Source: Patescibacteria group bacterium
Lineage (GTDB): Bacteria > Patescibacteriota > Minisyncoccia > Phycocordibacterales > JACOZG01
Length of the DNA: 64,000 nt
Assembly: GCA_034658935.1 (NCBI GenBank)
Contig: JAYEGE010000006.1
Span: forward strand, 24,912-88,911
Reading direction: 5' to 3'
Below the pieces are notes generated by a model. That model saw only the letters and a program-made list of their open reading frames with translations, ran no database searches and was not told where the DNA came from. Below, piece after piece: positions 1-64,000 of the stretch. The position numbers and the translations under genes are program-made. Numbering within the stretch: position 1 is the first letter of the stretch; the number at the start of each line of letters is the position of its first letter.

Positions 1-2253
1 TTTAATCTCGTAAAGAAGTTCATCGTGAACTTGGAGCAATAAATGTGCCTCGTCAGTAACCTTTTCTTCACGAAGCATTTTATCCACCGCGGTCATTGCT
101 AATTTTACAATGTCGGCCGCAGTTCCCTGGAGCGGCGCGTTCATCGCCATCCGTTCATTCATCGCTTTAACAAAAGGTAAGCGCGACTTTAACCCTGGAA
201 AATAACGTCGTCGTCCAAAAAGGGTTTCGGTATAGCCATCCTTCTTGGCGCCAGTAATTACTTCTTCGAAATAATTCTTGATCTTGGGGAAAGTCTCAAA
301 GTATTGATTATAAAAATGCTGGGCCTCTTCACGCGTCACCGTTTCCCCAGTAGGCGAAGAACTTAAATTCTTTTTGAGCGCGTTCACCCCCATCCCGTAA
401 ATAATACCGAAATTAATCACCTTGGCTCGACGACGCATTTCCTTAGTCACCTCCTCCTCGCTAACCCCAAAAACTTTTTGCGCTACCGATGTGTGAGCGT
501 CTTCCTTACTGTTAAAAATCCGAATTAATTCCCCGTCACCAGAGAGCAGAGCTAAAACTCGCATCTCCACTTGGGCGTAATCAAAGGAAGCAATCTGATA
601 ACCGGGTGTCGCCACAAAGGCCCGCCTGATCGCCTCCCCCCTCTTAGTCTTAGCTGGAATATTCTGAAGATTCGGATCAGTCGATGACATCCGACCAGTG
701 GTAGTGCCAGTTTGATTTAGATTGGTATGTAACCTGCCCCCCTTGTCTAATTTTGGTGGAATAGCATCAATATAGGTTGAGAGGAGTTTCTGCAATTCGC
801 GGTAGGCCAGAATTTCTCCAATGATGGGGTGGGCATCTTGGAGTTTCAAGAGTTCCGATTCGCGCGTTGAACGCGCTCCGCCGGCTGTCTTCTTCAGCCC
901 CTTGGCTTGGAGATGCAATTTATCGAACAAAACTTCGCCTAATTGTTTAGGGGAATTAATGTTGAAAGTAGCCTCAGCCTGCTTATGGATATTTGTTTCT
1001 AACTTATCTAATTCCTGGTGATGTCCCTTAGAAAGTTTCTTTAAATAACCCGCGTCGATTAATATACCCCGCTCTTCAGCCGCTTTAATAATAGGGATGA
1101 GGGGTAACTCTACCTCACGATAGATCTTCTCTAATTTCTTCTCCTTAATTTCAGCCAATAATTTCTTTTCCGCCCCCGCTAGATCTTTAGTGCCACTGAA
1201 TTGCAATATATCCTCAGTCTTTGGACTGGTTATATCAGAGTTCAGTAGCCAAAGAGCAATACAGAGCTCTTGCGGTACTACCTCCTCCTCAGTCTCCGCC
1301 GGGAAGAGTTGGTCCAGCTTGCCATCTAGGCTGCTTAACAAATTCTTAAATCTAGTTCCTAAGGTTCTAAACTCCAGCTCAGCAAATAATTTCTCCACCG
1401 GCTCCAATTTAGCTGTTTCTCGCCAAGCCTTACTGGGCAATTTAAACTTGATGGCTGCATCGCGGCGGATCGTCGCCAAGGCTTTAGAAAAAAGTGCCTC
1501 CTCTTCCCCCTCCTTAAGTAAGCCGATAACCCGCTTCTTAATACCCGCTTTCTCAAATTTCTCTTCACCCTTAGCCAGAGCCTTGTAGATTTGCTCGATT
1601 GTACCAAATTTAGAAATAAGAATCGTGGCTGTCTTATCACCTATACCTTTAATGCCGACAATATTATCTGATTGATCACCAGCTAAGCCCTTATAATCCG
1701 GCAAGAGTTTGGGACCAAAACTAAAGCGCTTCTCTACCCCAGCCTCATCATAAGTTATCGTCTCGCTCAACCCCCGCTTTAGAGTGTAAACAGTCACTCT
1801 ATCCTTATCTACCAATTGCAGAGTGTCCATATCGCCCGAAGCAATAATCACCTGAAGATCTTTATTGCCTTTAGTTGCTTCAACAATGGTGCCGATGATA
1901 TCGTCCGCCTCAAAGCCTGCTTTGTCGTAAACTGGAATTTGTAAAGCTTCTATTAATTCCCGCGACTTCTCTAATTGAGAGACTAACTCATTGTCAGCTT
2001 TAGCTCGTGTCGCCTTATAATTCTCGTAGACTTGCTTGCGAAAAGTTTTGTCTGCTCTATCGTAACAAGCCACTACGTAATCGGGTTTTAAATCACCAAT
2101 GATCCGCAGCAGCATGGTTACCAATCCGTAGAGGGCGCCTGTTGGTTCACCCTTACTAGAAACAAAATCGGGTAACGCATGGTAAGCTCGATGGATAATG
2201 GCGTGAGTATCGAGTACAACCAGAGTTTTCTTTTTATTTTCTTTGGTCACCAT
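1..2253 (-). CDS. polA: DNA polymerase I (5-prime exonuclease plus polymerase domains); C-terminus runs off the window start
   Basis: The minus-strand translation from the ATG at 2253 is continuous to position 1. It carries family A motifs RRRAKVINFGIIYGMG and VHDELLYE, and a 5-prime nuclease N-terminal region. The ORF track omits it because it lacks an in-window stop. Confidence 0.9.
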   Translation of the reverse strand, partial: MVTKENKKKTLVVLDTHAIIHRAYHALPDFVSSKGEPTGALYGLVTMLLRIIGDLKPDYVVACYDRADKTFRKQVYENYKATRAKADNELVSQLEKSRELIEALQIPVYDKAGFEADDIIGTIVEATKGNKDLQVIIASGDMDTLQLVDKDRVTVYTLKRGLSETITYDEAGVEKRFSFGPKLLPDYKGLAGDQSDNIVGIKGIGDKTATILISKFGTIEQIYKALAKGEEKFEKAGIKKRVIGLLKEGEEEALFSKALATIRRDAAIKFKLPSKAWRETAKLEPVEKLFAELEFRTLGTRFKNLLSSLDGKLDQLFPAETEEEVVPQELCIALWLLNSDITSPKTEDILQFSGTKDLAGAEKKLLAEIKEKKLEKIYREVELPLIPIIKAAEERGILIDAGYLKKLSKGHHQELDKLETNIHKQAEATFNINSPKQLGEVLFDKLHLQAKGLKKTAGGARSTRESELLKLQDAHPIIGEILAYRELQKLLSTYIDAIPPKLDKGGRLHTNLNQTGTTTGRMSSTDPNLQNIPAKTKRGEAIRRAFVATPGYQIASFDYAQVEMRVLALLSGDGELIRIFNSKEDAHTSVAQKVFGVSEEEVTKEMRRRAKVINFGIIYGMGVNALKKNLSSSPTGETVTREEAQHFYNQYFETFPKIKNYFEEVITGAKKDGYTETLFGRRRYFPGLKSRLPFVKAMNERMAMNAPLQGTAADIVKLAMTAVDKMLREEKVTDEAHLLLQVHDELLYEIK

Positions 2254-2714
2254 GAAATATTACGAGTATCTTCGTCAACGAATTTGAAATTGAGAGTCAG
2301 ATGGTCTGGCGGCAAGAGCCTACGGATCTTATCGGCCCACTCAATCATAATTAGGTTACGTTCATTGGCTGCAATCTCTTTCCAACCTAAATGTTGTAAT
2401 TCCTGAGGATTATCCAAACGATAGCAATCAATATGAATTAGGTGTTCGAAAGATGTGGCCGCCTGCCCCGGCCTCTGCGTTGGAGGTAATAAGTGGTAGA
2501 TCTTCTCGATTACGAAAGTGGGGCTAACAACGTTCTCAACAATCCTCAACTCGCGGGCCACAGCCTGGACAAAGGTGGTCTTACCTGAGCCTAAATCACC
2601 AAGCATGGCTACTACACGGGCCTGACCATGAAGTGGCATCTTACTCACCTCCTCCAACCATCGTTTAGCGGCGTCTGTGGTTTGCTGTAAATTACTGGAA
2701 ATAACAACGGGCAT
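2247..2714 (-). CDS. tsaE: tRNA t6A37 biosynthesis ATPase TsaE (YjeE)
   Basis: 155 aa with P-loop GDLGSGKTT and TsaE-like size and layout; it overlaps the polA start by 7 nt. Confidence 0.8.
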   Translation of the reverse strand: MPVVISSNLQQTTDAAKRWLEEVSKMPLHGQARVVAMLGDLGSGKTTFVQAVARELRIVENVVSPTFVIEKIYHLLPPTQRPGQAATSFEHLIHIDCYRLDNPQELQHLGWKEIAANERNLIMIEWADKIRRLLPPDHLTLNFKFVDEDTRNISW

Positions 2715-2788
2715 GGGGTAATTTTAGCATAAAAAAAGAGCGTCCCGATGTGCGTCGGGACGCTCTACTACTTGCTTGTCGGCATCAA

Positions 2789-3712
2789 CTAATCGTCGAT
2801 GTCGACGTCGTCGATCTCGCCGTTGTCCTCAAACTCGATCTTGACCTTAAACCCGTCTGGGGTTCGACCCTTGATCCAGTCGAGGAGTCCAGCGTCGCCA
2901 CCCTTCTTGTGGTAACGTCGACTCGTCTCGCGGAAAATGTGGGCCCGTCCTTTGTGGACAACTCGGCTCCACATCACCTGCCTTCTCCGCACCATTGGCC
3001 TTGGTTCGGCCCTTGGCTCAGGTGCTGGCCGGGCTTCTCGTCTCGGCGCTCTAGCACTGAGCACTCCACCCGCCGATCTTTCGACTTCTGAAGCTTCGGC
3101 GATTGGCATTGCTTCCTCGGCACTAGGCTGAGTAGTGGCCGCCAGAGCTCTTTCAGGCTCCACAGACCCCACACATATGGATGGTCCGACCACTGGCGGC
3201 GGCTGCATGTCGACAACAACATGTTCCACCACAAGAACCGGGCGTTCGACGTACACCGGCACCAATTGCTCTACTACCACTGGCCGGGGCCGGCGGAGAT
3301 AGGAAAAGCCAAAGTCTAGATAACCTTGCCGATAATCAACCCGGCGATCGCGACACCCAGAGTAAACTCTGTAATTGTTGCGATCATGGCGACCCTGATT
3401 CCGGATGGCTTGTCGAAAGGCCCAACTCCGGTCCCTATCACGTCGTCGCTTGGCGGCCAATCGGACGCTTTGTCGTCGCCGTCTGGAGATGCGTCGATCA
3501 TTTTCACGTCGTCGCTTGGCGGCCCGCCGGTCATTCTCTCGCCGTTGTTGGGCGCGGTGCCTATTGGCTTCGCGTCGCCGCTGAGCAGCCCTCTGATGGG
3601 ACCGGCTCACCGAATGCCGCCTGGAATTCCAACGCGGCCTTCTGTCGGCCATCGCGAATTCCGGAGCCAAGAACAAACACATGAGCACGCAAACAAAAAC
3701 TTTCTTCAACAT
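2789..3712 (-). CDS. hypothetical secreted arginine-rich repeat protein
   Basis: Signal-peptide-like MLKKVFVCVLMCLFLAPEFAMA from an internal ATG at 3712; the track start at 3763 is TTG. The product is extremely Arg-rich with repeated RRENDRR(A/I) blocks that derive from a nucleotide tandem repeat. No family was recognised. Confidence 0.5.
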   Translation of the reverse strand: MLKKVFVCVLMCLFLAPEFAMADRRPRWNSRRHSVSRSHQRAAQRRREANRHRAQQRRENDRRAAKRRRENDRRISRRRRQSVRLAAKRRRDRDRSWAFRQAIRNQGRHDRNNYRVYSGCRDRRVDYRQGYLDFGFSYLRRPRPVVVEQLVPVYVERPVLVVEHVVVDMQPPPVVGPSICVGSVEPERALAATTQPSAEEAMPIAEASEVERSAGGVLSARAPRREARPAPEPRAEPRPMVRRRQVMWSRVVHKGRAHIFRETSRRYHKKGGDAGLLDWIKGRTPDGFKVKIEFEDNGEIDDVDIDD

Positions 3713-3920
3713 TAGACCTACCCTTTCTTTGACAGAGACCTTTTTTACCCAAACTATAGCCAAGATACACTCTCAGCTACCTTTTTTCCATCTACTTATA
3801 GTCTGTCATATTTTGACCTCGCTGTCAAGTGCCAAATGGGGTCTAATCTAGGCCTCATTTGAACGAGTTTTCCACTACCATCGCTACCATTAAAGACGCG
3901 GCCATGATAGGACTAAGGTA

Positions 3921-5618
3921 ATGTTGAAGTTTAATGATGAGAAAGATAAGCAGCGCTTAAGTGAGCTCCACTCACAAGAAGCAGAGAGACTAGCCCAGAC
4001 CCTTGCCACCAAATACAAGCTCCCCTACATAGACCTCTCTAAAGTAGCCATCAATACCGACGCCCTACGCATCGTCCCCGAAGCAGAGGCGCGTGAAGGC
4101 CAGCTAGCCGCCTTCAGAGTTACTGGCAAGCATCTTTACCTAGCTCTCCGAGCACCGGCTCACCCCAAAGCCAAAGCAATCTTAAAAGATTTAGAAGCCA
4201 AGAACTATATCCTCGAAAAATATCTGGTATCGGAAGCTGGTCTCATTCGTGCCTGGGATCGCTATAAAGAGATTTCGAAATCAACCCGCACTGAAGCGGG
4301 GGTGATCGATATATCTAGCGCAGATATCGATCGTTTTATTGAAGAAATTAAGGACCTAGAGGACTTAGCGCAAATCCTAGAGAAAGAGAGTGGCATCGCC
4401 TTCAAAGAAGGGGGGATCTCCGACCTTCTAGAGATCATTTTAGCTGGAGGCATTAGCACTTTGGCTTCTGACATCCATATAGAACCTCAGGAAGGCAAGG
4501 TGCGAATGCGTTATCGCCTAGACGGTGTCTTGAAGAATGTCATCTTCTTCCACGAGCGACTTTATAAACAAATACTCTCACGAGTCAAATTAATTTCTGG
4601 CCTCAAGCTGAATGTTAAAAAGAGCGCTCAAGATGGACGCTTCAGTATCCGCCTAGCTGAAACTGATATTGAAATTAGGACCTCTATCCTCCCTGGCGCC
4701 TATGGCGAATCCACCGTTCTCCGAATTCTGAATCCTGAAACTATCGCTGTATCCTTCGATACATTAGGGATAGAATCCGCTCTACTTAAAATCGTTAACC
4801 GTGAAATCAGTAAGCCCAACGGTATGGTCCTCCTCACTGGCCCCACCGGCTCTGGTAAAACAACCACTCTCTACGCCTTCTTACGGAAGATCAGCACCAC
4901 CGCTAATAAAATTATCACTATCGAGGACCCAATCGAGTACCATCTCCAAGGTGTTAACCAGACCCAAGTTAACTCCAAGCAAAACTACACCTTCCTTTCA
5001 GGCCTACGTAGCGCCCTGCGCCAGGACCCAGACATAATTATGATTGGTGAAATCCGCGACTCAGAAACAGCTAAGATTGCCGTTGATTCTTCGCTCACCG
5101 GCCACTTAGTATTCTCCACTCTGCATACCAATAATGCCGCCGGAACCATCCCCCGCTTGATAGATCTCGGAGTGAACCCAAAGGTCCTCGATGCCTCCCT
5201 AAATATTGCCATGGCCCAGCGCCTAGTTAGAGTTCTTTGCAAACATTGCAAGGTCACCGACACACCAAACGTCGAAGAGAAAAAACTCTTAGACGGCATT
5301 GTTGCCGCCATTAAAACTAAGCGGCCAGATTTAGCTTCTCCGGACACAGACCAAATCTGGCGCCCAACAAAGGCTGGGTGTGGCCAATGTCATCACACCG
5401 GTTATCGTGGCCAGGTTGGTATCTTTGAGGGCATCCTCGTCGACCCAGCTATTTCCAAACTATTGATTAGCAATCCCAACGAACGAGAAATCCGCTTGGC
5501 CGCCAAACCGCAAGGCATCCTCGACATGCGCGAGGATGGAGTGATGAAGGTCTTGTCCGGAATAACCGACCTAAGTGAATTAGGCCGAGTAGTCGATATT
5601 CACGAAGAAATTCTTTAA
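3921..5618 (+). CDS. pilB: type IV pilus / type II secretion assembly ATPase (PilB/GspE family)
   Basis: 565 aa with Walker A GPTGSGKTT and the GspE-type N-terminal domain and C-terminal tetracysteine region (CKHC...CGQCHHTGY). Confidence 0.9.
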   Translation: MLKFNDEKDKQRLSELHSQEAERLAQTLATKYKLPYIDLSKVAINTDALRIVPEAEAREGQLAAFRVTGKHLYLALRAPAHPKAKAILKDLEAKNYILEKYLVSEAGLIRAWDRYKEISKSTRTEAGVIDISSADIDRFIEEIKDLEDLAQILEKESGIAFKEGGISDLLEIILAGGISTLASDIHIEPQEGKVRMRYRLDGVLKNVIFFHERLYKQILSRVKLISGLKLNVKKSAQDGRFSIRLAETDIEIRTSILPGAYGESTVLRILNPETIAVSFDTLGIESALLKIVNREISKPNGMVLLTGPTGSGKTTTLYAFLRKISTTANKIITIEDPIEYHLQGVNQTQVNSKQNYTFLSGLRSALRQDPDIIMIGEIRDSETAKIAVDSSLTGHLVFSTLHTNNAAGTIPRLIDLGVNPKVLDASLNIAMAQRLVRVLCKHCKVTDTPNVEEKKLLDGIVAAIKTKRPDLASPDTDQIWRPTKAGCGQCHHTGYRGQVGIFEGILVDPAISKLLISNPNEREIRLAAKPQGILDMREDGVMKVLSGITDLSELGRVVDIHEEIL

Positions 5619-5832
5619 CAATCGAGTATCTAAATCCCAAAGCAACCCCCCGACTATGTAGTCAGAGTTAGGTGGGGACGTAAGGATAGGGCGAGCAAGC
5701 CCGATTATAAATATAGAGGACAAACTATCCCGTCCTTTCGTCCAAACCCGATAAAGCTCCAAGGAGCCCCTGCTTTGGGGTTTAGGCACTCGATTAATAA
5801 GACCAACTGGAGGATATCACAAAAAGAAACCA

Positions 5833-6846
5833 ATGTCAAGTAAGCCATCAAACCCTTCACACAACGGGCATTTCCTAGATAGCGCTCTGCGGCCCAGTAT
5901 TTGGGCGGATTATATTGGCCAACAGAGCATCAAAGACAACCTGCAGGTACTACTCCAAGCCGCCAAAGAGCGTGAACAACCTCCAGAACACCTCTTGTTC
6001 TACGGTCCTCCAGGATTGGGTAAAACTACTCTAGCACATTTGATCGCTAAGGAATCAGCCGCCCAACTCAAGGTAACTTCTGGCCCAGCGATCGAGAAAG
6101 TAGGCGACCTAGCCTCTATTTTGACTAATCTCTCCCCCGGCGACATCCTGTTCATCGACGAGGTGCATCGTCTTAATAAATTGATTGAGGAAGTGCTTTA
6201 CCCAGCTATGGAAGCGGGCACCCTGAATATTGTGATCGGTAAAGGGCCGGGGGCACGAGTCATCCAACTAGATCTGCCCCCCTTCACCTTGATTGCGGCC
6301 ACCACTCGCCTGGCTCTTCTCTCAGCGCCGCTCCGCTCCCGCTTCTCTGGCGGCACTTTCCGTCTCGAGTTTTATAATAATGATGAAATTAAATCTATTG
6401 TTCGACGTTCAGCCAATATTCTAGAAACACCAATCGACGAAGGTGGATCTGAGGAAATCGCTAAGCGGAGTCGCTTTACTCCTCGGATTGCTAATCATTT
6501 CTTAAAACGCTGTCGCGACGTCGCTCAATTACGTAAGTCGACTATCGATAATTCAGTGGTCCGCGAGGCCCTAGCGATGCTTGGTATCGATGAGCTTGGC
6601 CTAAACGATGCCGACCGCAATATCCTAACTACTCTAATCGAGAAATTTAACGGCGGGCCGGTGGGCTTAAACACTATCGCCACTGCCACTAGTGAAGAAG
6701 AGGCGGCGATTGAAGATGTCCACGAACCCTATCTCATCCAACTTGGCCTTCTCGAACGCACCCCTCGCGGCCGCGTCACTACTCCCAAAGCCTACGAGCA
6801 TCTTGGTTTCGACCTACCAAAAGACAACCAAAGCAAGTTACTTTAA
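5833..6846 (+). CDS. ruvB: Holliday junction branch migration ATPase RuvB
   Basis: 337 aa with GPPGLGKTTLA and the AAA+ RuvB architecture (sensor and arginine finger region). Confidence 0.93.
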   Translation: MSSKPSNPSHNGHFLDSALRPSIWADYIGQQSIKDNLQVLLQAAKEREQPPEHLLFYGPPGLGKTTLAHLIAKESAAQLKVTSGPAIEKVGDLASILTNLSPGDILFIDEVHRLNKLIEEVLYPAMEAGTLNIVIGKGPGARVIQLDLPPFTLIAATTRLALLSAPLRSRFSGGTFRLEFYNNDEIKSIVRRSANILETPIDEGGSEEIAKRSRFTPRIANHFLKRCRDVAQLRKSTIDNSVVREALAMLGIDELGLNDADRNILTTLIEKFNGGPVGLNTIATATSEEEAAIEDVHEPYLIQLGLLERTPRGRVTTPKAYEHLGFDLPKDNQSKLL

Positions 6847-6858
6847 TTCCCCCACAAA

Positions 6859-6887
6859 GAATGTTGAACACCGAGTGTTTAACATTC
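6859..6887. repeat. palindromic element GAATGTTgAACAC-CGA-GTGTTTAACATTC (second palindrome family)
   Basis: Near-perfect 29-bp inverted repeat 12 bp after the ruvB stop. It shares the AAACAC-NNN-GTGTTT core with the element at 45792. Confidence 0.6.
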
Positions 6888-6890
6888 TAA

Positions 6891-6924
6891 AGAAAAAACC
6901 GGCAAGGTGGCGTCTTACCGGTTT
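6891..6924 (-). terminator. rho-independent terminator oriented for a minus-strand transcript
   Basis: Hairpin AACCGGcAAGG...CTTACCGGTT preceded on the plus strand by AAAAAA, so the U-run follows the hairpin on the minus strand. Confidence 0.55.
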
Positions 6925-7291
6925 GCTCCGACTGTAGTGTCAGAGTTTACTTCGACTTGATTACCGTTCGCCTAGCAAGACTCAGGCCGAACTGGACGGC
7001 ACATGAAGACATACTGACTGCTAGTACAGAGATCTGGCAGAGTCCTAAACGGCGATGGACACCCAGGCACGCCTAGAGAGCTGAGTAAATCTACGTGTCT
7101 GGTCATCAAGTCCCTGACATCTTCTAGTCTCACAAACTCCTGTTCCGCGTCCTCGGCTATACCGGCCTCCTTTCTACGATTAATTGTGAAGGCGGCCACA
7201 TAGCCACTAACTATTCCATTATTATTCCTACACCTCAAATCAATAATAGTCAATTCTAGCGGCCTCTAGCTTCAAGATATATAATCAATCT

Positions 7292-7834
7292 ATGTCTGGA
7301 CATAATAAATGGTCTAAAATTAAACATAAGAAGGGGGCGGCGGACGCTAAGCGGAGTAAATTATTCTCTATTCTTTCGCGGCAGATCACTATTGAGGCTC
7401 GGGGTTGTGGTGGCGACAAGAGCCACCCAGCGCTCCGCAAAGCCATCGAGCGAGCTAAAGCGGCCAATATCCCTAACGATAATATCGAGCGAGCCGTCGC
7501 CCGAGCAACCAGCACTGAGGCCAGCAGTTTAGAAGAAGTCCGTTACGAAGCCTATGGCCCTGGCGGCGTAGCAATGCTCATTGAAGGAATCACCGACAAC
7601 ACCAACCGCACTTCTCAAGAGATCAAGCATCTTTTATCTGAGCACGGTGGCTCTTTAGCTACTCCCGGCGCCGCCATTTGGGCCTTCACTAAAGTTGATG
7701 CAGAAACTGGATCATCATGGCAGGCCAATGCACCCATCCCCCTATCAGAATCGGAGAAAGAAAAAGTTCTCAATCTAATTACCACCCTGGAGGAACACGA
7801 CGACGTTAAAAACGTCTACGATAATAGTGCTTAA
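7292..7834 (+). CDS. YebC/PmpR family DNA-binding regulatory protein
   Basis: 180 aa with a typical YebC N-terminus MSGHNKWSKIKHKKG. Confidence 0.85.
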   Translation: MSGHNKWSKIKHKKGAADAKRSKLFSILSRQITIEARGCGGDKSHPALRKAIERAKAANIPNDNIERAVARATSTEASSLEEVRYEAYGPGGVAMLIEGITDNTNRTSQEIKHLLSEHGGSLATPGAAIWAFTKVDAETGSSWQANAPIPLSESEKEKVLNLITTLEEHDDVKNVYDNSA

Positions 7835-8309
7835 TATGCGAGTGCTCGGCATTGATCCAGGTTACGACAGATTAGGGGCGGCGATAATTGAACGAGAAGG
7901 CGGAAAAGAGGCCGTACTTTTTTCTACCTGTTTAATAACCAACAAGAAAGATGACTTGCCAGAACGTTATCTTTATTTAGGAAAAGAGTTAAAGAAATTA
8001 ATTAAGAAATATCAACCAAACACCCTAGCAATAGAAAAACTTTTTTTTACTAACAATAAAAAGACGGCTAGCCAAGTTTCAGAAGTCCGGGGCATGATTA
8101 TTTATTTAGCTGCCGATCAAGGTCTGAATATTTTTGAATACACACCACTAGAAATAAAAACTACTGTAGCTGGCTTTGGTCAGGCCGACAAGAAACAAGT
8201 GGCCGACATGGTAAAACAATTAGTGCACTTAGACGAAATCAGGCGGCACGACGACGAGTATGATGCCATCGCCGTCGCCCTTACTGCGCTAGCCCGAGAA
8301 CGTTTCTAG
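7827..8309 (+). CDS. ruvC: crossover junction endodeoxyribonuclease RuvC
   Basis: 160 aa with the GIDPG motif and acidic catalytic residues in the RuvC arrangement. Confidence 0.88.
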   Translation: MLNMRVLGIDPGYDRLGAAIIEREGGKEAVLFSTCLITNKKDDLPERYLYLGKELKKLIKKYQPNTLAIEKLFFTNNKKTASQVSEVRGMIIYLAADQGLNIFEYTPLEIKTTVAGFGQADKKQVADMVKQLVHLDEIRRHDDEYDAIAVALTALARERF

Positions 8310-8452
8310 ACCTAAGATTAGGCTTATCCACAGCCTTTTTTAAATTCAGTTGCAAAAAGCCGGAGGTATGATAAAAATGAGGCGTTCCAACAAAGTAAAT
8401 CAAAAAGGTCGAAAGCACGTATCATTTTATTAAGCATATTGGTAACAAACAA

Positions 8453-8557
8453 TATGGACGAAGATCAAATGACTCCAACAGACACTGTCGGAGACGATGA
8501 AACAACCAACATGGCCAACGACCTGGAGGAAGATACTGACGACGACGAAACTCTGTA
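8453..8557 (+). CDS. possible small acidic protein (34 aa)
   Basis: ATG ORF MDEDQMTPTDTVGDDETTNMANDLEEDTDDDETL directly followed by a strong bidirectional terminator. Too short for the ORF track and there is no clear SD. Confidence 0.25.
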
Positions 8558-8568
8558 AAATCGTTAAA

Positions 8569-8613
8569 TAAAAAAAACACCCCTCATCCAGATCTGGGTG
8601 AGGGGTGTTTTTT
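8569..8613. terminator. bidirectional rho-independent terminator
   Basis: Hairpin ACACCCCTCATCCAGATCTGGGTGAGGGGTGT flanked by an A-run upstream and a T-run downstream. It sits between the small plus-strand ORF and the tyrS stop. Confidence 0.7.
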
Positions 8614-8621
8614 GTATTTTC

Positions 8622-10013
8622 TTATTTAATCTTAATCACGAGAAAGCGACGCTTGCCGATCTTTAAACGCCAACTATCTTTTACCGTCGCATCTAAGTCG
8701 GTCAAAGTCTCACCGGCATCTAGGTCATGCAGAGCACCCTCTTCAAGTAAGCGGCGGAAGTCCGACTTAGATTTAACCAACTCGCCTCGCAATAAGACAT
8801 CGGCTAATTTTTCTCCTTCCTTAGCTTCTACTTCTAGCAAATCGTCAGGGATATTCTTTTTACTAAACGTATCGACGAAAGACTCCTCAGCTTCTTGCGC
8901 CGCCGCATCCCCGTGGTAGATAGCAATTATCTCCCGCGCCAAGCGCATTTTAATGTCACGCGGATTAGTATCGTCAGAAGATAATTGCTTATTAATCTTT
9001 TCAACTTCAGCAAGTGGGGTATAAGTGCAGAGTCTAAAATAATCAACAATGAAATTATCAGGTAGAGACATGGTCTTACCGTACATCGTCTTTGGATCAT
9101 CAGTGATGGCAATATAATTATCACTTGATTTACTCATCTTCTCATCACCATCTAAGCCAGAGAGTAACTCCAGAGCGAACACCGCCTGGGGCTCTTGCTT
9201 GTTCATCTTCATCACATCACGTCCCATGAGCATATTGAAGGTCTGGTCAGTCCCGCCAATTTCTAAGTCGCAAGAGCCAAAGACCTTGGCAATAGCGTGC
9301 GAATCAATCCCCTGGAGCACTGGGTACATCATTTCGTTCATGTAGAGCTCCTCGCCTTTCTTTATTCTGTCCTGGAAAAAATCCCGCTGAACCAATTGGC
9401 CGTGAGTGACGCCCCGGAGAGTAGAAAGAAAGCCACGGAAAGTGATATTCACTACATTCTTAGTGAAGTTTTTTTGCAGATTAATACGCTCGTACCCCGC
9501 CGCCTTACCTACAAAGCTATTGGCAGGAACAGAAACTTTGCTATCGCCAGACTTAATCTCAACTGTAACCTTGGAGTCAAACACCAAATCAGTAACCGAG
9601 TAGAACCAAGAAGAGTTAGTTATCCAGGCATAATTATGTTTCTCTGTAAGCAAGATCTTCCCCGCTTGTTCAACAAAGGTCTTCATATTAGCCTCCACCT
9701 CAGCTTGCGCTAGTTCTGGCCTCACTTTGCTCTTACCGCTTGGATCACCAATCTGAGCGGTGAAATCACCAATGAGGAACACTACTTTGCAGCCGAGATC
9801 CTGGAGTTCACGCAATTTACGAAAGACTACCGCGTGCCCAAGATGAATATCGGGGCGCGTTGGGTCAACTCCAAACTTAATAATGATTTCGTCGGAGTAA
9901 TTACCAGACGCCTTGGCAATAATCTTCTCCTTAAACTTATCTCCCGGGTCAATTAATTCGGCCACCCCACGATCAAATATCTGATCAATTTTGTTCTTGA
10001 TATCGTCGGTCAT
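8622..10013 (-). CDS. tyrS: tyrosyl-tRNA synthetase
   Basis: Class I HIGH-type HLGH and KMSKS motifs and a C-terminal S4-like domain. The track start at 10112 is TTG and would overlap the divergent PBP gene; the ATG at 10013 (MTDDIKNK) is the more likely start. The product is longer than typical TyrRS, with an insertion between the catalytic motifs. Confidence 0.85.
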   Translation of the reverse strand: MTDDIKNKIDQIFDRGVAELIDPGDKFKEKIIAKASGNYSDEIIIKFGVDPTRPDIHLGHAVVFRKLRELQDLGCKVVFLIGDFTAQIGDPSGKSKVRPELAQAEVEANMKTFVEQAGKILLTEKHNYAWITNSSWFYSVTDLVFDSKVTVEIKSGDSKVSVPANSFVGKAAGYERINLQKNFTKNVVNITFRGFLSTLRGVTHGQLVQRDFFQDRIKKGEELYMNEMMYPVLQGIDSHAIAKVFGSCDLEIGGTDQTFNMLMGRDVMKMNKQEPQAVFALELLSGLDGDEKMSKSSDNYIAITDDPKTMYGKTMSLPDNFIVDYFRLCTYTPLAEVEKINKQLSSDDTNPRDIKMRLAREIIAIYHGDAAAQEAEESFVDTFSKKNIPDDLLEVEAKEGEKLADVLLRGELVKSKSDFRRLLEEGALHDLDAGETLTDLDATVKDSWRLKIGKRRFLVIKIK

Positions 10014-10070
10014 TATGGCCAATAATTTACCACAGTTAACGCTTTCTGCCAATTGTGTTAAATTGTGTAA

Positions 10071-12593
10071 ATGCGAAAAAAGCGTCGACGCAGAATACTT
10101 TTCAGTAAACAATTATGGCTATTAATCCTGACCCTAGGTCTACTCGGGTTCAGCGTCTTTTTGTGGTGGATTATTACCTTAGACATCCCCAGTTTTGAGT
10201 CTTTCACTGAACGGATAGTCACTGAATCAACTAAAATCTACGATCGGACTGGTAAAATTCTTCTCTACGACGTCCACGAGGACATCAAGCGTAAGGTTAT
10301 TCCCTTTGAAGAAATATCTAAGCACGTCAAGAACGCCACTGTTGCCATCGAAGACAACGAATTTTATGAGCATAAGGGGATCAAACCCAGTGCTATCCTC
10401 CGTTCTGTCTTAGTTAATCTCGGTGCCGGTTCGGTTAAGCAAGGTGGCTCTACCATTACCCAGCAATTGGTAAAGAACACTCTACTCACACGGGAGAAAT
10501 TATTATCCCGCAAGATCAAGGAAGCCGTTCTAGCTATCAAGATCGAGCAAGTGCTCTCTAAGGAGGAAATCCTTAACCTATACCTCAACGAAATCCCTTA
10601 CGGCGGCAGCCTTTATGGCATTGAGGAGGCATCGCAGGCCTTCTTCCGCAAACCAGCAAGCGAATTAAGCCTAACTGAGGCGGCCTATTTGGCGGCTATC
10701 CCCAAGGCTCCGACCTATTACTCCCCCTATGGCCAACACCGCGATAAATTAGAAGAGCGTAAAAATGTAGTAATAATGCGGATGGAGGAGCTTGGCTTTA
10801 TTAACGCTGAAGAAGCGCGGACTGCCAGAGAAGAGAGAGCCACTTTCTCAATACCAGAAGATAATAGTCTCAAGGCGCCTCATTTCGTGATGATGATCCG
10901 AAATTATCTAGAGCAGGAATACGGTCGCGAAGCGTTATTAACTCAGGGGTTAAAAGTGACTACCACCATAGATTGGGATCTCCAACGCCAGGCAGAAGAG
11001 ATCATTAATCGCTATGCCACAGAGAACATTGAGAAATTCAACGCCAATAACGCCGGTCTAGTAGCCATCGACCCAAAAACTGGGCAAATCATCGCCATGG
11101 TAGGCTCACGCGATTACTTCGACTCTGAGAATGAGGGTAATTTCAATATCACCTTGGCTCATCGCCAGCCTGGTTCCTCCTTTAAACCCTTCGTCTACGC
11201 CGCCGCCTTCAACAAAGGTTACACACCCGAGACGGTAGTCTTCGACCTACAAACTCAATTCGACACCAATTGCCGGCACAATCCATCAAGTTGCTACACC
11301 CCAAATAATTATGACGACACTTTCCGTGGCCCCATCACCCTACGTAGCGCCCTAGCTCAATCTATCAACGTCCCAGCAATTAAAGTTCTTTATTTGGTCG
11401 GCCTACGTGAGGCGATCGCTCAAGCTACCGCTATGGGCATCGCAAGTCTGGGCTCACCAAATCTCTACGGCCTAACCCTAGTCTTGGGAGGCGGAGAAGT
11501 TTCTTTGCTAGACATGGTCAGCTCTTACAGTGTCTTCGCTGCTGAGGGCGAGCGTCATTCTTACGCTTCAATTTTAAAGATTGAGGATGATAAGGGGACT
11601 GTTTTGGAAGAATTCGAGAATAGAAGCCGTTCTGTCTTGCCCACCAATAGTGCTCGCCTAATATCTAGCATCTTGTCAGACAATGAGGCTCGCCACCCCT
11701 CTTACGGCACCGGCTCACCACTAGAGTTCACCGATAGGCCAGTGGCAGTAAAAACTGGTACTACCAACGACTATCGTGATGCCTGGATCATTGGCTACAC
11801 TCCTAATATTGTCATTGGCGCCTGGGCTGGCAATAACGACAACTCACCGATGGAGAGGAAAGTGGCCGGCCTGATTGTCGCCCCAATGTGGCGAGCGACA
11901 ATGAACGCGGCACTTAAAAATCTACCTATAGAGCGTTTTACTGCCCCAGAAACAGCAGACCCAGACTCGAAACCCGTCTTCCGCGGCTATTGGCAAGGAA
12001 GCGAGAATTATTTTATTGATAAAATCTCTGGCAAATTGGCAACGGATTACACTCCAGAAGAGACACGCGAGGAGCGAATACTTCAAAGCGTCCATTCCAT
12101 CCTCCATTGGGTAAAACGTAGTGACCCCTTAGGTTCAGTGCCGAACAATCCCGCTAACGACTCGCAATATGCGCTTTGGGAGACACCAATCCGAACCTGG
12201 GCGGCAGCTCGTGGTATGTCTACTGAGCAAGGCGCAGAAAACCTGCCTCGAGACTACGACGACGTACATACCCCTAGCACCAAACCTAGTTTTGAAATCA
12301 CCAGTCCAGACCATGAGACTATTTATAACGCCAACCAGAGCATCGCTGTTCAAGTCAATTACAGTGGACGCTACCCCTTAGCTCAAATCGACGCCTTCTT
12401 GGGCGACACCTATCTCGGCTCAGCCAAAAGTGCCCCACATACCCTCATCTTCACTCCCCAGGAACTCGACGATTGGCAAACAAGCAATAGGCTCCGAGTA
12501 GTAGCCTACGATTCAGTACGCAATAGGGCAGAGCAGAACACCACTCTCCGCCTAAGCGGCACTCCAACCCAACCTACCCAACCCGAGGAATAA
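10071..12593 (+). CDS. mrcA: class A penicillin-binding protein (glycosyltransferase plus transpeptidase)
   Basis: 840 aa with an N-terminal TM. GT51 motifs EDNEFYEHKGI and GGSTITQQL; transpeptidase SSFKP (SxxK), SxN and KTGT; extra C-terminal domain. Confidence 0.9.
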   Translation: MRKKRRRRILFSKQLWLLILTLGLLGFSVFLWWIITLDIPSFESFTERIVTESTKIYDRTGKILLYDVHEDIKRKVIPFEEISKHVKNATVAIEDNEFYEHKGIKPSAILRSVLVNLGAGSVKQGGSTITQQLVKNTLLTREKLLSRKIKEAVLAIKIEQVLSKEEILNLYLNEIPYGGSLYGIEEASQAFFRKPASELSLTEAAYLAAIPKAPTYYSPYGQHRDKLEERKNVVIMRMEELGFINAEEARTAREERATFSIPEDNSLKAPHFVMMIRNYLEQEYGREALLTQGLKVTTTIDWDLQRQAEEIINRYATENIEKFNANNAGLVAIDPKTGQIIAMVGSRDYFDSENEGNFNITLAHRQPGSSFKPFVYAAAFNKGYTPETVVFDLQTQFDTNCRHNPSSCYTPNNYDDTFRGPITLRSALAQSINVPAIKVLYLVGLREAIAQATAMGIASLGSPNLYGLTLVLGGGEVSLLDMVSSYSVFAAEGERHSYASILKIEDDKGTVLEEFENRSRSVLPTNSARLISSILSDNEARHPSYGTGSPLEFTDRPVAVKTGTTNDYRDAWIIGYTPNIVIGAWAGNNDNSPMERKVAGLIVAPMWRATMNAALKNLPIERFTAPETADPDSKPVFRGYWQGSENYFIDKISGKLATDYTPEETREERILQSVHSILHWVKRSDPLGSVPNNPANDSQYALWETPIRTWAAARGMSTEQGAENLPRDYDDVHTPSTKPSFEITSPDHETIYNANQSIAVQVNYSGRYPLAQIDAFLGDTYLGSAKSAPHTLIFTPQELDDWQTSNRLRVVAYDSVRNRAEQNTTLRLSGTPTQPTQPEE

Positions 12594-12617
12594 TTTGGAC
12601 ACGGCGTGTCCAAATTT
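12593..12617. repeat. REP palindrome AATTTGGACACGGCGTGTCCAAATT
   Basis: Perfect palindrome. It is paired with a second copy 52 bp downstream. Confidence 0.9.
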
Positions 12618-12644
12618 TAATAGAGCTTAGTTGAGCCGTTTCCT

Positions 12645-12669
12645 AATTTGGACACGCCGTGTCCAAATT
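12645..12669. repeat. REP palindrome AATTTGGACACGCCGTGTCCAAATT
   Basis: Perfect palindrome; second member of a doublet. Confidence 0.9.
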
Positions 12670-12681
12670 CAGGCCCGATAG

Positions 12682-12939
12682 CTAAATGAGTTTTTTGGGG
12701 GCTTTTTGGCCTAGTTTTTCGACTAACTCGGCCATAATTGCTTCTCGATGGAGCATAATCTCACTCCGGAGTATGGGTTTAATCCTCAGATAAACAGTGA
12801 AACCGGCCAAACGGATGTCGTCGTTAGACACATCCTCCTGCCAGCGACCCTTAATAATCTCTTGCAGGGCATCCTTAAGCGCCGCGTCAGTAGGACGCCA
12901 ATCTTTAAACTTCTCTAAATAAAGCTTAATCTGATCCAT
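12682..12939 (-). CDS. DUF721/DciA-like small protein downstream of dnaN
   Basis: 85 aa, conserved in position immediately after dnaN. The call rests on context and size. Confidence 0.5.
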   Translation of the reverse strand: MDQIKLYLEKFKDWRPTDAALKDALQEIIKGRWQEDVSNDDIRLAGFTVYLRIKPILRSEIMLHREAIMAELVEKLGQKAPKKLI

Positions 12940-14045
12940 TAACGGTTCAGCGGCATAATTAAGTAAGTGAAAGTATTGTCACCAATGCCAGAAACTAAAA
13001 TTGGTTTACCGCGACCATTGAAACGTAGGCTCACACTGTCACTAGGAATGACAGCTAGGCAGTCAAGCAGGTAGCGAACGTTAAAGCTAATTTCCAAATC
13101 TTCGCCCTGCAGTGTCGCCTCTAACTTCGTGGTGCTTTCTCCTAGGTCTGTATTATGCGAATTTAGCTCGAAGAGAGCATCTTTGACCGCCACCCTAAGG
13201 CTAACCTGGTTTAACCTATCAGCGAACACATGGGAGAGTTTTAAGGCATTCTGGAGATCATTTTTCAAAACCACTGCACCAGTTTTAGTTTCCACGGGGA
13301 CAATTTGCCTATAATCAGGATAAATACCCTCCACAAGCCGTGAGGTAAGATAATAACCTTCGCCAGAAAAAACCATCTGATGATTATTGTAGCTAATCTC
13401 TACTGGCTCACTCTGGCCTTCAAGTACACGCAGGATATCGGCCACATTTTTAACAGGCATCATTAGTTTAAGTTCCCCTTCGATAGGCTGCTCTAGCGGC
13501 AAGTGCTTTTCCGCCAAGCGAAAAGAGTCGGTGGCCACCAGATTTAATTCCCCTTCCCGCTGATAAAGATAAACGCTAGCAATCTCTGGCTTAATATCAG
13601 ACAAGGCGGCAGCGTAAGCGACCATCTTTAACCCAGCCACAAAAGAGGGGATGGCTAAGGTAAATTTCCCAGTAATTGCCTCTAGTTTAGGTAGAGTAGG
13701 GAAGTCGTCCTGAGGATACACCTTAATAAGACCAGAATGGTGAAGGCCCTGAAGAGAAATATTCTCACCAACGCTGGTCAAACTCACTTTTTCGTCCCTG
13801 CCTAGATTAGCCAAGAAATTAGACAAGATGGCACCACTGACCATAACCGATCCCTCGGTCTCCACCTTAGCTGGTACTTCCAAGCGTAGTCCTACATCAA
13901 GATTGGTGGCCGTTAAAGACAAGTAACGGCCACTGGCCTTTAAAAGGACATGGGACAAAGCCGGAAGGGACAAATTTTTACCAGTGACCTTTTCAGCAAT
14001 GCTGATCGCTCGATACAATTTCTCTTTAGGGCATTCTAATTTCAT
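12939..14045 (-). CDS. dnaN: DNA polymerase III beta sliding clamp
   Basis: 368 aa with three-domain clamp organisation, located downstream of dnaA. Confidence 0.9.
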   Translation of the reverse strand: MKLECPKEKLYRAISIAEKVTGKNLSLPALSHVLLKASGRYLSLTATNLDVGLRLEVPAKVETEGSVMVSGAILSNFLANLGRDEKVSLTSVGENISLQGLHHSGLIKVYPQDDFPTLPKLEAITGKFTLAIPSFVAGLKMVAYAAALSDIKPEIASVYLYQREGELNLVATDSFRLAEKHLPLEQPIEGELKLMMPVKNVADILRVLEGQSEPVEISYNNHQMVFSGEGYYLTSRLVEGIYPDYRQIVPVETKTGAVVLKNDLQNALKLSHVFADRLNQVSLRVAVKDALFELNSHNTDLGESTTKLEATLQGEDLEISFNVRYLLDCLAVIPSDSVSLRFNGRGKPILVSGIGDNTFTYLIMPLNR

Positions 14046-14300
14046 AAGCTTATCTTTTATCTTATAGTATTCTTTAATTAATTGCTTAAGTATCTGTTAT
14101 TACTACTAAGCCTGGTGATAATGTGGACAAGTCAGACTTGTGGCCCTGTCGGGCCGTACTTTTTCCTCTCCCTTTGTTGGTAAGTACCTGGAGAACTGCC
14201 TTGTTGAGGGTGGGTTTATCCAGGTCAGTTTTATGAAGATCTGCTCACTTTGTTTCTCCCCAGACTTTTCCTGGGCTATCCACTGACTTATCCCCCTCTA
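14046..14300. other. candidate chromosomal replication origin (oriC) in the dnaA-dnaN spacer
   Basis: AT-rich stretch 14046-14110, plus DnaA-box-like 9-mers TGTGGACAA (14120), TTATCCAGG (14215), TATCCACTG (14276) and TTATCCCCC (14288), between dnaA and dnaN. Confidence 0.5.
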
Positions 14301-15671
14301 TCAGTCTTCTTTATACAGGAGTAGGCGGATTTGTTCTATCTCTTGGGACAGCAGGCTATTGTCCTTAAGGTCCTGTCGGATTTTCTCATAGGCGTGTATA
14401 ACGGTCGTGTGATCTCTATTGCCCATCTTCTGTCCTATATATGGGTAAGAGGTATTAAAGTCTTCACGCAAGATATACATGATCACTTGACGAGGTTTGA
14501 CCACTTCCTTCTTTCTGGTTTTCTCGTAGAGATATCTTTCGTTTATATTGTAGAAATTTGCCACTATGTTGGCGACATCTTTAACGGCAATCGTTTTCTT
14601 GGGTTTAACGTTGTTCTTGATCAGATTTTTGACTTCATTGAGGTTTAAATTTCGTTTTTTCAATTGGCATTGGCAAACAATAGAATTAACTGTCCCCTCT
14701 AGTTCACGAATACTGTCCTGGATAGCGTTAGCGACATATTCAATCACCTCTTTCTCTAAAGAGAAGGGACTGGCTGTGAGTTTGCTGTTAAGAATAGCTA
14801 GACGGGACTCATAATCAGGCTTAATAACGTCAACCATCATTCCGCCCTCAAAACGCGACCGCAATCGCTCCTCTAACTTGACAATTTGCTTAGGCGGCTT
14901 GTCTGATGAAAAGAGAATCTGCTTATTATGCTCGTGATAATGGTTGAAAAGGTGGAATAATTCCTCTTGGGTTCGGTCTTTGTTAGAAAAAAACTGGACA
15001 TCATCCATAATTAAGACATCGTACTTGCGATATTTTTCTTTAAACTGATTGGCGCGGTTATTCCTAACTGAGTTGACGTAATCAACACCGAATTGTTCAG
15101 AAGTAACGTAAAAAACTTTTTTATTGGGGTGGTGTTTCTTAATGTAATTGCCAACTGCTTGAATTAAATGGGTTTTACCTAAGCCAGTACCACCGTAGAT
15201 ATATAATGGGTTGTAAACTTGACCAACTTTCTTTGTTACAGCCTGGCAAGCGGCATGGGCGAGCTCATTAAAGGGGCCCACAACAAAAGAGTCAAAGATA
15301 TACTTAGGATTAAGGTTGTCTTCACGGCTAGTGTAGAGCTCCTCCAGGTTTAGCTGATTGCTGAAAGATGGCTTAACTGTGGGCTTAATTGGTGTTTGCT
15401 GATCATTAGTTGCTCGTGGGGCGATGATGTATTCTACTCCCCTGACGGTTGGTTCTAATTGACGAAGTGAACGTAAAATTAAAGTATGGTACTTGTCAGA
15501 CAGCCAATCGCGAACGAAATGATTGGGTACTCCGATTACTAAAGTGCTGCCATCCTGTTTTATAACGCGTGTTTTACTGAACCAAGTACCGAAGCTTGCT
15601 TTAGACACCTCAACTTCGATCCCTGCTAAGGTGTCGTCCCATAACTTCTTTGAGTCGAGGGTCATCGTCAC
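14301..15671 (-). CDS. dnaA: chromosomal replication initiator DnaA
   Basis: 456 aa with Walker A GGTGLGKTHL, AAA+ domain III and a C-terminal DNA-binding domain. Confidence 0.95.
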   Translation of the reverse strand: MTMTLDSKKLWDDTLAGIEVEVSKASFGTWFSKTRVIKQDGSTLVIGVPNHFVRDWLSDKYHTLILRSLRQLEPTVRGVEYIIAPRATNDQQTPIKPTVKPSFSNQLNLEELYTSREDNLNPKYIFDSFVVGPFNELAHAACQAVTKKVGQVYNPLYIYGGTGLGKTHLIQAVGNYIKKHHPNKKVFYVTSEQFGVDYVNSVRNNRANQFKEKYRKYDVLIMDDVQFFSNKDRTQEELFHLFNHYHEHNKQILFSSDKPPKQIVKLEERLRSRFEGGMMVDVIKPDYESRLAILNSKLTASPFSLEKEVIEYVANAIQDSIRELEGTVNSIVCQCQLKKRNLNLNEVKNLIKNNVKPKKTIAVKDVANIVANFYNINERYLYEKTRKKEVVKPRQVIMYILREDFNTSYPYIGQKMGNRDHTTVIHAYEKIRQDLKDNSLLSQEIEQIRLLLYKED

Positions 15672-15760
15672 TGATTATATTCTTTTGATTGAGAATATCA
15701 AATAAGCCACAAAGTTAATAAGAAGTGGATTATTAGACCAGGCTATGATAGAGTCTGGCC

Positions 15761-15895
15761 ATGTCACAAACGTACCAACCTAAACGACGAAAGCGCCAAA
15801 CTACTCATGGTTTTTTGGTCCGTCAGGCTAAACCAGGCGGACGGCGGGTAATTCAAGCTAGAAGGCGCAAAGGACGGGCGCGATTAGCGGTCTAG
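15761..15895 (+). CDS. rpmH: 50S ribosomal protein L34
   Basis: 44-aa [47 protein letters not shown], matching the L34 pattern. It sits immediately upstream of rnpA and is below the ORF-track length cutoff. Confidence 0.85.
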
Positions 15896-15901
15896 AGGCT
15901 T

Positions 15902-16252
15902 ATGTTGCCGAGGCAACAACGGCTAAAAAGAGAGGAAATAAGCCGTATTTTAAAGAAGGGTAAGGGTTGGAGGGGGCAAGGTCTCTCTTTAAAGATTGCT
16001 CCCCTATTGAGCCAACCATCTACTCCTAGTCAAGTGGCGATTATCGTCACTTCAGGTACTGTTCGGACTGCGGTTACTCGGAATCGTCTCAAGCGTCGCT
16101 TGCGACAATGGGTTATTCGGCATCGCTCCCAGATTCGTCCAGGGCAAGGGGTGATCATACTTGCTTACCCGCCGGCAGCCAAATTAACAATTGGAGATTT
16201 GGGGACGATGTTGCAGCTCCTCTTTACTCGGGCTAAAATGCTAACAGCTTAA
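15902..16252 (+). CDS. rnpA: ribonuclease P protein component
   Basis: 116 aa basic protein in the conserved rpmH-rnpA-yidC arrangement. Confidence 0.85.
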   Translation: MLPRQQRLKREEISRILKKGKGWRGQGLSLKIAPLLSQPSTPSQVAIIVTSGTVRTAVTRNRLKRRLRQWVIRHRSQIRPGQGVIILAYPPAAKLTIGDLGTMLQLLFTRAKMLTA

Positions 16253-16255
16253 AGA

Positions 16256-16999
16256 ATGAAAGCTCTCTTCAAAACAGTTTTTTATATTCCGCTTTATAAT
16301 GGCTTAGCCGGCCTAGCGATTATTTTACCAGGCCATAATCTCGGATTGGCCGTTATTGTTTTGACTCTGATAGTGAAATTAATCCTTTCTCCTCTCCAAC
16401 GTCGAGTTTCTCATGCTCAACATAGGATGAAGGCGTTAGAACCTAAGATTAAGGCAATTAAGGACAAGCACAGTAAGGATAATACCGAGCAAGCACGCCA
16501 CATTATGGCGCTCTATAAGGAGTATCGGGTTAATCCTTTCTCGAGTATTATTGTTTTAATCATTCAAATTCCTATCCTGTTCGCTCTATATTACGTTTTT
16601 CGTAGCGGTTTCGACTTTGATCCTAACTTGCTCTACTCCTTCGTCCCCTCTCCAGTTGGTCTTAATCATTTCTTCTTGGGAATAGACCTAACTGTTGGTA
16701 ATTACGTCTTAGCTTTTTTGACGGGGTTAACGCAATTCTTCCAAGTTCGTTTTATGATGCCAGCGTCTACTGCGTCCTCGTCAGCTGATCCCTCTGACAT
16801 TAAGGCAAACTTGGCCAAGAGCATGCAGACTCAGATGAAGTATTTCCTACCTATAGTAGTGATTTTCATTGCCGCCAGTCTCCCGGCCGCTATCTCTCTT
16901 TATTGGATCACTAGTAACCTCTTTGCTTTAGCTCAAGAATGGTGGTTTAGAAGGCGGCTCCCAAGTCTAGAGCCCATAACTCCTGATCAGTCTTGTTAA
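16256..16999 (+). CDS. yidC: membrane protein insertase YidC (short form)
   Basis: 247 aa polytopic membrane protein downstream of rnpA, with a YidC/Oxa1-like hydrophobic core. Confidence 0.85.
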   Translation: MKALFKTVFYIPLYNGLAGLAIILPGHNLGLAVIVLTLIVKLILSPLQRRVSHAQHRMKALEPKIKAIKDKHSKDNTEQARHIMALYKEYRVNPFSSIIVLIIQIPILFALYYVFRSGFDFDPNLLYSFVPSPVGLNHFFLGIDLTVGNYVLAFLTGLTQFFQVRFMMPASTASSSADPSDIKANLAKSMQTQMKYFLPIVVIFIAASLPAAISLYWITSNLFALAQEWWFRRRLPSLEPITPDQSC

Positions 17000-18233
17000 T
17001 TAAGAAAAGATTCTCCTCTTTAGCATCGAGGAAGAGCTTGGTCGCATCTAAAGTGCGGCCCAGGTTGGCTAGTTCTGGGTTGTAGATAATCTCTGTTTTC
17101 CCTGAGTCTGTATCAATTTTCCAAATATTATCAGTGAAGCTAAACTCGCCTCTATACCAACCGTCGGGAAGAGAGCCGAGTGGCAAGCGAACTGGCACGC
17201 CACAATAGATGGTGACATTATCGCTGCTCCAAACACATTTCTCAGCTAGGGTATTAACTAGTAAACGTTTGAAAAGGTTTTCGCTAATAGGGTAAACGCC
17301 GAAGGCTAAACCATCACGAGTATTGCCACTATAGAGAACCTGTCGGCCATTGGGGCTTAATAAAGTAGACAAGCCGGGCACGCGATTGAAAACTAGCTGC
17401 TCGGTTTTAGTTTGTGTATTAATGGTGTAAAGCAAGCTGTCGAGATTGCTGGCAGTCTTAGTTTGTAATGCCAGCAATTCTTCGTTGGGCCAACTGATCA
17501 GCCATTCACTGAGCGGAGAAGAAAAGATTTCTACTTTTCCAGTCCCATCCCAATTAGCTAAGTAGCCAGTTGTGTTGTTTCTGCCGTCCTCAAGGTAAAA
17601 AATCCTGTCCTTTTGAGGCGAGGTGGCAATTTGGGTAATATTGGGGCTAAGAAAACTACCTTCCAATTCGCCTAGGTCGTTAATTGTGCCTGAATCTAGG
17701 CCGATTAAGGCGGCGCTAAAGTTTTGTAGTCTATTGTCGGTTTGGTATCTGGCGATTATTTGGATGGTCGTACTGGCATTATTTGTAGTCTCGCCGATCA
17801 ATAATTCTTCTACCTTAGGAATAGTGGTGTTACTCAATTGGCGTGAGGACAAAAGATCATCAGGACGGACGCCGAACAGATGGCCCCGTGCCTTGTCCAT
17901 ATAGATGACCATTGAGCTGCTGGCGTTGCCCACTAGGCTAGCCCCGGCGACCGGGCCAGAGGAGATTTTATTGAAGCCAGAAGCGAGACTTAGGTTGGGG
18001 TCGCCGGTGGTTCCTGTGCCGTCAGGTTGAGTTCCAGTTCCTGTGGGGCCTGTGATATCTGTGCCAGTTCCGGCACCAAGAGGTTGCCCACTAGGGAAGA
18101 AGGAGCCATTATCCGTATCGAGGGAGCTATCCCCTACTCCGCCGTCTTCAGGTGCTTGGCTGCCTCGCCACCAAATCCAAATGCCGCCAAGGACAACTAA
18201 GATAATTAAAACAATGATGATTATTTTTCTCAT
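16947..18233 (-). CDS. hypothetical membrane-anchored protein with Gly/Thr-rich linker
   Basis: 428 aa with an N-terminal TM, then GTGTDITGPTGTGTQPDGTGTTGDP low-complexity and a beta-rich C-terminal domain. It is the first gene of the T4SS-like minus-strand cluster. Confidence 0.55.
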   Translation of the reverse strand: MRKIIIIVLIILVVLGGIWIWWRGSQAPEDGGVGDSSLDTDNGSFFPSGQPLGAGTGTDITGPTGTGTQPDGTGTTGDPNLSLASGFNKISSGPVAGASLVGNASSSMVIYMDKARGHLFGVRPDDLLSSRQLSNTTIPKVEELLIGETTNNASTTIQIIARYQTDNRLQNFSAALIGLDSGTINDLGELEGSFLSPNITQIATSPQKDRIFYLEDGRNNTTGYLANWDGTGKVEIFSSPLSEWLISWPNEELLALQTKTASNLDSLLYTINTQTKTEQLVFNRVPGLSTLLSPNGRQVLYSGNTRDGLAFGVYPISENLFKRLLVNTLAEKCVWSSDNVTIYCGVPVRLPLGSLPDGWYRGEFSFTDNIWKIDTDSGKTEIIYNPELANLGRTLDATKLFLDAKEENLFLINKTDQELWALDLGAAF

Positions 18234-18595
18234 GATGATGATCCACCAAAAATATTAGAAAGTTTTACTAGGTCGGGGTTAATCTCATTTAAGATTAGCC
18301 AGGCGGCTAACAGTAATATTAGGCCCCAAACGGCCGACTTCATTTTACCCGTACCATTGCTTTTGCCGCTAGGTAATTCGCTCATCATATGAAGGAGGCC
18401 TCCGTAAGCGAATTGGACTACGGCGATAGCGGCAGCTAGACCTAGAACAACCGTGAAAGCGGGGCCGAGATACTTCTCAATGCCAGAGACTTCATTGCCT
18501 AACCCAGGAATTGTTTCTAGTAATTGCACGCTATCTGCCGCTAGGGCCTGGGCAATAAATTTTTTGGCTACCAGCCAATCCATTAGAGTATTCAT
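18230..18595 (-). CDS. putative VirB2/TrbC-like pilin-type protein
   Basis: 121 aa with two hydrophobic helices separated by a short loop. Size and topology fit T4SS pilin subunits; the call is topological only. Confidence 0.4.
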   Translation of the reverse strand: MNTLMDWLVAKKFIAQALAADSVQLLETIPGLGNEVSGIEKYLGPAFTVVLGLAAAIAVVQFAYGGLLHMMSELPSGKSNGTGKMKSAVWGLILLLAAWLILNEINPDLVKLSNIFGGSSS

Positions 18596-19347
18596 TAGAA
18601 GTCGAAATTTGGTTGGTTAAATTGGATACTCAATTTAGCTGTAGTTTCCTGGAGTAATTTATCCAGAGCCTTGGCCGCGAGTCTAAGTTCGTTGCTCCCA
18701 CTCCTGCCTTCTGGGGCGATCAATGTTACTTGCCACGGCTTATTTTGGTCGAGAATGATTGGTTCGCCGTTTAGGGACCAGGAAAATTGCACTCGATGAC
18801 CGAGCACGTCGGGATGAGAGAAGAAAAATGGCTCAGCACTTAGAGTAATCTCTGGTCGAGTCAAATTGATTATGCCCGTCCTAGCCCGATGACGTGCTAG
18901 GCCGGTTGAGGGCTTGTCTTCGTAGATCATTAGACGAGGCTCAATTACTGGAATACTTGTTTCCTTACTAAGTAATTCCCCATTGGGGCTAGTGACGGTC
19001 ACTTTGATTTGGTGGGCCAAGCCTTCAGCCCCAGTGGTGAAGGTCATTTGGCGCTCACCTGCCCCAGAAACACTGCTTATTCTCCGGCCGTCCTTTTCCC
19101 ACTTGAATAACAAATCATTATGGCTGATTTGGTTACCCTGACTATTGTAGAATTCAGTATCAGCCACAATGATGACCTTGCTTTTGGTGCTGGCGGCACT
19201 ATGACCACGATAAAGGGGTGGTGTGTAAGTCTCAGCCTCCCAAAGCAGGTCTACTCTATTAGTAGTTTGGGCAGTGGCTAGTCCGCAACTTAGGGTAACC
19301 CCTAGGGCTAAGACGAGTGTTAGAATAATATTGAAACGATAACTCAT
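18595..19347 (-). CDS. hypothetical secreted protein
   Basis: 250 aa with signal peptide MSYRFNIILTLVLALGVTLSCGLATA; no known motifs. Confidence 0.55.
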   Translation of the reverse strand: MSYRFNIILTLVLALGVTLSCGLATAQTTNRVDLLWEAETYTPPLYRGHSAASTKSKVIIVADTEFYNSQGNQISHNDLLFKWEKDGRRISSVSGAGERQMTFTTGAEGLAHQIKVTVTSPNGELLSKETSIPVIEPRLMIYEDKPSTGLARHRARTGIINLTRPEITLSAEPFFFSHPDVLGHRVQFSWSLNGEPIILDQNKPWQVTLIAPEGRSGSNELRLAAKALDKLLQETTAKLSIQFNQPNFDF

Positions 19348-19851
19348 TTATTTCTTGGCCAGCTTCTTAGTTGGCAATTTGATGCCCGATTTCTCTTCAA
19401 ATCTTACTATAACTATAGTGATAATCATAGCGAGCGTGAGTGATGGTATGACGCTTACAGCCGGTATTACCTCAATGATCAAACTAATGATTGGCGCCGC
19501 TAATCGGCGCATATTCAAGAGACCAACTCCTAAGATATATAACCAGAGGCCGAAGATTATCCAGGCGGTCGGGGCAACAATTATATTTACTATTGGGATC
19601 AGGCTAATAAGATCGAGGACAAGGGCAACCACGATCAAGAATGCGGCTGATAGCCAACTAATTTTGGGTGCGGCTTGAGATTCTCCAGCCCCTTTCTTTG
19701 CTGCCGGAGCTCCCTTTTTGGCCAGTCTGCCTCCCTGCTTTAGCCGACCAACTGGTCTTCCGCCAGCCGGACCCGGCCTCTCTGGAGCCTGTTTAGCTCT
19801 CCTATTAAGCACTTGGGCTACTTCGCCTCCGACTTTAGGTGATGGATCCAT
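19348..19851 (-). CDS. hypothetical polytopic membrane protein
   Basis: 167 aa with a basic N-terminal region and 3-4 predicted TM helices, next to the VirB4-like ATPase. Confidence 0.5.
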   Translation of the reverse strand: MDPSPKVGGEVAQVLNRRAKQAPERPGPAGGRPVGRLKQGGRLAKKGAPAAKKGAGESQAAPKISWLSAAFLIVVALVLDLISLIPIVNIIVAPTAWIIFGLWLYILGVGLLNMRRLAAPIISLIIEVIPAVSVIPSLTLAMIITIVIVRFEEKSGIKLPTKKLAKK

Positions 19852-19863
19852 ACGATTTTATGT

Positions 19864-21684
19864 CTATTTCTCGGTCCCTTCTTCCAGCTCTTGCTTGGCC
19901 TTCTTGATTGCCAGGAGTTGAGAAGGATCAGAAGTGATGATTTGGTCTTCGGTATAGGAGGCGATGATCTTGATGGCCACGTGCTTGAGGCCGGCGAAGA
20001 AGATGCCCTCCCCTACTCCTGACTCTAATAGTAGGTATTTCTCCTCGTCGGTTAATTGGAAAGTTCTTTGAACTACATCAATCGAGGCCGGCGATTGTTT
20101 GAGTAGAAGTTGCATAGAGGAATTGGTGATAATCGGCAAGCCATATTCAGATTTTAAGAAGTCGCTAATATCTTGGGTGATTGTGGAGACGCCAAGAAAA
20201 TATTTACGACCACGTTTAACTAGAGAGAAAAGGAATGAAGCGGTGTCGGGTGATTTCATCATCCACCAAGCCTCGTCGATTATTAGGAGTCGTTTCTTTA
20301 GATTACGCCTAATCGAGTTCCAAATATTATGCATTACAATATACATGGCAACGGGTTTGAGCTCATCCTCCATATCGCGAACCGAGAAGACAACGAACTT
20401 CTTATTGATGTCTACATTGGTTGGCTTGTTGATGAAACCTGCCCAGGTGCCGCGGGTGTACTTCAATAATCTTTGAGCTAAAGATTCTCCACCCTCCATT
20501 CCCACTAGGACTAACTCTAGGTCAGAGAGAAGTGGGGCTGGTTTGTTGGTGAAATCAGAGTCGGCGGTGATGTCTTTGAGGGCGTAAGTTTCAGTAATGG
20601 CGCTGTCGATGATGGCATCCTCCTCAGGCGTGAGGCCACCAAGCATTAATCTAAAGAGTCCGACTAGATTGATGATGTTGGAGCGCAATACGTCGGCCGG
20701 CGACTCGTCTTCGCGGGGGAAAGGTAGGTCGAAAGGATTGATGTGGTGTTCACTTGTTAAAGAGATATTGAAATAGCGTCCGCCCACTGCTTTAGCCAAG
20801 AATTCATACTCTCGTTCGGGATCAATAACGATGATGTCGGAGCCAAACATCAGGCTCCGCAAGATTTCTAATTTAGTAGCGTAAGACTTGCCAGAACCAG
20901 ATTGGGCAAATACTACTGAGTTGTAGTTTTCTAGGCTGAAGCGGTCAAAAAGGACCAAGGAGGAGTTGTGGCGATTGATACCATGGAGGATGCCTTTATT
21001 TGAAGTAAGGTCGAAGGAGACGAAGGGGAAAATGGAGGATAGAGGAGTAGAATTAAGCTTATAATTAACTCCTAATAGGTCGGTGGCTATTGGTAGGACA
21101 CTCTTGAAGCCCTCGGCTTGCTGGAAGAGGGCGGGCTTAATATAGACCAATTTAGCGTCTAGAATGCCCTTAATCTCATTCTCGATACGATCGAGCTCGT
21201 CTGCGCTGTCGCCATAGATGGTGACGTAAACACCAACGTCGAAAATTTTTTCTCGGGCTTGTTGGAGACTGTCACGTAGAGCCTCGATGTCAGCATAGGC
21301 GGTATCAAGAATCGGGTCGCGGACTAGACCCTTCTTTTCTTTAATATTGATTTGGCTTTGTACCTCAGCCACTTTCTTCTCTAATTGCCTTAAAGCTAAG
21401 GCGGAATTGATTGGGTGAATAAGGATGGAGACGTCGAAAATCTTGTCGAGATTGATCACTGGCGAGAACCAGTCTCCACTTAGGAAGCGTGGATAGGAGA
21501 TAATATAGAAGGTGCGGGCTATTTTATCGCCCAAATTAAGCATTCGTGGCGTAACCCGTAATGCCGATGGAGCGATAATATCGCGGAATTCTAACACCCC
21601 CATTTGGTAGATGTCTTGAGGGTAAACAGGTGTTGTCACCGCTTCCTCCTTATCTTTTTTTCCTAATAAGCCAAATAAAGCCAT
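19864..21684 (-). CDS. VirB4/TraE-like type IV secretion ATPase (main part)
   Basis: 606 aa with Walker A SGSGKSY, Walker B IIDEAWW, and an N-terminal region ARTFYIISYPRFLSGDWFSPVINL typical of VirB4 homologues from Gram-positive conjugation systems. Confidence 0.85.
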   Translation of the reverse strand: MALFGLLGKKDKEEAVTTPVYPQDIYQMGVLEFRDIIAPSALRVTPRMLNLGDKIARTFYIISYPRFLSGDWFSPVINLDKIFDVSILIHPINSALALRQLEKKVAEVQSQINIKEKKGLVRDPILDTAYADIEALRDSLQQAREKIFDVGVYVTIYGDSADELDRIENEIKGILDAKLVYIKPALFQQAEGFKSVLPIATDLLGVNYKLNSTPLSSIFPFVSFDLTSNKGILHGINRHNSSLVLFDRFSLENYNSVVFAQSGSGKSYATKLEILRSLMFGSDIIVIDPEREYEFLAKAVGGRYFNISLTSEHHINPFDLPFPREDESPADVLRSNIINLVGLFRLMLGGLTPEEDAIIDSAITETYALKDITADSDFTNKPAPLLSDLELVLVGMEGGESLAQRLLKYTRGTWAGFINKPTNVDINKKFVVFSVRDMEDELKPVAMYIVMHNIWNSIRRNLKKRLLIIDEAWWMMKSPDTASFLFSLVKRGRKYFLGVSTITQDISDFLKSEYGLPIITNSSMQLLLKQSPASIDVVQRTFQLTDEEKYLLLESGVGEGIFFAGLKHVAIKIIASYTEDQIITSDPSQLLAIKKAKQELEEGTEK

Positions 21685-21686
21685 AA

Positions 21687-22349
21687 TTAAATTGATGGTA
21701 CTTCTGATTCTCCCGGATTAAAGATTTTGAAATAAACCTCAACCAATTCTTCGGTACCCAATTGGACTGTCCGTAGGCCCATACTACCAAAGCCCTGTTC
21801 GACAACTGCACTACGTTGCTCAAGCTGCATTCGACGTTCTTCGAAGTCCTTACTCTGCTCGCTGTCAGCCCCCTCTTTCTTCTTAGTTGGTAAGATCCAA
21901 CTGATTATTCCTTTGCGGCCCCCGCCTTCCCCAATGATCGGTGGGCTATAAGGGATAACCACGAAGAAACTCTTAGACATGATCTCTGTTGACTCGGTAA
22001 ATTTACGGATAAACTCGATATACTCTCGAGTCTGGATCTTCATTAGGTCATTAGTTTGTTCAGTCAAGCGCTCCTCTAAGGTCCGTAGATAAGGACGGAT
22101 ATCAAGGCGGCGCGACTGGACAAAAATTTGCAGGCTGAAGTCTAGGGAGTTAAGGAAATTTTGGAATTGCAACAAGATGGCGGTTTGCTCGTCCGTTGAT
22201 TTTAGAGCGAAGTTGATTGAGGAGACCATTAAGAGCATTCGTAGGGAACCGTCCTTCAAGATAACAACGCCATCGCGGATTTCTTTGATGGGTACGAAAT
22301 CTTGTGCCGCTCTCGCTGGTTTACCTGATTTAATAGTGCTATCAGCCAT
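21687..22349 (-). CDS. VirB4 N-terminal-domain-like protein (separate ORF)
   Basis: 220 aa. DFVPIKEIRDGVVILKDGSLRMLLMVSSINFALKSTDEQ resembles the N-terminus of conjugative VirB4-family ATPases. Its stop lies 2 nt before the ATG of the 606-aa ATPase. Confidence 0.55.
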   Translation of the reverse strand: MADSTIKSGKPARAAQDFVPIKEIRDGVVILKDGSLRMLLMVSSINFALKSTDEQTAILLQFQNFLNSLDFSLQIFVQSRRLDIRPYLRTLEERLTEQTNDLMKIQTREYIEFIRKFTESTEIMSKSFFVVIPYSPPIIGEGGGRKGIISWILPTKKKEGADSEQSKDFEERRMQLEQRSAVVEQGFGSMGLRTVQLGTEELVEVYFKIFNPGESEVPSI

Positions 22350-22386
22350 GCTTTTTATTTTAGCATCTTTTATTAGATGCCCGGTA

Positions 22387-22794
22387 TTATCTAATGGTTT
22401 CTTTAACGTCTAGGCTCCAGGCTAGGTCCTTCAATTTGCTTTGTGAGAGACGAGGGACTTGGACTCCTTTTTTAGTTGAGTCTGCTTGCTCGGCCTCAGT
22501 ATTGGTCTCAGGCGCTTGGTGGCGCCAGATGAATAGCTTGCCCGACATAAAGTAACGGAGGGCCGACTCCATTACTAAGATGAAGGATCTATTGTTGATC
22601 CTATAGAAGGCTAAGGCTAGGGCCAGAGCGGCGATTGGTGCCATTAATATAATAGCTAGTGGTTTGAAAGATATCAGGGACCAGATAAGGAAGCATGTTC
22701 CTCCTCCACCGGCCAGGTAGGCAAATTGTTTGAAGGTTAGGGGGCCGAAAATTTTGTCTTCGACCTCAATAAATTGTGGTACCTGGAAATTCAT
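22387..22794 (-). CDS. PrgI/VirB3-like small membrane protein
   Basis: 135 aa. MNFQVPQFIEVEDKIFGPLTFKQFAYLAGGGG followed by two TM helices matches the PrgI-family (VirB3 analogue) pattern. Confidence 0.6.
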   Translation of the reverse strand: MNFQVPQFIEVEDKIFGPLTFKQFAYLAGGGGTCFLIWSLISFKPLAIILMAPIAALALALAFYRINNRSFILVMESALRYFMSGKLFIWRHQAPETNTEAEQADSTKKGVQVPRLSQSKLKDLAWSLDVKETIR

Positions 22795-22795
22795 T

Positions 22796-23674
22796 TTAAT
22801 TGGTTGGTTCTCTATAGGGATCTACGTGTTTGGGCGCAGTATCGACTGGTAGAGATTCAATCGGGGAACCAAAGTTCTTTTTAGTGGCGATCTCCACTCG
22901 CGGTAATTTATAATGACCGCCTAATTTTTGTTCAAACATATTGGGCTGACCGGCCTCGCCACTCGGTGCGGTCTTTTTTGCTCCACCTTCGGGGGCGACG
23001 GGTAGGTTGTTTGGTGGCGCGGCCGTGCTTAGCTCACTTAAGTCGGGTTTCTCAACGTCGCGCATAGCTATCCGTATGGGGAGGAAGATCTGCTTATTAA
23101 TTTCTTCGCTGATCTTAGTTGCTGTTTCCATATCTATGCCTAAACTAGTCTGCAATTGCTTAGGGAATTGGGTGGCGGTAGTTTGCCCAAGAATAACTTT
23201 GGTAGCTTCTTCGTTTAATTTCCCCATCTGATCGATATGGAGATTGTGTTGTTGGGCGATGAACATTGTCTTTGCCTCGGTATCCATGGAAGATAGTACC
23301 TCGCGAATACTCGTAGGCAAGGTAGAGTAACGGTCGTTGATTTTCTGCTCTCGAGCCTGTTGTTCAGTGTTGAGCTTTAGGATTGTTTCTTCAACATCTC
23401 GGAAGACTCTCTCTCGGACGCCGTTTATTAGTTGATCGGTAGTTGGTAAATTAATTGCCTTCTTGATATTGCTACCGAAATCATTTAGTTCTTCTAAACC
23501 AAAGAGAACTAGAGCGACCTCTATCTTTAGATCGTGTATTTGCCCACTATCTAATTGGTATCGGCGACCGATTTCAATTAGCTTATCTTCCCAATTATCA
23601 TGCCGAATAAAGTCCTGCAGGCGTGAAGGCAGGTATGGAAGCTCGGCAGCAAATTGTTTGATTATTTCATCCAT
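22796..23674 (-). CDS. hypothetical protein
   Basis: 292 aa, largely alpha-helical and charged, with a Pro-rich C-terminal region; located within the T4SS-like cluster. Confidence 0.5.
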   Translation of the reverse strand: MDEIIKQFAAELPYLPSRLQDFIRHDNWEDKLIEIGRRYQLDSGQIHDLKIEVALVLFGLEELNDFGSNIKKAINLPTTDQLINGVRERVFRDVEETILKLNTEQQAREQKINDRYSTLPTSIREVLSSMDTEAKTMFIAQQHNLHIDQMGKLNEEATKVILGQTTATQFPKQLQTSLGIDMETATKISEEINKQIFLPIRIAMRDVEKPDLSELSTAAPPNNLPVAPEGGAKKTAPSGEAGQPNMFEQKLGGHYKLPRVEIATKKNFGSPIESLPVDTAPKHVDPYREPTN

Positions 23675-23684
23675 AGTATTTTAA

Positions 23685-26051
23685 TTATGACGCCTCACCA
23701 CCTGCAGGCGCTCTCCCTTCTCCACCTTCGCTACTACCTCCACTGGTCCTGTCGCTCTTTTCTTGACCCTTCTTGAAATCCGACAATAATTTGGCCATTT
23801 TCTTCGCCTCTTTGTTTCCCTTGGATTCTCTAGCGTCGTCTCTGACTTTCTTCGCCATGGCTTTGCGCGTTTTCTTGGTATTAAAGGTTGCTAAGGTATA
23901 GAGGAGGCCCCCCTCTTCCAGCCTCTTGGCGTATGCCTCCTTACGCTCTATCCGCGCCTTTGTTGGGGCCTCTTCCGCCTCTTTTTTGGCGGTTTTTAAT
24001 TTAGCCTCGGCTTGTCGGACGCGCTCCTCATAGTTGCCAATTGTATTTCGTGCTTGTCTTGCTTTGACGGTCGAGGAATTTGGATTAGTGGCGAATTCCT
24101 CGATTCTCTCTAGATCGGCTTTCCTAGCAGTAACTTCACGTGCCGCCTCCTCTCGCCTCTGTACAGCCGCCGTGGTGGCCGCTTCCATTGCGGCTTTGTC
24201 CTTATCGCCCAGGACTTCATCACTGAATTTCTGTGCCTTCTCAGCCTTTTTCTTGACGCCCCCAGTATAACCACCCTTGCCTCCGGCTTTGCCTAGGTCC
24301 AGCCCAGTATGCTTACCTGCCGCTTTACCAAGTTTGCCGCCGAGTTTAGTGGCTCGAACATCGAAGCTGGCACCCGATGTTTTCTTAGAGACCTTAAGAG
24401 TTTGTCTCGCAGCCCAACCACCAAAGCCTCCCTGCTCCTCTCTCCTCTTGAGTCTATCTGAGTCACTCAATCTGGTAGCTACTCGGCCGATGGTGTTGCG
24501 TCCAGCAAGGGCCGCGCCACCAAGTACTGCTGCTCCAGTAGCGACCCCCGCTACTTTCATGGCGGAACCAGCAGTTGCCCCACCAAGTTTTTTGGCGGCT
24601 ATGAGAGATCCGAACATAAAGCCGATGATTAATAATTGGTAGACAATTTGGTTTACCCAACCACCATCGGCTCCGACAGCGGTCCTTGTTGTTGGACCCA
24701 GTAATTCAAAGGTTACGAAGATAAAGAACAAAAAGAAGGGGGCCAAGAAGGCTTCGCTGAGTAATTTGCGTAGCCACTTATCCCAATGTTTTCGCATTTC
24801 AGGTATAGCGTAAGCGGCGAAGGCCGCAGGAGAAAGGATCATCAAGACTATTAGGGTTATCGCCCTGATGAGAAGAATCACTGCTCCGGCTATTAGGACG
24901 AAGGTCGCGAGTAGTATTAGGACAAAGGCTCCAGCAAAATTTATGACAACCTGTTTGAACGATAATTGAGTTTTTTCCTCGGGAGCAGATGCGTTAGTCT
25001 GATCTTTTGGTGTAAATGCGTTATCAAGCTTCAGGCGATTGTAAAATTCCCCGGAGATGCCCCATTCAGTGACGCCCTCACTGGTTTTACTGACTCGGTC
25101 ATAAAATTGAACAGCTAAGATATTGGAGACGTCGATTATTACTCTGGTGAAAAACAAGCTGAAATTGATCAGCAGGGCAATCAAGACGACATTCTTTATT
25201 AGCCCCCCACTTTCCCCCTCTTTTACCTGCAGGATGGTGCGGATGGCAACGAAGAGGAGGATAAATATAAAGACGACATTTGCTAGGTTTCTTAACACAC
25301 TCCATACTGCTCGGATTGCCGGGATGTTGCCTAACCCCACAGAGCCCTCAGCAGCAGCTCCAGTGACCCCATTAGAGGAGGCATTAGCTCCAAAGTCTCT
25401 GATTGTAACGTCTAGTATGATGTCGAAGGCTTTGCCAGCCAGCCACATTAACCAGCTGAGTATCCAAAGTATCCAGTTCAGGGTGGCTGCCAAGAGATCG
25501 ATAGCACATTGCCCGAGATTGCTAAGACCACATTTTCCACCTCCCGATTCTTCTCCTGTTCCCCTAATCGCTTTTTGTTTTTGGTTAAGGCGCCCGTTGA
25601 CTAGCTTGTCTCTTAGGTCGTTAGCAGTACCAGTTTGTCTTTCTATAAAACCTGGTGCACTATTTGGGTCTTCGAAGAGAGATCCCGGGAATTTGGTCGC
25701 CTGAGTTATCCGGGCCATAGTGGCGTTGAGCTGATGTCTGAAACGTTCGGGATTGCCAACAGGGAGCTCATTGTTTTGGCTCATTTGTTCTTGCGCGTAA
25801 TCATTCAGTTGTCGCGCACTCATTTCATCTAGTGTCTGTTGCGTATCGCGGTCTTCGGTCGCTATTTGGTTGTCAGTCTCTACCTCAGCCAAATTATCTT
25901 CTGCGGCGTAAGGGTCACCAGGCTCATAGAATTGACCTCTGGCCAATTGAGGATGAGCGAGGAAAGAAGATGCGACCAACAGACACAAACAAATAAAAAT
26001 TAACCCTATTGATCTGCCCCCCGCGTTTCTATTTTCTGGAGAATCCGCCAT
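23685..26051 (-). CDS. VirB6/TrbL-like polytopic membrane protein with long Lys/Ala/Gly-rich C-terminal tail
   Basis: 788 aa with a signal peptide, an extracellular region, about 6 TM helices, then a roughly 300-aa basic low-complexity tail (KK, GGK, AAK repeats). Confidence 0.6.
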   Translation of the reverse strand: MADSPENRNAGGRSIGLIFICLCLLVASSFLAHPQLARGQFYEPGDPYAAEDNLAEVETDNQIATEDRDTQQTLDEMSARQLNDYAQEQMSQNNELPVGNPERFRHQLNATMARITQATKFPGSLFEDPNSAPGFIERQTGTANDLRDKLVNGRLNQKQKAIRGTGEESGGGKCGLSNLGQCAIDLLAATLNWILWILSWLMWLAGKAFDIILDVTIRDFGANASSNGVTGAAAEGSVGLGNIPAIRAVWSVLRNLANVVFIFILLFVAIRTILQVKEGESGGLIKNVVLIALLINFSLFFTRVIIDVSNILAVQFYDRVSKTSEGVTEWGISGEFYNRLKLDNAFTPKDQTNASAPEEKTQLSFKQVVINFAGAFVLILLATFVLIAGAVILLIRAITLIVLMILSPAAFAAYAIPEMRKHWDKWLRKLLSEAFLAPFFLFFIFVTFELLGPTTRTAVGADGGWVNQIVYQLLIIGFMFGSLIAAKKLGGATAGSAMKVAGVATGAAVLGGAALAGRNTIGRVATRLSDSDRLKRREEQGGFGGWAARQTLKVSKKTSGASFDVRATKLGGKLGKAAGKHTGLDLGKAGGKGGYTGGVKKKAEKAQKFSDEVLGDKDKAAMEAATTAAVQRREEAAREVTARKADLERIEEFATNPNSSTVKARQARNTIGNYEERVRQAEAKLKTAKKEAEEAPTKARIERKEAYAKRLEEGGLLYTLATFNTKKTRKAMAKKVRDDARESKGNKEAKKMAKLLSDFKKGQEKSDRTSGGSSEGGEGRAPAGGEAS

Positions 26052-26052
26052 C

Positions 26053-28440
26053 TTAATTGGTTACTGACTGAAGCAAAGTTATGATAAAGTTGATGATCGC
26101 ATTTCGTAAATTCTCTACGGCATCGGGTCCTAAATCATCTCGTAGCAGGTCTTGATTGTTGGCAACAAATTGGTCGGCAAAGTCGGGGATGGTGTGGTTT
26201 ACATCCCATTGGCTCGGAGCCCTGTCCCCTTCGAATAGGTTAGTTATGTCTTGGAAATCAATCAAATCATTGAGAGCGTCTTCTCCTCCTTGAAAGAAAT
26301 CATCGATTAAGTCGTTAAGAAAGTCGTCGAGGTTGTCGGTAAGGGTGTTACCGAAATCCGCTTGCCAACTGCTGGGCCCTTGGCTATTGGTAGTGACGTC
26401 ACTTCCCGGGAAACCTTCTCTGTCTGGGGTAGCTTCTTCGTTCTCCCAGCCGGTGTCTGGGCATGGCTCAGTGCCGGGGCAAGGGTCGCCATCTTCCATT
26501 GGGTTCTCGATCTCTTCTTCGTCGATGAAGCCAGATTCACCCAGCTTCTTATTAATCGCTTGGATTTGTTTGACTAAGTAATCAGCATTGAAGGAAGGGT
26601 CATTGATCGCCAAGTCGAGATAAGCCTTAAGGTAGGCTTGTTGCATTGCCCGCATGGTGGCAGCGTCAGTGATGATCTCTTCTCTCCGACAATGCCCGTT
26701 TTTACTAAAGTCAACACATATTTTGATTCCCAGCCAGCCTTCGTTGGCGATGAGTTCTTCCCTGATATTTTGTTCAGTTACCTCCGTCTTTTGGTCGACT
26801 TCTCGTCTGGTTAGTAGGTAGGCGGTAAATTGATTATTGCCGGCTGTTGGGTCCCAAAAGTCAATATTGTCTCGCAGGGGGTCGTCACTCTCCCCTCTCA
26901 GAAAGGCGTCTCCTCTCTCTTGCCAAGTTTCGGAGGGCCCGACCCTGTCAGCAAGGTTTTGTCGTTGCTGATTTTCTTCGAGGATATCTCTGGCGGACTG
27001 AGCAGCCAATGGGGCTTCATTTTCTATTTCCTCTAAGTCGTCAATAACTACCAGAAAAGCATTTCTAATTTCGTCTAGGACCCTACGACGAAGGTTGGTG
27101 GTATAGAGAGGTGTAGTATTGGTGCCCTCAACATCCGTTGCTGATTTGGGCAAGACATGACCTGCGTTAACTAAGGAGAAATTTTCCCCAGCCGCTTTGT
27201 TTATGCCTCGGGCTCGGTTTTTAAAAGAATCAGGTTGGAGCTTACGGAAATAATTATTAAGGGCGGTGAGTTCACCAAGGATCATGTGCAAGCGGAAACA
27301 AGATTCAGAAAGCAAGTTCTTGTGCTTGAGTTGCTCCTCATAGTCTCGGTCCTCGTTCTCGTTACTCTGCTTAGTTTGTTTGTCTATGTTGCCTAGGATT
27401 TGGTGAGTAGTTGCGTCTGAGACTGGCACGCTATTTATTCCGCCGAGCCCCCCCAGATCTCCACCGCTAAACATCCCACCAAGGAAGTCAGTTAATGTGC
27501 CGTCTGTGAAATTGCTGAGGAGGCCATCAAAGCCATCTTCGATACCAAATCCTTCGAGAATGCTACTGGCGCCCCCGAGCCCAAAATCATCGAGGAGATT
27601 GTTAAAACTGAATCCTTCCTCTCCATCTCCAAGACCAAAGCCTTCGAAGAGGTCATTGAGAAAGCCTCCGTCCTGTTCCTGCTCCTTTTCGCACTTTTTC
27701 CGGTACTGTTTCCGCATGTCCTCTAAGCTTTTTTGATCAACAGCGCCGAAATTACCGCTAGTTCCTCCCCCAAAGATGCCGCCAAGATTTCCGATAGTGG
27801 AGAGGTCGCCTAAGTCGCCTGCTCCAACGATTTCACCAACGCTTCCCAGGGTGCCGGCATTGCCGAGGATCCCGTCTGCATCTCCAAGAATATTTCCGAC
27901 GTCTGCAATACTGCTAATATCTCCGATGTCTCCAAAGTCACCGATACTAAAGTCTCCAAGGATATCCCCAAAATCTCCGAGGAAGCCACCCTCTCCAAGA
28001 GCTCCGACACTCTCAAGAATATCTCCAATATCTCCAATACTGCCGATGTCTCCCACATCTCCAATAAGATCACCGAGGTCTCCAAGGCCACTGATCTCGC
28101 CGAGGTTAATGAAGTCTCCTAGGTCTCCGATGCTATCAATACCTGTGAAGTCCCCCAGATCTCCTAGCACTCCGTCAAGATCTCCAAGGAGATTTCCCAT
28201 GTCACCAAGGTCGTTGATATCTCCCAAATCGCTGAAGATACTACTGAAGTCGTCGAAATTAAAGTCTCCAGTGTCGCCGAGATCGGTTAGAAGGTCCCCA
28301 AGATCTCCAAGACTGGTGATGTCTCCGAAATTATCGAAAGAGAATTGAGCAGAAGCGCGTTGTGGCACCAGGCTGGCCGCTGTCACCAGGAGCCCTATTG
28401 CTAACCCGCTGGTGATAAATTTTTTCAATAAGGTTTTCAT
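26053..28440 (-). CDS. hypothetical secreted Gly-Asp repeat protein
   Basis: 795 aa with signal peptide MKTLLKKFITSGLAIGLLVTAASLVPQRASA. The N-terminal roughly 230 aa consist of about 40 degenerate (L/I)GD(L/I/F)GD units, followed by an acidic non-repetitive C-terminal domain. Confidence 0.6.
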   Translation of the reverse strand: MKTLLKKFITSGLAIGLLVTAASLVPQRASAQFSFDNFGDITSLGDLGDLLTDLGDTGDFNFDDFSSIFSDLGDINDLGDMGNLLGDLDGVLGDLGDFTGIDSIGDLGDFINLGEISGLGDLGDLIGDVGDIGSIGDIGDILESVGALGEGGFLGDFGDILGDFSIGDFGDIGDISSIADVGNILGDADGILGNAGTLGSVGEIVGAGDLGDLSTIGNLGGIFGGGTSGNFGAVDQKSLEDMRKQYRKKCEKEQEQDGGFLNDLFEGFGLGDGEEGFSFNNLLDDFGLGGASSILEGFGIEDGFDGLLSNFTDGTLTDFLGGMFSGGDLGGLGGINSVPVSDATTHQILGNIDKQTKQSNENEDRDYEEQLKHKNLLSESCFRLHMILGELTALNNYFRKLQPDSFKNRARGINKAAGENFSLVNAGHVLPKSATDVEGTNTTPLYTTNLRRRVLDEIRNAFLVVIDDLEEIENEAPLAAQSARDILEENQQRQNLADRVGPSETWQERGDAFLRGESDDPLRDNIDFWDPTAGNNQFTAYLLTRREVDQKTEVTEQNIREELIANEGWLGIKICVDFSKNGHCRREEIITDAATMRAMQQAYLKAYLDLAINDPSFNADYLVKQIQAINKKLGESGFIDEEEIENPMEDGDPCPGTEPCPDTGWENEEATPDREGFPGSDVTTNSQGPSSWQADFGNTLTDNLDDFLNDLIDDFFQGGEDALNDLIDFQDITNLFEGDRAPSQWDVNHTIPDFADQFVANNQDLLRDDLGPDAVENLRNAIINFIITLLQSVTN

Positions 28441-29285
28441 TATTTATATTGATCGAGATCTATACCTTGGTTATAAAAATAGCGATCCAATTGAGCGATG
28501 GCGCCGGCCACAGCTATCGCCTTGCCGGTATATACTTGGGTACTTTGGAAGGCGAGGACTGGTTCGTTAGGGATGCGAGAGATGTCGCGGATATTATTGG
28601 ATAGATCTTGCAAGCTATTAACCACATCTAGGTGCGTGGCTGCTGCGCTTTGTGGTACTGCGGCGCCACTCATCCTAGTGGCTCGTTGTTGGAAGAAATT
28701 ACTCATGCCAATGAGTTTGGTAATAATTGCTGGGTTACTATTTTCGTCGTAAGCCAAGGCGAGCCCAACAGCATTTTCTCCAGAGAAGGTCCGCATGTTT
28801 CTGAGGAACCCAACGAATACCAGGGTGTAAGCCTCAAGGGTGGCCTGATTAGTAGCCACAATATTGAGATCAGAGATCCGATAGCTGGTCTGACGCTGAG
28901 CTAATTCTTCCTGCTCTAGTTTCAGGAGCGGCTTCGTCCTCTCTTTTAGAGCTTGGCCCAGGGTGGCGGCTGCCCGCTCTTCTGGTCGGATCAATTGATC
29001 CCCTGGTCCAGGCTTGGTGGGGCTACGATCAGCTAGAACCTCGGCTCCATCGACGGTGCCGTCGCCGTCCGTGTCAGGATTATCTAGGTCACTACCCCAA
29101 AGCAGTTCTTCCCAATCGGCCAAGCCGTCGTTGTCACTGTCGCCCTGTTCTTGAAGGTAGAAAGGGACGTCGCTGTCTGTACCTGGGTTTTGTAGGCTTT
29201 TATCGCCGACGTACCATAAGGAAAATAACCCACCAGCAAGGAGGACAACCAGTAGCAAAACTACAATAAAAATTCTTCTCCCCAC
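28440..29285 (-). CDS. hypothetical membrane-anchored protein with DxDxDG calcium-binding-like motifs
   Basis: 281 aa with an N-terminal TM and motifs DSDNDGLADWEE and DTDGDGTVDGAE (thrombospondin type 3 / EF-hand-like). Confidence 0.55.
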   Translation of the reverse strand: MGRRIFIVVLLLVVLLAGGLFSLWYVGDKSLQNPGTDSDVPFYLQEQGDSDNDGLADWEELLWGSDLDNPDTDGDGTVDGAEVLADRSPTKPGPGDQLIRPEERAAATLGQALKERTKPLLKLEQEELAQRQTSYRISDLNIVATNQATLEAYTLVFVGFLRNMRTFSGENAVGLALAYDENSNPAIITKLIGMSNFFQQRATRMSGAAVPQSAAATHLDVVNSLQDLSNNIRDISRIPNEPVLAFQSTQVYTGKAIAVAGAIAQLDRYFYNQGIDLDQYK

Positions 29286-29380
29286 CTTCTCTAATTGTAG
29301 CCTTATTGTGGCGATAAAAACATAGAGATAGCAACAAGATAGTGGATAATTAATAAGGGTGTTCGTGCTACAGTAGACCC

Positions 29381-29998
29381 ATGTTTAAGTTCTCAGTTTG
29401 GCTTGTAATTGTGTTACTTATTTTGCCTGTTTTGGGTGCGGGGCCGATGGTCTCGGCTAGCATTTTGGATGTTGATAGGCATACGGCTACGCTTCCTCAG
29501 GAACCTGATCCAGAACCTATTCCTGCGGCGCCTGGTGAGTTTTTTAGTAATCGGCAGGAGTTGATCGCTACGTTGACGACAATGATAGGTCTCCTGCAGC
29601 AAATTATAATTTTAAAGCAAGAAAAGACTCCTGCTACTCAAAATACGACTAACCTTAGTCAGAGTAAGGTCGAAGCTGATGATGACGATTCTCTTTCCCT
29701 ACTTTCCACTGCTCCTACTATCACTAGCGTTAGCCCCACCTACGGTCCAAATGGCACCAGGGTTACCTTGCGGGGGGAAGGATTTACTCCCACCGACAAT
29801 ATTATCTTTACTGGTTTTGATCGAGTTGTCGCTAGTTCGGCCAATGGCGAGAGCCTAAGTTTTACTTTAGTTTCACCTTGGCGACCGGACGCAGCTTGGT
29901 CCCCCGGCTCTAACTTCCCTGAAATTAAATTACGTTTTTATGTCCGCAATAGCTGGGGGCAGACGGAAGTGCCAGGAGAATTTGTTTTCGATTTTTAA
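29381..29998 (+). CDS. hypothetical secreted protein with IPT/TIG-like domain
   Basis: 205 aa with a signal peptide; ITSVSPTYGPNGTRVTLRGEGF resembles an IPT/TIG Ig-like fold. Confidence 0.5.
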   Translation: MFKFSVWLVIVLLILPVLGAGPMVSASILDVDRHTATLPQEPDPEPIPAAPGEFFSNRQELIATLTTMIGLLQQIIILKQEKTPATQNTTNLSQSKVEADDDDSLSLLSTAPTITSVSPTYGPNGTRVTLRGEGFTPTDNIIFTGFDRVVASSANGESLSFTLVSPWRPDAAWSPGSNFPEIKLRFYVRNSWGQTEVPGEFVFDF

Positions 29999-30004
29999 TT
30001 TTGC

Positions 30005-30397
30005 TTGAATAATCCTATGTTTAATTTTAGAAAATCTAAGTTTACCTTTCTTAGTTTGTTGATTGCCCTTGTTTTGATCTTTGGTGCCCAATGGTTGTCT
30101 GGTTCACGAACAGAAAAAGCGGAGGCCCTATCGATGACTAATTTTGGCGGCCCGGTTTTAATGTCTCTCGTTTGTTGTGATGGGATAATGATCGTAGTTG
30201 GCCCACCGGCGCCCGGCAGGTTCCTATTTGGTATCAGTTCTATTCCTTACGCCTGGTACAATTTTGCCACTCCTGGAGCGAATGTCTTGGGGACTTATAA
30301 TCCTGGTGGCTCATGCAGGTTATTGCCCTATTGTTATCCTATTATTCCGCTTGATGGGACGATCGGAATAATCGGTAGCTCTGGTCTGGGGATCTAG
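30005..30397 (+). CDS. hypothetical small secreted/membrane protein
   Basis: 130 aa with an N-terminal TM; Cys and Gly/Pro-rich. Confidence 0.45.
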   Translation: MNNPMFNFRKSKFTFLSLLIALVLIFGAQWLSGSRTEKAEALSMTNFGGPVLMSLVCCDGIMIVVGPPAPGRFLFGISSIPYAWYNFATPGANVLGTYNPGGSCRLLPYCYPIIPLDGTIGIIGSSGLGI

Positions 30398-30399
30398 AT

Positions 30400-30900
30400 T
30401 TATAAACTAATACCGTCTCCGGTTTGGAGATTAAAGTTCTCGGCCAAGCCGGCGTTAACCTCTAAAACATAACGAATGGGTTGAGGTGGAGAGAAGGTCT
30501 GGGGGAAGGAGTCCGGCTGGACATTATGTTCGATTTCGATAATACGCAATTGACTGTCTAGCCACAGGATATCAATGGGGAAATTCATATCCTTCATCCA
30601 AAAAGATGGCTCAGCCGGGCGCTCAAATGAGAAAAGCATTCCCTCGAATTCGCCCAAACTTTCGCGCCCAGAGAGCCCGCGAGCCTGCTCTTGAGAGGTC
30701 TTAGCTAGCTTTACCTGGAGGCGTAGACTCCGCACGCGGAGTTCAATAGACTCGGTTTGTTGCTCTGCGATTATTTTATCTAAACGATAAGCGGGGGTGC
30801 GGAATATTTGCACTAAGAAAGCAACAAAGATCAGAATGATGATAATAAGAAACCAACTTACTTTGCTTGTGTGTTGATGAAGTTCGTGAGACATAGCCAT
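30400..30900 (-). CDS. DUF192 family protein
   Basis: 166 aa with an N-terminal TM; MKDMNFPIDILWLD matches the DUF192 core. Confidence 0.65.
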   Translation of the reverse strand: MAMSHELHQHTSKVSWFLIIIILIFVAFLVQIFRTPAYRLDKIIAEQQTESIELRVRSLRLQVKLAKTSQEQARGLSGRESLGEFEGMLFSFERPAEPSFWMKDMNFPIDILWLDSQLRIIEIEHNVQPDSFPQTFSPPQPIRYVLEVNAGLAENFNLQTGDGISL

Positions 30901-31643
30901 TGTTCTAAAGTTAATTCTTCAGCTCTCGCCTTGGGTTCAATTTTACAACTCTCTAATACGTCTGTCGATACATTTAAATTGCTAGCAAGTAATTTACGTT
31001 TATGAGCAAAGCCCTTTTTAAGTAAAGTGAAGAATCTTTCTTCCTCTCCCTTGGTAGCCAACCTATCTCGAGAAATCTCATCAATAAGTAATATGGCCGA
31101 ATCAACTTTAGACCTTGGTGTGAAGTGCCTGGCGGCAACTCTGGCAACGAGACGTGGCTGACCAAAAACTTTCACGCTTAAAGACAGTAAACTTTCTTTA
31201 ACTTTGGTGCGGGCGCCGCGGCGAGCCGTGGTTGCGATGCGCTCTGCTACTTCTTGTTGGAGCATTAAGACCACTAACTCGGGTTGTTGCACGGCGGTTA
31301 GTAGCTGGCGCAGGATCTGTCCGGTCAGATAATACGGAATATTGGCCACCACCTTGTATTTACCCTTAAGCGCTTGGTCGACGATATCGCCATGAATGAC
31401 CACTAATTTCCCCGTTTCCACCGCCCCACTGAAGCGATTATTGAGAAAACTGATTAACCGATCGTCTTTTTCCACTGCCACCACCTTCCCCGCCTGTTTC
31501 AATAGGGCCCCAGTTAGGAAACCCCTTCCCGGCCCTATTTCGAGTACGGCGTCTTTGGTTCCCAATTTGGCAGCCTTAATGATTTTGCTCCGAATAGCCG
31601 CGCTATTCAGCCAATTTTGCCCCAATGATTTCTTCGCCCTCAT
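30858..31643 (-). CDS. rsmA: 16S rRNA (adenine1518/1519-N6)-dimethyltransferase
   Basis: 261 aa with SAM-binding motif LEIGPGRGFLT and the NIPY motif (VVANIPYY). Confidence 0.9.
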   Translation of the reverse strand: MRAKKSLGQNWLNSAAIRSKIIKAAKLGTKDAVLEIGPGRGFLTGALLKQAGKVVAVEKDDRLISFLNNRFSGAVETGKLVVIHGDIVDQALKGKYKVVANIPYYLTGQILRQLLTAVQQPELVVLMLQQEVAERIATTARRGARTKVKESLLSLSVKVFGQPRLVARVAARHFTPRSKVDSAILLIDEISRDRLATKGEEERFFTLLKKGFAHKRKLLASNLNVSTDVLESCKIEPKARAEELTLEQWLCLTNFINTQAK

Positions 31644-31674
31644 ACTTCTGTCCCCAATCTGGCCTCCTTATCCC

Positions 31675-31698
31675 ATTTGGACACTTCGTGTCCAAATT
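31675..31698. repeat. REP palindrome TTTGGACACTTCGTGTCCAAAT
   Basis: Perfect palindrome inside the 3-prime end of the RAYT ORF. Confidence 0.9.
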
Positions 31699-31838
31699 TA
31701 TTTTCGACAATATCTTGGAGGGAAGCCTCGGCGAACTCTCGGTATTCTTTGGGGCTCCCGAATTGGCTTAAAATAAGGCTTTTATCGCAGATCGTCCCCG
31801 CGTTATCTCCCAAATACTCACTCCAACTAGTCCGTGCT

Positions 31839-31862
31839 AATTTGGACACTGCGTGTCCAAAT
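31839..31862. repeat. REP palindrome TTTGGACACTGCGTGTCCAAAT
   Basis: Perfect palindrome inside the RAYT ORF. Confidence 0.9.
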
Positions 31863-32344
31863 GAATGGGCTTGATGGTTGAGGTTGATATAGACGCTGAG
31901 ATGCAATAAATACTCATCCGAATCCACATGTTTTGCCTGGAACCCACTTTCCCATAGCCTCCCTTTCCGCTTGTAACGAGCGTTGAAATACTTGCTGTAT
32001 CCCATATTTAGACGTTGCATGAAGCGCTCGATACCTTTTTCGGCAGTTGGTTGAACCAAGAAATGATAATGGTTTGGATTAATGGCGTAAGCTACGAATT
32101 TAACCAATGGTGATTTGGCTCCATTGATAGGTGGATAGCCGAGCTTCTCTAGGCGTTTGTCGATAAAGGGTTTTTCGTAGAGGCTACCAGTGGTTTGTTT
32201 GCTATTGAATTCCCGTAAGGCCAAGAAAAAACGCTCAACATCACTATTATCGAGAAAAACCGACCTTTTCTCTACTCCGCGATTATAAATATGGTAGAAT
32301 TCGCCCTCTACGAATGGTTTTTTCCTCATTGTCGCCATCTTAAC

Positions 32345-32368
32345 ATTTGGACACTGCGTGTCCAAATT
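32345..32368. repeat. REP palindrome TTTGGACACTGCGTGTCCAAAT
   Basis: Perfect palindrome at the 5-prime end of the RAYT ORF. Its translation gives the spurious MDTQCPNV N-terminus. Confidence 0.9.
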
Positions 32369-32375
32369 ATTTAGG

Positions 32376-34358
32376 TTAGAAATCGATGCTAATTAAGGGT
32401 GTATTTCGATCGGCGAGGAGGTTATCGTCGATGTCGGCCAGGAAATCCGAGGGGAGATTGACTCGGCGGGAGCCGAAGATGGTTCGGCTCTGGGCGTAAC
32501 TCAAATAAAGCCTCTCGCGAGCGCGAGTGAGAGCGACGTAGAAGAGTCGTCGTTCCTCTTCCCCGTCTCTCTCCTCGTCTTCTCCGAAGCGTACGTAAGG
32601 GAAGAGCCCCTGTTCCATACCAACAATGAACACGTATTTAAATTCTAAGCCTTTGGCGGCGTGGACGGTCATCAATCTGACGCCCGCCTTTCTGCCTGAT
32701 TGCTTTTGATCCAAACTGTCTTGCTCGCTAGTTAGAGAAGCATCGGTTAACATTTGCCAGGTGCCTTCCCCAGGCGGGAATTGGTCGTACTTCAAGGCCA
32801 AGGTGGCTAACTCTCGCAAGTTACCCAAACGCTCCTCCCCTTCTGGCCCATCTTTCTTTAATTCTTCCTCTAAACCAGAATGTTTGATGGCGAATTTAAT
32901 TAAGTCACTTGGTTTTTCTTTTAATGCCGCTTCTTTGATCTCTGCCAGAACTTTGTCGAAGGCTGCTATTTTCACTCGCGTTTTAGCTGGCAAACTTTCA
33001 CTCAAGCCGGCGGCCATCTTCCCTAAAGTAACTTTGCCTATCCCTCGTGGTGGGACATTAATGATCCGCTTCTTACTCTCCCAATCTTCTGGATTTAAGG
33101 CCGCCCTAATCACTGCCAACACGTCCCTAACTTCTTTGCGTTCAAAGAAGCGAGTGCCCAATACTTGATAAGGCAAACCAGCCCTAAGCAGAGCCTCTTC
33201 TAAGATTCGCGATTGGAAATTGGCCCTATAAAGTATAGCTATTTCGCTAGCCTCTGTCTTTTCCTTAAGTAGGCCCTGGATCTCGTTCGCTACCATCGAG
33301 GCCTCTTCTCCTTCATCAATTCCGACCATGAATTGAATCAATTCGCCGTCTGGATTCTTGGTGAAAAGTTTCTTGTCGTGTCGTTGCTGGTTCTTACTTA
33401 TTACTTGGTTGGCGGCGGTTAAGATTGTTTGAGTGGAGCGATAATTTTCTTCTAATAAAATAATTTTTGCCTCCTTATAATCTTTTTCAAAACGCATTAA
33501 GTTCTTGAAGTCTGCTCCGCGCCAACTATAAATAGATTGATCGACATCGCCAACAACACAAATGTTCTGACTCTTGGCTGCTAGTAATTTAGCTAACTCG
33601 TATTGTGCTACGTTAGTGTCTTGATACTCATCAATATGGAGATAGGGCCAACGTCGTTGGTAATACTCGAGGATCTTAGATTCTTTTTGCAATAACTTAA
33701 CCACTTTAAGAAGCAGGTCGTCGAAGTCGAGAGCTTGGCGTTTAGCTAAGGCTTGTTCATAAAGTGGCCAGATTATGGCGGCAATTTTCATTGGCGGCCA
33801 TTGGCCCTTGCTTGCTTTCTCTCTAAAACTATCTGCTGTTACTAAATTACCTTTCTCGCGGCTGATGATTCCCAAAATTCGTCGCGGCTCTACCTCCCTG
33901 CTCTCTATTCCTCGATCCTTCAGGAGCCCCTTAACAATACTCATGGAATCATCCTTATCGGCGATAGAAAAAAAGCGATTCAAGCCTAGGGCCCCGGCGT
34001 TCTCTTTCAAGATATAGGCGCCGAGAGCGTGGAAGGTGCTAACAAAAGGGCTAGCTGGCCCTCTCCTTCCCTCGTCACCCCAGGCTCCCCCCAATAGTTT
34101 GCTGATTCGCTTGCCCATCTCCTTGGCCGCCTTATTGGTGAAAGTAATCGCTAAGATTTTCTCTGGCTCTACTCCACCATCTATTAATTGACCGATCCGA
34201 TAAGTAATCGCCTTAGTCTTACCAGAGCCGGCACCGGCTACGATGAGGAGCGGCCCTTCTTTATGGGTTACTGCTTCCTTTTGGGCTGGATTGAGGCCGC
34301 TTAAATCTATCATTGTCACCAAGTCTAGCATGCTGAGGGCCACTTCTTGGTTATCCAC
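32376..34358 (-). CDS. pcrA: ATP-dependent DNA helicase PcrA/UvrD family
   Basis: 660 aa with Walker A AGAGSGKTKAIT and the UvrD/Rep superfamily 1 helicase motifs. Confidence 0.9.
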   Translation of the reverse strand: MDNQEVALSMLDLVTMIDLSGLNPAQKEAVTHKEGPLLIVAGAGSGKTKAITYRIGQLIDGGVEPEKILAITFTNKAAKEMGKRISKLLGGAWGDEGRRGPASPFVSTFHALGAYILKENAGALGLNRFFSIADKDDSMSIVKGLLKDRGIESREVEPRRILGIISREKGNLVTADSFREKASKGQWPPMKIAAIIWPLYEQALAKRQALDFDDLLLKVVKLLQKESKILEYYQRRWPYLHIDEYQDTNVAQYELAKLLAAKSQNICVVGDVDQSIYSWRGADFKNLMRFEKDYKEAKIILLEENYRSTQTILTAANQVISKNQQRHDKKLFTKNPDGELIQFMVGIDEGEEASMVANEIQGLLKEKTEASEIAILYRANFQSRILEEALLRAGLPYQVLGTRFFERKEVRDVLAVIRAALNPEDWESKKRIINVPPRGIGKVTLGKMAAGLSESLPAKTRVKIAAFDKVLAEIKEAALKEKPSDLIKFAIKHSGLEEELKKDGPEGEERLGNLRELATLALKYDQFPPGEGTWQMLTDASLTSEQDSLDQKQSGRKAGVRLMTVHAAKGLEFKYVFIVGMEQGLFPYVRFGEDEERDGEEERRLFYVALTRARERLYLSYAQSRTIFGSRRVNLPSDFLADIDDNLLADRNTPLISIDF

Positions 34359-34523
34359 AAAGGGTCCTGGCAGACTTGAAGTGGGTCTACCCTCATGCTA
34401 GGATAACAGTCTCCGCTCTTCTGACTGCCAATATGGCTGATCGACCGGAATACCGCTTAAACTGGGCTTATTTTACCTCAACTATCAGCGTCTAACCCCT
34501 CTCGGTTCTCGGGTTGGACTGTC

Positions 34524-35468
34524 ATGATCGCTCTATTTATAGTCCTTCTCTCGGCAGGGCTATTTTGGCCTGTCTGGCATGCCCAGGCGGGCCTTATTGG
34601 TTCTAATTCTCAGACCTTGGGTTTGGCGCCTAATTCGCCTAACCCAGCCACTGCAATCGGTGGGAGTGAGATCACGATTACTGGTGGTGCCCTTCTCCCC
34701 GATAGTGGGGTGATCGGTACTATGGCCGATGTTGAGGATAAGCCTAAGAGCGATCAGATTAGTCTGTATGTTGTTCGCGAGGGCGACTCTTTATCTCAGA
34801 TCGCCGAGATGTTTAGTGTTTCAGTGAACACTATCGCCTGGGCCAACGACTTCGAGCGTGGTGCCACCATTAGGCCTGGTCAGATGCTCCTTATTCTCCC
34901 TGTTTCAGGTATCCGCCACACTGTGGCCGAGGGTGAGACGGTGAGGAGTATCGCCAAGAAGTATCAGGGTGACGCGGAGGAGATTATTCAATTCAACGGC
35001 TTAGACGCTGAAGGCATTTTGGCTAAGGGTGATGTCGTTACGATTCCTGGTGGCGCCCATTCTGTGGCACCATCTAGCAAGAAGGTTTATGCCGAAGTCC
35101 GAGGTTCTAATGGCCCGTCCTATGCTGGGTATTACATACGGCCTATTGTCGGTGGAGTCCGTTCTCAAGGCCTGCACGGCCATAATGCCATTGACCTAGC
35201 GGCCCCTGCCGGAACCCCTATCATGGCCGCCGCCTCCGGTCAGGTTATTGTCAGCCGGTCTGGTGGTTGGAACGGGGGTTATGGTAATTACGTAGTAATT
35301 AGACATGATAATGACACTCAGACACTTTATGCTCACAATACCAGCAATACCGTCGGGGTGGGTCAGCGAGTGGTCCAGGGTCAGGTGATCGGTTATATGG
35401 GTTCGACTGGCCGCTCGACCGGCAATCATGTCCACTTTGAAATCCGTGGGGCTAAAAATCCATTTTAG
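34524..35468 (+). CDS. LysM domain-containing M23 family metallopeptidase
   Basis: 314 aa with a signal peptide, two LysM-like segments, and M23 motifs HNAIDLAAPAGTPI and GNHVHFEIR. Confidence 0.85.
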   Translation: MIALFIVLLSAGLFWPVWHAQAGLIGSNSQTLGLAPNSPNPATAIGGSEITITGGALLPDSGVIGTMADVEDKPKSDQISLYVVREGDSLSQIAEMFSVSVNTIAWANDFERGATIRPGQMLLILPVSGIRHTVAEGETVRSIAKKYQGDAEEIIQFNGLDAEGILAKGDVVTIPGGAHSVAPSSKKVYAEVRGSNGPSYAGYYIRPIVGGVRSQGLHGHNAIDLAAPAGTPIMAAASGQVIVSRSGGWNGGYGNYVVIRHDNDTQTLYAHNTSNTVGVGQRVVQGQVIGYMGSTGRSTGNHVHFEIRGAKNPF

Positions 35469-35565
35469 TTTTATGACGTTTGATTTTATTTTGATGGCAT
35501 TAATTTTCGCTCGACAATATGTAGCGTAATTTTATTTTTTATCTTTTGATCTAGATAATATTCCA

Positions 35566-35607
35566 AATTGAAAAACTACCCCGATGGACATCGGGGTAGT
35601 TTTTCAA
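35566..35607. terminator. bidirectional terminator hairpin
   Basis: Perfect 16-bp stem GAAAAACTACCCCGATG-GACA-CATCGGGGTAGTTTTTC with A/T runs on both sides. Confidence 0.65.
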
Positions 35608-35654
35608 TTTGCCCTGAGCAAGCCCCTTCCCCGCGAGTCGAGGGGGCTTATTCG

Positions 35655-35677
35655 CTTGGACATTGAATGTCCAAATT
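35655..35677. repeat. REP variant CTTGGACATTGAATGTCCAAATT
   Basis: Palindrome with GGACAT arms instead of GGACAC. Confidence 0.8.
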
Positions 35678-35785
35678 CGGGGTAAACCGTGTTCTGACTT
35701 TCTACCGGGATTCCCGGTAAATATATGAAAATACATCTCCCAAATAGCGCCTTTTTGGCCAATATAGACTCTTTTTTAAGGAATT

Positions 35786-36219
35786 TTGACCCTTCCCGAA
35801 AAGACGTGCTTCATATTACCGCAAATAAAAAGCTCCGAAGAATTAACTAGATTTCTCACAGAAATAGTTCCCCTACTTCGTCTGGAACCCAGACATGCGA
35901 AACCGATCCAGTATATTATTAGTGAATTAGTAAGAAACGTTTTAGAACATGCTCAAGCTGATAACGGTGCAATTGTATGTGCTCAGTACCATAAGAAAAG
36001 TAATATGATCCGAATAGGGATAGCTGATACTGGACTTGGTATAAAAAGAACAATCAATAAGTCCTACAATGCCGCCGATGATCTAGAGGCCATAAAACTT
36101 GCGCTTGTACCAGGAATCACTGGTACTACAAAAAAGCAGGTGGCTCTGAGCTTAATGCTGGGGCGGGCTTGTTTTTCATAAAATCGATTATATGCAACAA
36201 AGTTAGCGATAGGATTTAA
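35786..36219 (+). pseudogene. HATPase_c-type anti-sigma factor/serine kinase-like gene interrupted by a frameshift in an A6 run
   Basis: Frame 1 (35786-36181) gives ELVRNVLEHA...IGIADTGLGI...GITGTTKK, then terminates. The A6 run lies at 36130-36135. The shifted frame from 36130, ending at 36219, continues KKAGGSELNAGAGLFFIKSIICNKVSDRI, which includes the expected G-x-G-L ATP-lid motif. Confidence 0.55.
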
Positions 36220-36242
36220 TTTGGACACTCAGTGTCCAAATT
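36218..36242. repeat. REP palindrome AATTTGGACACTCAGTGTCCAAATT
   Basis: Perfect palindrome. Confidence 0.9.
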
Positions 36243-36246
36243 CTGA

Positions 36247-37308
36247 TTAGTGCACTAGTTGTGGGGTGCCTTGTTTGACTTGGTAAATTTTCTCTGCACG
36301 GTCGGCTGTCCTGCTGGGACCAAAAACTTTATCAAGTCCAGATTTTAGTGAAGAATCAAGATTTTTAGCATCCATTAACTTAACGATCCCATCGTAACCG
36401 AAGGAAACTAAAGCTGCGTCGAGGATGTCGGTGCCATAGACGGATTTATACTTGGACATTAGCTCTTCCGCCTTATCAGTATAGAAGTTGGTGAAGAAGA
36501 CACCCTCAGCGGCAGAGCCAGCCTCGTTAATTACATCTTGGATTAGAGGGTCGCCAGTCATGAGAGTTGCCCCTAATCCCATTTGCCCAGCTTGGGTCAA
36601 AAATTGAGCATTATGGGGCGGGATCAAAGGAAAATAGACACCATCAGTATCAGACTGTTTAGCTTTAGTTATCGCAGTGCGGTAATCAGTGGTCTCAACT
36701 GAAAGAGTCTCATTGAATGTTACTTCTCCGCCAAGACTTTTAAAGGTTTCGGTGAACACACCAGTAGAAATTTCTGCCCAGGGATCGACGTGGCCGACGA
36801 TTGCTACTTTTCTAAGATTTAGAGTCTCAGAGGCATATTTAGCCATATCTCTAGCTGCTTGCTCGGTAGAGAAACCGTTGCTGAAAATATATTCACCGCC
36901 AGTGTTAATTAAGTGATTGCTATCCCAAAGAACCAAGAGAGGCGTTTTCTCAGTAGCAAAGAGGGGCATAATAGGTTGTGCTTCTTCGATGAGCATCGTC
37001 ACAACTACATCTACCTCGTCTATGTTAATTAACTTATTGGCCGCGCTGACAGATTGCTTGAGGTCAAAGGCGTCATCTTCATAAATGACCTCAATCCGCT
37101 CGCCATTTTCATTAATCTCTTGCACGGCCAGATCAATACCTTTTTTAATTTCCTCACCGACAAAGGCGATATCTCCGGTCAGCGGCAGGATTGCCCCTAC
37201 TTTTAATAAGTCGTCTGGTGCTTTTCGGTCTTGACCAAGGGAAAAAGCTATAAAACCCATGACAATTAGTCCACATAGAACGATTACAGCTATTTTAATC
37301 TTTTGCAT
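36247..37308 (-). CDS. periplasmic substrate-binding protein, branched-chain amino acid (LivJ/LivK)-like, type 1 PBP fold
   Basis: Signal/anchor MQKIKIAVIVLCGLIVMGFIAF and the PLTGDIAFVGEEIKKG pattern of cluster-4 SBPs. No permease or ATPase genes are adjacent. Confidence 0.7.
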   Translation of the reverse strand: MQKIKIAVIVLCGLIVMGFIAFSLGQDRKAPDDLLKVGAILPLTGDIAFVGEEIKKGIDLAVQEINENGERIEVIYEDDAFDLKQSVSAANKLINIDEVDVVVTMLIEEAQPIMPLFATEKTPLLVLWDSNHLINTGGEYIFSNGFSTEQAARDMAKYASETLNLRKVAIVGHVDPWAEISTGVFTETFKSLGGEVTFNETLSVETTDYRTAITKAKQSDTDGVYFPLIPPHNAQFLTQAGQMGLGATLMTGDPLIQDVINEAGSAAEGVFFTNFYTDKAEELMSKYKSVYGTDILDAALVSFGYDGIVKLMDAKNLDSSLKSGLDKVFGPSRTADRAEKIYQVKQGTPQLVH

Positions 37309-37482
37309 AAACGATAATTTTATTTGAATAACGATATTTATCTTAATCAACTTATACCTTTTTGTTAACGGCTCGGTCAAAATTCTAGTTTTGTACTCCC
37401 CAAAGCCTTATTTTACGGGCTCCATATTTAAAAAACTGTCAGGAATATTGACAAAGTAGAGAGTAAGTTCATACTTAATTGG

Positions 37483-38193
37483 ATGTATAAACTTGGACTA
37501 AGCGAGAAGGCATTGGATCTATATAAAGCCGCTATCGAGAGTGGTGTAACCACTGTCGCCCATTTGGCGCAGGTGACAGGGATTAAAAGGCCGACTGCCT
37601 ATATGCAATTAGAAGAACTTATCACCGCCGGTTTAATGGAGAAGGTGAAAATAAATAAAAAGACCTACTTTAAGGCCTCGGACCCTAAAGTGTTGTCAGA
37701 TAGATTAGCTGAAGACAAAAACCTGATCGAACAATTAAGTATTAAATATCAAGAGGGGCTTCTCCATTTGGGCCAGCCTCAAGCAAGAGTCTTAGAGGGG
37801 GTTTCTCACATTAAGGAGCTATATAAAGAAGTAGGAGAGGCGAACAGTATCCGAATATGGTCAAATGTTGGGGAAATATACCATCTTTTTAGTGATGCAT
37901 ATCAAAAATTGGCTGAGCAAGTACGTCAAAATGAGATAAATACTAGAGAAATTATTGCTAGCGGTAAGGCGTCTATGAGGTATGCGAAATATCTGAAACA
38001 AATTGCTGGGCCAACTTATAGCTTTCGGGCATCAACTTTTAAAGATATTGAGAATGACACGATCGTCTTTGGTAATTGTGTGGCGATTTTTAGGTTACAT
38101 GAGAAGAATATCTTTGCCGTCAGAATAGAAGATAGCTCCATTGCCAAAACCTTCAGAGCTATCTTCGATATGTCTTGGGGCGGCCTTAAATAA
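37483..38193 (+). CDS. TrmB-like HTH transcriptional regulator
   Basis: 236 aa with an N-terminal winged HTH (VTTVAHLAQVTGIKRPTAYMQLEELITAGLMEK). Confidence 0.6.
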   Translation: MYKLGLSEKALDLYKAAIESGVTTVAHLAQVTGIKRPTAYMQLEELITAGLMEKVKINKKTYFKASDPKVLSDRLAEDKNLIEQLSIKYQEGLLHLGQPQARVLEGVSHIKELYKEVGEANSIRIWSNVGEIYHLFSDAYQKLAEQVRQNEINTREIIASGKASMRYAKYLKQIAGPTYSFRASTFKDIENDTIVFGNCVAIFRLHEKNIFAVRIEDSSIAKTFRAIFDMSWGGLK

Positions 38194-38215
38194 ATTTGGA
38201 CACCGGGTGTCCAAA

Positions 38216-38217
<2 letters not shown>
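38193..38217. repeat. REP palindrome AATTTGGACACCGGGTGTCCAAATT
   Basis: Perfect palindrome between convergent genes. Confidence 0.9.
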
Positions 38218-39832
<1,615 letters not shown>

Positions 39833-39844
39833 GTAGGAGTGGTT

Positions 39845-40222
39845 CTATTTTAGAGTGTCTTCTTTGTCGAGGTGTTGCGTGCAAGTTCTAGCAGCTGGAT
39901 TGGCCTGAAGCCGATCTTCTTCGATGTCTTGATCACTGACTTCACATTTCCCATAGGTACCCTGGTCGATTTTCTCTAGAGCTAGGTCGATATTCTTGAG
40001 TCGCTTAACTAGCGCTGACTCGGTAGCCTGTCGCTCTTCCATATCTTCTATTTCATCTGCTACCTCATCGCGGAACTCAATGTCGGTCTCATCCTCGATT
40101 GGCTTAGGGAGCCAACGTCCGTTCTCTAGTTTGTAGCCGATTTTGGATAATGAGGTCTCTATTTCCTGCTTTTCAACTCGCAGCTTCTCCTCCTCCTCAA
40201 AGTTTTTGGTGTCTAACGTCAT
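39845..40222 (-). CDS. DksA/TraR-family zinc-finger-like protein
   Basis: 125 aa acidic coiled-coil with a C-terminal GTYGKCEVSDQDIEEDRLQANPAARTC (DksA/TraR C4-type region, partially degenerate). Confidence 0.6.
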   Translation of the reverse strand: MTLDTKNFEEEEKLRVEKQEIETSLSKIGYKLENGRWLPKPIEDETDIEFRDEVADEIEDMEERQATESALVKRLKNIDLALEKIDQGTYGKCEVSDQDIEEDRLQANPAARTCTQHLDKEDTLK

Positions 40223-40260
40223 ATAGGGCCATTGTAGAAACTCAGGCCCCCTGTGTCAAA

Positions 40261-41466
40261 TTAAGATGCCCCGGTGATAAAGCGTTGGAAGATAGTATCA
40301 AAAGCGCCCTCACTAGTGGTGATTAAGATATGATTTTGATCGAGGAAGACGTAGAGCAGGAGTACGTCTCCATCTGGGTTGGTTAGGAGGCGAATATCTT
40401 TATTGCGTATTCGTTTGTCACTGAAATTGGGGGTAATAGCGGGTGGCTGGCGCTCGCCGCTATAGAGGAGCGGCAATAGATCGGTTAGCATCTTATCTTC
40501 CCATTCAATGAAGCCGGCGTAGGCTTGCTCGTGGATGTTACTTTCTAAAATAAGGAAGCGTGAAGTGCGCCCCTCATCATGGTAAACACCAAAACTAAAC
40601 TCAGGGTTAAGGTTGCGGCTGAGTCTATTGCTTATTCCTAAGTCGAAGGTCTGCCTGAGGGCATTAAAAGTTAAGAGAGATTGGCCGCGAAGGAAATAAA
40701 TAGTTTTAACATACAATTGGTCTGATTCTATTAGGTCAGCCTCGGTATCGAGTGAGGCCTTCGGCACCTCGATCCCTTGGCCTAGGCCTAAGGGCTTATT
40801 GTATTCGGAGAAAATGAGGGAGTCTGGCGATGGGGTGGGGGCTGGCGTTACGGGGCCAGTGTCCGTTGCCGGCCAGGACATGTAGGCTACTATACCGCCA
40901 CCGATAATTAAAATGATTACGATGATTAATAACCAAGGCGTCTTTCTATTGGAACGTATTTTAGTTGTTTGCTGCAGCCCTTTTGTTTTCCGTTTTTGCT
41001 CTGATAGAGCAATCTTTACTGCTGAAACATCCCGATTCTTTACTGCCCGAGCAAAGTCTCGAGTATAAGTACGGATAGGGCTAAGGGTAGAGCCAGAATT
41101 CTTCAATTGCTCAATCTTCTCCTGGCTCGTTTGGATTTTAGATACCCGCTTCTGCTTAGCTTTAGCCGCTGTCTCACTTACTCGGCGTTTCTCGATCAGT
41201 ACCGCTTCTTCTTGGCGTTTCTTGTTTTCAGCCTGCCGTTTGCGTTTGGCCTCCAGAGTCGCCTGGGTGGTAGCCTTGCGCCCAGCTATTTGCTCGTTTG
41301 TCTCTCGGCGCCGTTTTTGCTCGGAGCTCTCCATTGCGTGGCGTGCATCTTGGCGCCGCTTGGTTAGGTCAGAGAGTTCCTTTTCTAAATTGGCGTAGCG
41401 CTCTTCACCAGCCAGAGCCTTGCGCGCTGCGTCTCGCTTTGATTCACCGGGGTCGGCCTTCGTCAT
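40261..41466 (-). CDS. hypothetical membrane-anchored protein
   Basis: 401 aa with a Lys/Arg/Glu-rich cytoplasmic N-terminal region, a single TM (WLLIIVIILIIGGGIVAYM), and an extracytoplasmic C-terminal domain. Confidence 0.5.
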   Translation of the reverse strand: MTKADPGESKRDAARKALAGEERYANLEKELSDLTKRRQDARHAMESSEQKRRRETNEQIAGRKATTQATLEAKRKRQAENKKRQEEAVLIEKRRVSETAAKAKQKRVSKIQTSQEKIEQLKNSGSTLSPIRTYTRDFARAVKNRDVSAVKIALSEQKRKTKGLQQTTKIRSNRKTPWLLIIVIILIIGGGIVAYMSWPATDTGPVTPAPTPSPDSLIFSEYNKPLGLGQGIEVPKASLDTEADLIESDQLYVKTIYFLRGQSLLTFNALRQTFDLGISNRLSRNLNPEFSFGVYHDEGRTSRFLILESNIHEQAYAGFIEWEDKMLTDLLPLLYSGERQPPAITPNFSDKRIRNKDIRLLTNPDGDVLLLYVFLDQNHILITTSEGAFDTIFQRFITGAS

Positions 41467-41470
41467 AGCT

Positions 41471-42064
41471 CTATACTCCCCCCTCAGCTTTTAATTGGTC
41501 TTCTAGTCGGTGGAGTTTGTCCTCTTCATCCAAAAGTTGGCGATAGAGAGTCGTGTTCTCATTGACTGTAACTTCGATCTTGCTGAGCTTCTCCTCCTCA
41601 CCCCATTTTCTCTTTTCGACCTCCTTACGTTTGTCTTGTACGTCCCAACGTTTCTTCTCTACTACCTGTTTCTCGCTTGCGACTCCGATCTTCTGCTCCT
41701 CTGCTTCTAAGGCCGCCTCCTCTGCTTCGGTCTTTTTTTCTTCTGCTAAGATTGGATCTACAATTGTCCTAATTTGACGTCGGGCATTATCTAAATCTAT
41801 CCAAGCTAATTCCAGTTTTTCCTTCTCGGCCGCTATTTCCGCTAAACGTTTACCGACCTCACTTAATTTATTTTTAAGCTCTCTTGATTTGGTTTCAGCC
41901 TCACGCTTGGTTGTCCACTCAGCGCCCTCCATGGCACGTTGAGCTTCTTGTCGCTTATCTTCTTGTGTTGACTCCGGTTTATCCTGAGGCTTGTCCTCAG
42001 TAGGAGCTGTAGTTTTGTCGTCTGCCATGGCCAATATTATAAAACAAGACGTCCGACGACCCAA
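41471..42064 (-). CDS. hypothetical charged coiled-coil protein
   Basis: 197 aa, strongly charged (E/K/R-rich). Confidence 0.45.
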   Translation of the reverse strand: MGRRTSCFIILAMADDKTTAPTEDKPQDKPESTQEDKRQEAQRAMEGAEWTTKREAETKSRELKNKLSEVGKRLAEIAAEKEKLELAWIDLDNARRQIRTIVDPILAEEKKTEAEEAALEAEEQKIGVASEKQVVEKKRWDVQDKRKEVEKRKWGEEEKLSKIEVTVNENTTLYRQLLDEEDKLHRLEDQLKAEGGV

Positions 42065-42078
42065 GCTCTTGGGTTAGA

Positions 42079-42660
42079 TCAGGACGCTTTTTTGGTTGTT
42101 AGAGTAGTTCGAGTGTTGGTTCGTCTGCTATTGGGGCGGCGCTGTTTGGTGCCGTTACCGAGTAGATAACGTTTAGTGTTCTCGCCAAGATCGATGAAAT
42201 CGTCTGTTGCCTCCTTTAATTTTCCAGAAGTACTTTTGCCGAAGGCGATCACCTCTACCTGATTACCGCTATTTATTTTCAAATATTCCACTAGGGGGAC
42301 GAAGTCACCATCTCCGGAGGCAATAATGATGGTGTCTACCTTAGAGGCTATCTTGATGGCGTCGACAGCTAAGCCAACGTCCCAATCGGCCTTCTTGGCT
42401 CCGCCGGGGAAGATTTGCAGGTCTTTAGTTTTAACCTCGATGCCCATCTTACCCATTGCCTCCATGAAGGCCTTCTCTTCCCCACTCTCAGTGGTGACCA
42501 TGTAGGCCACTGCTCGAACTAAATTACGGTCAGCGACTGCGTCTTTAAGGATGGCGTCAAAATTAACCCGTGCTCCATATAGATTCTTGGCACAATGGTA
42601 TAGATTCTGAGTATCGATAAAGACCGCCACACGCTGGCCTTGATGTTTGATTATGCTCAT
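42079..42660 (-). CDS. NYN/LabA-like domain protein
   Basis: 193 aa; VAVFIDTQNLYH...ASGDGDFVPLV matches the NYN (DUF88) nuclease-like fold. Confidence 0.7.
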   Translation of the reverse strand: MSIIKHQGQRVAVFIDTQNLYHCAKNLYGARVNFDAILKDAVADRNLVRAVAYMVTTESGEEKAFMEAMGKMGIEVKTKDLQIFPGGAKKADWDVGLAVDAIKIASKVDTIIIASGDGDFVPLVEYLKINSGNQVEVIAFGKSTSGKLKEATDDFIDLGENTKRYLLGNGTKQRRPNSRRTNTRTTLTTKKAS

Positions 42661-42690
42661 AGTAAATTAATTAAATTCCAAACTCGAGCC

Positions 42691-42942
42691 TTATTTTTTG
42701 GACTTTGAGCTTTGGCTTTTGGACTTCTTGCTCCCCAGGTACTTCTCGTGACGACGACGTTGGGCCACCATCTTTAAGAGGCCGCGGCGTGTATGTTCGT
42801 CTTTGGCGTTCTTTTTCAAATGTTTAGTAACTTCGCTAATTCGCTCATTCAAAACTGCCACCTGCACTGACGAAGAACCAGTGTCCTTGTCGTGCTTGCG
42901 ACTCTTCTTTATTAAAGCTTGTTTCTTTTCCATCTTAATCAT
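42691..42942 (-). CDS. rpsO: 30S ribosomal protein S15
   Basis: 83 aa; [38 protein letters not shown] matches the S15 core, with a Lys/Ser-rich C-terminal tail. Confidence 0.85.
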
Positions 42943-42992
42943 ACAATGGATACTAGCATAAAAAGATTATAAAAGCAAGGGTCAATTTATCT

Positions 42993-43907
42993 ATGAAACA
43001 ATATCAACGCTTTTTGGGGGTTGCCGTAGCATTAGCGGTAGTTTGGGCCCTAATATCTAGCGATGGCCATCCTGGGCTGGTCCCGCAGGAGCAATTAGGC
43101 CAGGCGGCTTTGTCTTCACCCCGTACTGTGTTTAGAGGTAGCCACTTTGGATCAGTCTTGCAAGGACAATCAGAACAAATGGCTCCAACTTCACTTCTCT
43201 CCGCCCTTTATACATTTGACGATGCTTATCCTGAATTAGTTCCGTACGAACAATATGAGCAGTCGGGTCAGGTAGTTTTGGCTCCACCTGCTGTAGCGCA
43301 ATTGACGTGCAATAAAACCGAGAGCAATACCGGGAGCATCCCTGTGCGCATTTACAGTGTTTGGGCTTATAAGGCAGAGGCCGAGAGGCTTATAAAAGAT
43401 GCCCTAGCCAAACAGATAGAGTTGCAGGCTTGGTTAGACAGTAAAATTTGTGCAAAACCCTGTGTGAAAACCACTACTGGACCAACAACAGTGATCCACA
43501 TAGACCCTGTCTATACCAATCCTTCTACCTGCCCAAGTCCGCCGTCGCCAGCAGTACACAATCTTTTGTCTACTAAAGTCAGCAAAACCTCTTGTGTGGA
43601 GGCAGAGGCATCGGCACTACAAGGTCTTATCAAGCAAATGGGGGATTTGGCGAATCCCTGTGCGGGGTCGGGTTGTAGTCGTTATTCCCAGGCCTCTAAC
43701 ATCTCAATGGCCTGTACGACAAGTACCTACATAAATTGGCTTGGCAAAAAAAAGCCTAAATATATCGCGGTCGGCAAGGCGACGATAACTATAACTTGCG
43801 GTAAGCAGATTACCGAAACGTTTCCCACAATCAAGGGCTGGTTTGATTGGGGCGCTAGTTATACCTGCGCCCCAAGGCAAGCGCGAATAACCCCTGAGTC
43901 TTCTTGA
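42993..43907 (+). CDS. hypothetical secreted cysteine-rich protein
   Basis: 304 aa with a signal peptide and many Cys. Confidence 0.5.
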   Translation: MKQYQRFLGVAVALAVVWALISSDGHPGLVPQEQLGQAALSSPRTVFRGSHFGSVLQGQSEQMAPTSLLSALYTFDDAYPELVPYEQYEQSGQVVLAPPAVAQLTCNKTESNTGSIPVRIYSVWAYKAEAERLIKDALAKQIELQAWLDSKICAKPCVKTTTGPTTVIHIDPVYTNPSTCPSPPSPAVHNLLSTKVSKTSCVEAEASALQGLIKQMGDLANPCAGSGCSRYSQASNISMACTTSTYINWLGKKKPKYIAVGKATITITCGKQITETFPTIKGWFDWGASYTCAPRQARITPESS

Positions 43908-44004
43908 CATATTGAATAAGCGGGTGTATAATTAATACCAGAGTCATTTTCCGGCACGTTGCTGAGAAAAAGAACTTAGGACTTCGTCAACAAAAGGGAG
44001 TTGA

Positions 44005-44715
44005 GTGATGAGCGGAAATTGTTTTTTTGCGTATTGTGTTCTAGTTTTTTGTGGTTTGGCGGCCGTTTACGGCTGTGTTCACCGGCCGTTCATAGACAAT
44101 GTGCGCCCTGTCGACCCCCAATTCGAGTTCGAATTGATTGGGTTTGGGGCCGATCTGAACCTGTCTCTTTCAGACCAGGACGAGACCACAATTCTCTTCG
44201 AGGGTTTATTTGCCCAAGAAGGCAAGGTGCCACTCGAGGTTATGGTCTCAGTTGATCTGGAGCCCCTGGTTTCGGATTATCGATCCCATGACGTGACCCC
44301 TTACAGCGATCGGGTTTATATCATTAGGCCGGAGCTTGGGACGTCCGCCGTGACCTTTGAGGGAGAAGATTTTTTGCTGGTTTTGCCAGCTTTGCCAGGG
44401 GGCATCGAACGTCTTGCGCCAGCCAAGGGAACTTCTCGCGGGTTTGACCATCACATGGTGGCTTGGATTACTTCTCGCCTACTTGAGTCCTATGGCCCGC
44501 TCGAAGAAGCTGCTGCTTGTGACCCGTGTTGGATCTGGCTGTCTCTGCAAAGTGATGGTTGGGGTTTGGCAACGGGCCAACGTAACGAGCAAGGTGGCTG
44601 CCCGCCTCTACCTCACCCCCTGAAACCAGAGCTTGAACAGGAGCAGAGACCAATCGTTCCCAAGCCACCGAAGCCCGCACTAGCGCGGGCTTTTTTCTTT
44701 GGATTAATTAATTGA
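44005..44715 (+). CDS. hypothetical membrane/lipoprotein-like protein
   Basis: 236 aa with an N-terminal hydrophobic segment ending in Cys (LAAVYGC); lies in a visibly G+C-richer segment. Confidence 0.45.
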   Translation: MMSGNCFFAYCVLVFCGLAAVYGCVHRPFIDNVRPVDPQFEFELIGFGADLNLSLSDQDETTILFEGLFAQEGKVPLEVMVSVDLEPLVSDYRSHDVTPYSDRVYIIRPELGTSAVTFEGEDFLLVLPALPGGIERLAPAKGTSRGFDHHMVAWITSRLLESYGPLEEAAACDPCWIWLSLQSDGWGLATGQRNEQGGCPPLPHPLKPELEQEQRPIVPKPPKPALARAFFFGLIN

Positions 44716-44782
44716 AGAATAAAATAAGCCCCCTTCCGCGCTGTGGCGGTCGGGGGCTGTGGTTTGGAATGCGGGCGAGGGT

Positions 44783-45616
44783 CTAGGCGTCTTCAGGTTT
44801 GCCCTCTTCGGCTGCGCCGCTTTCTGTCCCGGTTGTTCCTGTCTCGGCGTCTCCAGCTCCAGATGTGGGGTCGGGATCGACCGCCTTGGTGTCGTCAGGG
44901 GTGCCTTCCTCTTTCTTCCCCCCGCTAGTTTCGAGAAGGAAGTCGGTTCGGGGGCGCCGGGCGAGACCCAAGCGGTCTAGGGTTAAATAGACTCGATGGA
45001 AACGGGCCTTGGCATCTCCGTGTAATCTCGGCCTGTTCTCGACCGCCCTCGCTTCATCGGCGAGTTCCTGAAGTGCCGCCTTTGCCCTTTTCTCTCGTGT
45101 AGGGGGGTCGGCTTCACTCATGGCACTGTAGGTCAGGTCTAGGATGAGGGCTGTTTCCTCAAGTGCTCTGGCGAATTCGTTGGCCGACTTTTTTTCGTCG
45201 TCTGTTGGGCCGTTCGTCTGGTAGTAAGCGGAGTAGCAGGAGTTAACACCAAGACCGATACATATCACTATAAACGGACAGAAAAACTGGAGGAAGGGGC
45301 TGGAAACTCCCCACCACATCATAAAGGAGGTCCAAGAAATAATAGCCCCGGCTATGTAACTGATTTGTGTCGCCCAGCGCCATCGCTGGAGTCGCTCTGC
45401 CTCCTTTTCCCAACGTTTGGTTTTTAGGGGGTCTGGGTGCCCTTTGAGCACCCAAGTCGCGAGGAAGGTGTGTGGTATCCCGTCCTTCTCGTCGATCTCC
45501 AGGATGTCTACCCCTACCGGGGAATGTACATTACCCGGTTTTCTCAACTCGTTACCCAACATGATAAGGAACTCCTTGTCTAGGCCTAAGTTTGAGGGTA
45601 GATAGCCACAAGCCAC
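44783..45616 (-). CDS. hypothetical membrane protein
   Basis: 277 aa with 2-3 TM helices and an acidic low-complexity C-terminus; G+C-rich. Confidence 0.5.
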   Translation of the reverse strand: MACGYLPSNLGLDKEFLIMLGNELRKPGNVHSPVGVDILEIDEKDGIPHTFLATWVLKGHPDPLKTKRWEKEAERLQRWRWATQISYIAGAIISWTSFMMWWGVSSPFLQFFCPFIVICIGLGVNSCYSAYYQTNGPTDDEKKSANEFARALEETALILDLTYSAMSEADPPTREKRAKAALQELADEARAVENRPRLHGDAKARFHRVYLTLDRLGLARRPRTDFLLETSGGKKEEGTPDDTKAVDPDPTSGAGDAETGTTGTESGAAEEGKPEDA

Positions 45617-45706
45617 CTACCCCCTGCTATTAAGGCCATTTTCACAGTACTGCCGTGATCCTACACTATTGTGAGAGTTTTGTCAATGTGGTCGGACGGG
45701 TAGCCA

Positions 45707-45753
45707 CTTGGACACTAAGTGTCACACTCCCAGACACTCAGTGTCCAAGTGGC
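45707..45753. repeat. composite double-REP element ACTTGGACAC-TAA-GTGTCACACTCCCAGACAC-TCA-GTGTCCAAGT
   Basis: Two REP half-palindromes fused through an ACTCCCAGACAC core. The same architecture occurs at 54131 and, inverted, at 59328. Confidence 0.8.
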
Positions 45754-45791
45754 TTACAAAAGTGTCGGAGGGTGTATAGCGGAGTATCCAT

Positions 45792-45839
45792 GTTGTTAAA
45801 CACCGGGTGTTTAACAAAGTTGCGACGTCGCAACTTTGT
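45792..45839. repeat. two adjacent perfect palindromes TTGTTAAACACCGGGTGTTTAACAA and CAAAGTTGCGACGTCGCAACTTTG
   Basis: Perfect inverted repeats read directly. The first belongs to the AAACAC-NNN-GTGTTT family seen at 6859. Confidence 0.75.
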
Positions 45840-45850
45840 GCAACGGAAAC

Positions 45851-45884
45851 AAAAAAGCCTCGATTCACTAAAGTGAATCGAGGC
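45851..45884 (-). terminator. terminator hairpin oriented for a minus-strand transcript
   Basis: AAAAAA followed by GCCTCGATTCACTAAAGTGAATCGAGGC. On the minus strand the hairpin is followed by a U-run. Confidence 0.55.
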
Positions 45885-45905
45885 CGGGACTCTCCTTGGA
45901 GAGCC

Positions 45906-46100
45906 TTACGATGTCCTCGCCCGGTCCTGCAGAATAGCCAGCAATCTCTTTTTGGCCGCCCTTCCGTGGAGCCATGAACTCTGTTCCAAGCGGACAATCT
46001 GGCTAACTCCCTTGTCTGAACCATCCCCCGACATTTGAGCTAGAGCCAACACGCTTACTCCGCTCGCCCTTCTGCGCCGCATCAATTTCTTGCCTCCCAC
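45906..46100 (-). CDS. candidate small basic protein (64 aa)
   Basis: GTG start preceded by GGAGG at a 7-nt spacing; the ORF ends 20 nt before the 45851-45884 terminator. No homology was recognised. Confidence 0.3.
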   Translation of the reverse strand: MGGKKLMRRRRASGVSVLALAQMSGDGSDKGVSQIVRLEQSSWLHGRAAKKRLLAILQDRARTS

Positions 46101-46227
46101 TTGCGTACCTCCCTGCGTTATTGCAACTCTACCGTGTCATCATTTACCGATAGGCACCTCTCTGGCGCGAAAGAGAAATATAACATCAAATGATTTGTAG
46201 TACAATAGTAGGGTCGCACAATATCTT

Positions 46228-47139
46228 ATGGTCAAAGATTTAAAACAATTAAAGGGGCAGTTTTTAGAATATTTAGAGATTGAACGTGGGCGGAGTCTAT
46301 TGACTGTCGCTAATTACGATCGCTATCTCCAGCGCTTTTTTGACCACAGCAAAGTGAAGTCGCCCTCTGATATCAACGATGAGGCGGTTAGGAAATTTAG
46401 GTTGTGGTTAAATCGCTTACCCGGCGACAAAATGGTGACAGGTAGTTTAAAGAAGAATACCCAGAATTATTATTTAATCGCCTTGCGCACTTTCCTTAAG
46501 TATTTGGCCAAGATGGACATTAAGTCTTTGCCGCCAGAGCGGATTGAGTTAGCTAAGACACCCGCCCGAGAACTAGATTTGATCAGTGGTGATGAGCTAG
46601 GGCGGCTGCTCAAGGCGCCAGATGGTAAGGCTGAGAAGGACTTGCGCGATAAGGCTATCTTGGAACTCCTTTTCTCTACTGGCCTGCGTGTTTCAGAGCT
46701 ATGCGGGTTAGACACTGGTACTGTGGATTTAAAGAAGACGGAGTTCACAGTCCGGGGCAAGGGCGATAAGGTGCGGCTGGTCTTCGTCTCCCCTGCCGCT
46801 AAGACCGCTCTTAAGAATTATCTGGGGGCCAGGCGAGATATGAGTGATGCCCTCTTTGTAAATATTGGTGATGAACCAGGCCGCCTAACCCCTCGGAGTA
46901 TCGAGCGCCTAATTAAGTTCCACGCTGTTAAAGCGGGCATTACTAAGAAGGTCACCCCGCACGTTATTCGGCATAGTTTCGCCACTGACCTACTCCGTAA
47001 CGGTGCTGATATCCGCTCTGTCCAGATGATGCTTGGCCACGCCGATATCTCCACTACTCAAATCTATACTCACGTTACCGACCAGCACCTAAAAGATATC
47101 CACAAGGATTTTCATAACAATCCCAAATCAGATTCTTGA
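46228..47139 (+). CDS. tyrosine site-specific recombinase XerC/XerD family
   Basis: 303 aa with an N-terminal SAM-like domain and catalytic-domain motifs R...HVIRHSFAT...LGHADISTTQIYTHV (R-H-R-Y tetrad). Confidence 0.88.
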   Translation: MVKDLKQLKGQFLEYLEIERGRSLLTVANYDRYLQRFFDHSKVKSPSDINDEAVRKFRLWLNRLPGDKMVTGSLKKNTQNYYLIALRTFLKYLAKMDIKSLPPERIELAKTPARELDLISGDELGRLLKAPDGKAEKDLRDKAILELLFSTGLRVSELCGLDTGTVDLKKTEFTVRGKGDKVRLVFVSPAAKTALKNYLGARRDMSDALFVNIGDEPGRLTPRSIERLIKFHAVKAGITKKVTPHVIRHSFATDLLRNGADIRSVQMMLGHADISTTQIYTHVTDQHLKDIHKDFHNNPKSDS

Positions 47140-47296
47140 GTTATCCACATGCAAGGTATTGCGCTATAGGACATAGCGGATATAATAAAGGACAGATATG
47201 ATTTGGTCATTAACGGAGCATCCGGCCCGGAGTGTCTTTTAAAACAAAAAGAGCCCATCTCTCCACCTTGGACACCCCTCTGGCCGCACTCTTTGC

Positions 47297-47324
47297 CACC
47301 CTCATAAGGGTGGTTTGTTTTTTG
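47297..47324 (+). terminator. rho-independent terminator after xerC/D-like gene
   Basis: Hairpin CCACCCTCATAAGGGTGG followed by TTTGTTTTTT. Confidence 0.6.
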
Positions 47325-47326
47325 TC

Positions 47327-48799
47327 CTACTTTACGCCGTATTTAGAGCGAATCTTAGAAATCTCAGCTTGTTCAATCTTTTCTTTCTTCTCTTTGCCCC
47401 CCTCCCCCATTTTCTTAAGTTCTTTTTTGTCTAGTTTAGCTAATTCTTTAGCTCGTGCTATTAATTTATCTGTTTCGTTATTCTCGGGTTTATCTAAGGT
47501 TTCTTCCAATAGAGCATGCAAAATATGGCCAATCTTGGGCCCAGCCTCTAGGCCGGTTTCATGTATAACGTTGTCACCGTCTATTTTGAGCATTGTCACC
47601 GAGGTTGGGGCCCTCAGAGCCTCCTCTATCATCGACTCGTATTTCCTTAGCCGATAAGGACTCTCCTTTGGTCGGCCCATGCCAATACGGTCGCACATTC
47701 TGACAGACATCAGATCCCAAACCTCTTCTCGGCCAACGTTCCTAATGATCCGCCTTACGGCCGACAAAGTGATTTTCTCTATATCGGTGAAGAACATATG
47801 GTTACGCACTAATTTGGCGATCAGGTCGGTTGTTTTCTTGGGGAACTTAAGGCGCTCGAGGACCTGCCTGGCTGTTCTTGCTCCTACCACGTCATGACCA
47901 TAGAAGGTCCAGTCCTTCTTTTCGTCCCCCCATTTCCTAGTCCTTGGTTTACCAATGTCGTGGAAGAGGGCGGCTAGTCTCACGTGTAACGGATATTTCC
48001 TGTCAGCTGAGTGTTGGAGGGCCCGCAAACTATGTTCCCAGACCTCGTACATGTGATCTCCGTTCTGTTTCACATGAATCCCTTCCTCTAATTCAGGCAA
48101 GAATTCTCGTAGAACCCCCAACTTATTGGCTAAAACTAGCCCTATCATGGGTTGGTCGGTCATTATAATCCGAATAAACTCCTCCCTAATTCGCTCAGCA
48201 GAGATAATCTTCAATAAATGGGCGTTCTTGCTTATACTAGTGGCCGTTTCAGACTCAATAGCAAAGTTCAATTGAGTGGCCAGTCTAATTCCCCTCAATA
48301 TTCGTAGAGAATCTTCAGAAAGGCGCTCGTCCGGGTCCCCTACTGCCCTGATCAGCTTGTCCTTTAGGTCCTCCTGGCCACTATAAAGGTCAATCACCTT
48401 GTTTTCGTCTTGGTCGAGAGCCAGAGCGTTAACCGTGAAGTCTCGTCTTTTGAGGTCATCTTCTAGATTATTGCTCCAAGTAACCTCGTCGGGCCGCCTT
48501 TGGTCTGAGTACTTGGCCTCTAGTCTGAACGGTGTAATCTCTACACATCTAATGCTCTTATCTTCGCACTCTTCATTGACCACTGATACGGTGCCGTAAT
48601 CGTTTTCGTAAAAAGTTTTAGGGAATAAGGCGGCAATTTCCTCTGGTCTAGCGTTGGTGGTAATATCCCAATCTTTAGGTTTTAGGCCGGCGACAAGGTC
48701 ACGAACGCAGCCACCGACCAAGTAGGCCTGAAAACCGCCCTTTTTCAGGCTTTTAGTTATACGTGTAACCTCTTCTGGGATGGAGAACTTAGATACCAT
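47327..48799 (-). CDS. cca: CCA-adding tRNA nucleotidyltransferase with HD domain
   Basis: GGCVRDLVAG head motif, an HD domain, and a Lys/Glu-rich C-terminal tail. The track N-terminal extension to 48904 translates the upstream tRNA-Gly gene; the start is the ATG at 48799 (MVSKFSIPEE). Confidence 0.85.
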   Translation of the reverse strand: MVSKFSIPEEVTRITKSLKKGGFQAYLVGGCVRDLVAGLKPKDWDITTNARPEEIAALFPKTFYENDYGTVSVVNEECEDKSIRCVEITPFRLEAKYSDQRRPDEVTWSNNLEDDLKRRDFTVNALALDQDENKVIDLYSGQEDLKDKLIRAVGDPDERLSEDSLRILRGIRLATQLNFAIESETATSISKNAHLLKIISAERIREEFIRIIMTDQPMIGLVLANKLGVLREFLPELEEGIHVKQNGDHMYEVWEHSLRALQHSADRKYPLHVRLAALFHDIGKPRTRKWGDEKKDWTFYGHDVVGARTARQVLERLKFPKKTTDLIAKLVRNHMFFTDIEKITLSAVRRIIRNVGREEVWDLMSVRMCDRIGMGRPKESPYRLRKYESMIEEALRAPTSVTMLKIDGDNVIHETGLEAGPKIGHILHALLEETLDKPENNETDKLIARAKELAKLDKKELKKMGEGGKEKKEKIEQAEISKIRSKYGVK

Positions 48800-48814
48800 A
48801 TGGTGCTTATGTTG

Positions 48815-48885
48815 TGCGGGTAGGGAGAATCGAACTCCCGACTCATCCTTGGCAAGGACGTATTTTACCACTAAACCATACCCGC
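48815..48885 (-). tRNA. tRNA-Gly (anticodon GCC)
   Basis: The 71-nt sequence GCGGGTATGGTTTAGTGGTAAAATACGTCCTTGCCAAGGATGAGTCGGGAGTTCGATTCTCCCTACCCGCA folds as a cloverleaf: acceptor GCGGGTA/TACCCGC, anticodon loop TTGCCAA, T-loop TTCGATT. No CCA is encoded. Confidence 0.9.
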
Positions 48886-48947
48886 TTACGCCTAAATGTA
48901 GCATAATATTTTTAAAAGAGCTAGAATTATAAAGCTCTTATTTGCAA

Positions 48948-49019
48948 AGCGCCTGTGGTGAAATGGATATCACAACGGTCTTCGGAACCGTCGTTCTGGG
49001 TTCGAATCCTGGCAGGCGC
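48948..49019 (+). tRNA. tRNA-Arg (anticodon TCG)
   Basis: GCGCCTGTGGTGAAATGGATATCACAACGGTCTTCGGAACCGTCGTTCTGGGTTCGAATCCTGGCAGGCGCG with a 7-bp acceptor, anticodon stem ACGGT/ACCGT and loop CTTCGGA. Confidence 0.85.
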
Positions 49020-49184
49020 GTTAAGTAAGTACCCAAAAGTTCGGGTTATCGGTCAAAACTGTGCATAAGCCTGGGGACAATGTGTATAAACGGACAAGTC
49101 TTTAATAATGCCTATATGTCTCTATCTGCCCATACCCTTGTTTCTAGCCATATTTACTACTTGTCTCTAAGTGTATAAGGCATT

Positions 49185-49574
49185 ATGTTTCATAAGAAAC
49201 CTAATAAGCAGGAAATCGGCCAAAGAGGAGAAGACGTGGCGGCCAAGTATCTTGAAGAACGTGGTTTCAAAGTAATTGATCGTAATTATCGCCGACCTTG
49301 GGGCGAAATAGATCTCGTGGTACAGAGGGACAAGGAGGTTGGATTTATAGAGGTCAAGACTGTTTCCCGTGTAACTCTGAGCGAGGACGATTACGAGCCG
49401 GAGGACAATTTGCATCCTTGGAAACTTAAACGTCTCCGACGAATTATTCAAACTTATGTTTTGGCAAAAAATTTTGATGACGATATTGATTGGCAAGTTG
49501 ACGTCATTTCCGTCTACCTAGATCTGGCGGGGGAGACCCTAAAAATCGACTGGCTAGAAGATATCACCCCCTAA
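49185..49574 (+). CDS. yraN: YraN/UPF0102 family endonuclease
   Basis: 129 aa; IGQRGEDVAAKYLEERGFKVIDRNYRRPWGEIDLV matches the YraN core. Confidence 0.8.
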   Translation: MFHKKPNKQEIGQRGEDVAAKYLEERGFKVIDRNYRRPWGEIDLVVQRDKEVGFIEVKTVSRVTLSEDDYEPEDNLHPWKLKRLRRIIQTYVLAKNFDDDIDWQVDVISVYLDLAGETLKIDWLEDITP

Positions 49575-49590
49575 TCTACTATTTGGACAG

Positions 49591-49613
49591 ATTTGGACAC
49601 TCAATGTCCAAAT
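49591..49613. repeat. REP palindrome ATTTGGACACTCAATGTCCAAAT (preceded by a half-site ATTTGGACAG)
   Basis: Palindrome with one arm mismatch, plus an extra upstream half-site. Confidence 0.85.
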
Positions 49614-49647
49614 ATCCTCAAACCACGGCTTGAAATAAGGTTTTAAA

Positions 49648-49672
49648 ATTTGGACATTGAGTGTCCAAATTA
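49648..49672. repeat. REP palindrome AATTTGGACATTGAGTGTCCAAATT
   Basis: Second member of a doublet 35 bp from the previous copy. Confidence 0.85.
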
Positions 49673-49984
49673 TTTGGTAGATGGAGTGTGGGGTACGGAT
49701 GGATAAAAAGAAGCCCCATCCGTAAGATGCGAATGAGGCCCGGTCTAGTCTGAGAGATTTAGCTGGGCTTGTTGCTCCATGAGGAGGGCAGGTCCTTCGT
49801 TGCTGTTGCTCAGCGACGGGGTTACCTTCGGTTTCCTGATTACCGAGTCTACTTAGCCGGCTCTGACCAGCTAAGTGGAGTGGTAAAATGTCGTTTCAAC
49901 CTCTTCCTCACGACAATCTCTCTGACAAGACCTGGATCCAATGTCTACCCTACCTAGGATAGGAATTAATGTTAATCCCTTTGT

Positions 49985-50055
49985 TCGGGCTGCCGGGAAT
50001 CGAACCCGGTCTACACCCACCCCATGGGCGCGTACTACCGGTATACTACAGTCCG
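49985..50055 (-). tRNA. tRNA-Pro (anticodon GGG)
   Basis: CGGACTGTAGTATACCGGTAGTACGCGCCCATGGGGTGGGTGTAGACCGGGTTCGATTCCCGGCAGCCCGA with the C1-G72 pair typical of bacterial tRNA-Pro and anticodon loop ATGGGGT. There is one A-C mismatch in the acceptor stem. Confidence 0.7.
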
Positions 50056-50164
50056 TTACCTCTACATCTATCTTATCTGCAAGTCGCCGATGAGGCGGCT
50101 ACAGCCCGAAAATGTAGAAAATGCTTATGTATTATGCTAAGATGACGCACTAGAAGCAAGTAAT

Positions 50165-50235
50165 CGGGCCGTAGTGTAACGGTAGCACGAGACGTTTGGG
50201 ACGTTTTAGTCCGAGTTCAAATCTCGGCGGCCCGA
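50165..50235 (+). tRNA. tRNA-Pro (anticodon TGG)
   Basis: CGGGCCGTAGTGTAACGGTAGCACGAGACGTTTGGGACGTTTTAGTCCGAGTTCAAATCTCGGCGGCCCGA with a C1-G72 pair, anticodon loop TTTGGGA and T-loop TTCAAAT. Confidence 0.85.
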
Positions 50236-50269
50236 CAGTGAAATAGGCGAAACGGAGCATAGCGGCAAC

Positions 50270-51397
50270 ATGTCTGACCAATTCTATGCAGCAAGAGACA
50301 AAATTATGGGCGGTCTATACCGACAGGTTTTGAAGCGCTTTTTTTTTCTCCAAGATCCGGAGCGGGTTCACGACGGGATGATCTCGATGGGGGAGCGGCT
50401 AGGGAAATATGCCGCCGCCTGTGCCCTGGTGGGGGAGGCTTTTGGTTATGAAAATAAAATTTTGGAGCAAACGCTTTTGGGAATTGATTTTGCCAGCCCA
50501 ATTGGATTGGCGGCCGGCTTTGATAAGGATGCTCGTTTAACGCAGATCTTACCGGCAGTTGGCTTTGGATTTGGAGAAGTTGGTTCGATTACCGGCGAAG
50601 TTTGCGGGGGCAATCCTAAGCCGCGCTTACAACGTCTGCCTAAATCCCGATCTCTTCTTATTTATTATGGTTTAAAAAACGATGGTTGTGAGACCATCTC
50701 TGCTCGTTTGGAAAAACAAAATTTTAAAATTCCCATCGGGATTAGTGTGGCCAAAACCAATTGCGCTGCGACTGTGCCAACTGAAGCGGGCATCGCTGAC
50801 TATCTTAAGGCCTTCAAAATTTTTGTTGATAGGGGGGTGGGGGATTATTTCACTATCAATATTAGTTGCCCCAATGCTTTTGGTGGGCAGCCTTTCACTG
50901 ATGCTGACAGTCTGGAAAAACTTCTGACGGCCATTAATCAGGTGCCTACCACCAAGCCGATCTTCATTAAGCTCTCACCTGATCTGTCGCGAGAGGAAAT
51001 AGATCGGATCTTAGGAACTACCGGCCGCCATCGCATTGATGGTTTCATTTGCACTAATCTCACTAAGAATCGTGATAGTACGAAGATTAAGGAAACTAAA
51101 ATTCTCGAAAAAGGCGGCTTGTCTGGCCATGTTGTCCAGGGCTTGTCAGACGACTTGATTAAATACATTTATCGAAAAGTTGGAGACCGATACGTAATTA
51201 TCGGTTGCGGCGGAATCTTCTCAGCGGAGGACGCTTATCGTAAGATTCGTCTTGGCGCTTCTTTAATTCAAATGATCACTGGTATGATTTACCAAGGGCC
51301 GCAAGTTATTGGTGAGATCAATCGCGGTCTGGTAAAATTGCTCCGCCGCGACGGCTTTAAAAATATCTCTGAAGCCGTCGGCGTCGACAATCGCTAG
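50270..51397 (+). CDS. pyrD: dihydroorotate dehydrogenase (quinone, class 2)
   Basis: 375 aa with an N-terminal membrane-association helix, GLAAGFDKDA, and a TIM-barrel FMN-binding C-terminal region IGCGGIFSAEDAY. Confidence 0.88.
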   Translation: MSDQFYAARDKIMGGLYRQVLKRFFFLQDPERVHDGMISMGERLGKYAAACALVGEAFGYENKILEQTLLGIDFASPIGLAAGFDKDARLTQILPAVGFGFGEVGSITGEVCGGNPKPRLQRLPKSRSLLIYYGLKNDGCETISARLEKQNFKIPIGISVAKTNCAATVPTEAGIADYLKAFKIFVDRGVGDYFTINISCPNAFGGQPFTDADSLEKLLTAINQVPTTKPIFIKLSPDLSREEIDRILGTTGRHRIDGFICTNLTKNRDSTKIKETKILEKGGLSGHVVQGLSDDLIKYIYRKVGDRYVIIGCGGIFSAEDAYRKIRLGASLIQMITGMIYQGPQVIGEINRGLVKLLRRDGFKNISEAVGVDNR

Positions 51398-51489
51398 CCC
51401 TTGCTCTTTACGGCTTCACGTGTTATCTTGAAATTGGTAAATTGGTAAAGGAGTTTGTTCTTTTCTTTGTGTAAAAAGGGAGTAGAGTC

Positions 51490-51939
51490 ATGAGAATAAT
51501 AGCCGGTTTGATCCCGCGACGTCTTCGATTATATGTTCTCGCCGAACGGCCGCGTACCGAGAGTCAATATCTTGCGCTTGCCGCGGCAATTAAGGCGGGT
51601 GTGGGGAAATTGTCGAAACATAATGACCTATTGGTGCAAATGGAAGTCTATAGTTGCCCGGCGGCGTTGGCCGCCCATGACCCGATCGCCGCTGTCTTAG
51701 ATTTTGTCGCGGGGCCGAAGGTCATGGATCAAGAAGCTCTGGTGCTCGTAGACGGAGTCCATCTGGTGAATCGCCATGTAATAGCGTCAGTTGCCGAACA
51801 GGTTAGCATCCCACTACTTTGGGCCCAGCGCTTTGTGTCCGCCACTGGCAAAAGTGGAAGACTGATGAAGATTATTACTCAGAATAAAGATGACAAGCCG
51901 ATCTGGCCGCTTTCTGTCGTTTCTCCTGCCCCCGCTTGA
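51490..51939 (+). CDS. hypothetical protein
   Basis: 149 aa in a locally G+C-richer segment, followed by a terminator; no motif recognised. Confidence 0.4.
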   Translation: MRIIAGLIPRRLRLYVLAERPRTESQYLALAAAIKAGVGKLSKHNDLLVQMEVYSCPAALAAHDPIAAVLDFVAGPKVMDQEALVLVDGVHLVNRHVIASVAEQVSIPLLWAQRFVSATGKSGRLMKIITQNKDDKPIWPLSVVSPAPA

Positions 51940-51954
51940 CGGGGGCTCTTTTTA
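51929..51954. terminator. terminator hairpin GCCCCCGCTTGACGGGGGC plus T-run
   Basis: Read directly; it lies between convergent genes. Confidence 0.6.
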
Positions 51955-53148
51955 CTTCGAATAAATCCGTTTCATCAAAGGATTAAGTCTGGTCACAATT
52001 TCGTAATTAGTAGTCCCGGTAAGTGCCGCCAATTCGTCAGCGTTAACTTCTTTCTCGCCGTCTTTACCAATTAAAATAACTTCTTCGCCAACTTTGTCTT
52101 TGGCCTTGGGCCCAAGATTGATAATTAAGATGTCCATTGAAACACGACCTAGTATCCGACAACGCCTACCGCTTACCAAGACGTGACCAATGCTAGAGAG
52201 CGCTCGTGGGTAGCCATGCCAATACCCTATAGGGCAGATACCGGCAACAGTTTCTTGTTCTAGAGTTTCAGTGAAGTCGTAACCAATTCGATCGCCACGC
52301 TTCAGCTTCTTCGTTTCACCGACGACTGTCTTCCAAGTCAGGACGGGTTGTAATTTAATATGATCTCCCAGGGCAGCGGCTACTTCAGCTGAGGGCCAAA
52401 GGCCATAGAGAGAGATCCCTATTCGCACTAGATCGAAATGGGTTTCGGGGAAGAGTAAGGTGCCAGAGCTAGCGGCGGCGTGTCGGATGGGGGAGTAGCC
52501 CGCCTTCTCGATCAACCCCACCGCCTGGCGGAACAGATCAGATTGTTGGCGAGTGTCTCGGGGGAAGGCGGGGTTCTTGGCCGCCGCGAAATGAGTATAA
52601 ATACCAACGAGATTTTCTGTGGGGACACTTTTTTGTTTTAGGAAACGGATGATCGCTGGGAGCTCCGCCAATCGCAGACCTTGCCTACACATACCGGTGT
52701 CTATCTTGAGATGAAACCGGAGTCCTCTATTGGAAACATGTTCCATGGCGCGAACCAATGCTTCCAATCCCTCCTTGGTTGAGATACTTAAATCGAGATT
52801 ATGTCCGCTCGCTTTAGCTAATCTCTCCGGCAAGGTGTGGCCGAGAATAAGGATGGGGGCCTTGGCGCCATGCTCGCGGAGAGCGGTCCCTTCAACAATA
52901 GAATCAACTGCCAACCAATCGGCGCCGAGCCGCTCCATCTCGCGTGCGAATTGGAAGATGTCGTGGCCATAAGCATTAGATTTAACCACTGCCATTAGCT
53001 TGGTCTTCTTCCCAATCAATTGGCGGAAGATTTGATAATTGTTCTTGAGGGCCGAGCGGCTGATCTCTACCCAGGTTCTTAATCCCGCATTAGCAGAACT
53101 TAGGCTCTTGGGCGCTTTAACCTTAGGTTTATTGCTTTTGGGTTTCAC
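51952..53148 (-). CDS. alr: alanine racemase
   Basis: 398 aa with PLP-binding motif AVVKSNAYGHD and a C-terminal beta domain. Confidence 0.88.
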   Translation of the reverse strand: MKPKSNKPKVKAPKSLSSANAGLRTWVEISRSALKNNYQIFRQLIGKKTKLMAVVKSNAYGHDIFQFAREMERLGADWLAVDSIVEGTALREHGAKAPILILGHTLPERLAKASGHNLDLSISTKEGLEALVRAMEHVSNRGLRFHLKIDTGMCRQGLRLAELPAIIRFLKQKSVPTENLVGIYTHFAAAKNPAFPRDTRQQSDLFRQAVGLIEKAGYSPIRHAAASSGTLLFPETHFDLVRIGISLYGLWPSAEVAAALGDHIKLQPVLTWKTVVGETKKLKRGDRIGYDFTETLEQETVAGICPIGYWHGYPRALSSIGHVLVSGRRCRILGRVSMDILIINLGPKAKDKVGEEVILIGKDGEKEVNADELAALTGTTNYEIVTRLNPLMKRIYSK

Positions 53149-53266
53149 AATCTCATCCTAACGGAAGTCTGCCGCCCCCGCAAACCGTTGGAAGAGGCGG
53201 CTTGTCCGGGGCGCCCCTTTCGACTACAATGCGGCCATAGATTATTGTTAGTAATTACACTCTTAT

Positions 53267-54121
53267 ATGAATGAATCTTTAGCGAAAGTGTGGGCCAGCA
53301 TCCTGCCCTGGCTCACTGATCATGGAGTCAAGATCGTGCTTATTATCTTGATGGCGTTCATCGTCCAGAAATTCGGCGGTCTCTTTATCGAGAAATTGAT
53401 CAGGAGGATCATCGTGGCCGATCCTTTGCGTCCACCTAATTCAGAGAGGAAGCGCGAGGACACTCTTATTCAAATATTCGTTGGTACCTTGAAGATCGTC
53501 TTGTGGTTGGTGGTCCTGATGCTTGTGTTAGAAGAAGTGGGGATTGCCATTGGTCCGATTATCGCTGCTGCTGGGATTGTGGGCTTAGCCTTCGGCTTCG
53601 GTGGTCAATACTTGATCCGCGATCTCATTAGTGGGCTCTTTGTAATCATGGAGAATCAATACCGGATCGGCGATGTGGTAAGCATCGCTGGTATTAGTGG
53701 TTCGGTAGAAGACATTAGTTTACGGATGACGACTCTGCGTGATCTTGATGGGGCGGTTCATCACATACCACACGGAGAGATTACTACGGTTTCTAACTTG
53801 TCCAAATATTTTGCTCGGGTCAATCTAGATATTGGTATTTCTTACGACGCTAATTTAGAAAAGGTTATTGCGGTAGTTGATAAGGTGGGGGAGGACATGG
53901 CCGCTGATGCAGAATGGAAGGAGCATATTACTAAACCGCCGAAATTCTTGCGAGTGAATGATTTTGCCGATTCCTCTGTGATGATTAAAATCCTCGGTGA
54001 GACTAAGCCGCTCAAGCAATGGGAAATTACTGGCGAGCTCCGCAAGCGCCTCAAGATTGCCTTCGACCGCGAAGGCATCGAGATCCCTTTCCCTCAACGC
54101 GTCATCCATCAAGCTAAATAA
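53267..54121 (+). CDS. small-conductance mechanosensitive channel (MscS family)
   Basis: 284 aa with three N-terminal TM helices and the MscS beta-domain. Confidence 0.8.
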   Translation: MNESLAKVWASILPWLTDHGVKIVLIILMAFIVQKFGGLFIEKLIRRIIVADPLRPPNSERKREDTLIQIFVGTLKIVLWLVVLMLVLEEVGIAIGPIIAAAGIVGLAFGFGGQYLIRDLISGLFVIMENQYRIGDVVSIAGISGSVEDISLRMTTLRDLDGAVHHIPHGEITTVSNLSKYFARVNLDIGISYDANLEKVIAVVDKVGEDMAADAEWKEHITKPPKFLRVNDFADSSVMIKILGETKPLKQWEITGELRKRLKIAFDREGIEIPFPQRVIHQAK

Positions 54122-54130
54122 GATAAAAAA

Positions 54131-54176
54131 ACTTAGACACAGCATGTCGAACTCCCAGACACGACGTGCCCAAGTT
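54131..54176. repeat. degenerate composite double-REP element
   Basis: ACTTAGACAC-AGC-ATGTCGAACTCCCAGACAC-GAC-GTGCCCAAGT has the same architecture as the 45707 and 59328 elements, with arm mutations. Confidence 0.65.
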
Positions 54177-54402
54177 TTTGTTTCCTGCTGAAAATTTCCC
54201 TGGCTCTCGCGCCGTCGCGCTCCGAGACGGTCTTTCTAGCAACATCGGCTTCCGTGGATTCGAACACTTCGTGTCTTGCTTGCCCGTCACGGAGTGCCCA
54301 AATCCACATTGGAGTGAAACTAGACATTTTTGTCGCCATGGCACAAATATGCTAGCCTTGGCTTAGTTTTAGACATTATTAATCGTAATTTCTGTATTAA
54401 TT

Positions 54403-55524
54403 ATGAATGCAACAATAAAGTGGATAATTGGCATAATCATTGTTATCGCGATCATCTGGATCGGTTTCTCGCTAGGAGATAAGCAGCCAGCTGAAACGGG
54501 GCCAATCAAGATCGGCCTCTCTGCCCCCCTCACTGGTGAAGGGACCAGCTTCGGCGACGGGATGAGAGCTGGGGCCCAACTCGCCGTCAGCGAGATAAAT
54601 GAAGCTGGTGGTGTTGATGGGAGGATGGTGGAAGTTATCTATGAAGATGATACATGTACTGCTAGGGGTGGATCCACTGTCTTTAACAAATTGGTGAATG
54701 TGGACCGAGTTGATGCTATTGCTGGGCCACTTTGCTCAGCAGTTGGGGCGGCTGGTTTACCAATAGCTCAGGAAGCCGGAGTCCCAACAATTGAGTTTGG
54801 ATCGGCTCCAGCTCTCCCAGCGATAGGGGATTATATTTTCCGAACTTACCCCTCCGATTCTTTCCAGGGGAAATTTACCGCTGAGTATTTAACCGATGAG
54901 CTCAGTAAGAAAAAAGCTGCTGTGTTGTATGTAAAGAATGATTGGGGGCAGGGTCTTAGTGATGTCTTCGAAGCATCCTTTACTGAATTGGGTGGCGAAG
55001 TGGTTTATAACGAGGGTGTAGCCCCAGAGACTAAAGATCTCAAAAGCTTCATCGCTAAGATCAAATTGGCCGAACCCGATGTTATCTATTTACCTGCTTA
55101 CCCAAATATTGCCATCATTGGGTTGAGGCAAATGGCAGAAGCGGGGATAGATGTTCCTATCTGGTCTGGCGATGCCTTCGACACAGATGAGATCGTCAAG
55201 TCTGGTGTGGCTGATGGTGCGGTATATGTTAGGGCTCTGACGGCTAGCCCAGATGACTTCAAACAACGTATCAAAGATGAGACAGGAATAGATTCTAATC
55301 TGCCTACCCCTTTGACCTACGATGCTATTCACATCCTTGCCAAGGTTTTTGGGGAGGTTGGAACAGACAAGGAGGCAGTTAGAGATGCTCTAGCCAGTTT
55401 GTCTTACAGAGACGCTGTTTCCCTACCCCTTATTGAGTTCGACGAATTGGGAGACCTCACTACGGCTGAGTTCGAAATCATGACTATCCAGAATGGTGAG
55501 GCAGTGCCGTACGTCCAGGAATAA
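54403..55524 (+). CDS. periplasmic substrate-binding protein, LivJ-like (paralog of 36247-37308)
   Basis: 373 aa with an N-terminal TM anchor; IKIGLSAPLTGEGTSFGDGMRAGAQLAVSEINEAGG is the same family as the earlier SBP. No transporter partners are adjacent. Confidence 0.7.
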   Translation: MNATIKWIIGIIIVIAIIWIGFSLGDKQPAETGPIKIGLSAPLTGEGTSFGDGMRAGAQLAVSEINEAGGVDGRMVEVIYEDDTCTARGGSTVFNKLVNVDRVDAIAGPLCSAVGAAGLPIAQEAGVPTIEFGSAPALPAIGDYIFRTYPSDSFQGKFTAEYLTDELSKKKAAVLYVKNDWGQGLSDVFEASFTELGGEVVYNEGVAPETKDLKSFIAKIKLAEPDVIYLPAYPNIAIIGLRQMAEAGIDVPIWSGDAFDTDEIVKSGVADGAVYVRALTASPDDFKQRIKDETGIDSNLPTPLTYDAIHILAKVFGEVGTDKEAVRDALASLSYRDAVSLPLIEFDELGDLTTAEFEIMTIQNGEAVPYVQE

Positions 55525-55552
55525 AAATTCAGACGACGTAAATTGAGAAATC

Positions 55553-55590
55553 AAAAACCAGTCAGGCATCGCCTGGCTGGTTTTTGATTG
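55553..55590 (+). terminator. rho-independent terminator after SBP gene
   Basis: Hairpin CCAGTCAGGCATCGCCTGGCTGG followed by TTTTTG. Confidence 0.6.
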
Positions 55591-55687
55591 CGACAGAAAT
55601 AGTCTTAAAGAATCTACGGTCGTAGGTTTTGTAAGACTGGGGGACAATTAAAGGTTACCCTTGGTACGGGTTTAGGCCCTGATTTTA

Positions 55688-55712
55688 GTTTTGGACACTG
55701 CGTGTCCAAATT
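55688..55712. repeat. REP palindrome TTTTGGACACTGCGTGTCCAAATT
   Basis: Perfect core palindrome. Confidence 0.9.
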
Positions 55713-55792
55713 CAATCGTTTTCTCACCGGCAAGAATCTTAGGTATCAACCGCCACGACTTATTTATTATCGCTAGATGGTCCATCATATAT

Positions 55793-56203
55793 CTATTTAG
55801 TTATATCAGCTCCGCCATTAAAGTATCCCTCGGTAACTTCTAGGGAATCATCGACGGGGATGACGGTTCCATTCTGCATTGCTATTTCGATCTCGACGTT
55901 ACCTTCTGTGGGCCTGACTCCTTCAGCTATCGATAGGGTGATGTGGGGGTGCTCATTGGTGGACTTCTCATTCTCTACCAATAATACATCCACTTTATCT
56001 GTTGTAACGCGGCCGGTGATTGCGATGGTTTGCTTCTCACCCACCTCGATATCGGCCAGCCCGTTCTGCGGTCTGAACTCGATTGTTGAATGATGATAAA
56101 AATGCCTTGGGTGGACGGGCGGATATTTCGCCTTCAGCGCCCCAACATCATCGACAAATCTCGCTGTATATATCACCCGTTCATTTCTTTGTGATGGTTC
56201 CAT
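55793..56203 (-). CDS. hypothetical protein
   Basis: 136 aa with no recognised motif. Confidence 0.45.
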   Translation of the reverse strand: MEPSQRNERVIYTARFVDDVGALKAKYPPVHPRHFYHHSTIEFRPQNGLADIEVGEKQTIAITGRVTTDKVDVLLVENEKSTNEHPHITLSIAEGVRPTEGNVEIEIAMQNGTVIPVDDSLEVTEGYFNGGADITK

Positions 56204-56225
56204 GGTTTTGTAGGTTAACTATTTT

Positions 56226-56417
56226 GGTGCGGGATGGGAGAATCGGTCACGAGTTACTAAGCTTTTTACTCCAGGTATTCGTAAAAATCTAAGTACTCTC
56301 GACTCCGACTCGCGACCCCGCAAGCTTGCGGGGTATCCGCTCCGTCTTTCGATTCTCCCTCCGCGCGGATGGAAACCAAGAAAGGCTAGCCTTTCAGGCC
56401 AACCTTTCTTGGTTTTA
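56226..56417 (-). other. tRNA-Gly 3-prime-end direct repeat plus 172-bp palindrome-rich segment
   Basis: TGCGGGATGGGAGAATCG (18 nt) at 56228-56245 is identical to the tRNA 3-prime end at 56418-56435. The enclosed segment holds the perfect 18-nt palindrome CCCCGCAAGCTTGCGGGG, a 10-bp stem CCAAGAAAGG/CCTTTCTTGG, and an inverted CGATTCTCCC copy. Confidence 0.6.
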
Positions 56418-56488
56418 TGCGGGATGGGAGAATCGAACTCCCAACCACAGTTTGGAAAACTGTTATTTTACCATTAAACTAATCCCGC
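56418..56488 (-). tRNA. tRNA-Gly (anticodon TCC)
   Basis: GCGGGATTAGTTTAATGGTAAAATAACAGTTTTCCAAACTGTGGTTGGGAGTTCGATTCTCCCATCCCGCA has a standard cloverleaf with anticodon loop TTTCCAA. Confidence 0.9.
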
Positions 56489-56596
56489 CTGCGCTAAAGC
56501 TTCGGCGGGCAAGGCCCGCTTTGGCTATATTCCTATGCTACCACAAAATTAAAACCCCGCGAGTGGGGCTTTAATCTTTTAGTTTAACCAAAGTCG

Positions 56597-56869
56597 TTAT
56601 TTAACAGCGTCTTTTAGGGCCTTGGCTGGTCGGAACTTAGGCACACGCATGGCTTGGACCTGGATAGGCTCTCCAGTGCGTGGATTACGAGCTGTACGCG
56701 CAGCTCGCTTGCGGGTGGAAAAAATACCCAAGCCAGCGATCGAAACTTCGCCGTCACCTTTCAAGGTTTGGATGATAGAGCTGACAACAGTATCGACTGC
56801 CTGCTCTGCCATTACCTTAGTGCCGCCAATAGTCTCGTGTACTGCGTCAATAAGTGCTTGTTTATTCAT
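56597..56869 (-). CDS. hup: DNA-binding protein HU
   Basis: 90 aa; GLGIFSTRKRAARTARNPRTGEPIQV matches the HU arm. Confidence 0.9.
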   Translation of the reverse strand: MNKQALIDAVHETIGGTKVMAEQAVDTVVSSIIQTLKGDGEVSIAGLGIFSTRKRAARTARNPRTGEPIQVQAMRVPKFRPAKALKDAVK

Positions 56870-56987
56870 GTATATATTTTATGGCTACTAAACTCGACCA
56901 TATCCTCTAACTGCGACCCATTATACTCCTGGCCCTATTTTTAGGCAATATCTGGAGGATTAGACATATATTTGACGTTTCTTGCCA

Positions 56988-58517
56988 TTATCTGGCGTAG
57001 TCAATCACTCGTGACTCACGAATTACTGTCACTTTGATCTCGCCGGGGTAACGTAGCTCTCGTTCTACCCGGATGGCTATCTCTCGGGCCAGTTTTTTAG
57101 CTCTCAAGTCGCTAATTTCGTTTGGTCGGACAAAGACTCTAATCTCTCGTCCAGCTTGGATGGCGTAGGCCTTCTCTATTCCAGAGAAAGAGGCGGCCAA
57201 GTCTTCAAGCTCCTTCAATCGTTTGAGGTAATTCTCGACACTGTCGCGCCGAGCGCCTGGTCGGCTACCCGAAATAGCGTCAGCCACTTGGACGATGATG
57301 GACTCTAATGTCTCGTAAGGATATTCCTCATGATGCGATTGCATTGCTTTAACTATCGCTTCGCTGGCGCCAAATTTCTCTAAGATGCGTCGGCCTATCT
57401 CCACATGAGTACCAGGCACTTCGTGGTCAACCGCCTTACCAATATCATGTAGCAGGGCGCCAGCGCGGGCTACGGCTGGATCTGCGCCTAATTCTCCAGC
57501 TAACATGCCAGCGATATGTGACATCTCTATTGAGTGCTGGAGGACATTCTGGCCATAGGAAGTCCGGAAATGGAGTCGTCCGAGAATGAGGACAATACGT
57601 GGGTCTAGATTGAAAACTCCTGCCTCATAAGTGGCTTGCTCGCCCTTCTGTTTGATGATCTGGGAGACATTTTCCTTAGCTTGCTCTGTCATCTCTTCAA
57701 TCTTAGCCGGTTGGATGCGTCCGTCAGCTATTAGGTTCTCTAAGGCGACTTTGGCGATTTGCCGTCTGACGGGGTCAAAGGAGGAGAGAACAATAGTCCC
57801 TGGGGTGTCATCGATGATGACTTCCACCCCGGTGGATTTCTCGAAGGCGCGGATATTGCGCCCCTCCTTACCTATAATCTTACCCTTCACCTCATCAGAG
57901 GGGATTTCGATCACTGTCGACATTATCTCAGGCACAGTGGCGTTGGCGAGTCGCTGAACAACCGAAGTCAAAATAGACTTGGCCTTATTCTCTAACTTTT
58001 CATTATGCTCGCTCTCTACCTTACGTATCCGAACGAGGAAATCCTCTTCGCCTTCCTTCTCGATCACGGCAATAATCTGCTCTCGAGCCTCCTCGGCAGT
58101 TAATTGAGCCACCTTCTCAAGCTCATTCTTCCTAGCTTTCTCTAGTTCGCTAACTCGTTTAGTGGCTTGGTCTAGGTTCTCGTTCCTACTCTTTAAAGAT
58201 TCTGCTTCTCGCTCGATATCTCCTTGGCGCTTGTCTAAGAGCTCGTCTTTCTTTATTAGGCGTTCTTCGCGTTTCCGAGACTCTTCTTCCTTGCCACGTC
58301 CAGTCTCCTTAACTTCTTTCAATAATTGTTCGGCCTGTTCGTCGGCCCGGTCAACAATCTGTTGGGCCTGATCCTTGGCCTCCAGGAGCATCTGCTTAAC
58401 TTTTAATTCCATCGAGCCTTTCTGCCCGAGGGTGATGATCCAACGGAGGAAATAACCAAAGACAATGCCTGCCAGAGTGCCGGTGCCGGCGATCAGTAGC
58501 CAGGTCATCGTATTCAT
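56988..58517 (-). CDS. rny: ribonuclease Y
   Basis: 509 aa with an N-terminal TM, coiled-coil, a KH domain (KGKIIGKEGRNIRAFE) and an HD domain (HDIGK). Confidence 0.9.
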   Translation of the reverse strand: MNTMTWLLIAGTGTLAGIVFGYFLRWIITLGQKGSMELKVKQMLLEAKDQAQQIVDRADEQAEQLLKEVKETGRGKEEESRKREERLIKKDELLDKRQGDIEREAESLKSRNENLDQATKRVSELEKARKNELEKVAQLTAEEAREQIIAVIEKEGEEDFLVRIRKVESEHNEKLENKAKSILTSVVQRLANATVPEIMSTVIEIPSDEVKGKIIGKEGRNIRAFEKSTGVEVIIDDTPGTIVLSSFDPVRRQIAKVALENLIADGRIQPAKIEEMTEQAKENVSQIIKQKGEQATYEAGVFNLDPRIVLILGRLHFRTSYGQNVLQHSIEMSHIAGMLAGELGADPAVARAGALLHDIGKAVDHEVPGTHVEIGRRILEKFGASEAIVKAMQSHHEEYPYETLESIIVQVADAISGSRPGARRDSVENYLKRLKELEDLAASFSGIEKAYAIQAGREIRVFVRPNEISDLRAKKLAREIAIRVERELRYPGEIKVTVIRESRVIDYAR

Positions 58518-58730
58518 GATGTAACGACGACGGCAATAGAGCTTAAGTTGTCAATCAAATCAAATCGATCAGAATCGCAATGAGATTGGGGGGAAAGGCG
58601 ATGATAATAACAAAGATTTAATAGTAGTTGACAACATATTGAAAACTAGAGCAGTCGTAAAATCTAAAAGACTAAAATTAATAAGGTTGCAGGCTTAGTA
58701 TAACAGATTTATCGCCCCTTGCCAACTTCC

Positions 58731-59315
58731 TTAATTATTTTTTCCTTTGATGATCTCGTCAACGAGTTTATAAGTCTTGGCCTCATCGGCGGACATGTAG
58801 TAATCACGGTCGGAGTCTTTCTCCACTTGAGCGGCAGTCTTGCCAGTGTTCTTGGCGAGAATTTTGTTTAGTTTTTCTTTAATCCGCAGAATTTGCTTGG
58901 CGGTAATGGCGATATCAGTAGCCTGTCCCTCTGTCCCACCCATTGGTTGGTGGATCATAATCTCAGCATTAGGGAGAGCGAAGCGCTTTTTCTTCTGACC
59001 AGAAGAGAGGATAATGGCGGCGCCGGAAGCGGCTAAGCCTACACAAACAGTAGAGACATCGGACTTCACGTAATTCATGGTGTCTAAAATCGCCATGGTA
59101 GAGGAAACAGACCCACCGGGGGAGTTGATATACATAGTGATATCCTTCTTCGGTCCCTCGCTCTCAAGAAAGAGGAGTTGAGCGATAATATTATTGGCTA
59201 GATTATCATCAATAGGGCCGCCAAGAAAAATAATCCTATCCTTTAATAGACGCGAATAGATATCGTAGGCCCGCTCGCCAAATTGTGATTTCTCAATAAC
59301 TGTTGGAATAAGCAT
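58731..59315 (-). CDS. clpP: ATP-dependent Clp protease proteolytic subunit
   Basis: The ClpP fold has the active-site Ser context [11 protein letters not shown] and His/Asp downstream. The track N-terminal extension to 59447 is a translated REP; the start is taken at MLIPTVIEK. Confidence 0.88.
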
Positions 59316-59327
59316 GATGATATTTGA

Positions 59328-59373
59328 ACTTGGACACTCGGTGTCTGGGAGTTCGACACCGAGTGTCCAAGTT
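59328..59373. repeat. composite double-REP element (inverted orientation)
   Basis: ACTTGGACAC-TCG-GTGTCTGGGAGTTCGACAC-CGA-GTGTCCAAGT. Confidence 0.85.
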
Positions 59374-59533
59374 CCTTGTCGATTAATAACTGAACCCACA
59401 ACATAGCATAAATCCACCATTTTGCAAGAGGTGGCATTGACAACCACCCCATGTCATGATAATCTCACAACAGAAGGCTAGATGTCCTGGCTGTTCGGGT
59501 CTAGATCCCTGACAAATGAAAGGAGGTGATCGC

Positions 59534-59656
59534 ATGTATCATCGAAAAGACTGGACGTTGATCGGGACGGACACCGTTATCATAATTCTGGGTGTTCTAG
59601 CGGTGCCGGCGATTCCCGTCTATCTGGATTACCAGAAAGACATCGCAAAGCAGTAG
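59534..59656 (+). CDS. pilin-like microprotein (pseudopilin N-terminal helix only) or pilin gene remnant
   Basis: AAAGGAGGTGA SD 8 nt upstream of the ATG. The 40 aa MYHRKDWTLIGTDTVIIILGVLAVPAIPVYLDYQKDIAKQ mimic the type IV pilin/pseudopilin alpha-1 helix, but lack Gly-1 and Glu5. Confidence 0.45.
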   Translation: MYHRKDWTLIGTDTVIIILGVLAVPAIPVYLDYQKDIAKQ

Positions 59657-60037
59657 GTATTGAATGAGCAACCAGCCACGGCAGGCGTGGATGAAGCCGT
59701 GCCCGACCCATCCCCGACGCCGCGGGCGGGAGAGGTGAAAGCAGAAGTCGATGGGTTATCTTGGTAGGCGATTGGATGAGGAGCAAGCGGCGATTCGCTT
59801 GGCGATGGCCGGTTGGCCAGCAGGGGACATTCGCATTGCCCTCTTTGCTCGACTGAGTCAGCCGCTAAAGGATATGTTCTATGGCGCCGCTTTCCCGCTG
59901 GAGGTTGTCGTCCAGGGCTCTGGGCCTGTGAAGGATTGGGCCAGGCGACAGAGCATCGCGATCGTTTGACTCGAACAAGTGGGGAACACGCAACTCCCGA
60001 CCGGATTTATCTGGTTGGGAGTTTTTTCATTTTCGCG

Positions 60038-60063
60038 AATTTGGACACGAAGTGTCCAAATTT
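60038..60063. repeat. REP palindrome AATTTGGACACGAAGTGTCCAAATTT
   Basis: Perfect palindrome overlapping the tig stop codon. Confidence 0.9.
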
Positions 60064-61081
60064 ACTTCTGCCCTTCCAACCACTCAAACACCTTCTCGTT
60101 GGTGATCAGGCTAGTGACGTATTGGCGTAACCTATCTTCAGAAGTATTAGGATAATGCTGTTTAAGGTGATCAAGTTCCTTCTTAATCTCTTCTTCTGGT
60201 GCAGTGATCTTTTCTTGCTGTGCAATCCGACCAAGGATAAGACCAGTCTTAACCCGCTTCTTAGCATCCTCCTGCCAACCAGCGCGTAACTCAGCCTCAG
60301 TTTTCTTAAGATGACCCAAGTACTCATCCCATTTCAGATTCATCCGCTCTGCCTCATAGCGCATTTCGGCCAGCATCTTATCTACTTCAGCTTCAACTAA
60401 GACAGGCGGTAGAGGAATATCACTCTCTTTTATTATTCCCTCGATAATTTTCAGTCGGCGCTTATCGCGAGCTTTCATCTCCTTATCTCGCTTGATGTTT
60501 TCTTTCAATTTGGTTTTCAAATCTGCCAGACCCTCAAACTTACCAAGTGACTTGGCGAACTCATCGTTCAATTCTGGTTCGGGCCCCAGTTCACCTGTCT
60601 TTTCATCCTTCTTGGCGCGGCTTTTCCGGACCTCGGCGATTAGATCGTCCGCCTCCTTATCAGTTACCTCGATTTTCTCTGCCGCTTCACCCATAATCTT
60701 CTTAGCAATCACACCACAATCACCCAATTTAATTTCTGGATTAATGGCGGTCTTAATTTTGAAACCTAACGGGTTGTCCTTGGCTATTTTGGTAATACTG
60801 ATCATCGGACGCCCAATGGCATCTAGCTTCTGCTCCTCAACAATACTTGGGTAAGCTTTCTGGAGAGCGAGTTCGGCCATCTCAGTAAGGACCTTTTCTG
60901 CGCCAAACTTAGCGATAATGGCTTGCTCGGTGGCGTGCCCTTTGCGGAAGCCGTCTATGGTTACATCGGCGTTAATATTGGCCACGGCCGATTGCCGATA
61001 GTTCTCGAATTGCTCTGTAGGAATCTCTCCCTCGATCTCCACTTCTGAGTCAGGTAATTTATTGATTTTGACGTTTATCAT
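60062..61081 (-). CDS. tig: trigger factor (short form)
   Basis: Ribosome-binding N-terminal domain and C-terminal chaperone arm; it sits next to clpP as in tig-clpP operons. The start is the internal ATG (MINVKINK), giving about 339 aa, roughly 100 aa shorter than canonical trigger factor. Confidence 0.75.
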   Translation of the reverse strand: MINVKINKLPDSEVEIEGEIPTEQFENYRQSAVANINADVTIDGFRKGHATEQAIIAKFGAEKVLTEMAELALQKAYPSIVEEQKLDAIGRPMISITKIAKDNPLGFKIKTAINPEIKLGDCGVIAKKIMGEAAEKIEVTDKEADDLIAEVRKSRAKKDEKTGELGPEPELNDEFAKSLGKFEGLADLKTKLKENIKRDKEMKARDKRRLKIIEGIIKESDIPLPPVLVEAEVDKMLAEMRYEAERMNLKWDEYLGHLKKTEAELRAGWQEDAKKRVKTGLILGRIAQQEKITAPEEEIKKELDHLKQHYPNTSEDRLRQYVTSLITNEKVFEWLEGQK

Positions 61082-61160
61082 AATTCGACTTTGCTCATTA
61101 TAAATAGTGCGCCCTAGTTTAGCGGTTTTTTTACTAAATTTCAAATTTTCCCCTAAAAAC

Positions 61161-61190
61161 AAAATCCCCCGAGGCGCCTCGGGGGATTTT
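61161..61190. terminator. bidirectional terminator hairpin
   Basis: AAAATCCCCCGAGGCGCCTCGGGGGATTTT perfect stem with flanking A/T runs. Confidence 0.7.
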
Positions 61191-61215
61191 GTTAAACACT
61201 TGTTTGCTTGGTGGA

Positions 61216-61617
61216 TTACTCGCCCGATCCGTTACTCGCACCATCTGTTGGTTCAGTTGGTTCACCGGCGTCTGTGTCGGTGCTGTCCGAGCCGGAGCTA
61301 GCATCTCCCATCGGAGGTAATATGCCGCTTGGGTCAGGAATCTCAGGGATTGTTGGTTGCAAGTCCCCTAGATTACTGCCGCTACCGCCGCCACTGCCAT
61401 CCGTGGCTTCCATAGTCTCTGGTGCTGTTGGCTTGGTTGGCTCGTTTGGTGTATTGGCCCCGTTATAGAAGAAGTAAATAGCGCCAATTATAAGGATGAT
61501 TATAACGATAATAGAACCGATCATCGTTCCCTTACCGCCACCTTGTTCGGGCGCCGGTTGGCTTGGTTTTATTGGGCTGGCTTCTGGTGCTGGGCCAGCA
61601 TTTTCTGTTCCATCCAT
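61216..61617 (-). CDS. hypothetical membrane-anchored low-complexity protein
   Basis: 133 aa with one TM (MIGSIIVIIILIIGAIYFF) and a Pro/Thr/Gly/Ser/Asp-rich extracytoplasmic tail. Confidence 0.5.
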   Translation of the reverse strand: MDGTENAGPAPEASPIKPSQPAPEQGGGKGTMIGSIIVIIILIIGAIYFFYNGANTPNEPTKPTAPETMEATDGSGGGSGSNLGDLQPTIPEIPDPSGILPPMGDASSGSDSTDTDAGEPTEPTDGASNGSGE

Positions 61618-61681
61618 ATTGTTCTATATGAGTTAATAAATGTTAATAATCTGCCCTCCATTATACTTAGGAAAAGGCGGA

Positions 61682-63685
61682 TTACAATAAGAGGCCTACA
61701 ATGAGCAGGGCGACCACATTAACGATTTTAATCATCGGATTGATGGCCGGCCCAGCGGTGTCCTTATAGGGGTCACCGACAGTGTCGCCAGTAATGGCGG
61801 CTTGATGGGCGAGAGAGTTTTTACCCCCGTGCTTACCTTCCTCGATGTATTTCTTGGCATTATCCCAGGCGGCTCCACCGGCGGTCATTGAGAGGGCGAC
61901 GAAGAGTCCGGTAATAATAGTACCGACAAGCAAACCACCCAACGCCTCGAGTCCTAAGAAATAACCAACGATAATTGGAGCGATAACAGGCAAGAGGGCG
62001 GGCACGATCATTTCTTTCAGGGCCGCTTTGGTTACGATATCAACAGCGGTGCCGTACTCTGGTTTGCCACTACCATCCATAATGCCGGCAATCTCGCGGA
62101 ATTGACGACGAACTTCCCCTACTACCTTAGCGGCTGTTCGTCCAACAGTCTTCATGGCGATGGAGGCAAAGAGATAGGGGAGGGCACCACCAATGAAGAG
62201 GCCAATCAAGACGCGGTAATCGTTGAGGGCAAAGCTAATTTCATGGCCCAACTCGGTGATTTCTTGAACATAGGCGGCAAAGAGAACCATGGCGGCTAAA
62301 CCAGCCGAAGCAATGGCGTAGCCCTTAGTTATTGCTTTAGTAGTGTTGCCAACGGCGTCGAGGGGGTCAGTGGTTGCTCGGACGCTGTCTGGTAAGCCGG
62401 CCATCTCGGCGATGCCACCGGCGTTATCAGTAATGGGGCCGAAGGAGTCAATGGCCACAATGATGCCGGCTAACGAAAGCATAGACATCGTTGCGATGGC
62501 GATACCATAGAGGCCGAGGAATTGATAAGCGACGGCGATGCCGGCGACAATTACAATGGTTGGTAAGAAAGTGGACTCCATGCTGACAGACAAACCGGTG
62601 ATGATATTAGTGCCGTGACCACTCTCTGAAGACTGAGCGATACTTTTAACTGGTCTGAACTTGGTAGCGGTGTAGTATTCAGTAATCAAAACAATTAGAG
62701 CGGTAACCACTAGGCCGACCAAACTGGTGTAGAAAATCTTGCTAGCATAACTGTCACCAAAGATGTTGTTAGCCGCCCAATAGAAGAGTCCTGCGGCTAC
62801 GATGCCACTAGCGGCCATCCCCTTATAAAGGGCCCCCATAATACTTTTCTTAAGGGAGACGAAAAAGGATCCAATGATGGAGGCGATAATGGCTAAGGCT
62901 CCAAGGACGAGAGGAAATCGGGTTGCAGTTTCTACTATTGCGGCATTATCTGAGCCGGCGAGATTGGCAAAGAATAGATTGCCCAATAGCATAGCGGCGA
63001 TGGTGGAGACGGCATAAGTTTCAAACAAGTCGGCGGCCATACCAGCACAATCGCCTACGTTGTCGCCTACATTGTCAGCAATAACGGCTGGGTTGCGCGG
63101 GTCATCCTCGGGGATACCCGCTTCTACCTTACCAACTAAGTCTGCGCCTACGTCAGCCCCCTTGGTGAAGATACCGCCACCCAAGCGAGCGAAGATAGAA
63201 ATCAGGGATCCACCCAGGCCCAAGCCGATCAGGGCTTTAAGGTCAGTGGTTACGAAATAAAATCCAGCTACCGATAGGAGGCCAAGGCCCACAACCATGA
63301 AGCCAGTCACAGCTCCTCCACGGAAGGCGATGTCGAAAGCTTTCTTGATTCCAGTCTTTGCCCCTTCTGCTGTGCGGACATTGGTTCGTACGGCTACGTT
63401 CATTCCAATATAACCGGCTAGGGCAGAAGCGATGGCGCCAATCAAGAAGCCGACAGAAGTGTTTAGGCCCAAGAAGATATAAAGAATGATAGCTAAGATG
63501 ACGGCTACTATTGCCACTGTCCTGTATTCACGTCGCAAGAAGGCCTGCGAGCCTTCCTTAATTGCTTGGGCGATCTCTAATTGCTTGCCGCTGCCGGTGG
63601 GTTGTTTTAAAACTGCCCAGGCTAGATAGGCTCCGTATACCAGGGCGGCAATGGCTGCAATGAAAATCAAGGTGATGCTATTCAT
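61682..63685 (-). CDS. hppA: membrane-bound proton/sodium-translocating pyrophosphatase
   Basis: 667 aa with about 16 TM helices and the signature GDNVGDCAG. Confidence 0.93.
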
Positions 63686-63709
63686 GTTCTTTATTTCTAA
63701 TTGGTATTA

Positions 63710-64000
63710 TTAATCTTTATTCTCTTCAATTTTCTCTGTGCTCTCATCTTTTTCTTCTGGCTCGCTCTCTGGCTCGTCTTCCTCAGTATCTACCTGGTCG
63801 GTAGACGGAATCGGGGCTTCCTCCTTCTCGTTTTCTTGTTCAGGAGAGACGATATCGATCTTCCAACCACTCAGCTTAGCCGCTAGGCGGGCGTTTTGCC
63901 CACCTTTACCAACGGCTAGGGAGAATTGGTCGGGGTCGACTAGAATAGTAGCTGTTTTGTCTACTTCATTAAGGGCGACCTCATTAATCTTGGCGGGCGA
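63710..64000 (-). CDS. nusA: transcription termination/antitermination factor NusA (C-terminal part; N-terminus beyond window)
   Basis: The minus-strand translation ends ...[38 protein letters not shown]...EENKD, with TAA at 63710-63712. The KH2 motif is [16 protein letters not shown]. Confidence 0.8.

What the first reader, a model, noticed from the sequence alone, without database searches (positions are those of the whole stretch)
56226..56488. tRNA-Gly(TCC) with an 18-nt direct repeat of its 3-prime end 172 bp downstream, bracketing a palindrome-dense segment
TGCGGGATGGGAGAATCG occurs at 56418-56435, where it is the tRNA 3-prime end, and again at 56228-56245. In the distal copy it is followed by CCA in tRNA orientation. 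Between the copies are three features. One is a 10-bp perfect stem flanking a palindromic loop (CCAAGAAAGG-CTAGCCTTTCAGGCCAA-CCTTTCTTGG). Another is the fully self-complementary 18-mer CCCCGCAAGCTTGCGGGG. The third is an inverted 10-nt copy CGATTCTCCC of the same tRNA segment. A duplicated tRNA 3-prime end is the classic scar of site-specific integration at a tRNA gene, so this looks like a miniature or decayed integrative element or an attL/attR remnant. Alternatively it is a tRNA-derived structured RNA.
Basis: seen in the sequence. Interest (0 to 1): 0.6.

Follow-up and report, generated by a model that had tools for sequence, protein, structure and literature searches.

The report
Structured element inserted in tRNA-Gly
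The 18-base repeat brackets one intact copy of a widespread, uncatalogued family of small folded non-coding elements that sit at the 3' ends of tRNA and tmRNA genes in Patescibacteria, a counterpart of the unexplained "tRNA-linked repeats" of E. coli.

Summary

The 172 bp plus one repeat is not a decayed island or att scar. It is a complete copy of a conserved element, of which the window holds exactly one.
- More than 120 copies were found in metagenomes, and 15 matches (11 strong) in 80 related genome loci.
- They lie downstream of at least 20 different tRNA species and of tmRNA.

Each copy has the same order in tRNA orientation:
- a tRNA 3' end (C56-N73);
- a hairpin;
- an antisense copy of that 3' end;
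- a three-way-junction core ending in YGUGAC;
- a second copy of the local tRNA 3' end.

The fold has strong covariation on the tRNA strand.

The geometry is that of an insertion at the T-loop. The distal repeat is most likely the displaced native 3' end:
- CCA follows only distal copies;
- the closest relatives have empty sites;
- one heterologous Gly-into-Pro insertion was found.

No integrase, reverse transcriptase or transposase is linked to the copies. There are no phage or plasmid matches.

Architecturally it matches E. coli RtT and the tRNA-linked repeats, but it does not match that Rfam model. The mobilising mechanism and the RNA's function remain inferred.

The parts
56418..56488 (-). 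tRNA-Gly(TCC) gene; no CCA encoded after the proximal 3' end
   Evidence: ARAGORN; Rfam RF00005 70.6 bits; sequence
56418..56435 (-). Proximal repeat X (tRNA positions C56-A73). It is the functional tRNA 3' end and is inferred to be supplied by the element.
   Evidence: Exact 18-nt repeat. Inference on origin from CCA asymmetry and the L129 heterologous copy.
56373..56415 (-). Hairpin T1 (20-bp stem, weak U tract), a terminator-like trailer hairpin
   Evidence: Inverted repeat I1; MFE fold; inner part flagged as terminator-like on the minus strand
56348..56366 (-). X': antisense copy of tRNA positions 54-73 (GCGCGGAGGGAGAAUCGAA). It forms the 5' strand of helix P1.
   Evidence: Inverted repeats I2 and I3; specific to the local tRNA across the family; P1 pairs
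56307..56346 (-). Helix P2: a 3-bp base, a conserved GGA/GA internal loop, and a variable hairpin that here includes the 18-mer palindrome 56316-56333
   Evidence: Alignment A1 and pair counts, (pairs 18-20/65-67 100% paired with four pair types; 24-26/60-62)
56246..56303 (-). Helix P3: GUCGAGAG...CUCGUGAC with an invariant G:U, a bulged A and a long apical hairpin. It ends in the family-wide YGUGAC directly before the distal repeat.
   Evidence: G74:U135 in 41 of 41; eight pairs with compensatory changes; MFE
56228..56245 (-). Distal repeat X. It is the 3' strand of P1 and is inferred to be the displaced native tRNA 3' end.
   Evidence: positional identity profile and flank statistics; empty sites
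56225..56227 (-). CCA following the distal repeat, a genomically encoded CCA of the original tRNA end
   Evidence: CCA follows 5 of 26 distal copies, 0 of 38 proximal copies and 9 of 61 unoccupied tRNA genes. Relative L213 encodes CCA at its empty site.

Best explanation
The repeat brackets one complete copy of a family of small (about 100-190 nt), protein-less, structured elements. These elements occupy the 3' end of tRNA and tmRNA genes in Patescibacteria (Paceibacteria).

The unit, read in tRNA orientation, is:
- a replacement tRNA 3' end (C56-N73);
- a hairpin or terminator (T1);
- an antisense copy of the tRNA 3' end (X');
- a three-way-junction core (P2 and P3) ending in YGUGAC.

The unit sits between T-loop positions 55 and 56. 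The gene therefore stays intact, and the original 3' end (here with its encoded CCA) is pushed 190 bp downstream as the distal repeat.

Shown here:
- the family exists;
- its fold and the strand that folds;
- its link to the local tRNA;
- the insertion geometry;
- empty sites in relatives;
- the absence of linked mobility genes.

Inferred:
- The element is transcribed as the tRNA trailer by read-through of T1.
- X' pairs with a tRNA 3'-end copy to close the junction. This helix imitates the stacked acceptor and T stems. It would keep X' from invading the tRNA, and it may let tRNA-processing enzymes define the RNA's ends.
- New copies arise by recombination or template switching at the near-universal T-loop sequence, through an agent acting in trans.

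It works like the E. coli tRNA-linked repeats (RtT), which have the same layout.
For: Family:
- The core pattern gives more than 120 metagenome hits.
- 92 of 126 copies have a tRNA 25-270 nt upstream on the same strand, covering at least 20 anticodon classes. At least 10 more follow tmRNA.
- Model R1 finds 1 copy in the window, 15 in 80 related loci and 125 in 100 metagenome loci.

Fold:
- 89.9% of cells are paired, against 73% when shuffled and 33-43% when slid.
- 227 compensatory cells against 75 expected; covariation score 0.462 against 0.154, reached by 0 of 500 shuffles.
- One G:U pair is invariant, and G:U pairs outnumber A:C by 87 to 20. This places the fold on the tRNA strand.
- The window's MFE structure reproduces the consensus fold.

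Link to the tRNA:
- The exact repeat is typically 18 nt, C56-N73.
- X' pairs better with the local tRNA than with other tRNAs: -14.2 against -9.7 kcal/mol, in 73 of 87 copies, p = 1e-12. This holds even where the distal copy has decayed.

Geometry:
- Identity between the two repeats falls from 0.97 to 0.75 along the repeat and drops to background after position 74.
- CCA follows 5 of 26 distal copies, 0 of 38 proximal copies and 9 of 61 unoccupied tRNA genes.
- In L129 a Gly-type X, T1, X' and core sit inside a tRNA-Pro T-loop, with a Pro-type distal copy.
- Tandem arrays contain non-identical units.
- Empty sites occur in the closest relatives and in the same gene context (L066/L053 against L067).

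Parallel with E. coli: RtT units end in 19 nt of tRNA-Tyr, and the Rfam consensus closes with a helix between an internal complement and that repeat (PMC8144298).
Against: - No transcript data exist. T1 may terminate most transcription, in which case the RNA would be rare.
- No enzyme or intermediate for insertion was identified.
- Cores that are 91-94% identical occur beside different tRNAs with entirely different X, T1 and X'. This fits conversion of cores between resident copies at least as well as it fits movement of whole units.
- Only one clear heterologous insertion (L129) was found among 58 scored copies.
- The acceptor part of the distal repeat decays in about half of the copies. A full acceptor-like end bearing CCA therefore cannot be essential.
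- The fold could be adopted by single-stranded DNA rather than by RNA.
Confidence: 0.6

Rival explanations
1. Host small-RNA gene that is not mobile. The element is a vertically inherited trailer sRNA, as proposed for the E. coli tRNA-linked repeats RrA/B/F. The terminal copy of the tRNA 3' end exists only so that the same nucleases mature it. Spread among tRNA loci came from rare local duplications plus gene conversion.
For: - Strong purifying selection on an RNA-type fold.
- Orthologous tmRNA-linked copies in related organisms differ by compensatory changes (L089, L108, L158).
- Near-identical cores occur with locus-specific X, T1 and X', which suggests conversion between resident copies.
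- The E. coli precedent for read-through transcription and processing at the repeat (PMC8144298).
Against: - About 15% of tRNAs are occupied in an unbiased sample, across many isoacceptors, and the closest relatives have empty sites.
- Arrays of up to four different units occur.
- Decayed copies, the CCA asymmetry and the Gly-into-Pro chimera are the dynamics of insertions, not of a single-copy gene.
Confidence: 0.2
2. A DNA element folded as single-stranded DNA and moved by a recombinase acting in trans. Candidates are an HUH Y1 (IS200/RAYT-like) enzyme or a Xer-type tyrosine recombinase. The X':X stem would re-create a duplex copy of the tRNA-gene target, as folded attP does for CTX phage and as attC does in integrons. 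The comparison with those systems rests on my own knowledge.
For: - The fold is strand-specific, and the two ends of the self-contained unit abut at the junction (P3 stacked on P1).
- The window encodes a Y1_Tnp-like protein (31640-32365) and a Xer-like recombinase (46228-47139).
- Both junctions of the L129 copy lie in CGATTCTC.
Against: - Neither gene is adjacent to the element, and neither type is enriched near about 120 copies.
- IS200/IS605-type insertion makes no duplication and carries no target copy.
- The excised junction GTGAC-CGATTC lacks the symmetric arms expected of a tyrosine-recombinase core site (sequence).
- An invariant G:T pair is less natural in DNA.
Confidence: 0.1
3. An intron-like or ribozyme element in the tRNA T-loop. 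X' would act as an internal guide spanning U54-U55 and C56 onward, aligning the 5' part of the tRNA with the distal 3' end. The three-way junction would cleave or ligate at GUGAC|CGAUUC.
For: - The repeat boundary coincides exactly with the zero-nucleotide junction between P3 and P1.
- Junction and loop nucleotides are invariant although unpaired: AA(R), the GGA/GA loop, RGG and the G:U pair.
- X' extends two nucleotides (AA) beyond the repeat, opposite U54 and U55.
Against: - Splicing is unnecessary, because the proximal copy already gives a complete tRNA.
- Distal copies decay.
- No known ribozyme or intron family matches, even at E up to 10.
- The junction sequences do not fit the hammerhead core (inspection).
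Confidence: 0.06
4. One reading: a decayed remnant or attL/attR scar left by a larger integrase-borne island or prophage.
For: - A target duplication of the T-loop-to-3'-end class is what tyrosine-integrase islands leave (Islander description, PMC4383910 abstract).
- Presence/absence polymorphism.
Against: - The same about 100-nt core, with compensatory changes, is conserved in more than 120 copies at many tRNAs.
- No integrase lies within 4 kb in any cluster of neighbouring genes.
- No match in viral contigs, phage records or plasmids.
- Independent deletions would not leave the same structured 170 bp each time.
Confidence: 0.03

Closest known systems
E. coli tRNA-linked repeats, in particular RtT RNA (Rfam RF00391) of the tyrT-tyrV operon and RrA/B/F after 5S rRNA
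   Same: - They lie directly downstream of a stable-RNA gene on the same strand.
- They end with 18-19 nt identical to that gene's 3' end.
- Units are 150-190 nt and occur singly or in arrays of one to five.
- They sit behind a first terminator.
- The closing helix pairs an internal complement with the terminal repeat (PMC8144298).
   Different: - There is no sequence or model similarity: RF00391 does not hit the window even at E up to 10.
- The core is different: a three-way junction with a GGA/GA loop and GUCG/UGAC.
- The repeat starts at C56 and excludes CCA, because these genomes mostly do not encode it.
- The antisense segment covers the whole 54-73 stretch.
- The family also follows tmRNA, and it occurs in a different phylum at far higher copy diversity.
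Genomic islands or prophages integrated in tRNA/tmRNA genes by tyrosine integrases (T-loop sublocation)
   Same: - The element supplies a replacement 3' part of the gene, and the displaced fragment marks its far end.
- The identity block runs from the T-loop to the gene's end.
- tmRNA is also used as a target.
- Arrays and decaying fragments occur (PMC4383910).
   Different: - About 190 bp in size, with no integrase or any other gene.
- An RNA-type conserved fold.
- One family serves at least 20 tRNA species, whereas integrases are site-specific.
- Not found in phage or plasmid collections.
REPIN/RAYT and other hairpin-forming non-autonomous repeats (MITE-like)
   Same: Small, non-coding, multi-copy and hairpin-rich. 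They are intergenic and often double as terminators. A Y1 HUH gene is present in the window.
   Different: The placement is strictly tRNA-linked, and the ends are copied from the local tRNA. No association with the Y1 gene has been shown. The core is a branched junction, not a simple palindrome.

Membership tests
tRNA-linked repeats (as defined for E. coli) | Located immediately downstream of a tRNA/rRNA gene in the same operon orientation | tested here: met
   The element starts at the tRNA 3' end on the same strand. The same holds for 92 of 126 family copies.
tRNA-linked repeats (as defined for E. coli) | 18-19 nt at the unit's 3' end identical to the 3' end of the upstream stable RNA | tested here: met
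   18 of 18 identical in the window. The modal exact length in the family is 18.
tRNA-linked repeats (as defined for E. coli) | Transcribed by read-through of a first terminator and processed at the repeat | not testable with these tools
   The T1 hairpin is present. No expression data are available.
RtT RNA, Rfam RF00391 | Match to the covariance model at or near its gathering score (45 bits) | tested here: not met
   No RtT hit in 56000-56700 at E up to 10. The model scores 134-138 bits on E. coli units.
RtT RNA, Rfam RF00391 | Outer helix formed by an internal complement and the terminal tRNA-derived repeat | tested here: met
   P1 has 10 pairs, 88% paired, with compensatory changes at four of them. 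The RtT consensus is shown.
Integrase-borne island in a tRNA gene | Target gene regenerated by element sequence, with the displaced 3' fragment at the far end | tested here: met
   CCA asymmetry and the identity profile; the L129 chimera; empty sites. This evidence is indirect.
Integrase-borne island in a tRNA gene | Integrase gene inside the element or adjacent to it | tested here: not met
   No ORF of 50 aa or more on the tRNA strand lies within the 190 bp. No recombinase, reverse transcriptase or transposase cluster appears among the neighbours of about 120 copies. The only tyrosine recombinase in the window is Xer-like and 9 kb away.
Known ribozymes, introns and RNA families (Rfam 15) | Significant covariance-model match | tested here: not met
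   Only the tRNA is matched. All other hits are sub-threshold microRNA-type hairpin noise.
tRNA-primed retroelement (primer-binding-site logic) | Antisense segment complementary to the mature tRNA 3' end, including CCA | tested here: not met
   X' in the window is preceded by AUCC, not UGG. In other copies the inverted repeat continues into the genomic trailer (C plus an A tract), not into CCA.

The most novel reading that the evidence does not exclude
The family could be a new class of structure-dependent mobile element. It would target the universal T-loop of tRNA and tmRNA genes, carry a spare copy of the gene's 3' end, and use its antisense segment plus the three-way junction (as RNA or as single-stranded DNA) to align donor and target. 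In that case the E. coli tRNA-linked repeats, unexplained since 1978, would be relics of the same process.
Probability: 0.15. Interest if true: 0.9.

Novelty: new variant of a known kind. Interest (0 to 1): 0.68.

Why it matters
- tRNA-linked repeats have been known in E. coli since 1978, and most still have no accepted origin or function.
- This study finds an architecturally identical family in a distant, reduced-genome phylum. It is unrelated in sequence, far larger and clearly under structural selection.
- That makes the layout (a stable-RNA 3' end, its complement, a core, then the 3' end again) look like a general solution rather than an enterobacterial oddity.
- It also supplies hundreds of diverged copies from which rules can be derived.
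- About 15% of the tRNA genes sampled here in these bacteria carry such an appendage. This matters for tRNA annotation, for mapping genomic islands, and for any model of tRNA maturation in Patescibacteria.

Tried and rejected
- Known RNA families. Rfam at gathering threshold and at E up to 10 found only the tRNA.
- Phage or plasmid origin. The core pattern gave no hit in viral contigs. blastn of the element gave no hit in phages or plasmids.
- Linked mobility gene. Clustering of all ORFs within 4 kb of about 120 copies gave only housekeeping families: HU, RNase Y, SmpB, UPF0102, LepA, S20 and RuvA. A GIY-YIG-like protein and an HTH protein each recur upstream in 7 loci; neither was pursued.
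- Pfam scan of 54 of the 56 largest window ORFs (plus HU). It found one Xer-like recombinase and one Y1_Tnp-like protein, neither adjacent to the element.
- Retro-origin from mature tRNA. CCA after the distal copy (5 of 26) is no more frequent than at unoccupied tRNA genes (9 of 61), and X' lacks the complement of CCA.
- Hammerhead-type core. The junction sequences do not fit (inspection of A1).
- Cis-regulation of a downstream gene. Downstream genes differ between copies.
- Exact look-up of orf136 returned nothing. The Logan contigs of the same organism were too fragmented to show alleles.
- Literature searches for a described Patescibacterial counterpart found none in the held library. One search failed on syntax.

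Full report
**Observation**

The window carries tRNA-Gly(TCC) at 56418-56488 on the minus strand. Its last 18 nt (C56 to the discriminator A73) recur exactly at 56228-56245. With up to three mismatches, 0.04 matches are expected by chance.

The distal copy is followed by CCA in tRNA orientation. None of the other four tRNA genes in the window encodes CCA.

Between the copies lie three features:
- a 20-bp-stem hairpin (56373-56415);
- a 19-nt inverted, imperfect copy of the tRNA 3' end (56348-56366);
- the 18-mer palindrome (56316-56333).

**It is a family, not a one-off**

RNase Y relatives from 80 species-level genomes, all Patescibacteria/Paceibacteria, were fetched and scanned. Ten more tRNA-Gly(TCC) genes, and some Pro, Arg and Gly(GCC) genes, carry a copy of their own 3' end 90-300 nt downstream. 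The intervening sequences share motifs.

In this sample, which was not selected for the element, 10 of 67 tRNAs have such a copy downstream and none has one upstream.

A pattern from two conserved blocks found nothing in viral contigs.
- 92 of 126 copies have a tRNA 25-270 nt upstream on the same strand. These cover at least 20 anticodon classes: Gly x3, Glu, Arg, Trp, Pro, Lys, Cys, His, Ala, Val, Met, Tyr and Leu.
- Most copies end in an exact copy of that particular tRNA's 3' end, with a modal length of 18 nt starting at C56.
- Many copies that seemed to lack a tRNA follow tmRNA genes instead.

**Anatomy and fold**

In tRNA orientation every unit reads:
1. tRNA 3' end (X);
2. C plus an A tract, hairpin T1, then a U tract;
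3. X', roughly the reverse complement of tRNA 54-73, sometimes interrupted by an extra hairpin;
4. AAR;
5. P2, with a 3-bp base, a GGA/GA internal loop and a variable hairpin;
6. RGG;
7. P3, GUCGNGA...YNGUGAC, with a bulged A and a variable hairpin;
8. a second X.

On a 41-sequence alignment (A1) this three-way junction is strongly supported:
- 89.9% of cells are paired, against 73.2% after shuffling and 33-43% with partners slid.
- There are 227 cells with changes on both sides, against 75 expected.
- The covariation score is 0.462 against 0.154, reached by 0 of 500 shuffles.

One G:U pair is invariant (41 of 41), and G:U pairs outnumber A:C by 87 to 20. The folded strand is therefore the tRNA strand.

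The window's own MFE structure (-97.6 kcal/mol, z = -9.4) reproduces the T1 hairpin, the 17-bp X':X helix and both arms. The opposite strand is 11 kcal/mol weaker.

A covariance model (R1) gives these counts:
- exactly one copy in the window (56227-56363, 101.6 bits);
- 15 copies in the 80 genome loci;
- 125 copies in 100 metagenome loci.

The metagenome copies include arrays of up to four non-identical units behind one tRNA or tmRNA.

**Relation to the local tRNA**

X' is specific to its neighbouring tRNA. Duplex energy with the local tRNA's 61-73 averages -14.2 kcal/mol, against -9.7 for other tRNAs. This holds in 73 of 87 copies (p = 1e-12).

Where the T-loop differs, as in the Leu tRNAs with UUCGAGU or UUCAAGU, both X' and X follow it.

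X' stays complementary to the real tRNA end even in the 30 copies whose distal repeat has decayed.

**Which repeat is native?**

Five lines of evidence bear on this.
1. Identity between the two repeats is 0.97 in the T-loop part, 0.89 in the T-stem part and 0.75 in the acceptor part. It falls to background after position 74.
2. CCA follows 5 of 26 perfect distal copies. It follows 0 of 26 proximal copies here and 0 of 12 occupied tRNAs in the genome set. Unoccupied tRNA genes encode CCA in 9 of 61 cases. The distal copy and its flank therefore look like an ordinary tRNA gene end, and the proximal one does not. Zero in 38 at a 15% rate has a probability of about 0.002 (my arithmetic).
3. Contig L129 holds a tRNA-Gly with its element. 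It also holds a roughly 90% identical second copy whose X, T1, X' and core are all Gly-type. That second copy is joined on the left to a tRNA-Pro fragment within the shared GAGTTCGATTCTC and on the right to a Pro-type 3' end. There, the unit that moved included X, T1, X' and the core, and the distal repeat belonged to the target.
4. In the RNase Y-HU context, empty genes read tRNA, terminator, HU. Filled genes read tRNA, element, X, the same kind of terminator, HU (L066/L053/L069 against L067).
5. The closest relatives of the window organism were reached through near-identical HU proteins. They have HU followed by tRNA-Gly(TCC) in the same orientation, and the tRNA is followed directly by unrelated sequence. 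These are L205-207 (HU 93%, tRNA differing at two bases), L210/211, and L213 with an encoded CCA.

The window therefore carries an insertion of 190 bp placed between T-loop positions 55 and 56. Equivalently, it can be described as placed after position 73 or 74.

**What moves it?**

Nothing was found.
- The 190 bp encode no protein.
- ORFs within 4 kb of about 120 copies cluster only into housekeeping families.
- The element is absent from phage and plasmid records.
- The window has a Xer-like tyrosine recombinase 9 kb away and an IS200-like Y1 protein 24 kb away. Neither type recurs near the copies.

Cores that are 91-94% identical occur next to different tRNAs with wholly different X, T1 and X'. 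Exchange between resident copies at the two universal T-loop-derived motifs (GAAUCGAA and CGAUUC) therefore also happens.

A retro-origin from mature tRNA is not supported. X' lacks the complement of CCA, and distal CCA is no more frequent than at unoccupied genes.

**Comparison with known systems**

E. coli has 22 tRNA-linked repeats at ten loci, one to five per locus. Each ends in 18-19 nt of the upstream tRNA's or 5S rRNA's 3' end. Most have no known function. The rRNA-linked ones are made by read-through of a first terminator and appear to be processed at the repeat (PMC8144298).

I fetched the tyrT-tyrV locus.
- It holds three 178-bp units, each ending in AATCCTTCCCCCACCACCA.
- The Rfam RtT consensus closes with a helix between an internal GGGGAAGGAU and that repeat.

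This is the same layout as here. RF00391 nevertheless does not match the window element. The cores are unrelated, and no Rfam family covers it.

The geometry also matches tyrosine-integrase islands in tRNA/tmRNA genes (PMC4383910). The defining integrase is absent, however, and one family here serves many tRNA species.

**Verdict**

The 'integration' geometry is supported, and the 'decayed remnant' reading is rejected.

The object is a complete member of a large structured family that I found neither in Rfam 15 nor in the held paper library. I class it as a new variant of the tRNA-linked-repeat kind.

The fold, the family, the tRNA linkage and the insertion polymorphism are shown. The displaced-end geometry rests on indirect evidence. 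Transcription, processing by tRNA enzymes and the means of spread are inferred.

Noticed in passing
window 31640-32365 (-): A 241-aa protein with an IS200-like Y1 transposase domain (PF01797, E = 2.4e-10; HUH motif HYHFLV). It is wedged between ksgA and uvrD with almost no intergenic space. It could be a domesticated RAYT-like enzyme.
   Followed up: partly
window 46228-47139 (+): A 303-aa Xer-type tyrosine recombinase (Phage_integrase plus SAM_1 domains). It lies next to the CCA-adding enzyme gene (47327-48904) and about 1.7 kb from the tRNA-Gly(GCC)/tRNA-Arg pair. It is the only tyrosine recombinase found in the window.
   Followed up: partly
window 55793-56203 (-): A 136-aa ORF starts 21 nt after the displaced tRNA end. 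It has two HxT/S motifs (HHSTI, HPHITL) and a weak hit to the fungal tRNA-ligase phosphodiesterase domain (E = 0.033). It looks like a small 2H-phosphoesterase. It has 77 homologues, mostly unannotated, from metagenomes.
   Followed up: partly
L001 3382-3624 (Logan contig of the same organism, SRR26901924): The contig ends exactly at ...CTCGTGAC, the boundary between the core and the distal repeat. The neighbouring contig L002 stops about 100 nt past the binding-protein gene. This could reflect strain variation at the junction or simply low coverage.
   Followed up: no
window 49580-49960: Two copies of a roughly 21-nt palindrome (TTTGGACACTCAATGTCCAAA and TTTGGACATTGAGTGTCCAAA) are followed by a GC-rich intergenic stretch of about 270 nt before tRNA-Pro(GGG). 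The stretch looks structured but has no Rfam match at gathering threshold.
   Followed up: no
window 16947-29285 (-): A type IV secretion-like cluster (T4SS pilin, TraG-type P-loop ATPase, PrgI) is followed by several large ORFs (788 and 795 aa) with no Pfam match.
   Followed up: no
L061 and L082 (downstream of tRNA-Gly), L070, L042, L130 4400-4560, L148 13580-13760, L074 6700-7050, L063 7860-8136: Other cores that model R1 does not recognise share the same layout: an antisense copy, a core, then a copy of the local tRNA 3' end. One example is 177-bp tandem units behind a tRNA-Pro. Several distinct families of such elements therefore exist.
   Followed up: partly
L129 (whole 2.5-kb contig): The tRNA-Pro locus is scrambled. 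It holds a 5' fragment (positions 1-37), an intact gene, a 3' fragment fused to a Gly-type element, and a Pro-type terminal repeat. The locus looks like a hotspot of T-loop-centred rearrangement.
   Followed up: partly
L003 3250-5530 compared with window 51952-56870: In the relative with 83% RNase Y identity, the tRNA-Gly gene is inverted relative to HU and lies about 700 bp from alanine racemase. The window has orf136, a periplasmic binding protein and an MscS channel inserted between the tRNA and alanine racemase.
   Followed up: partly
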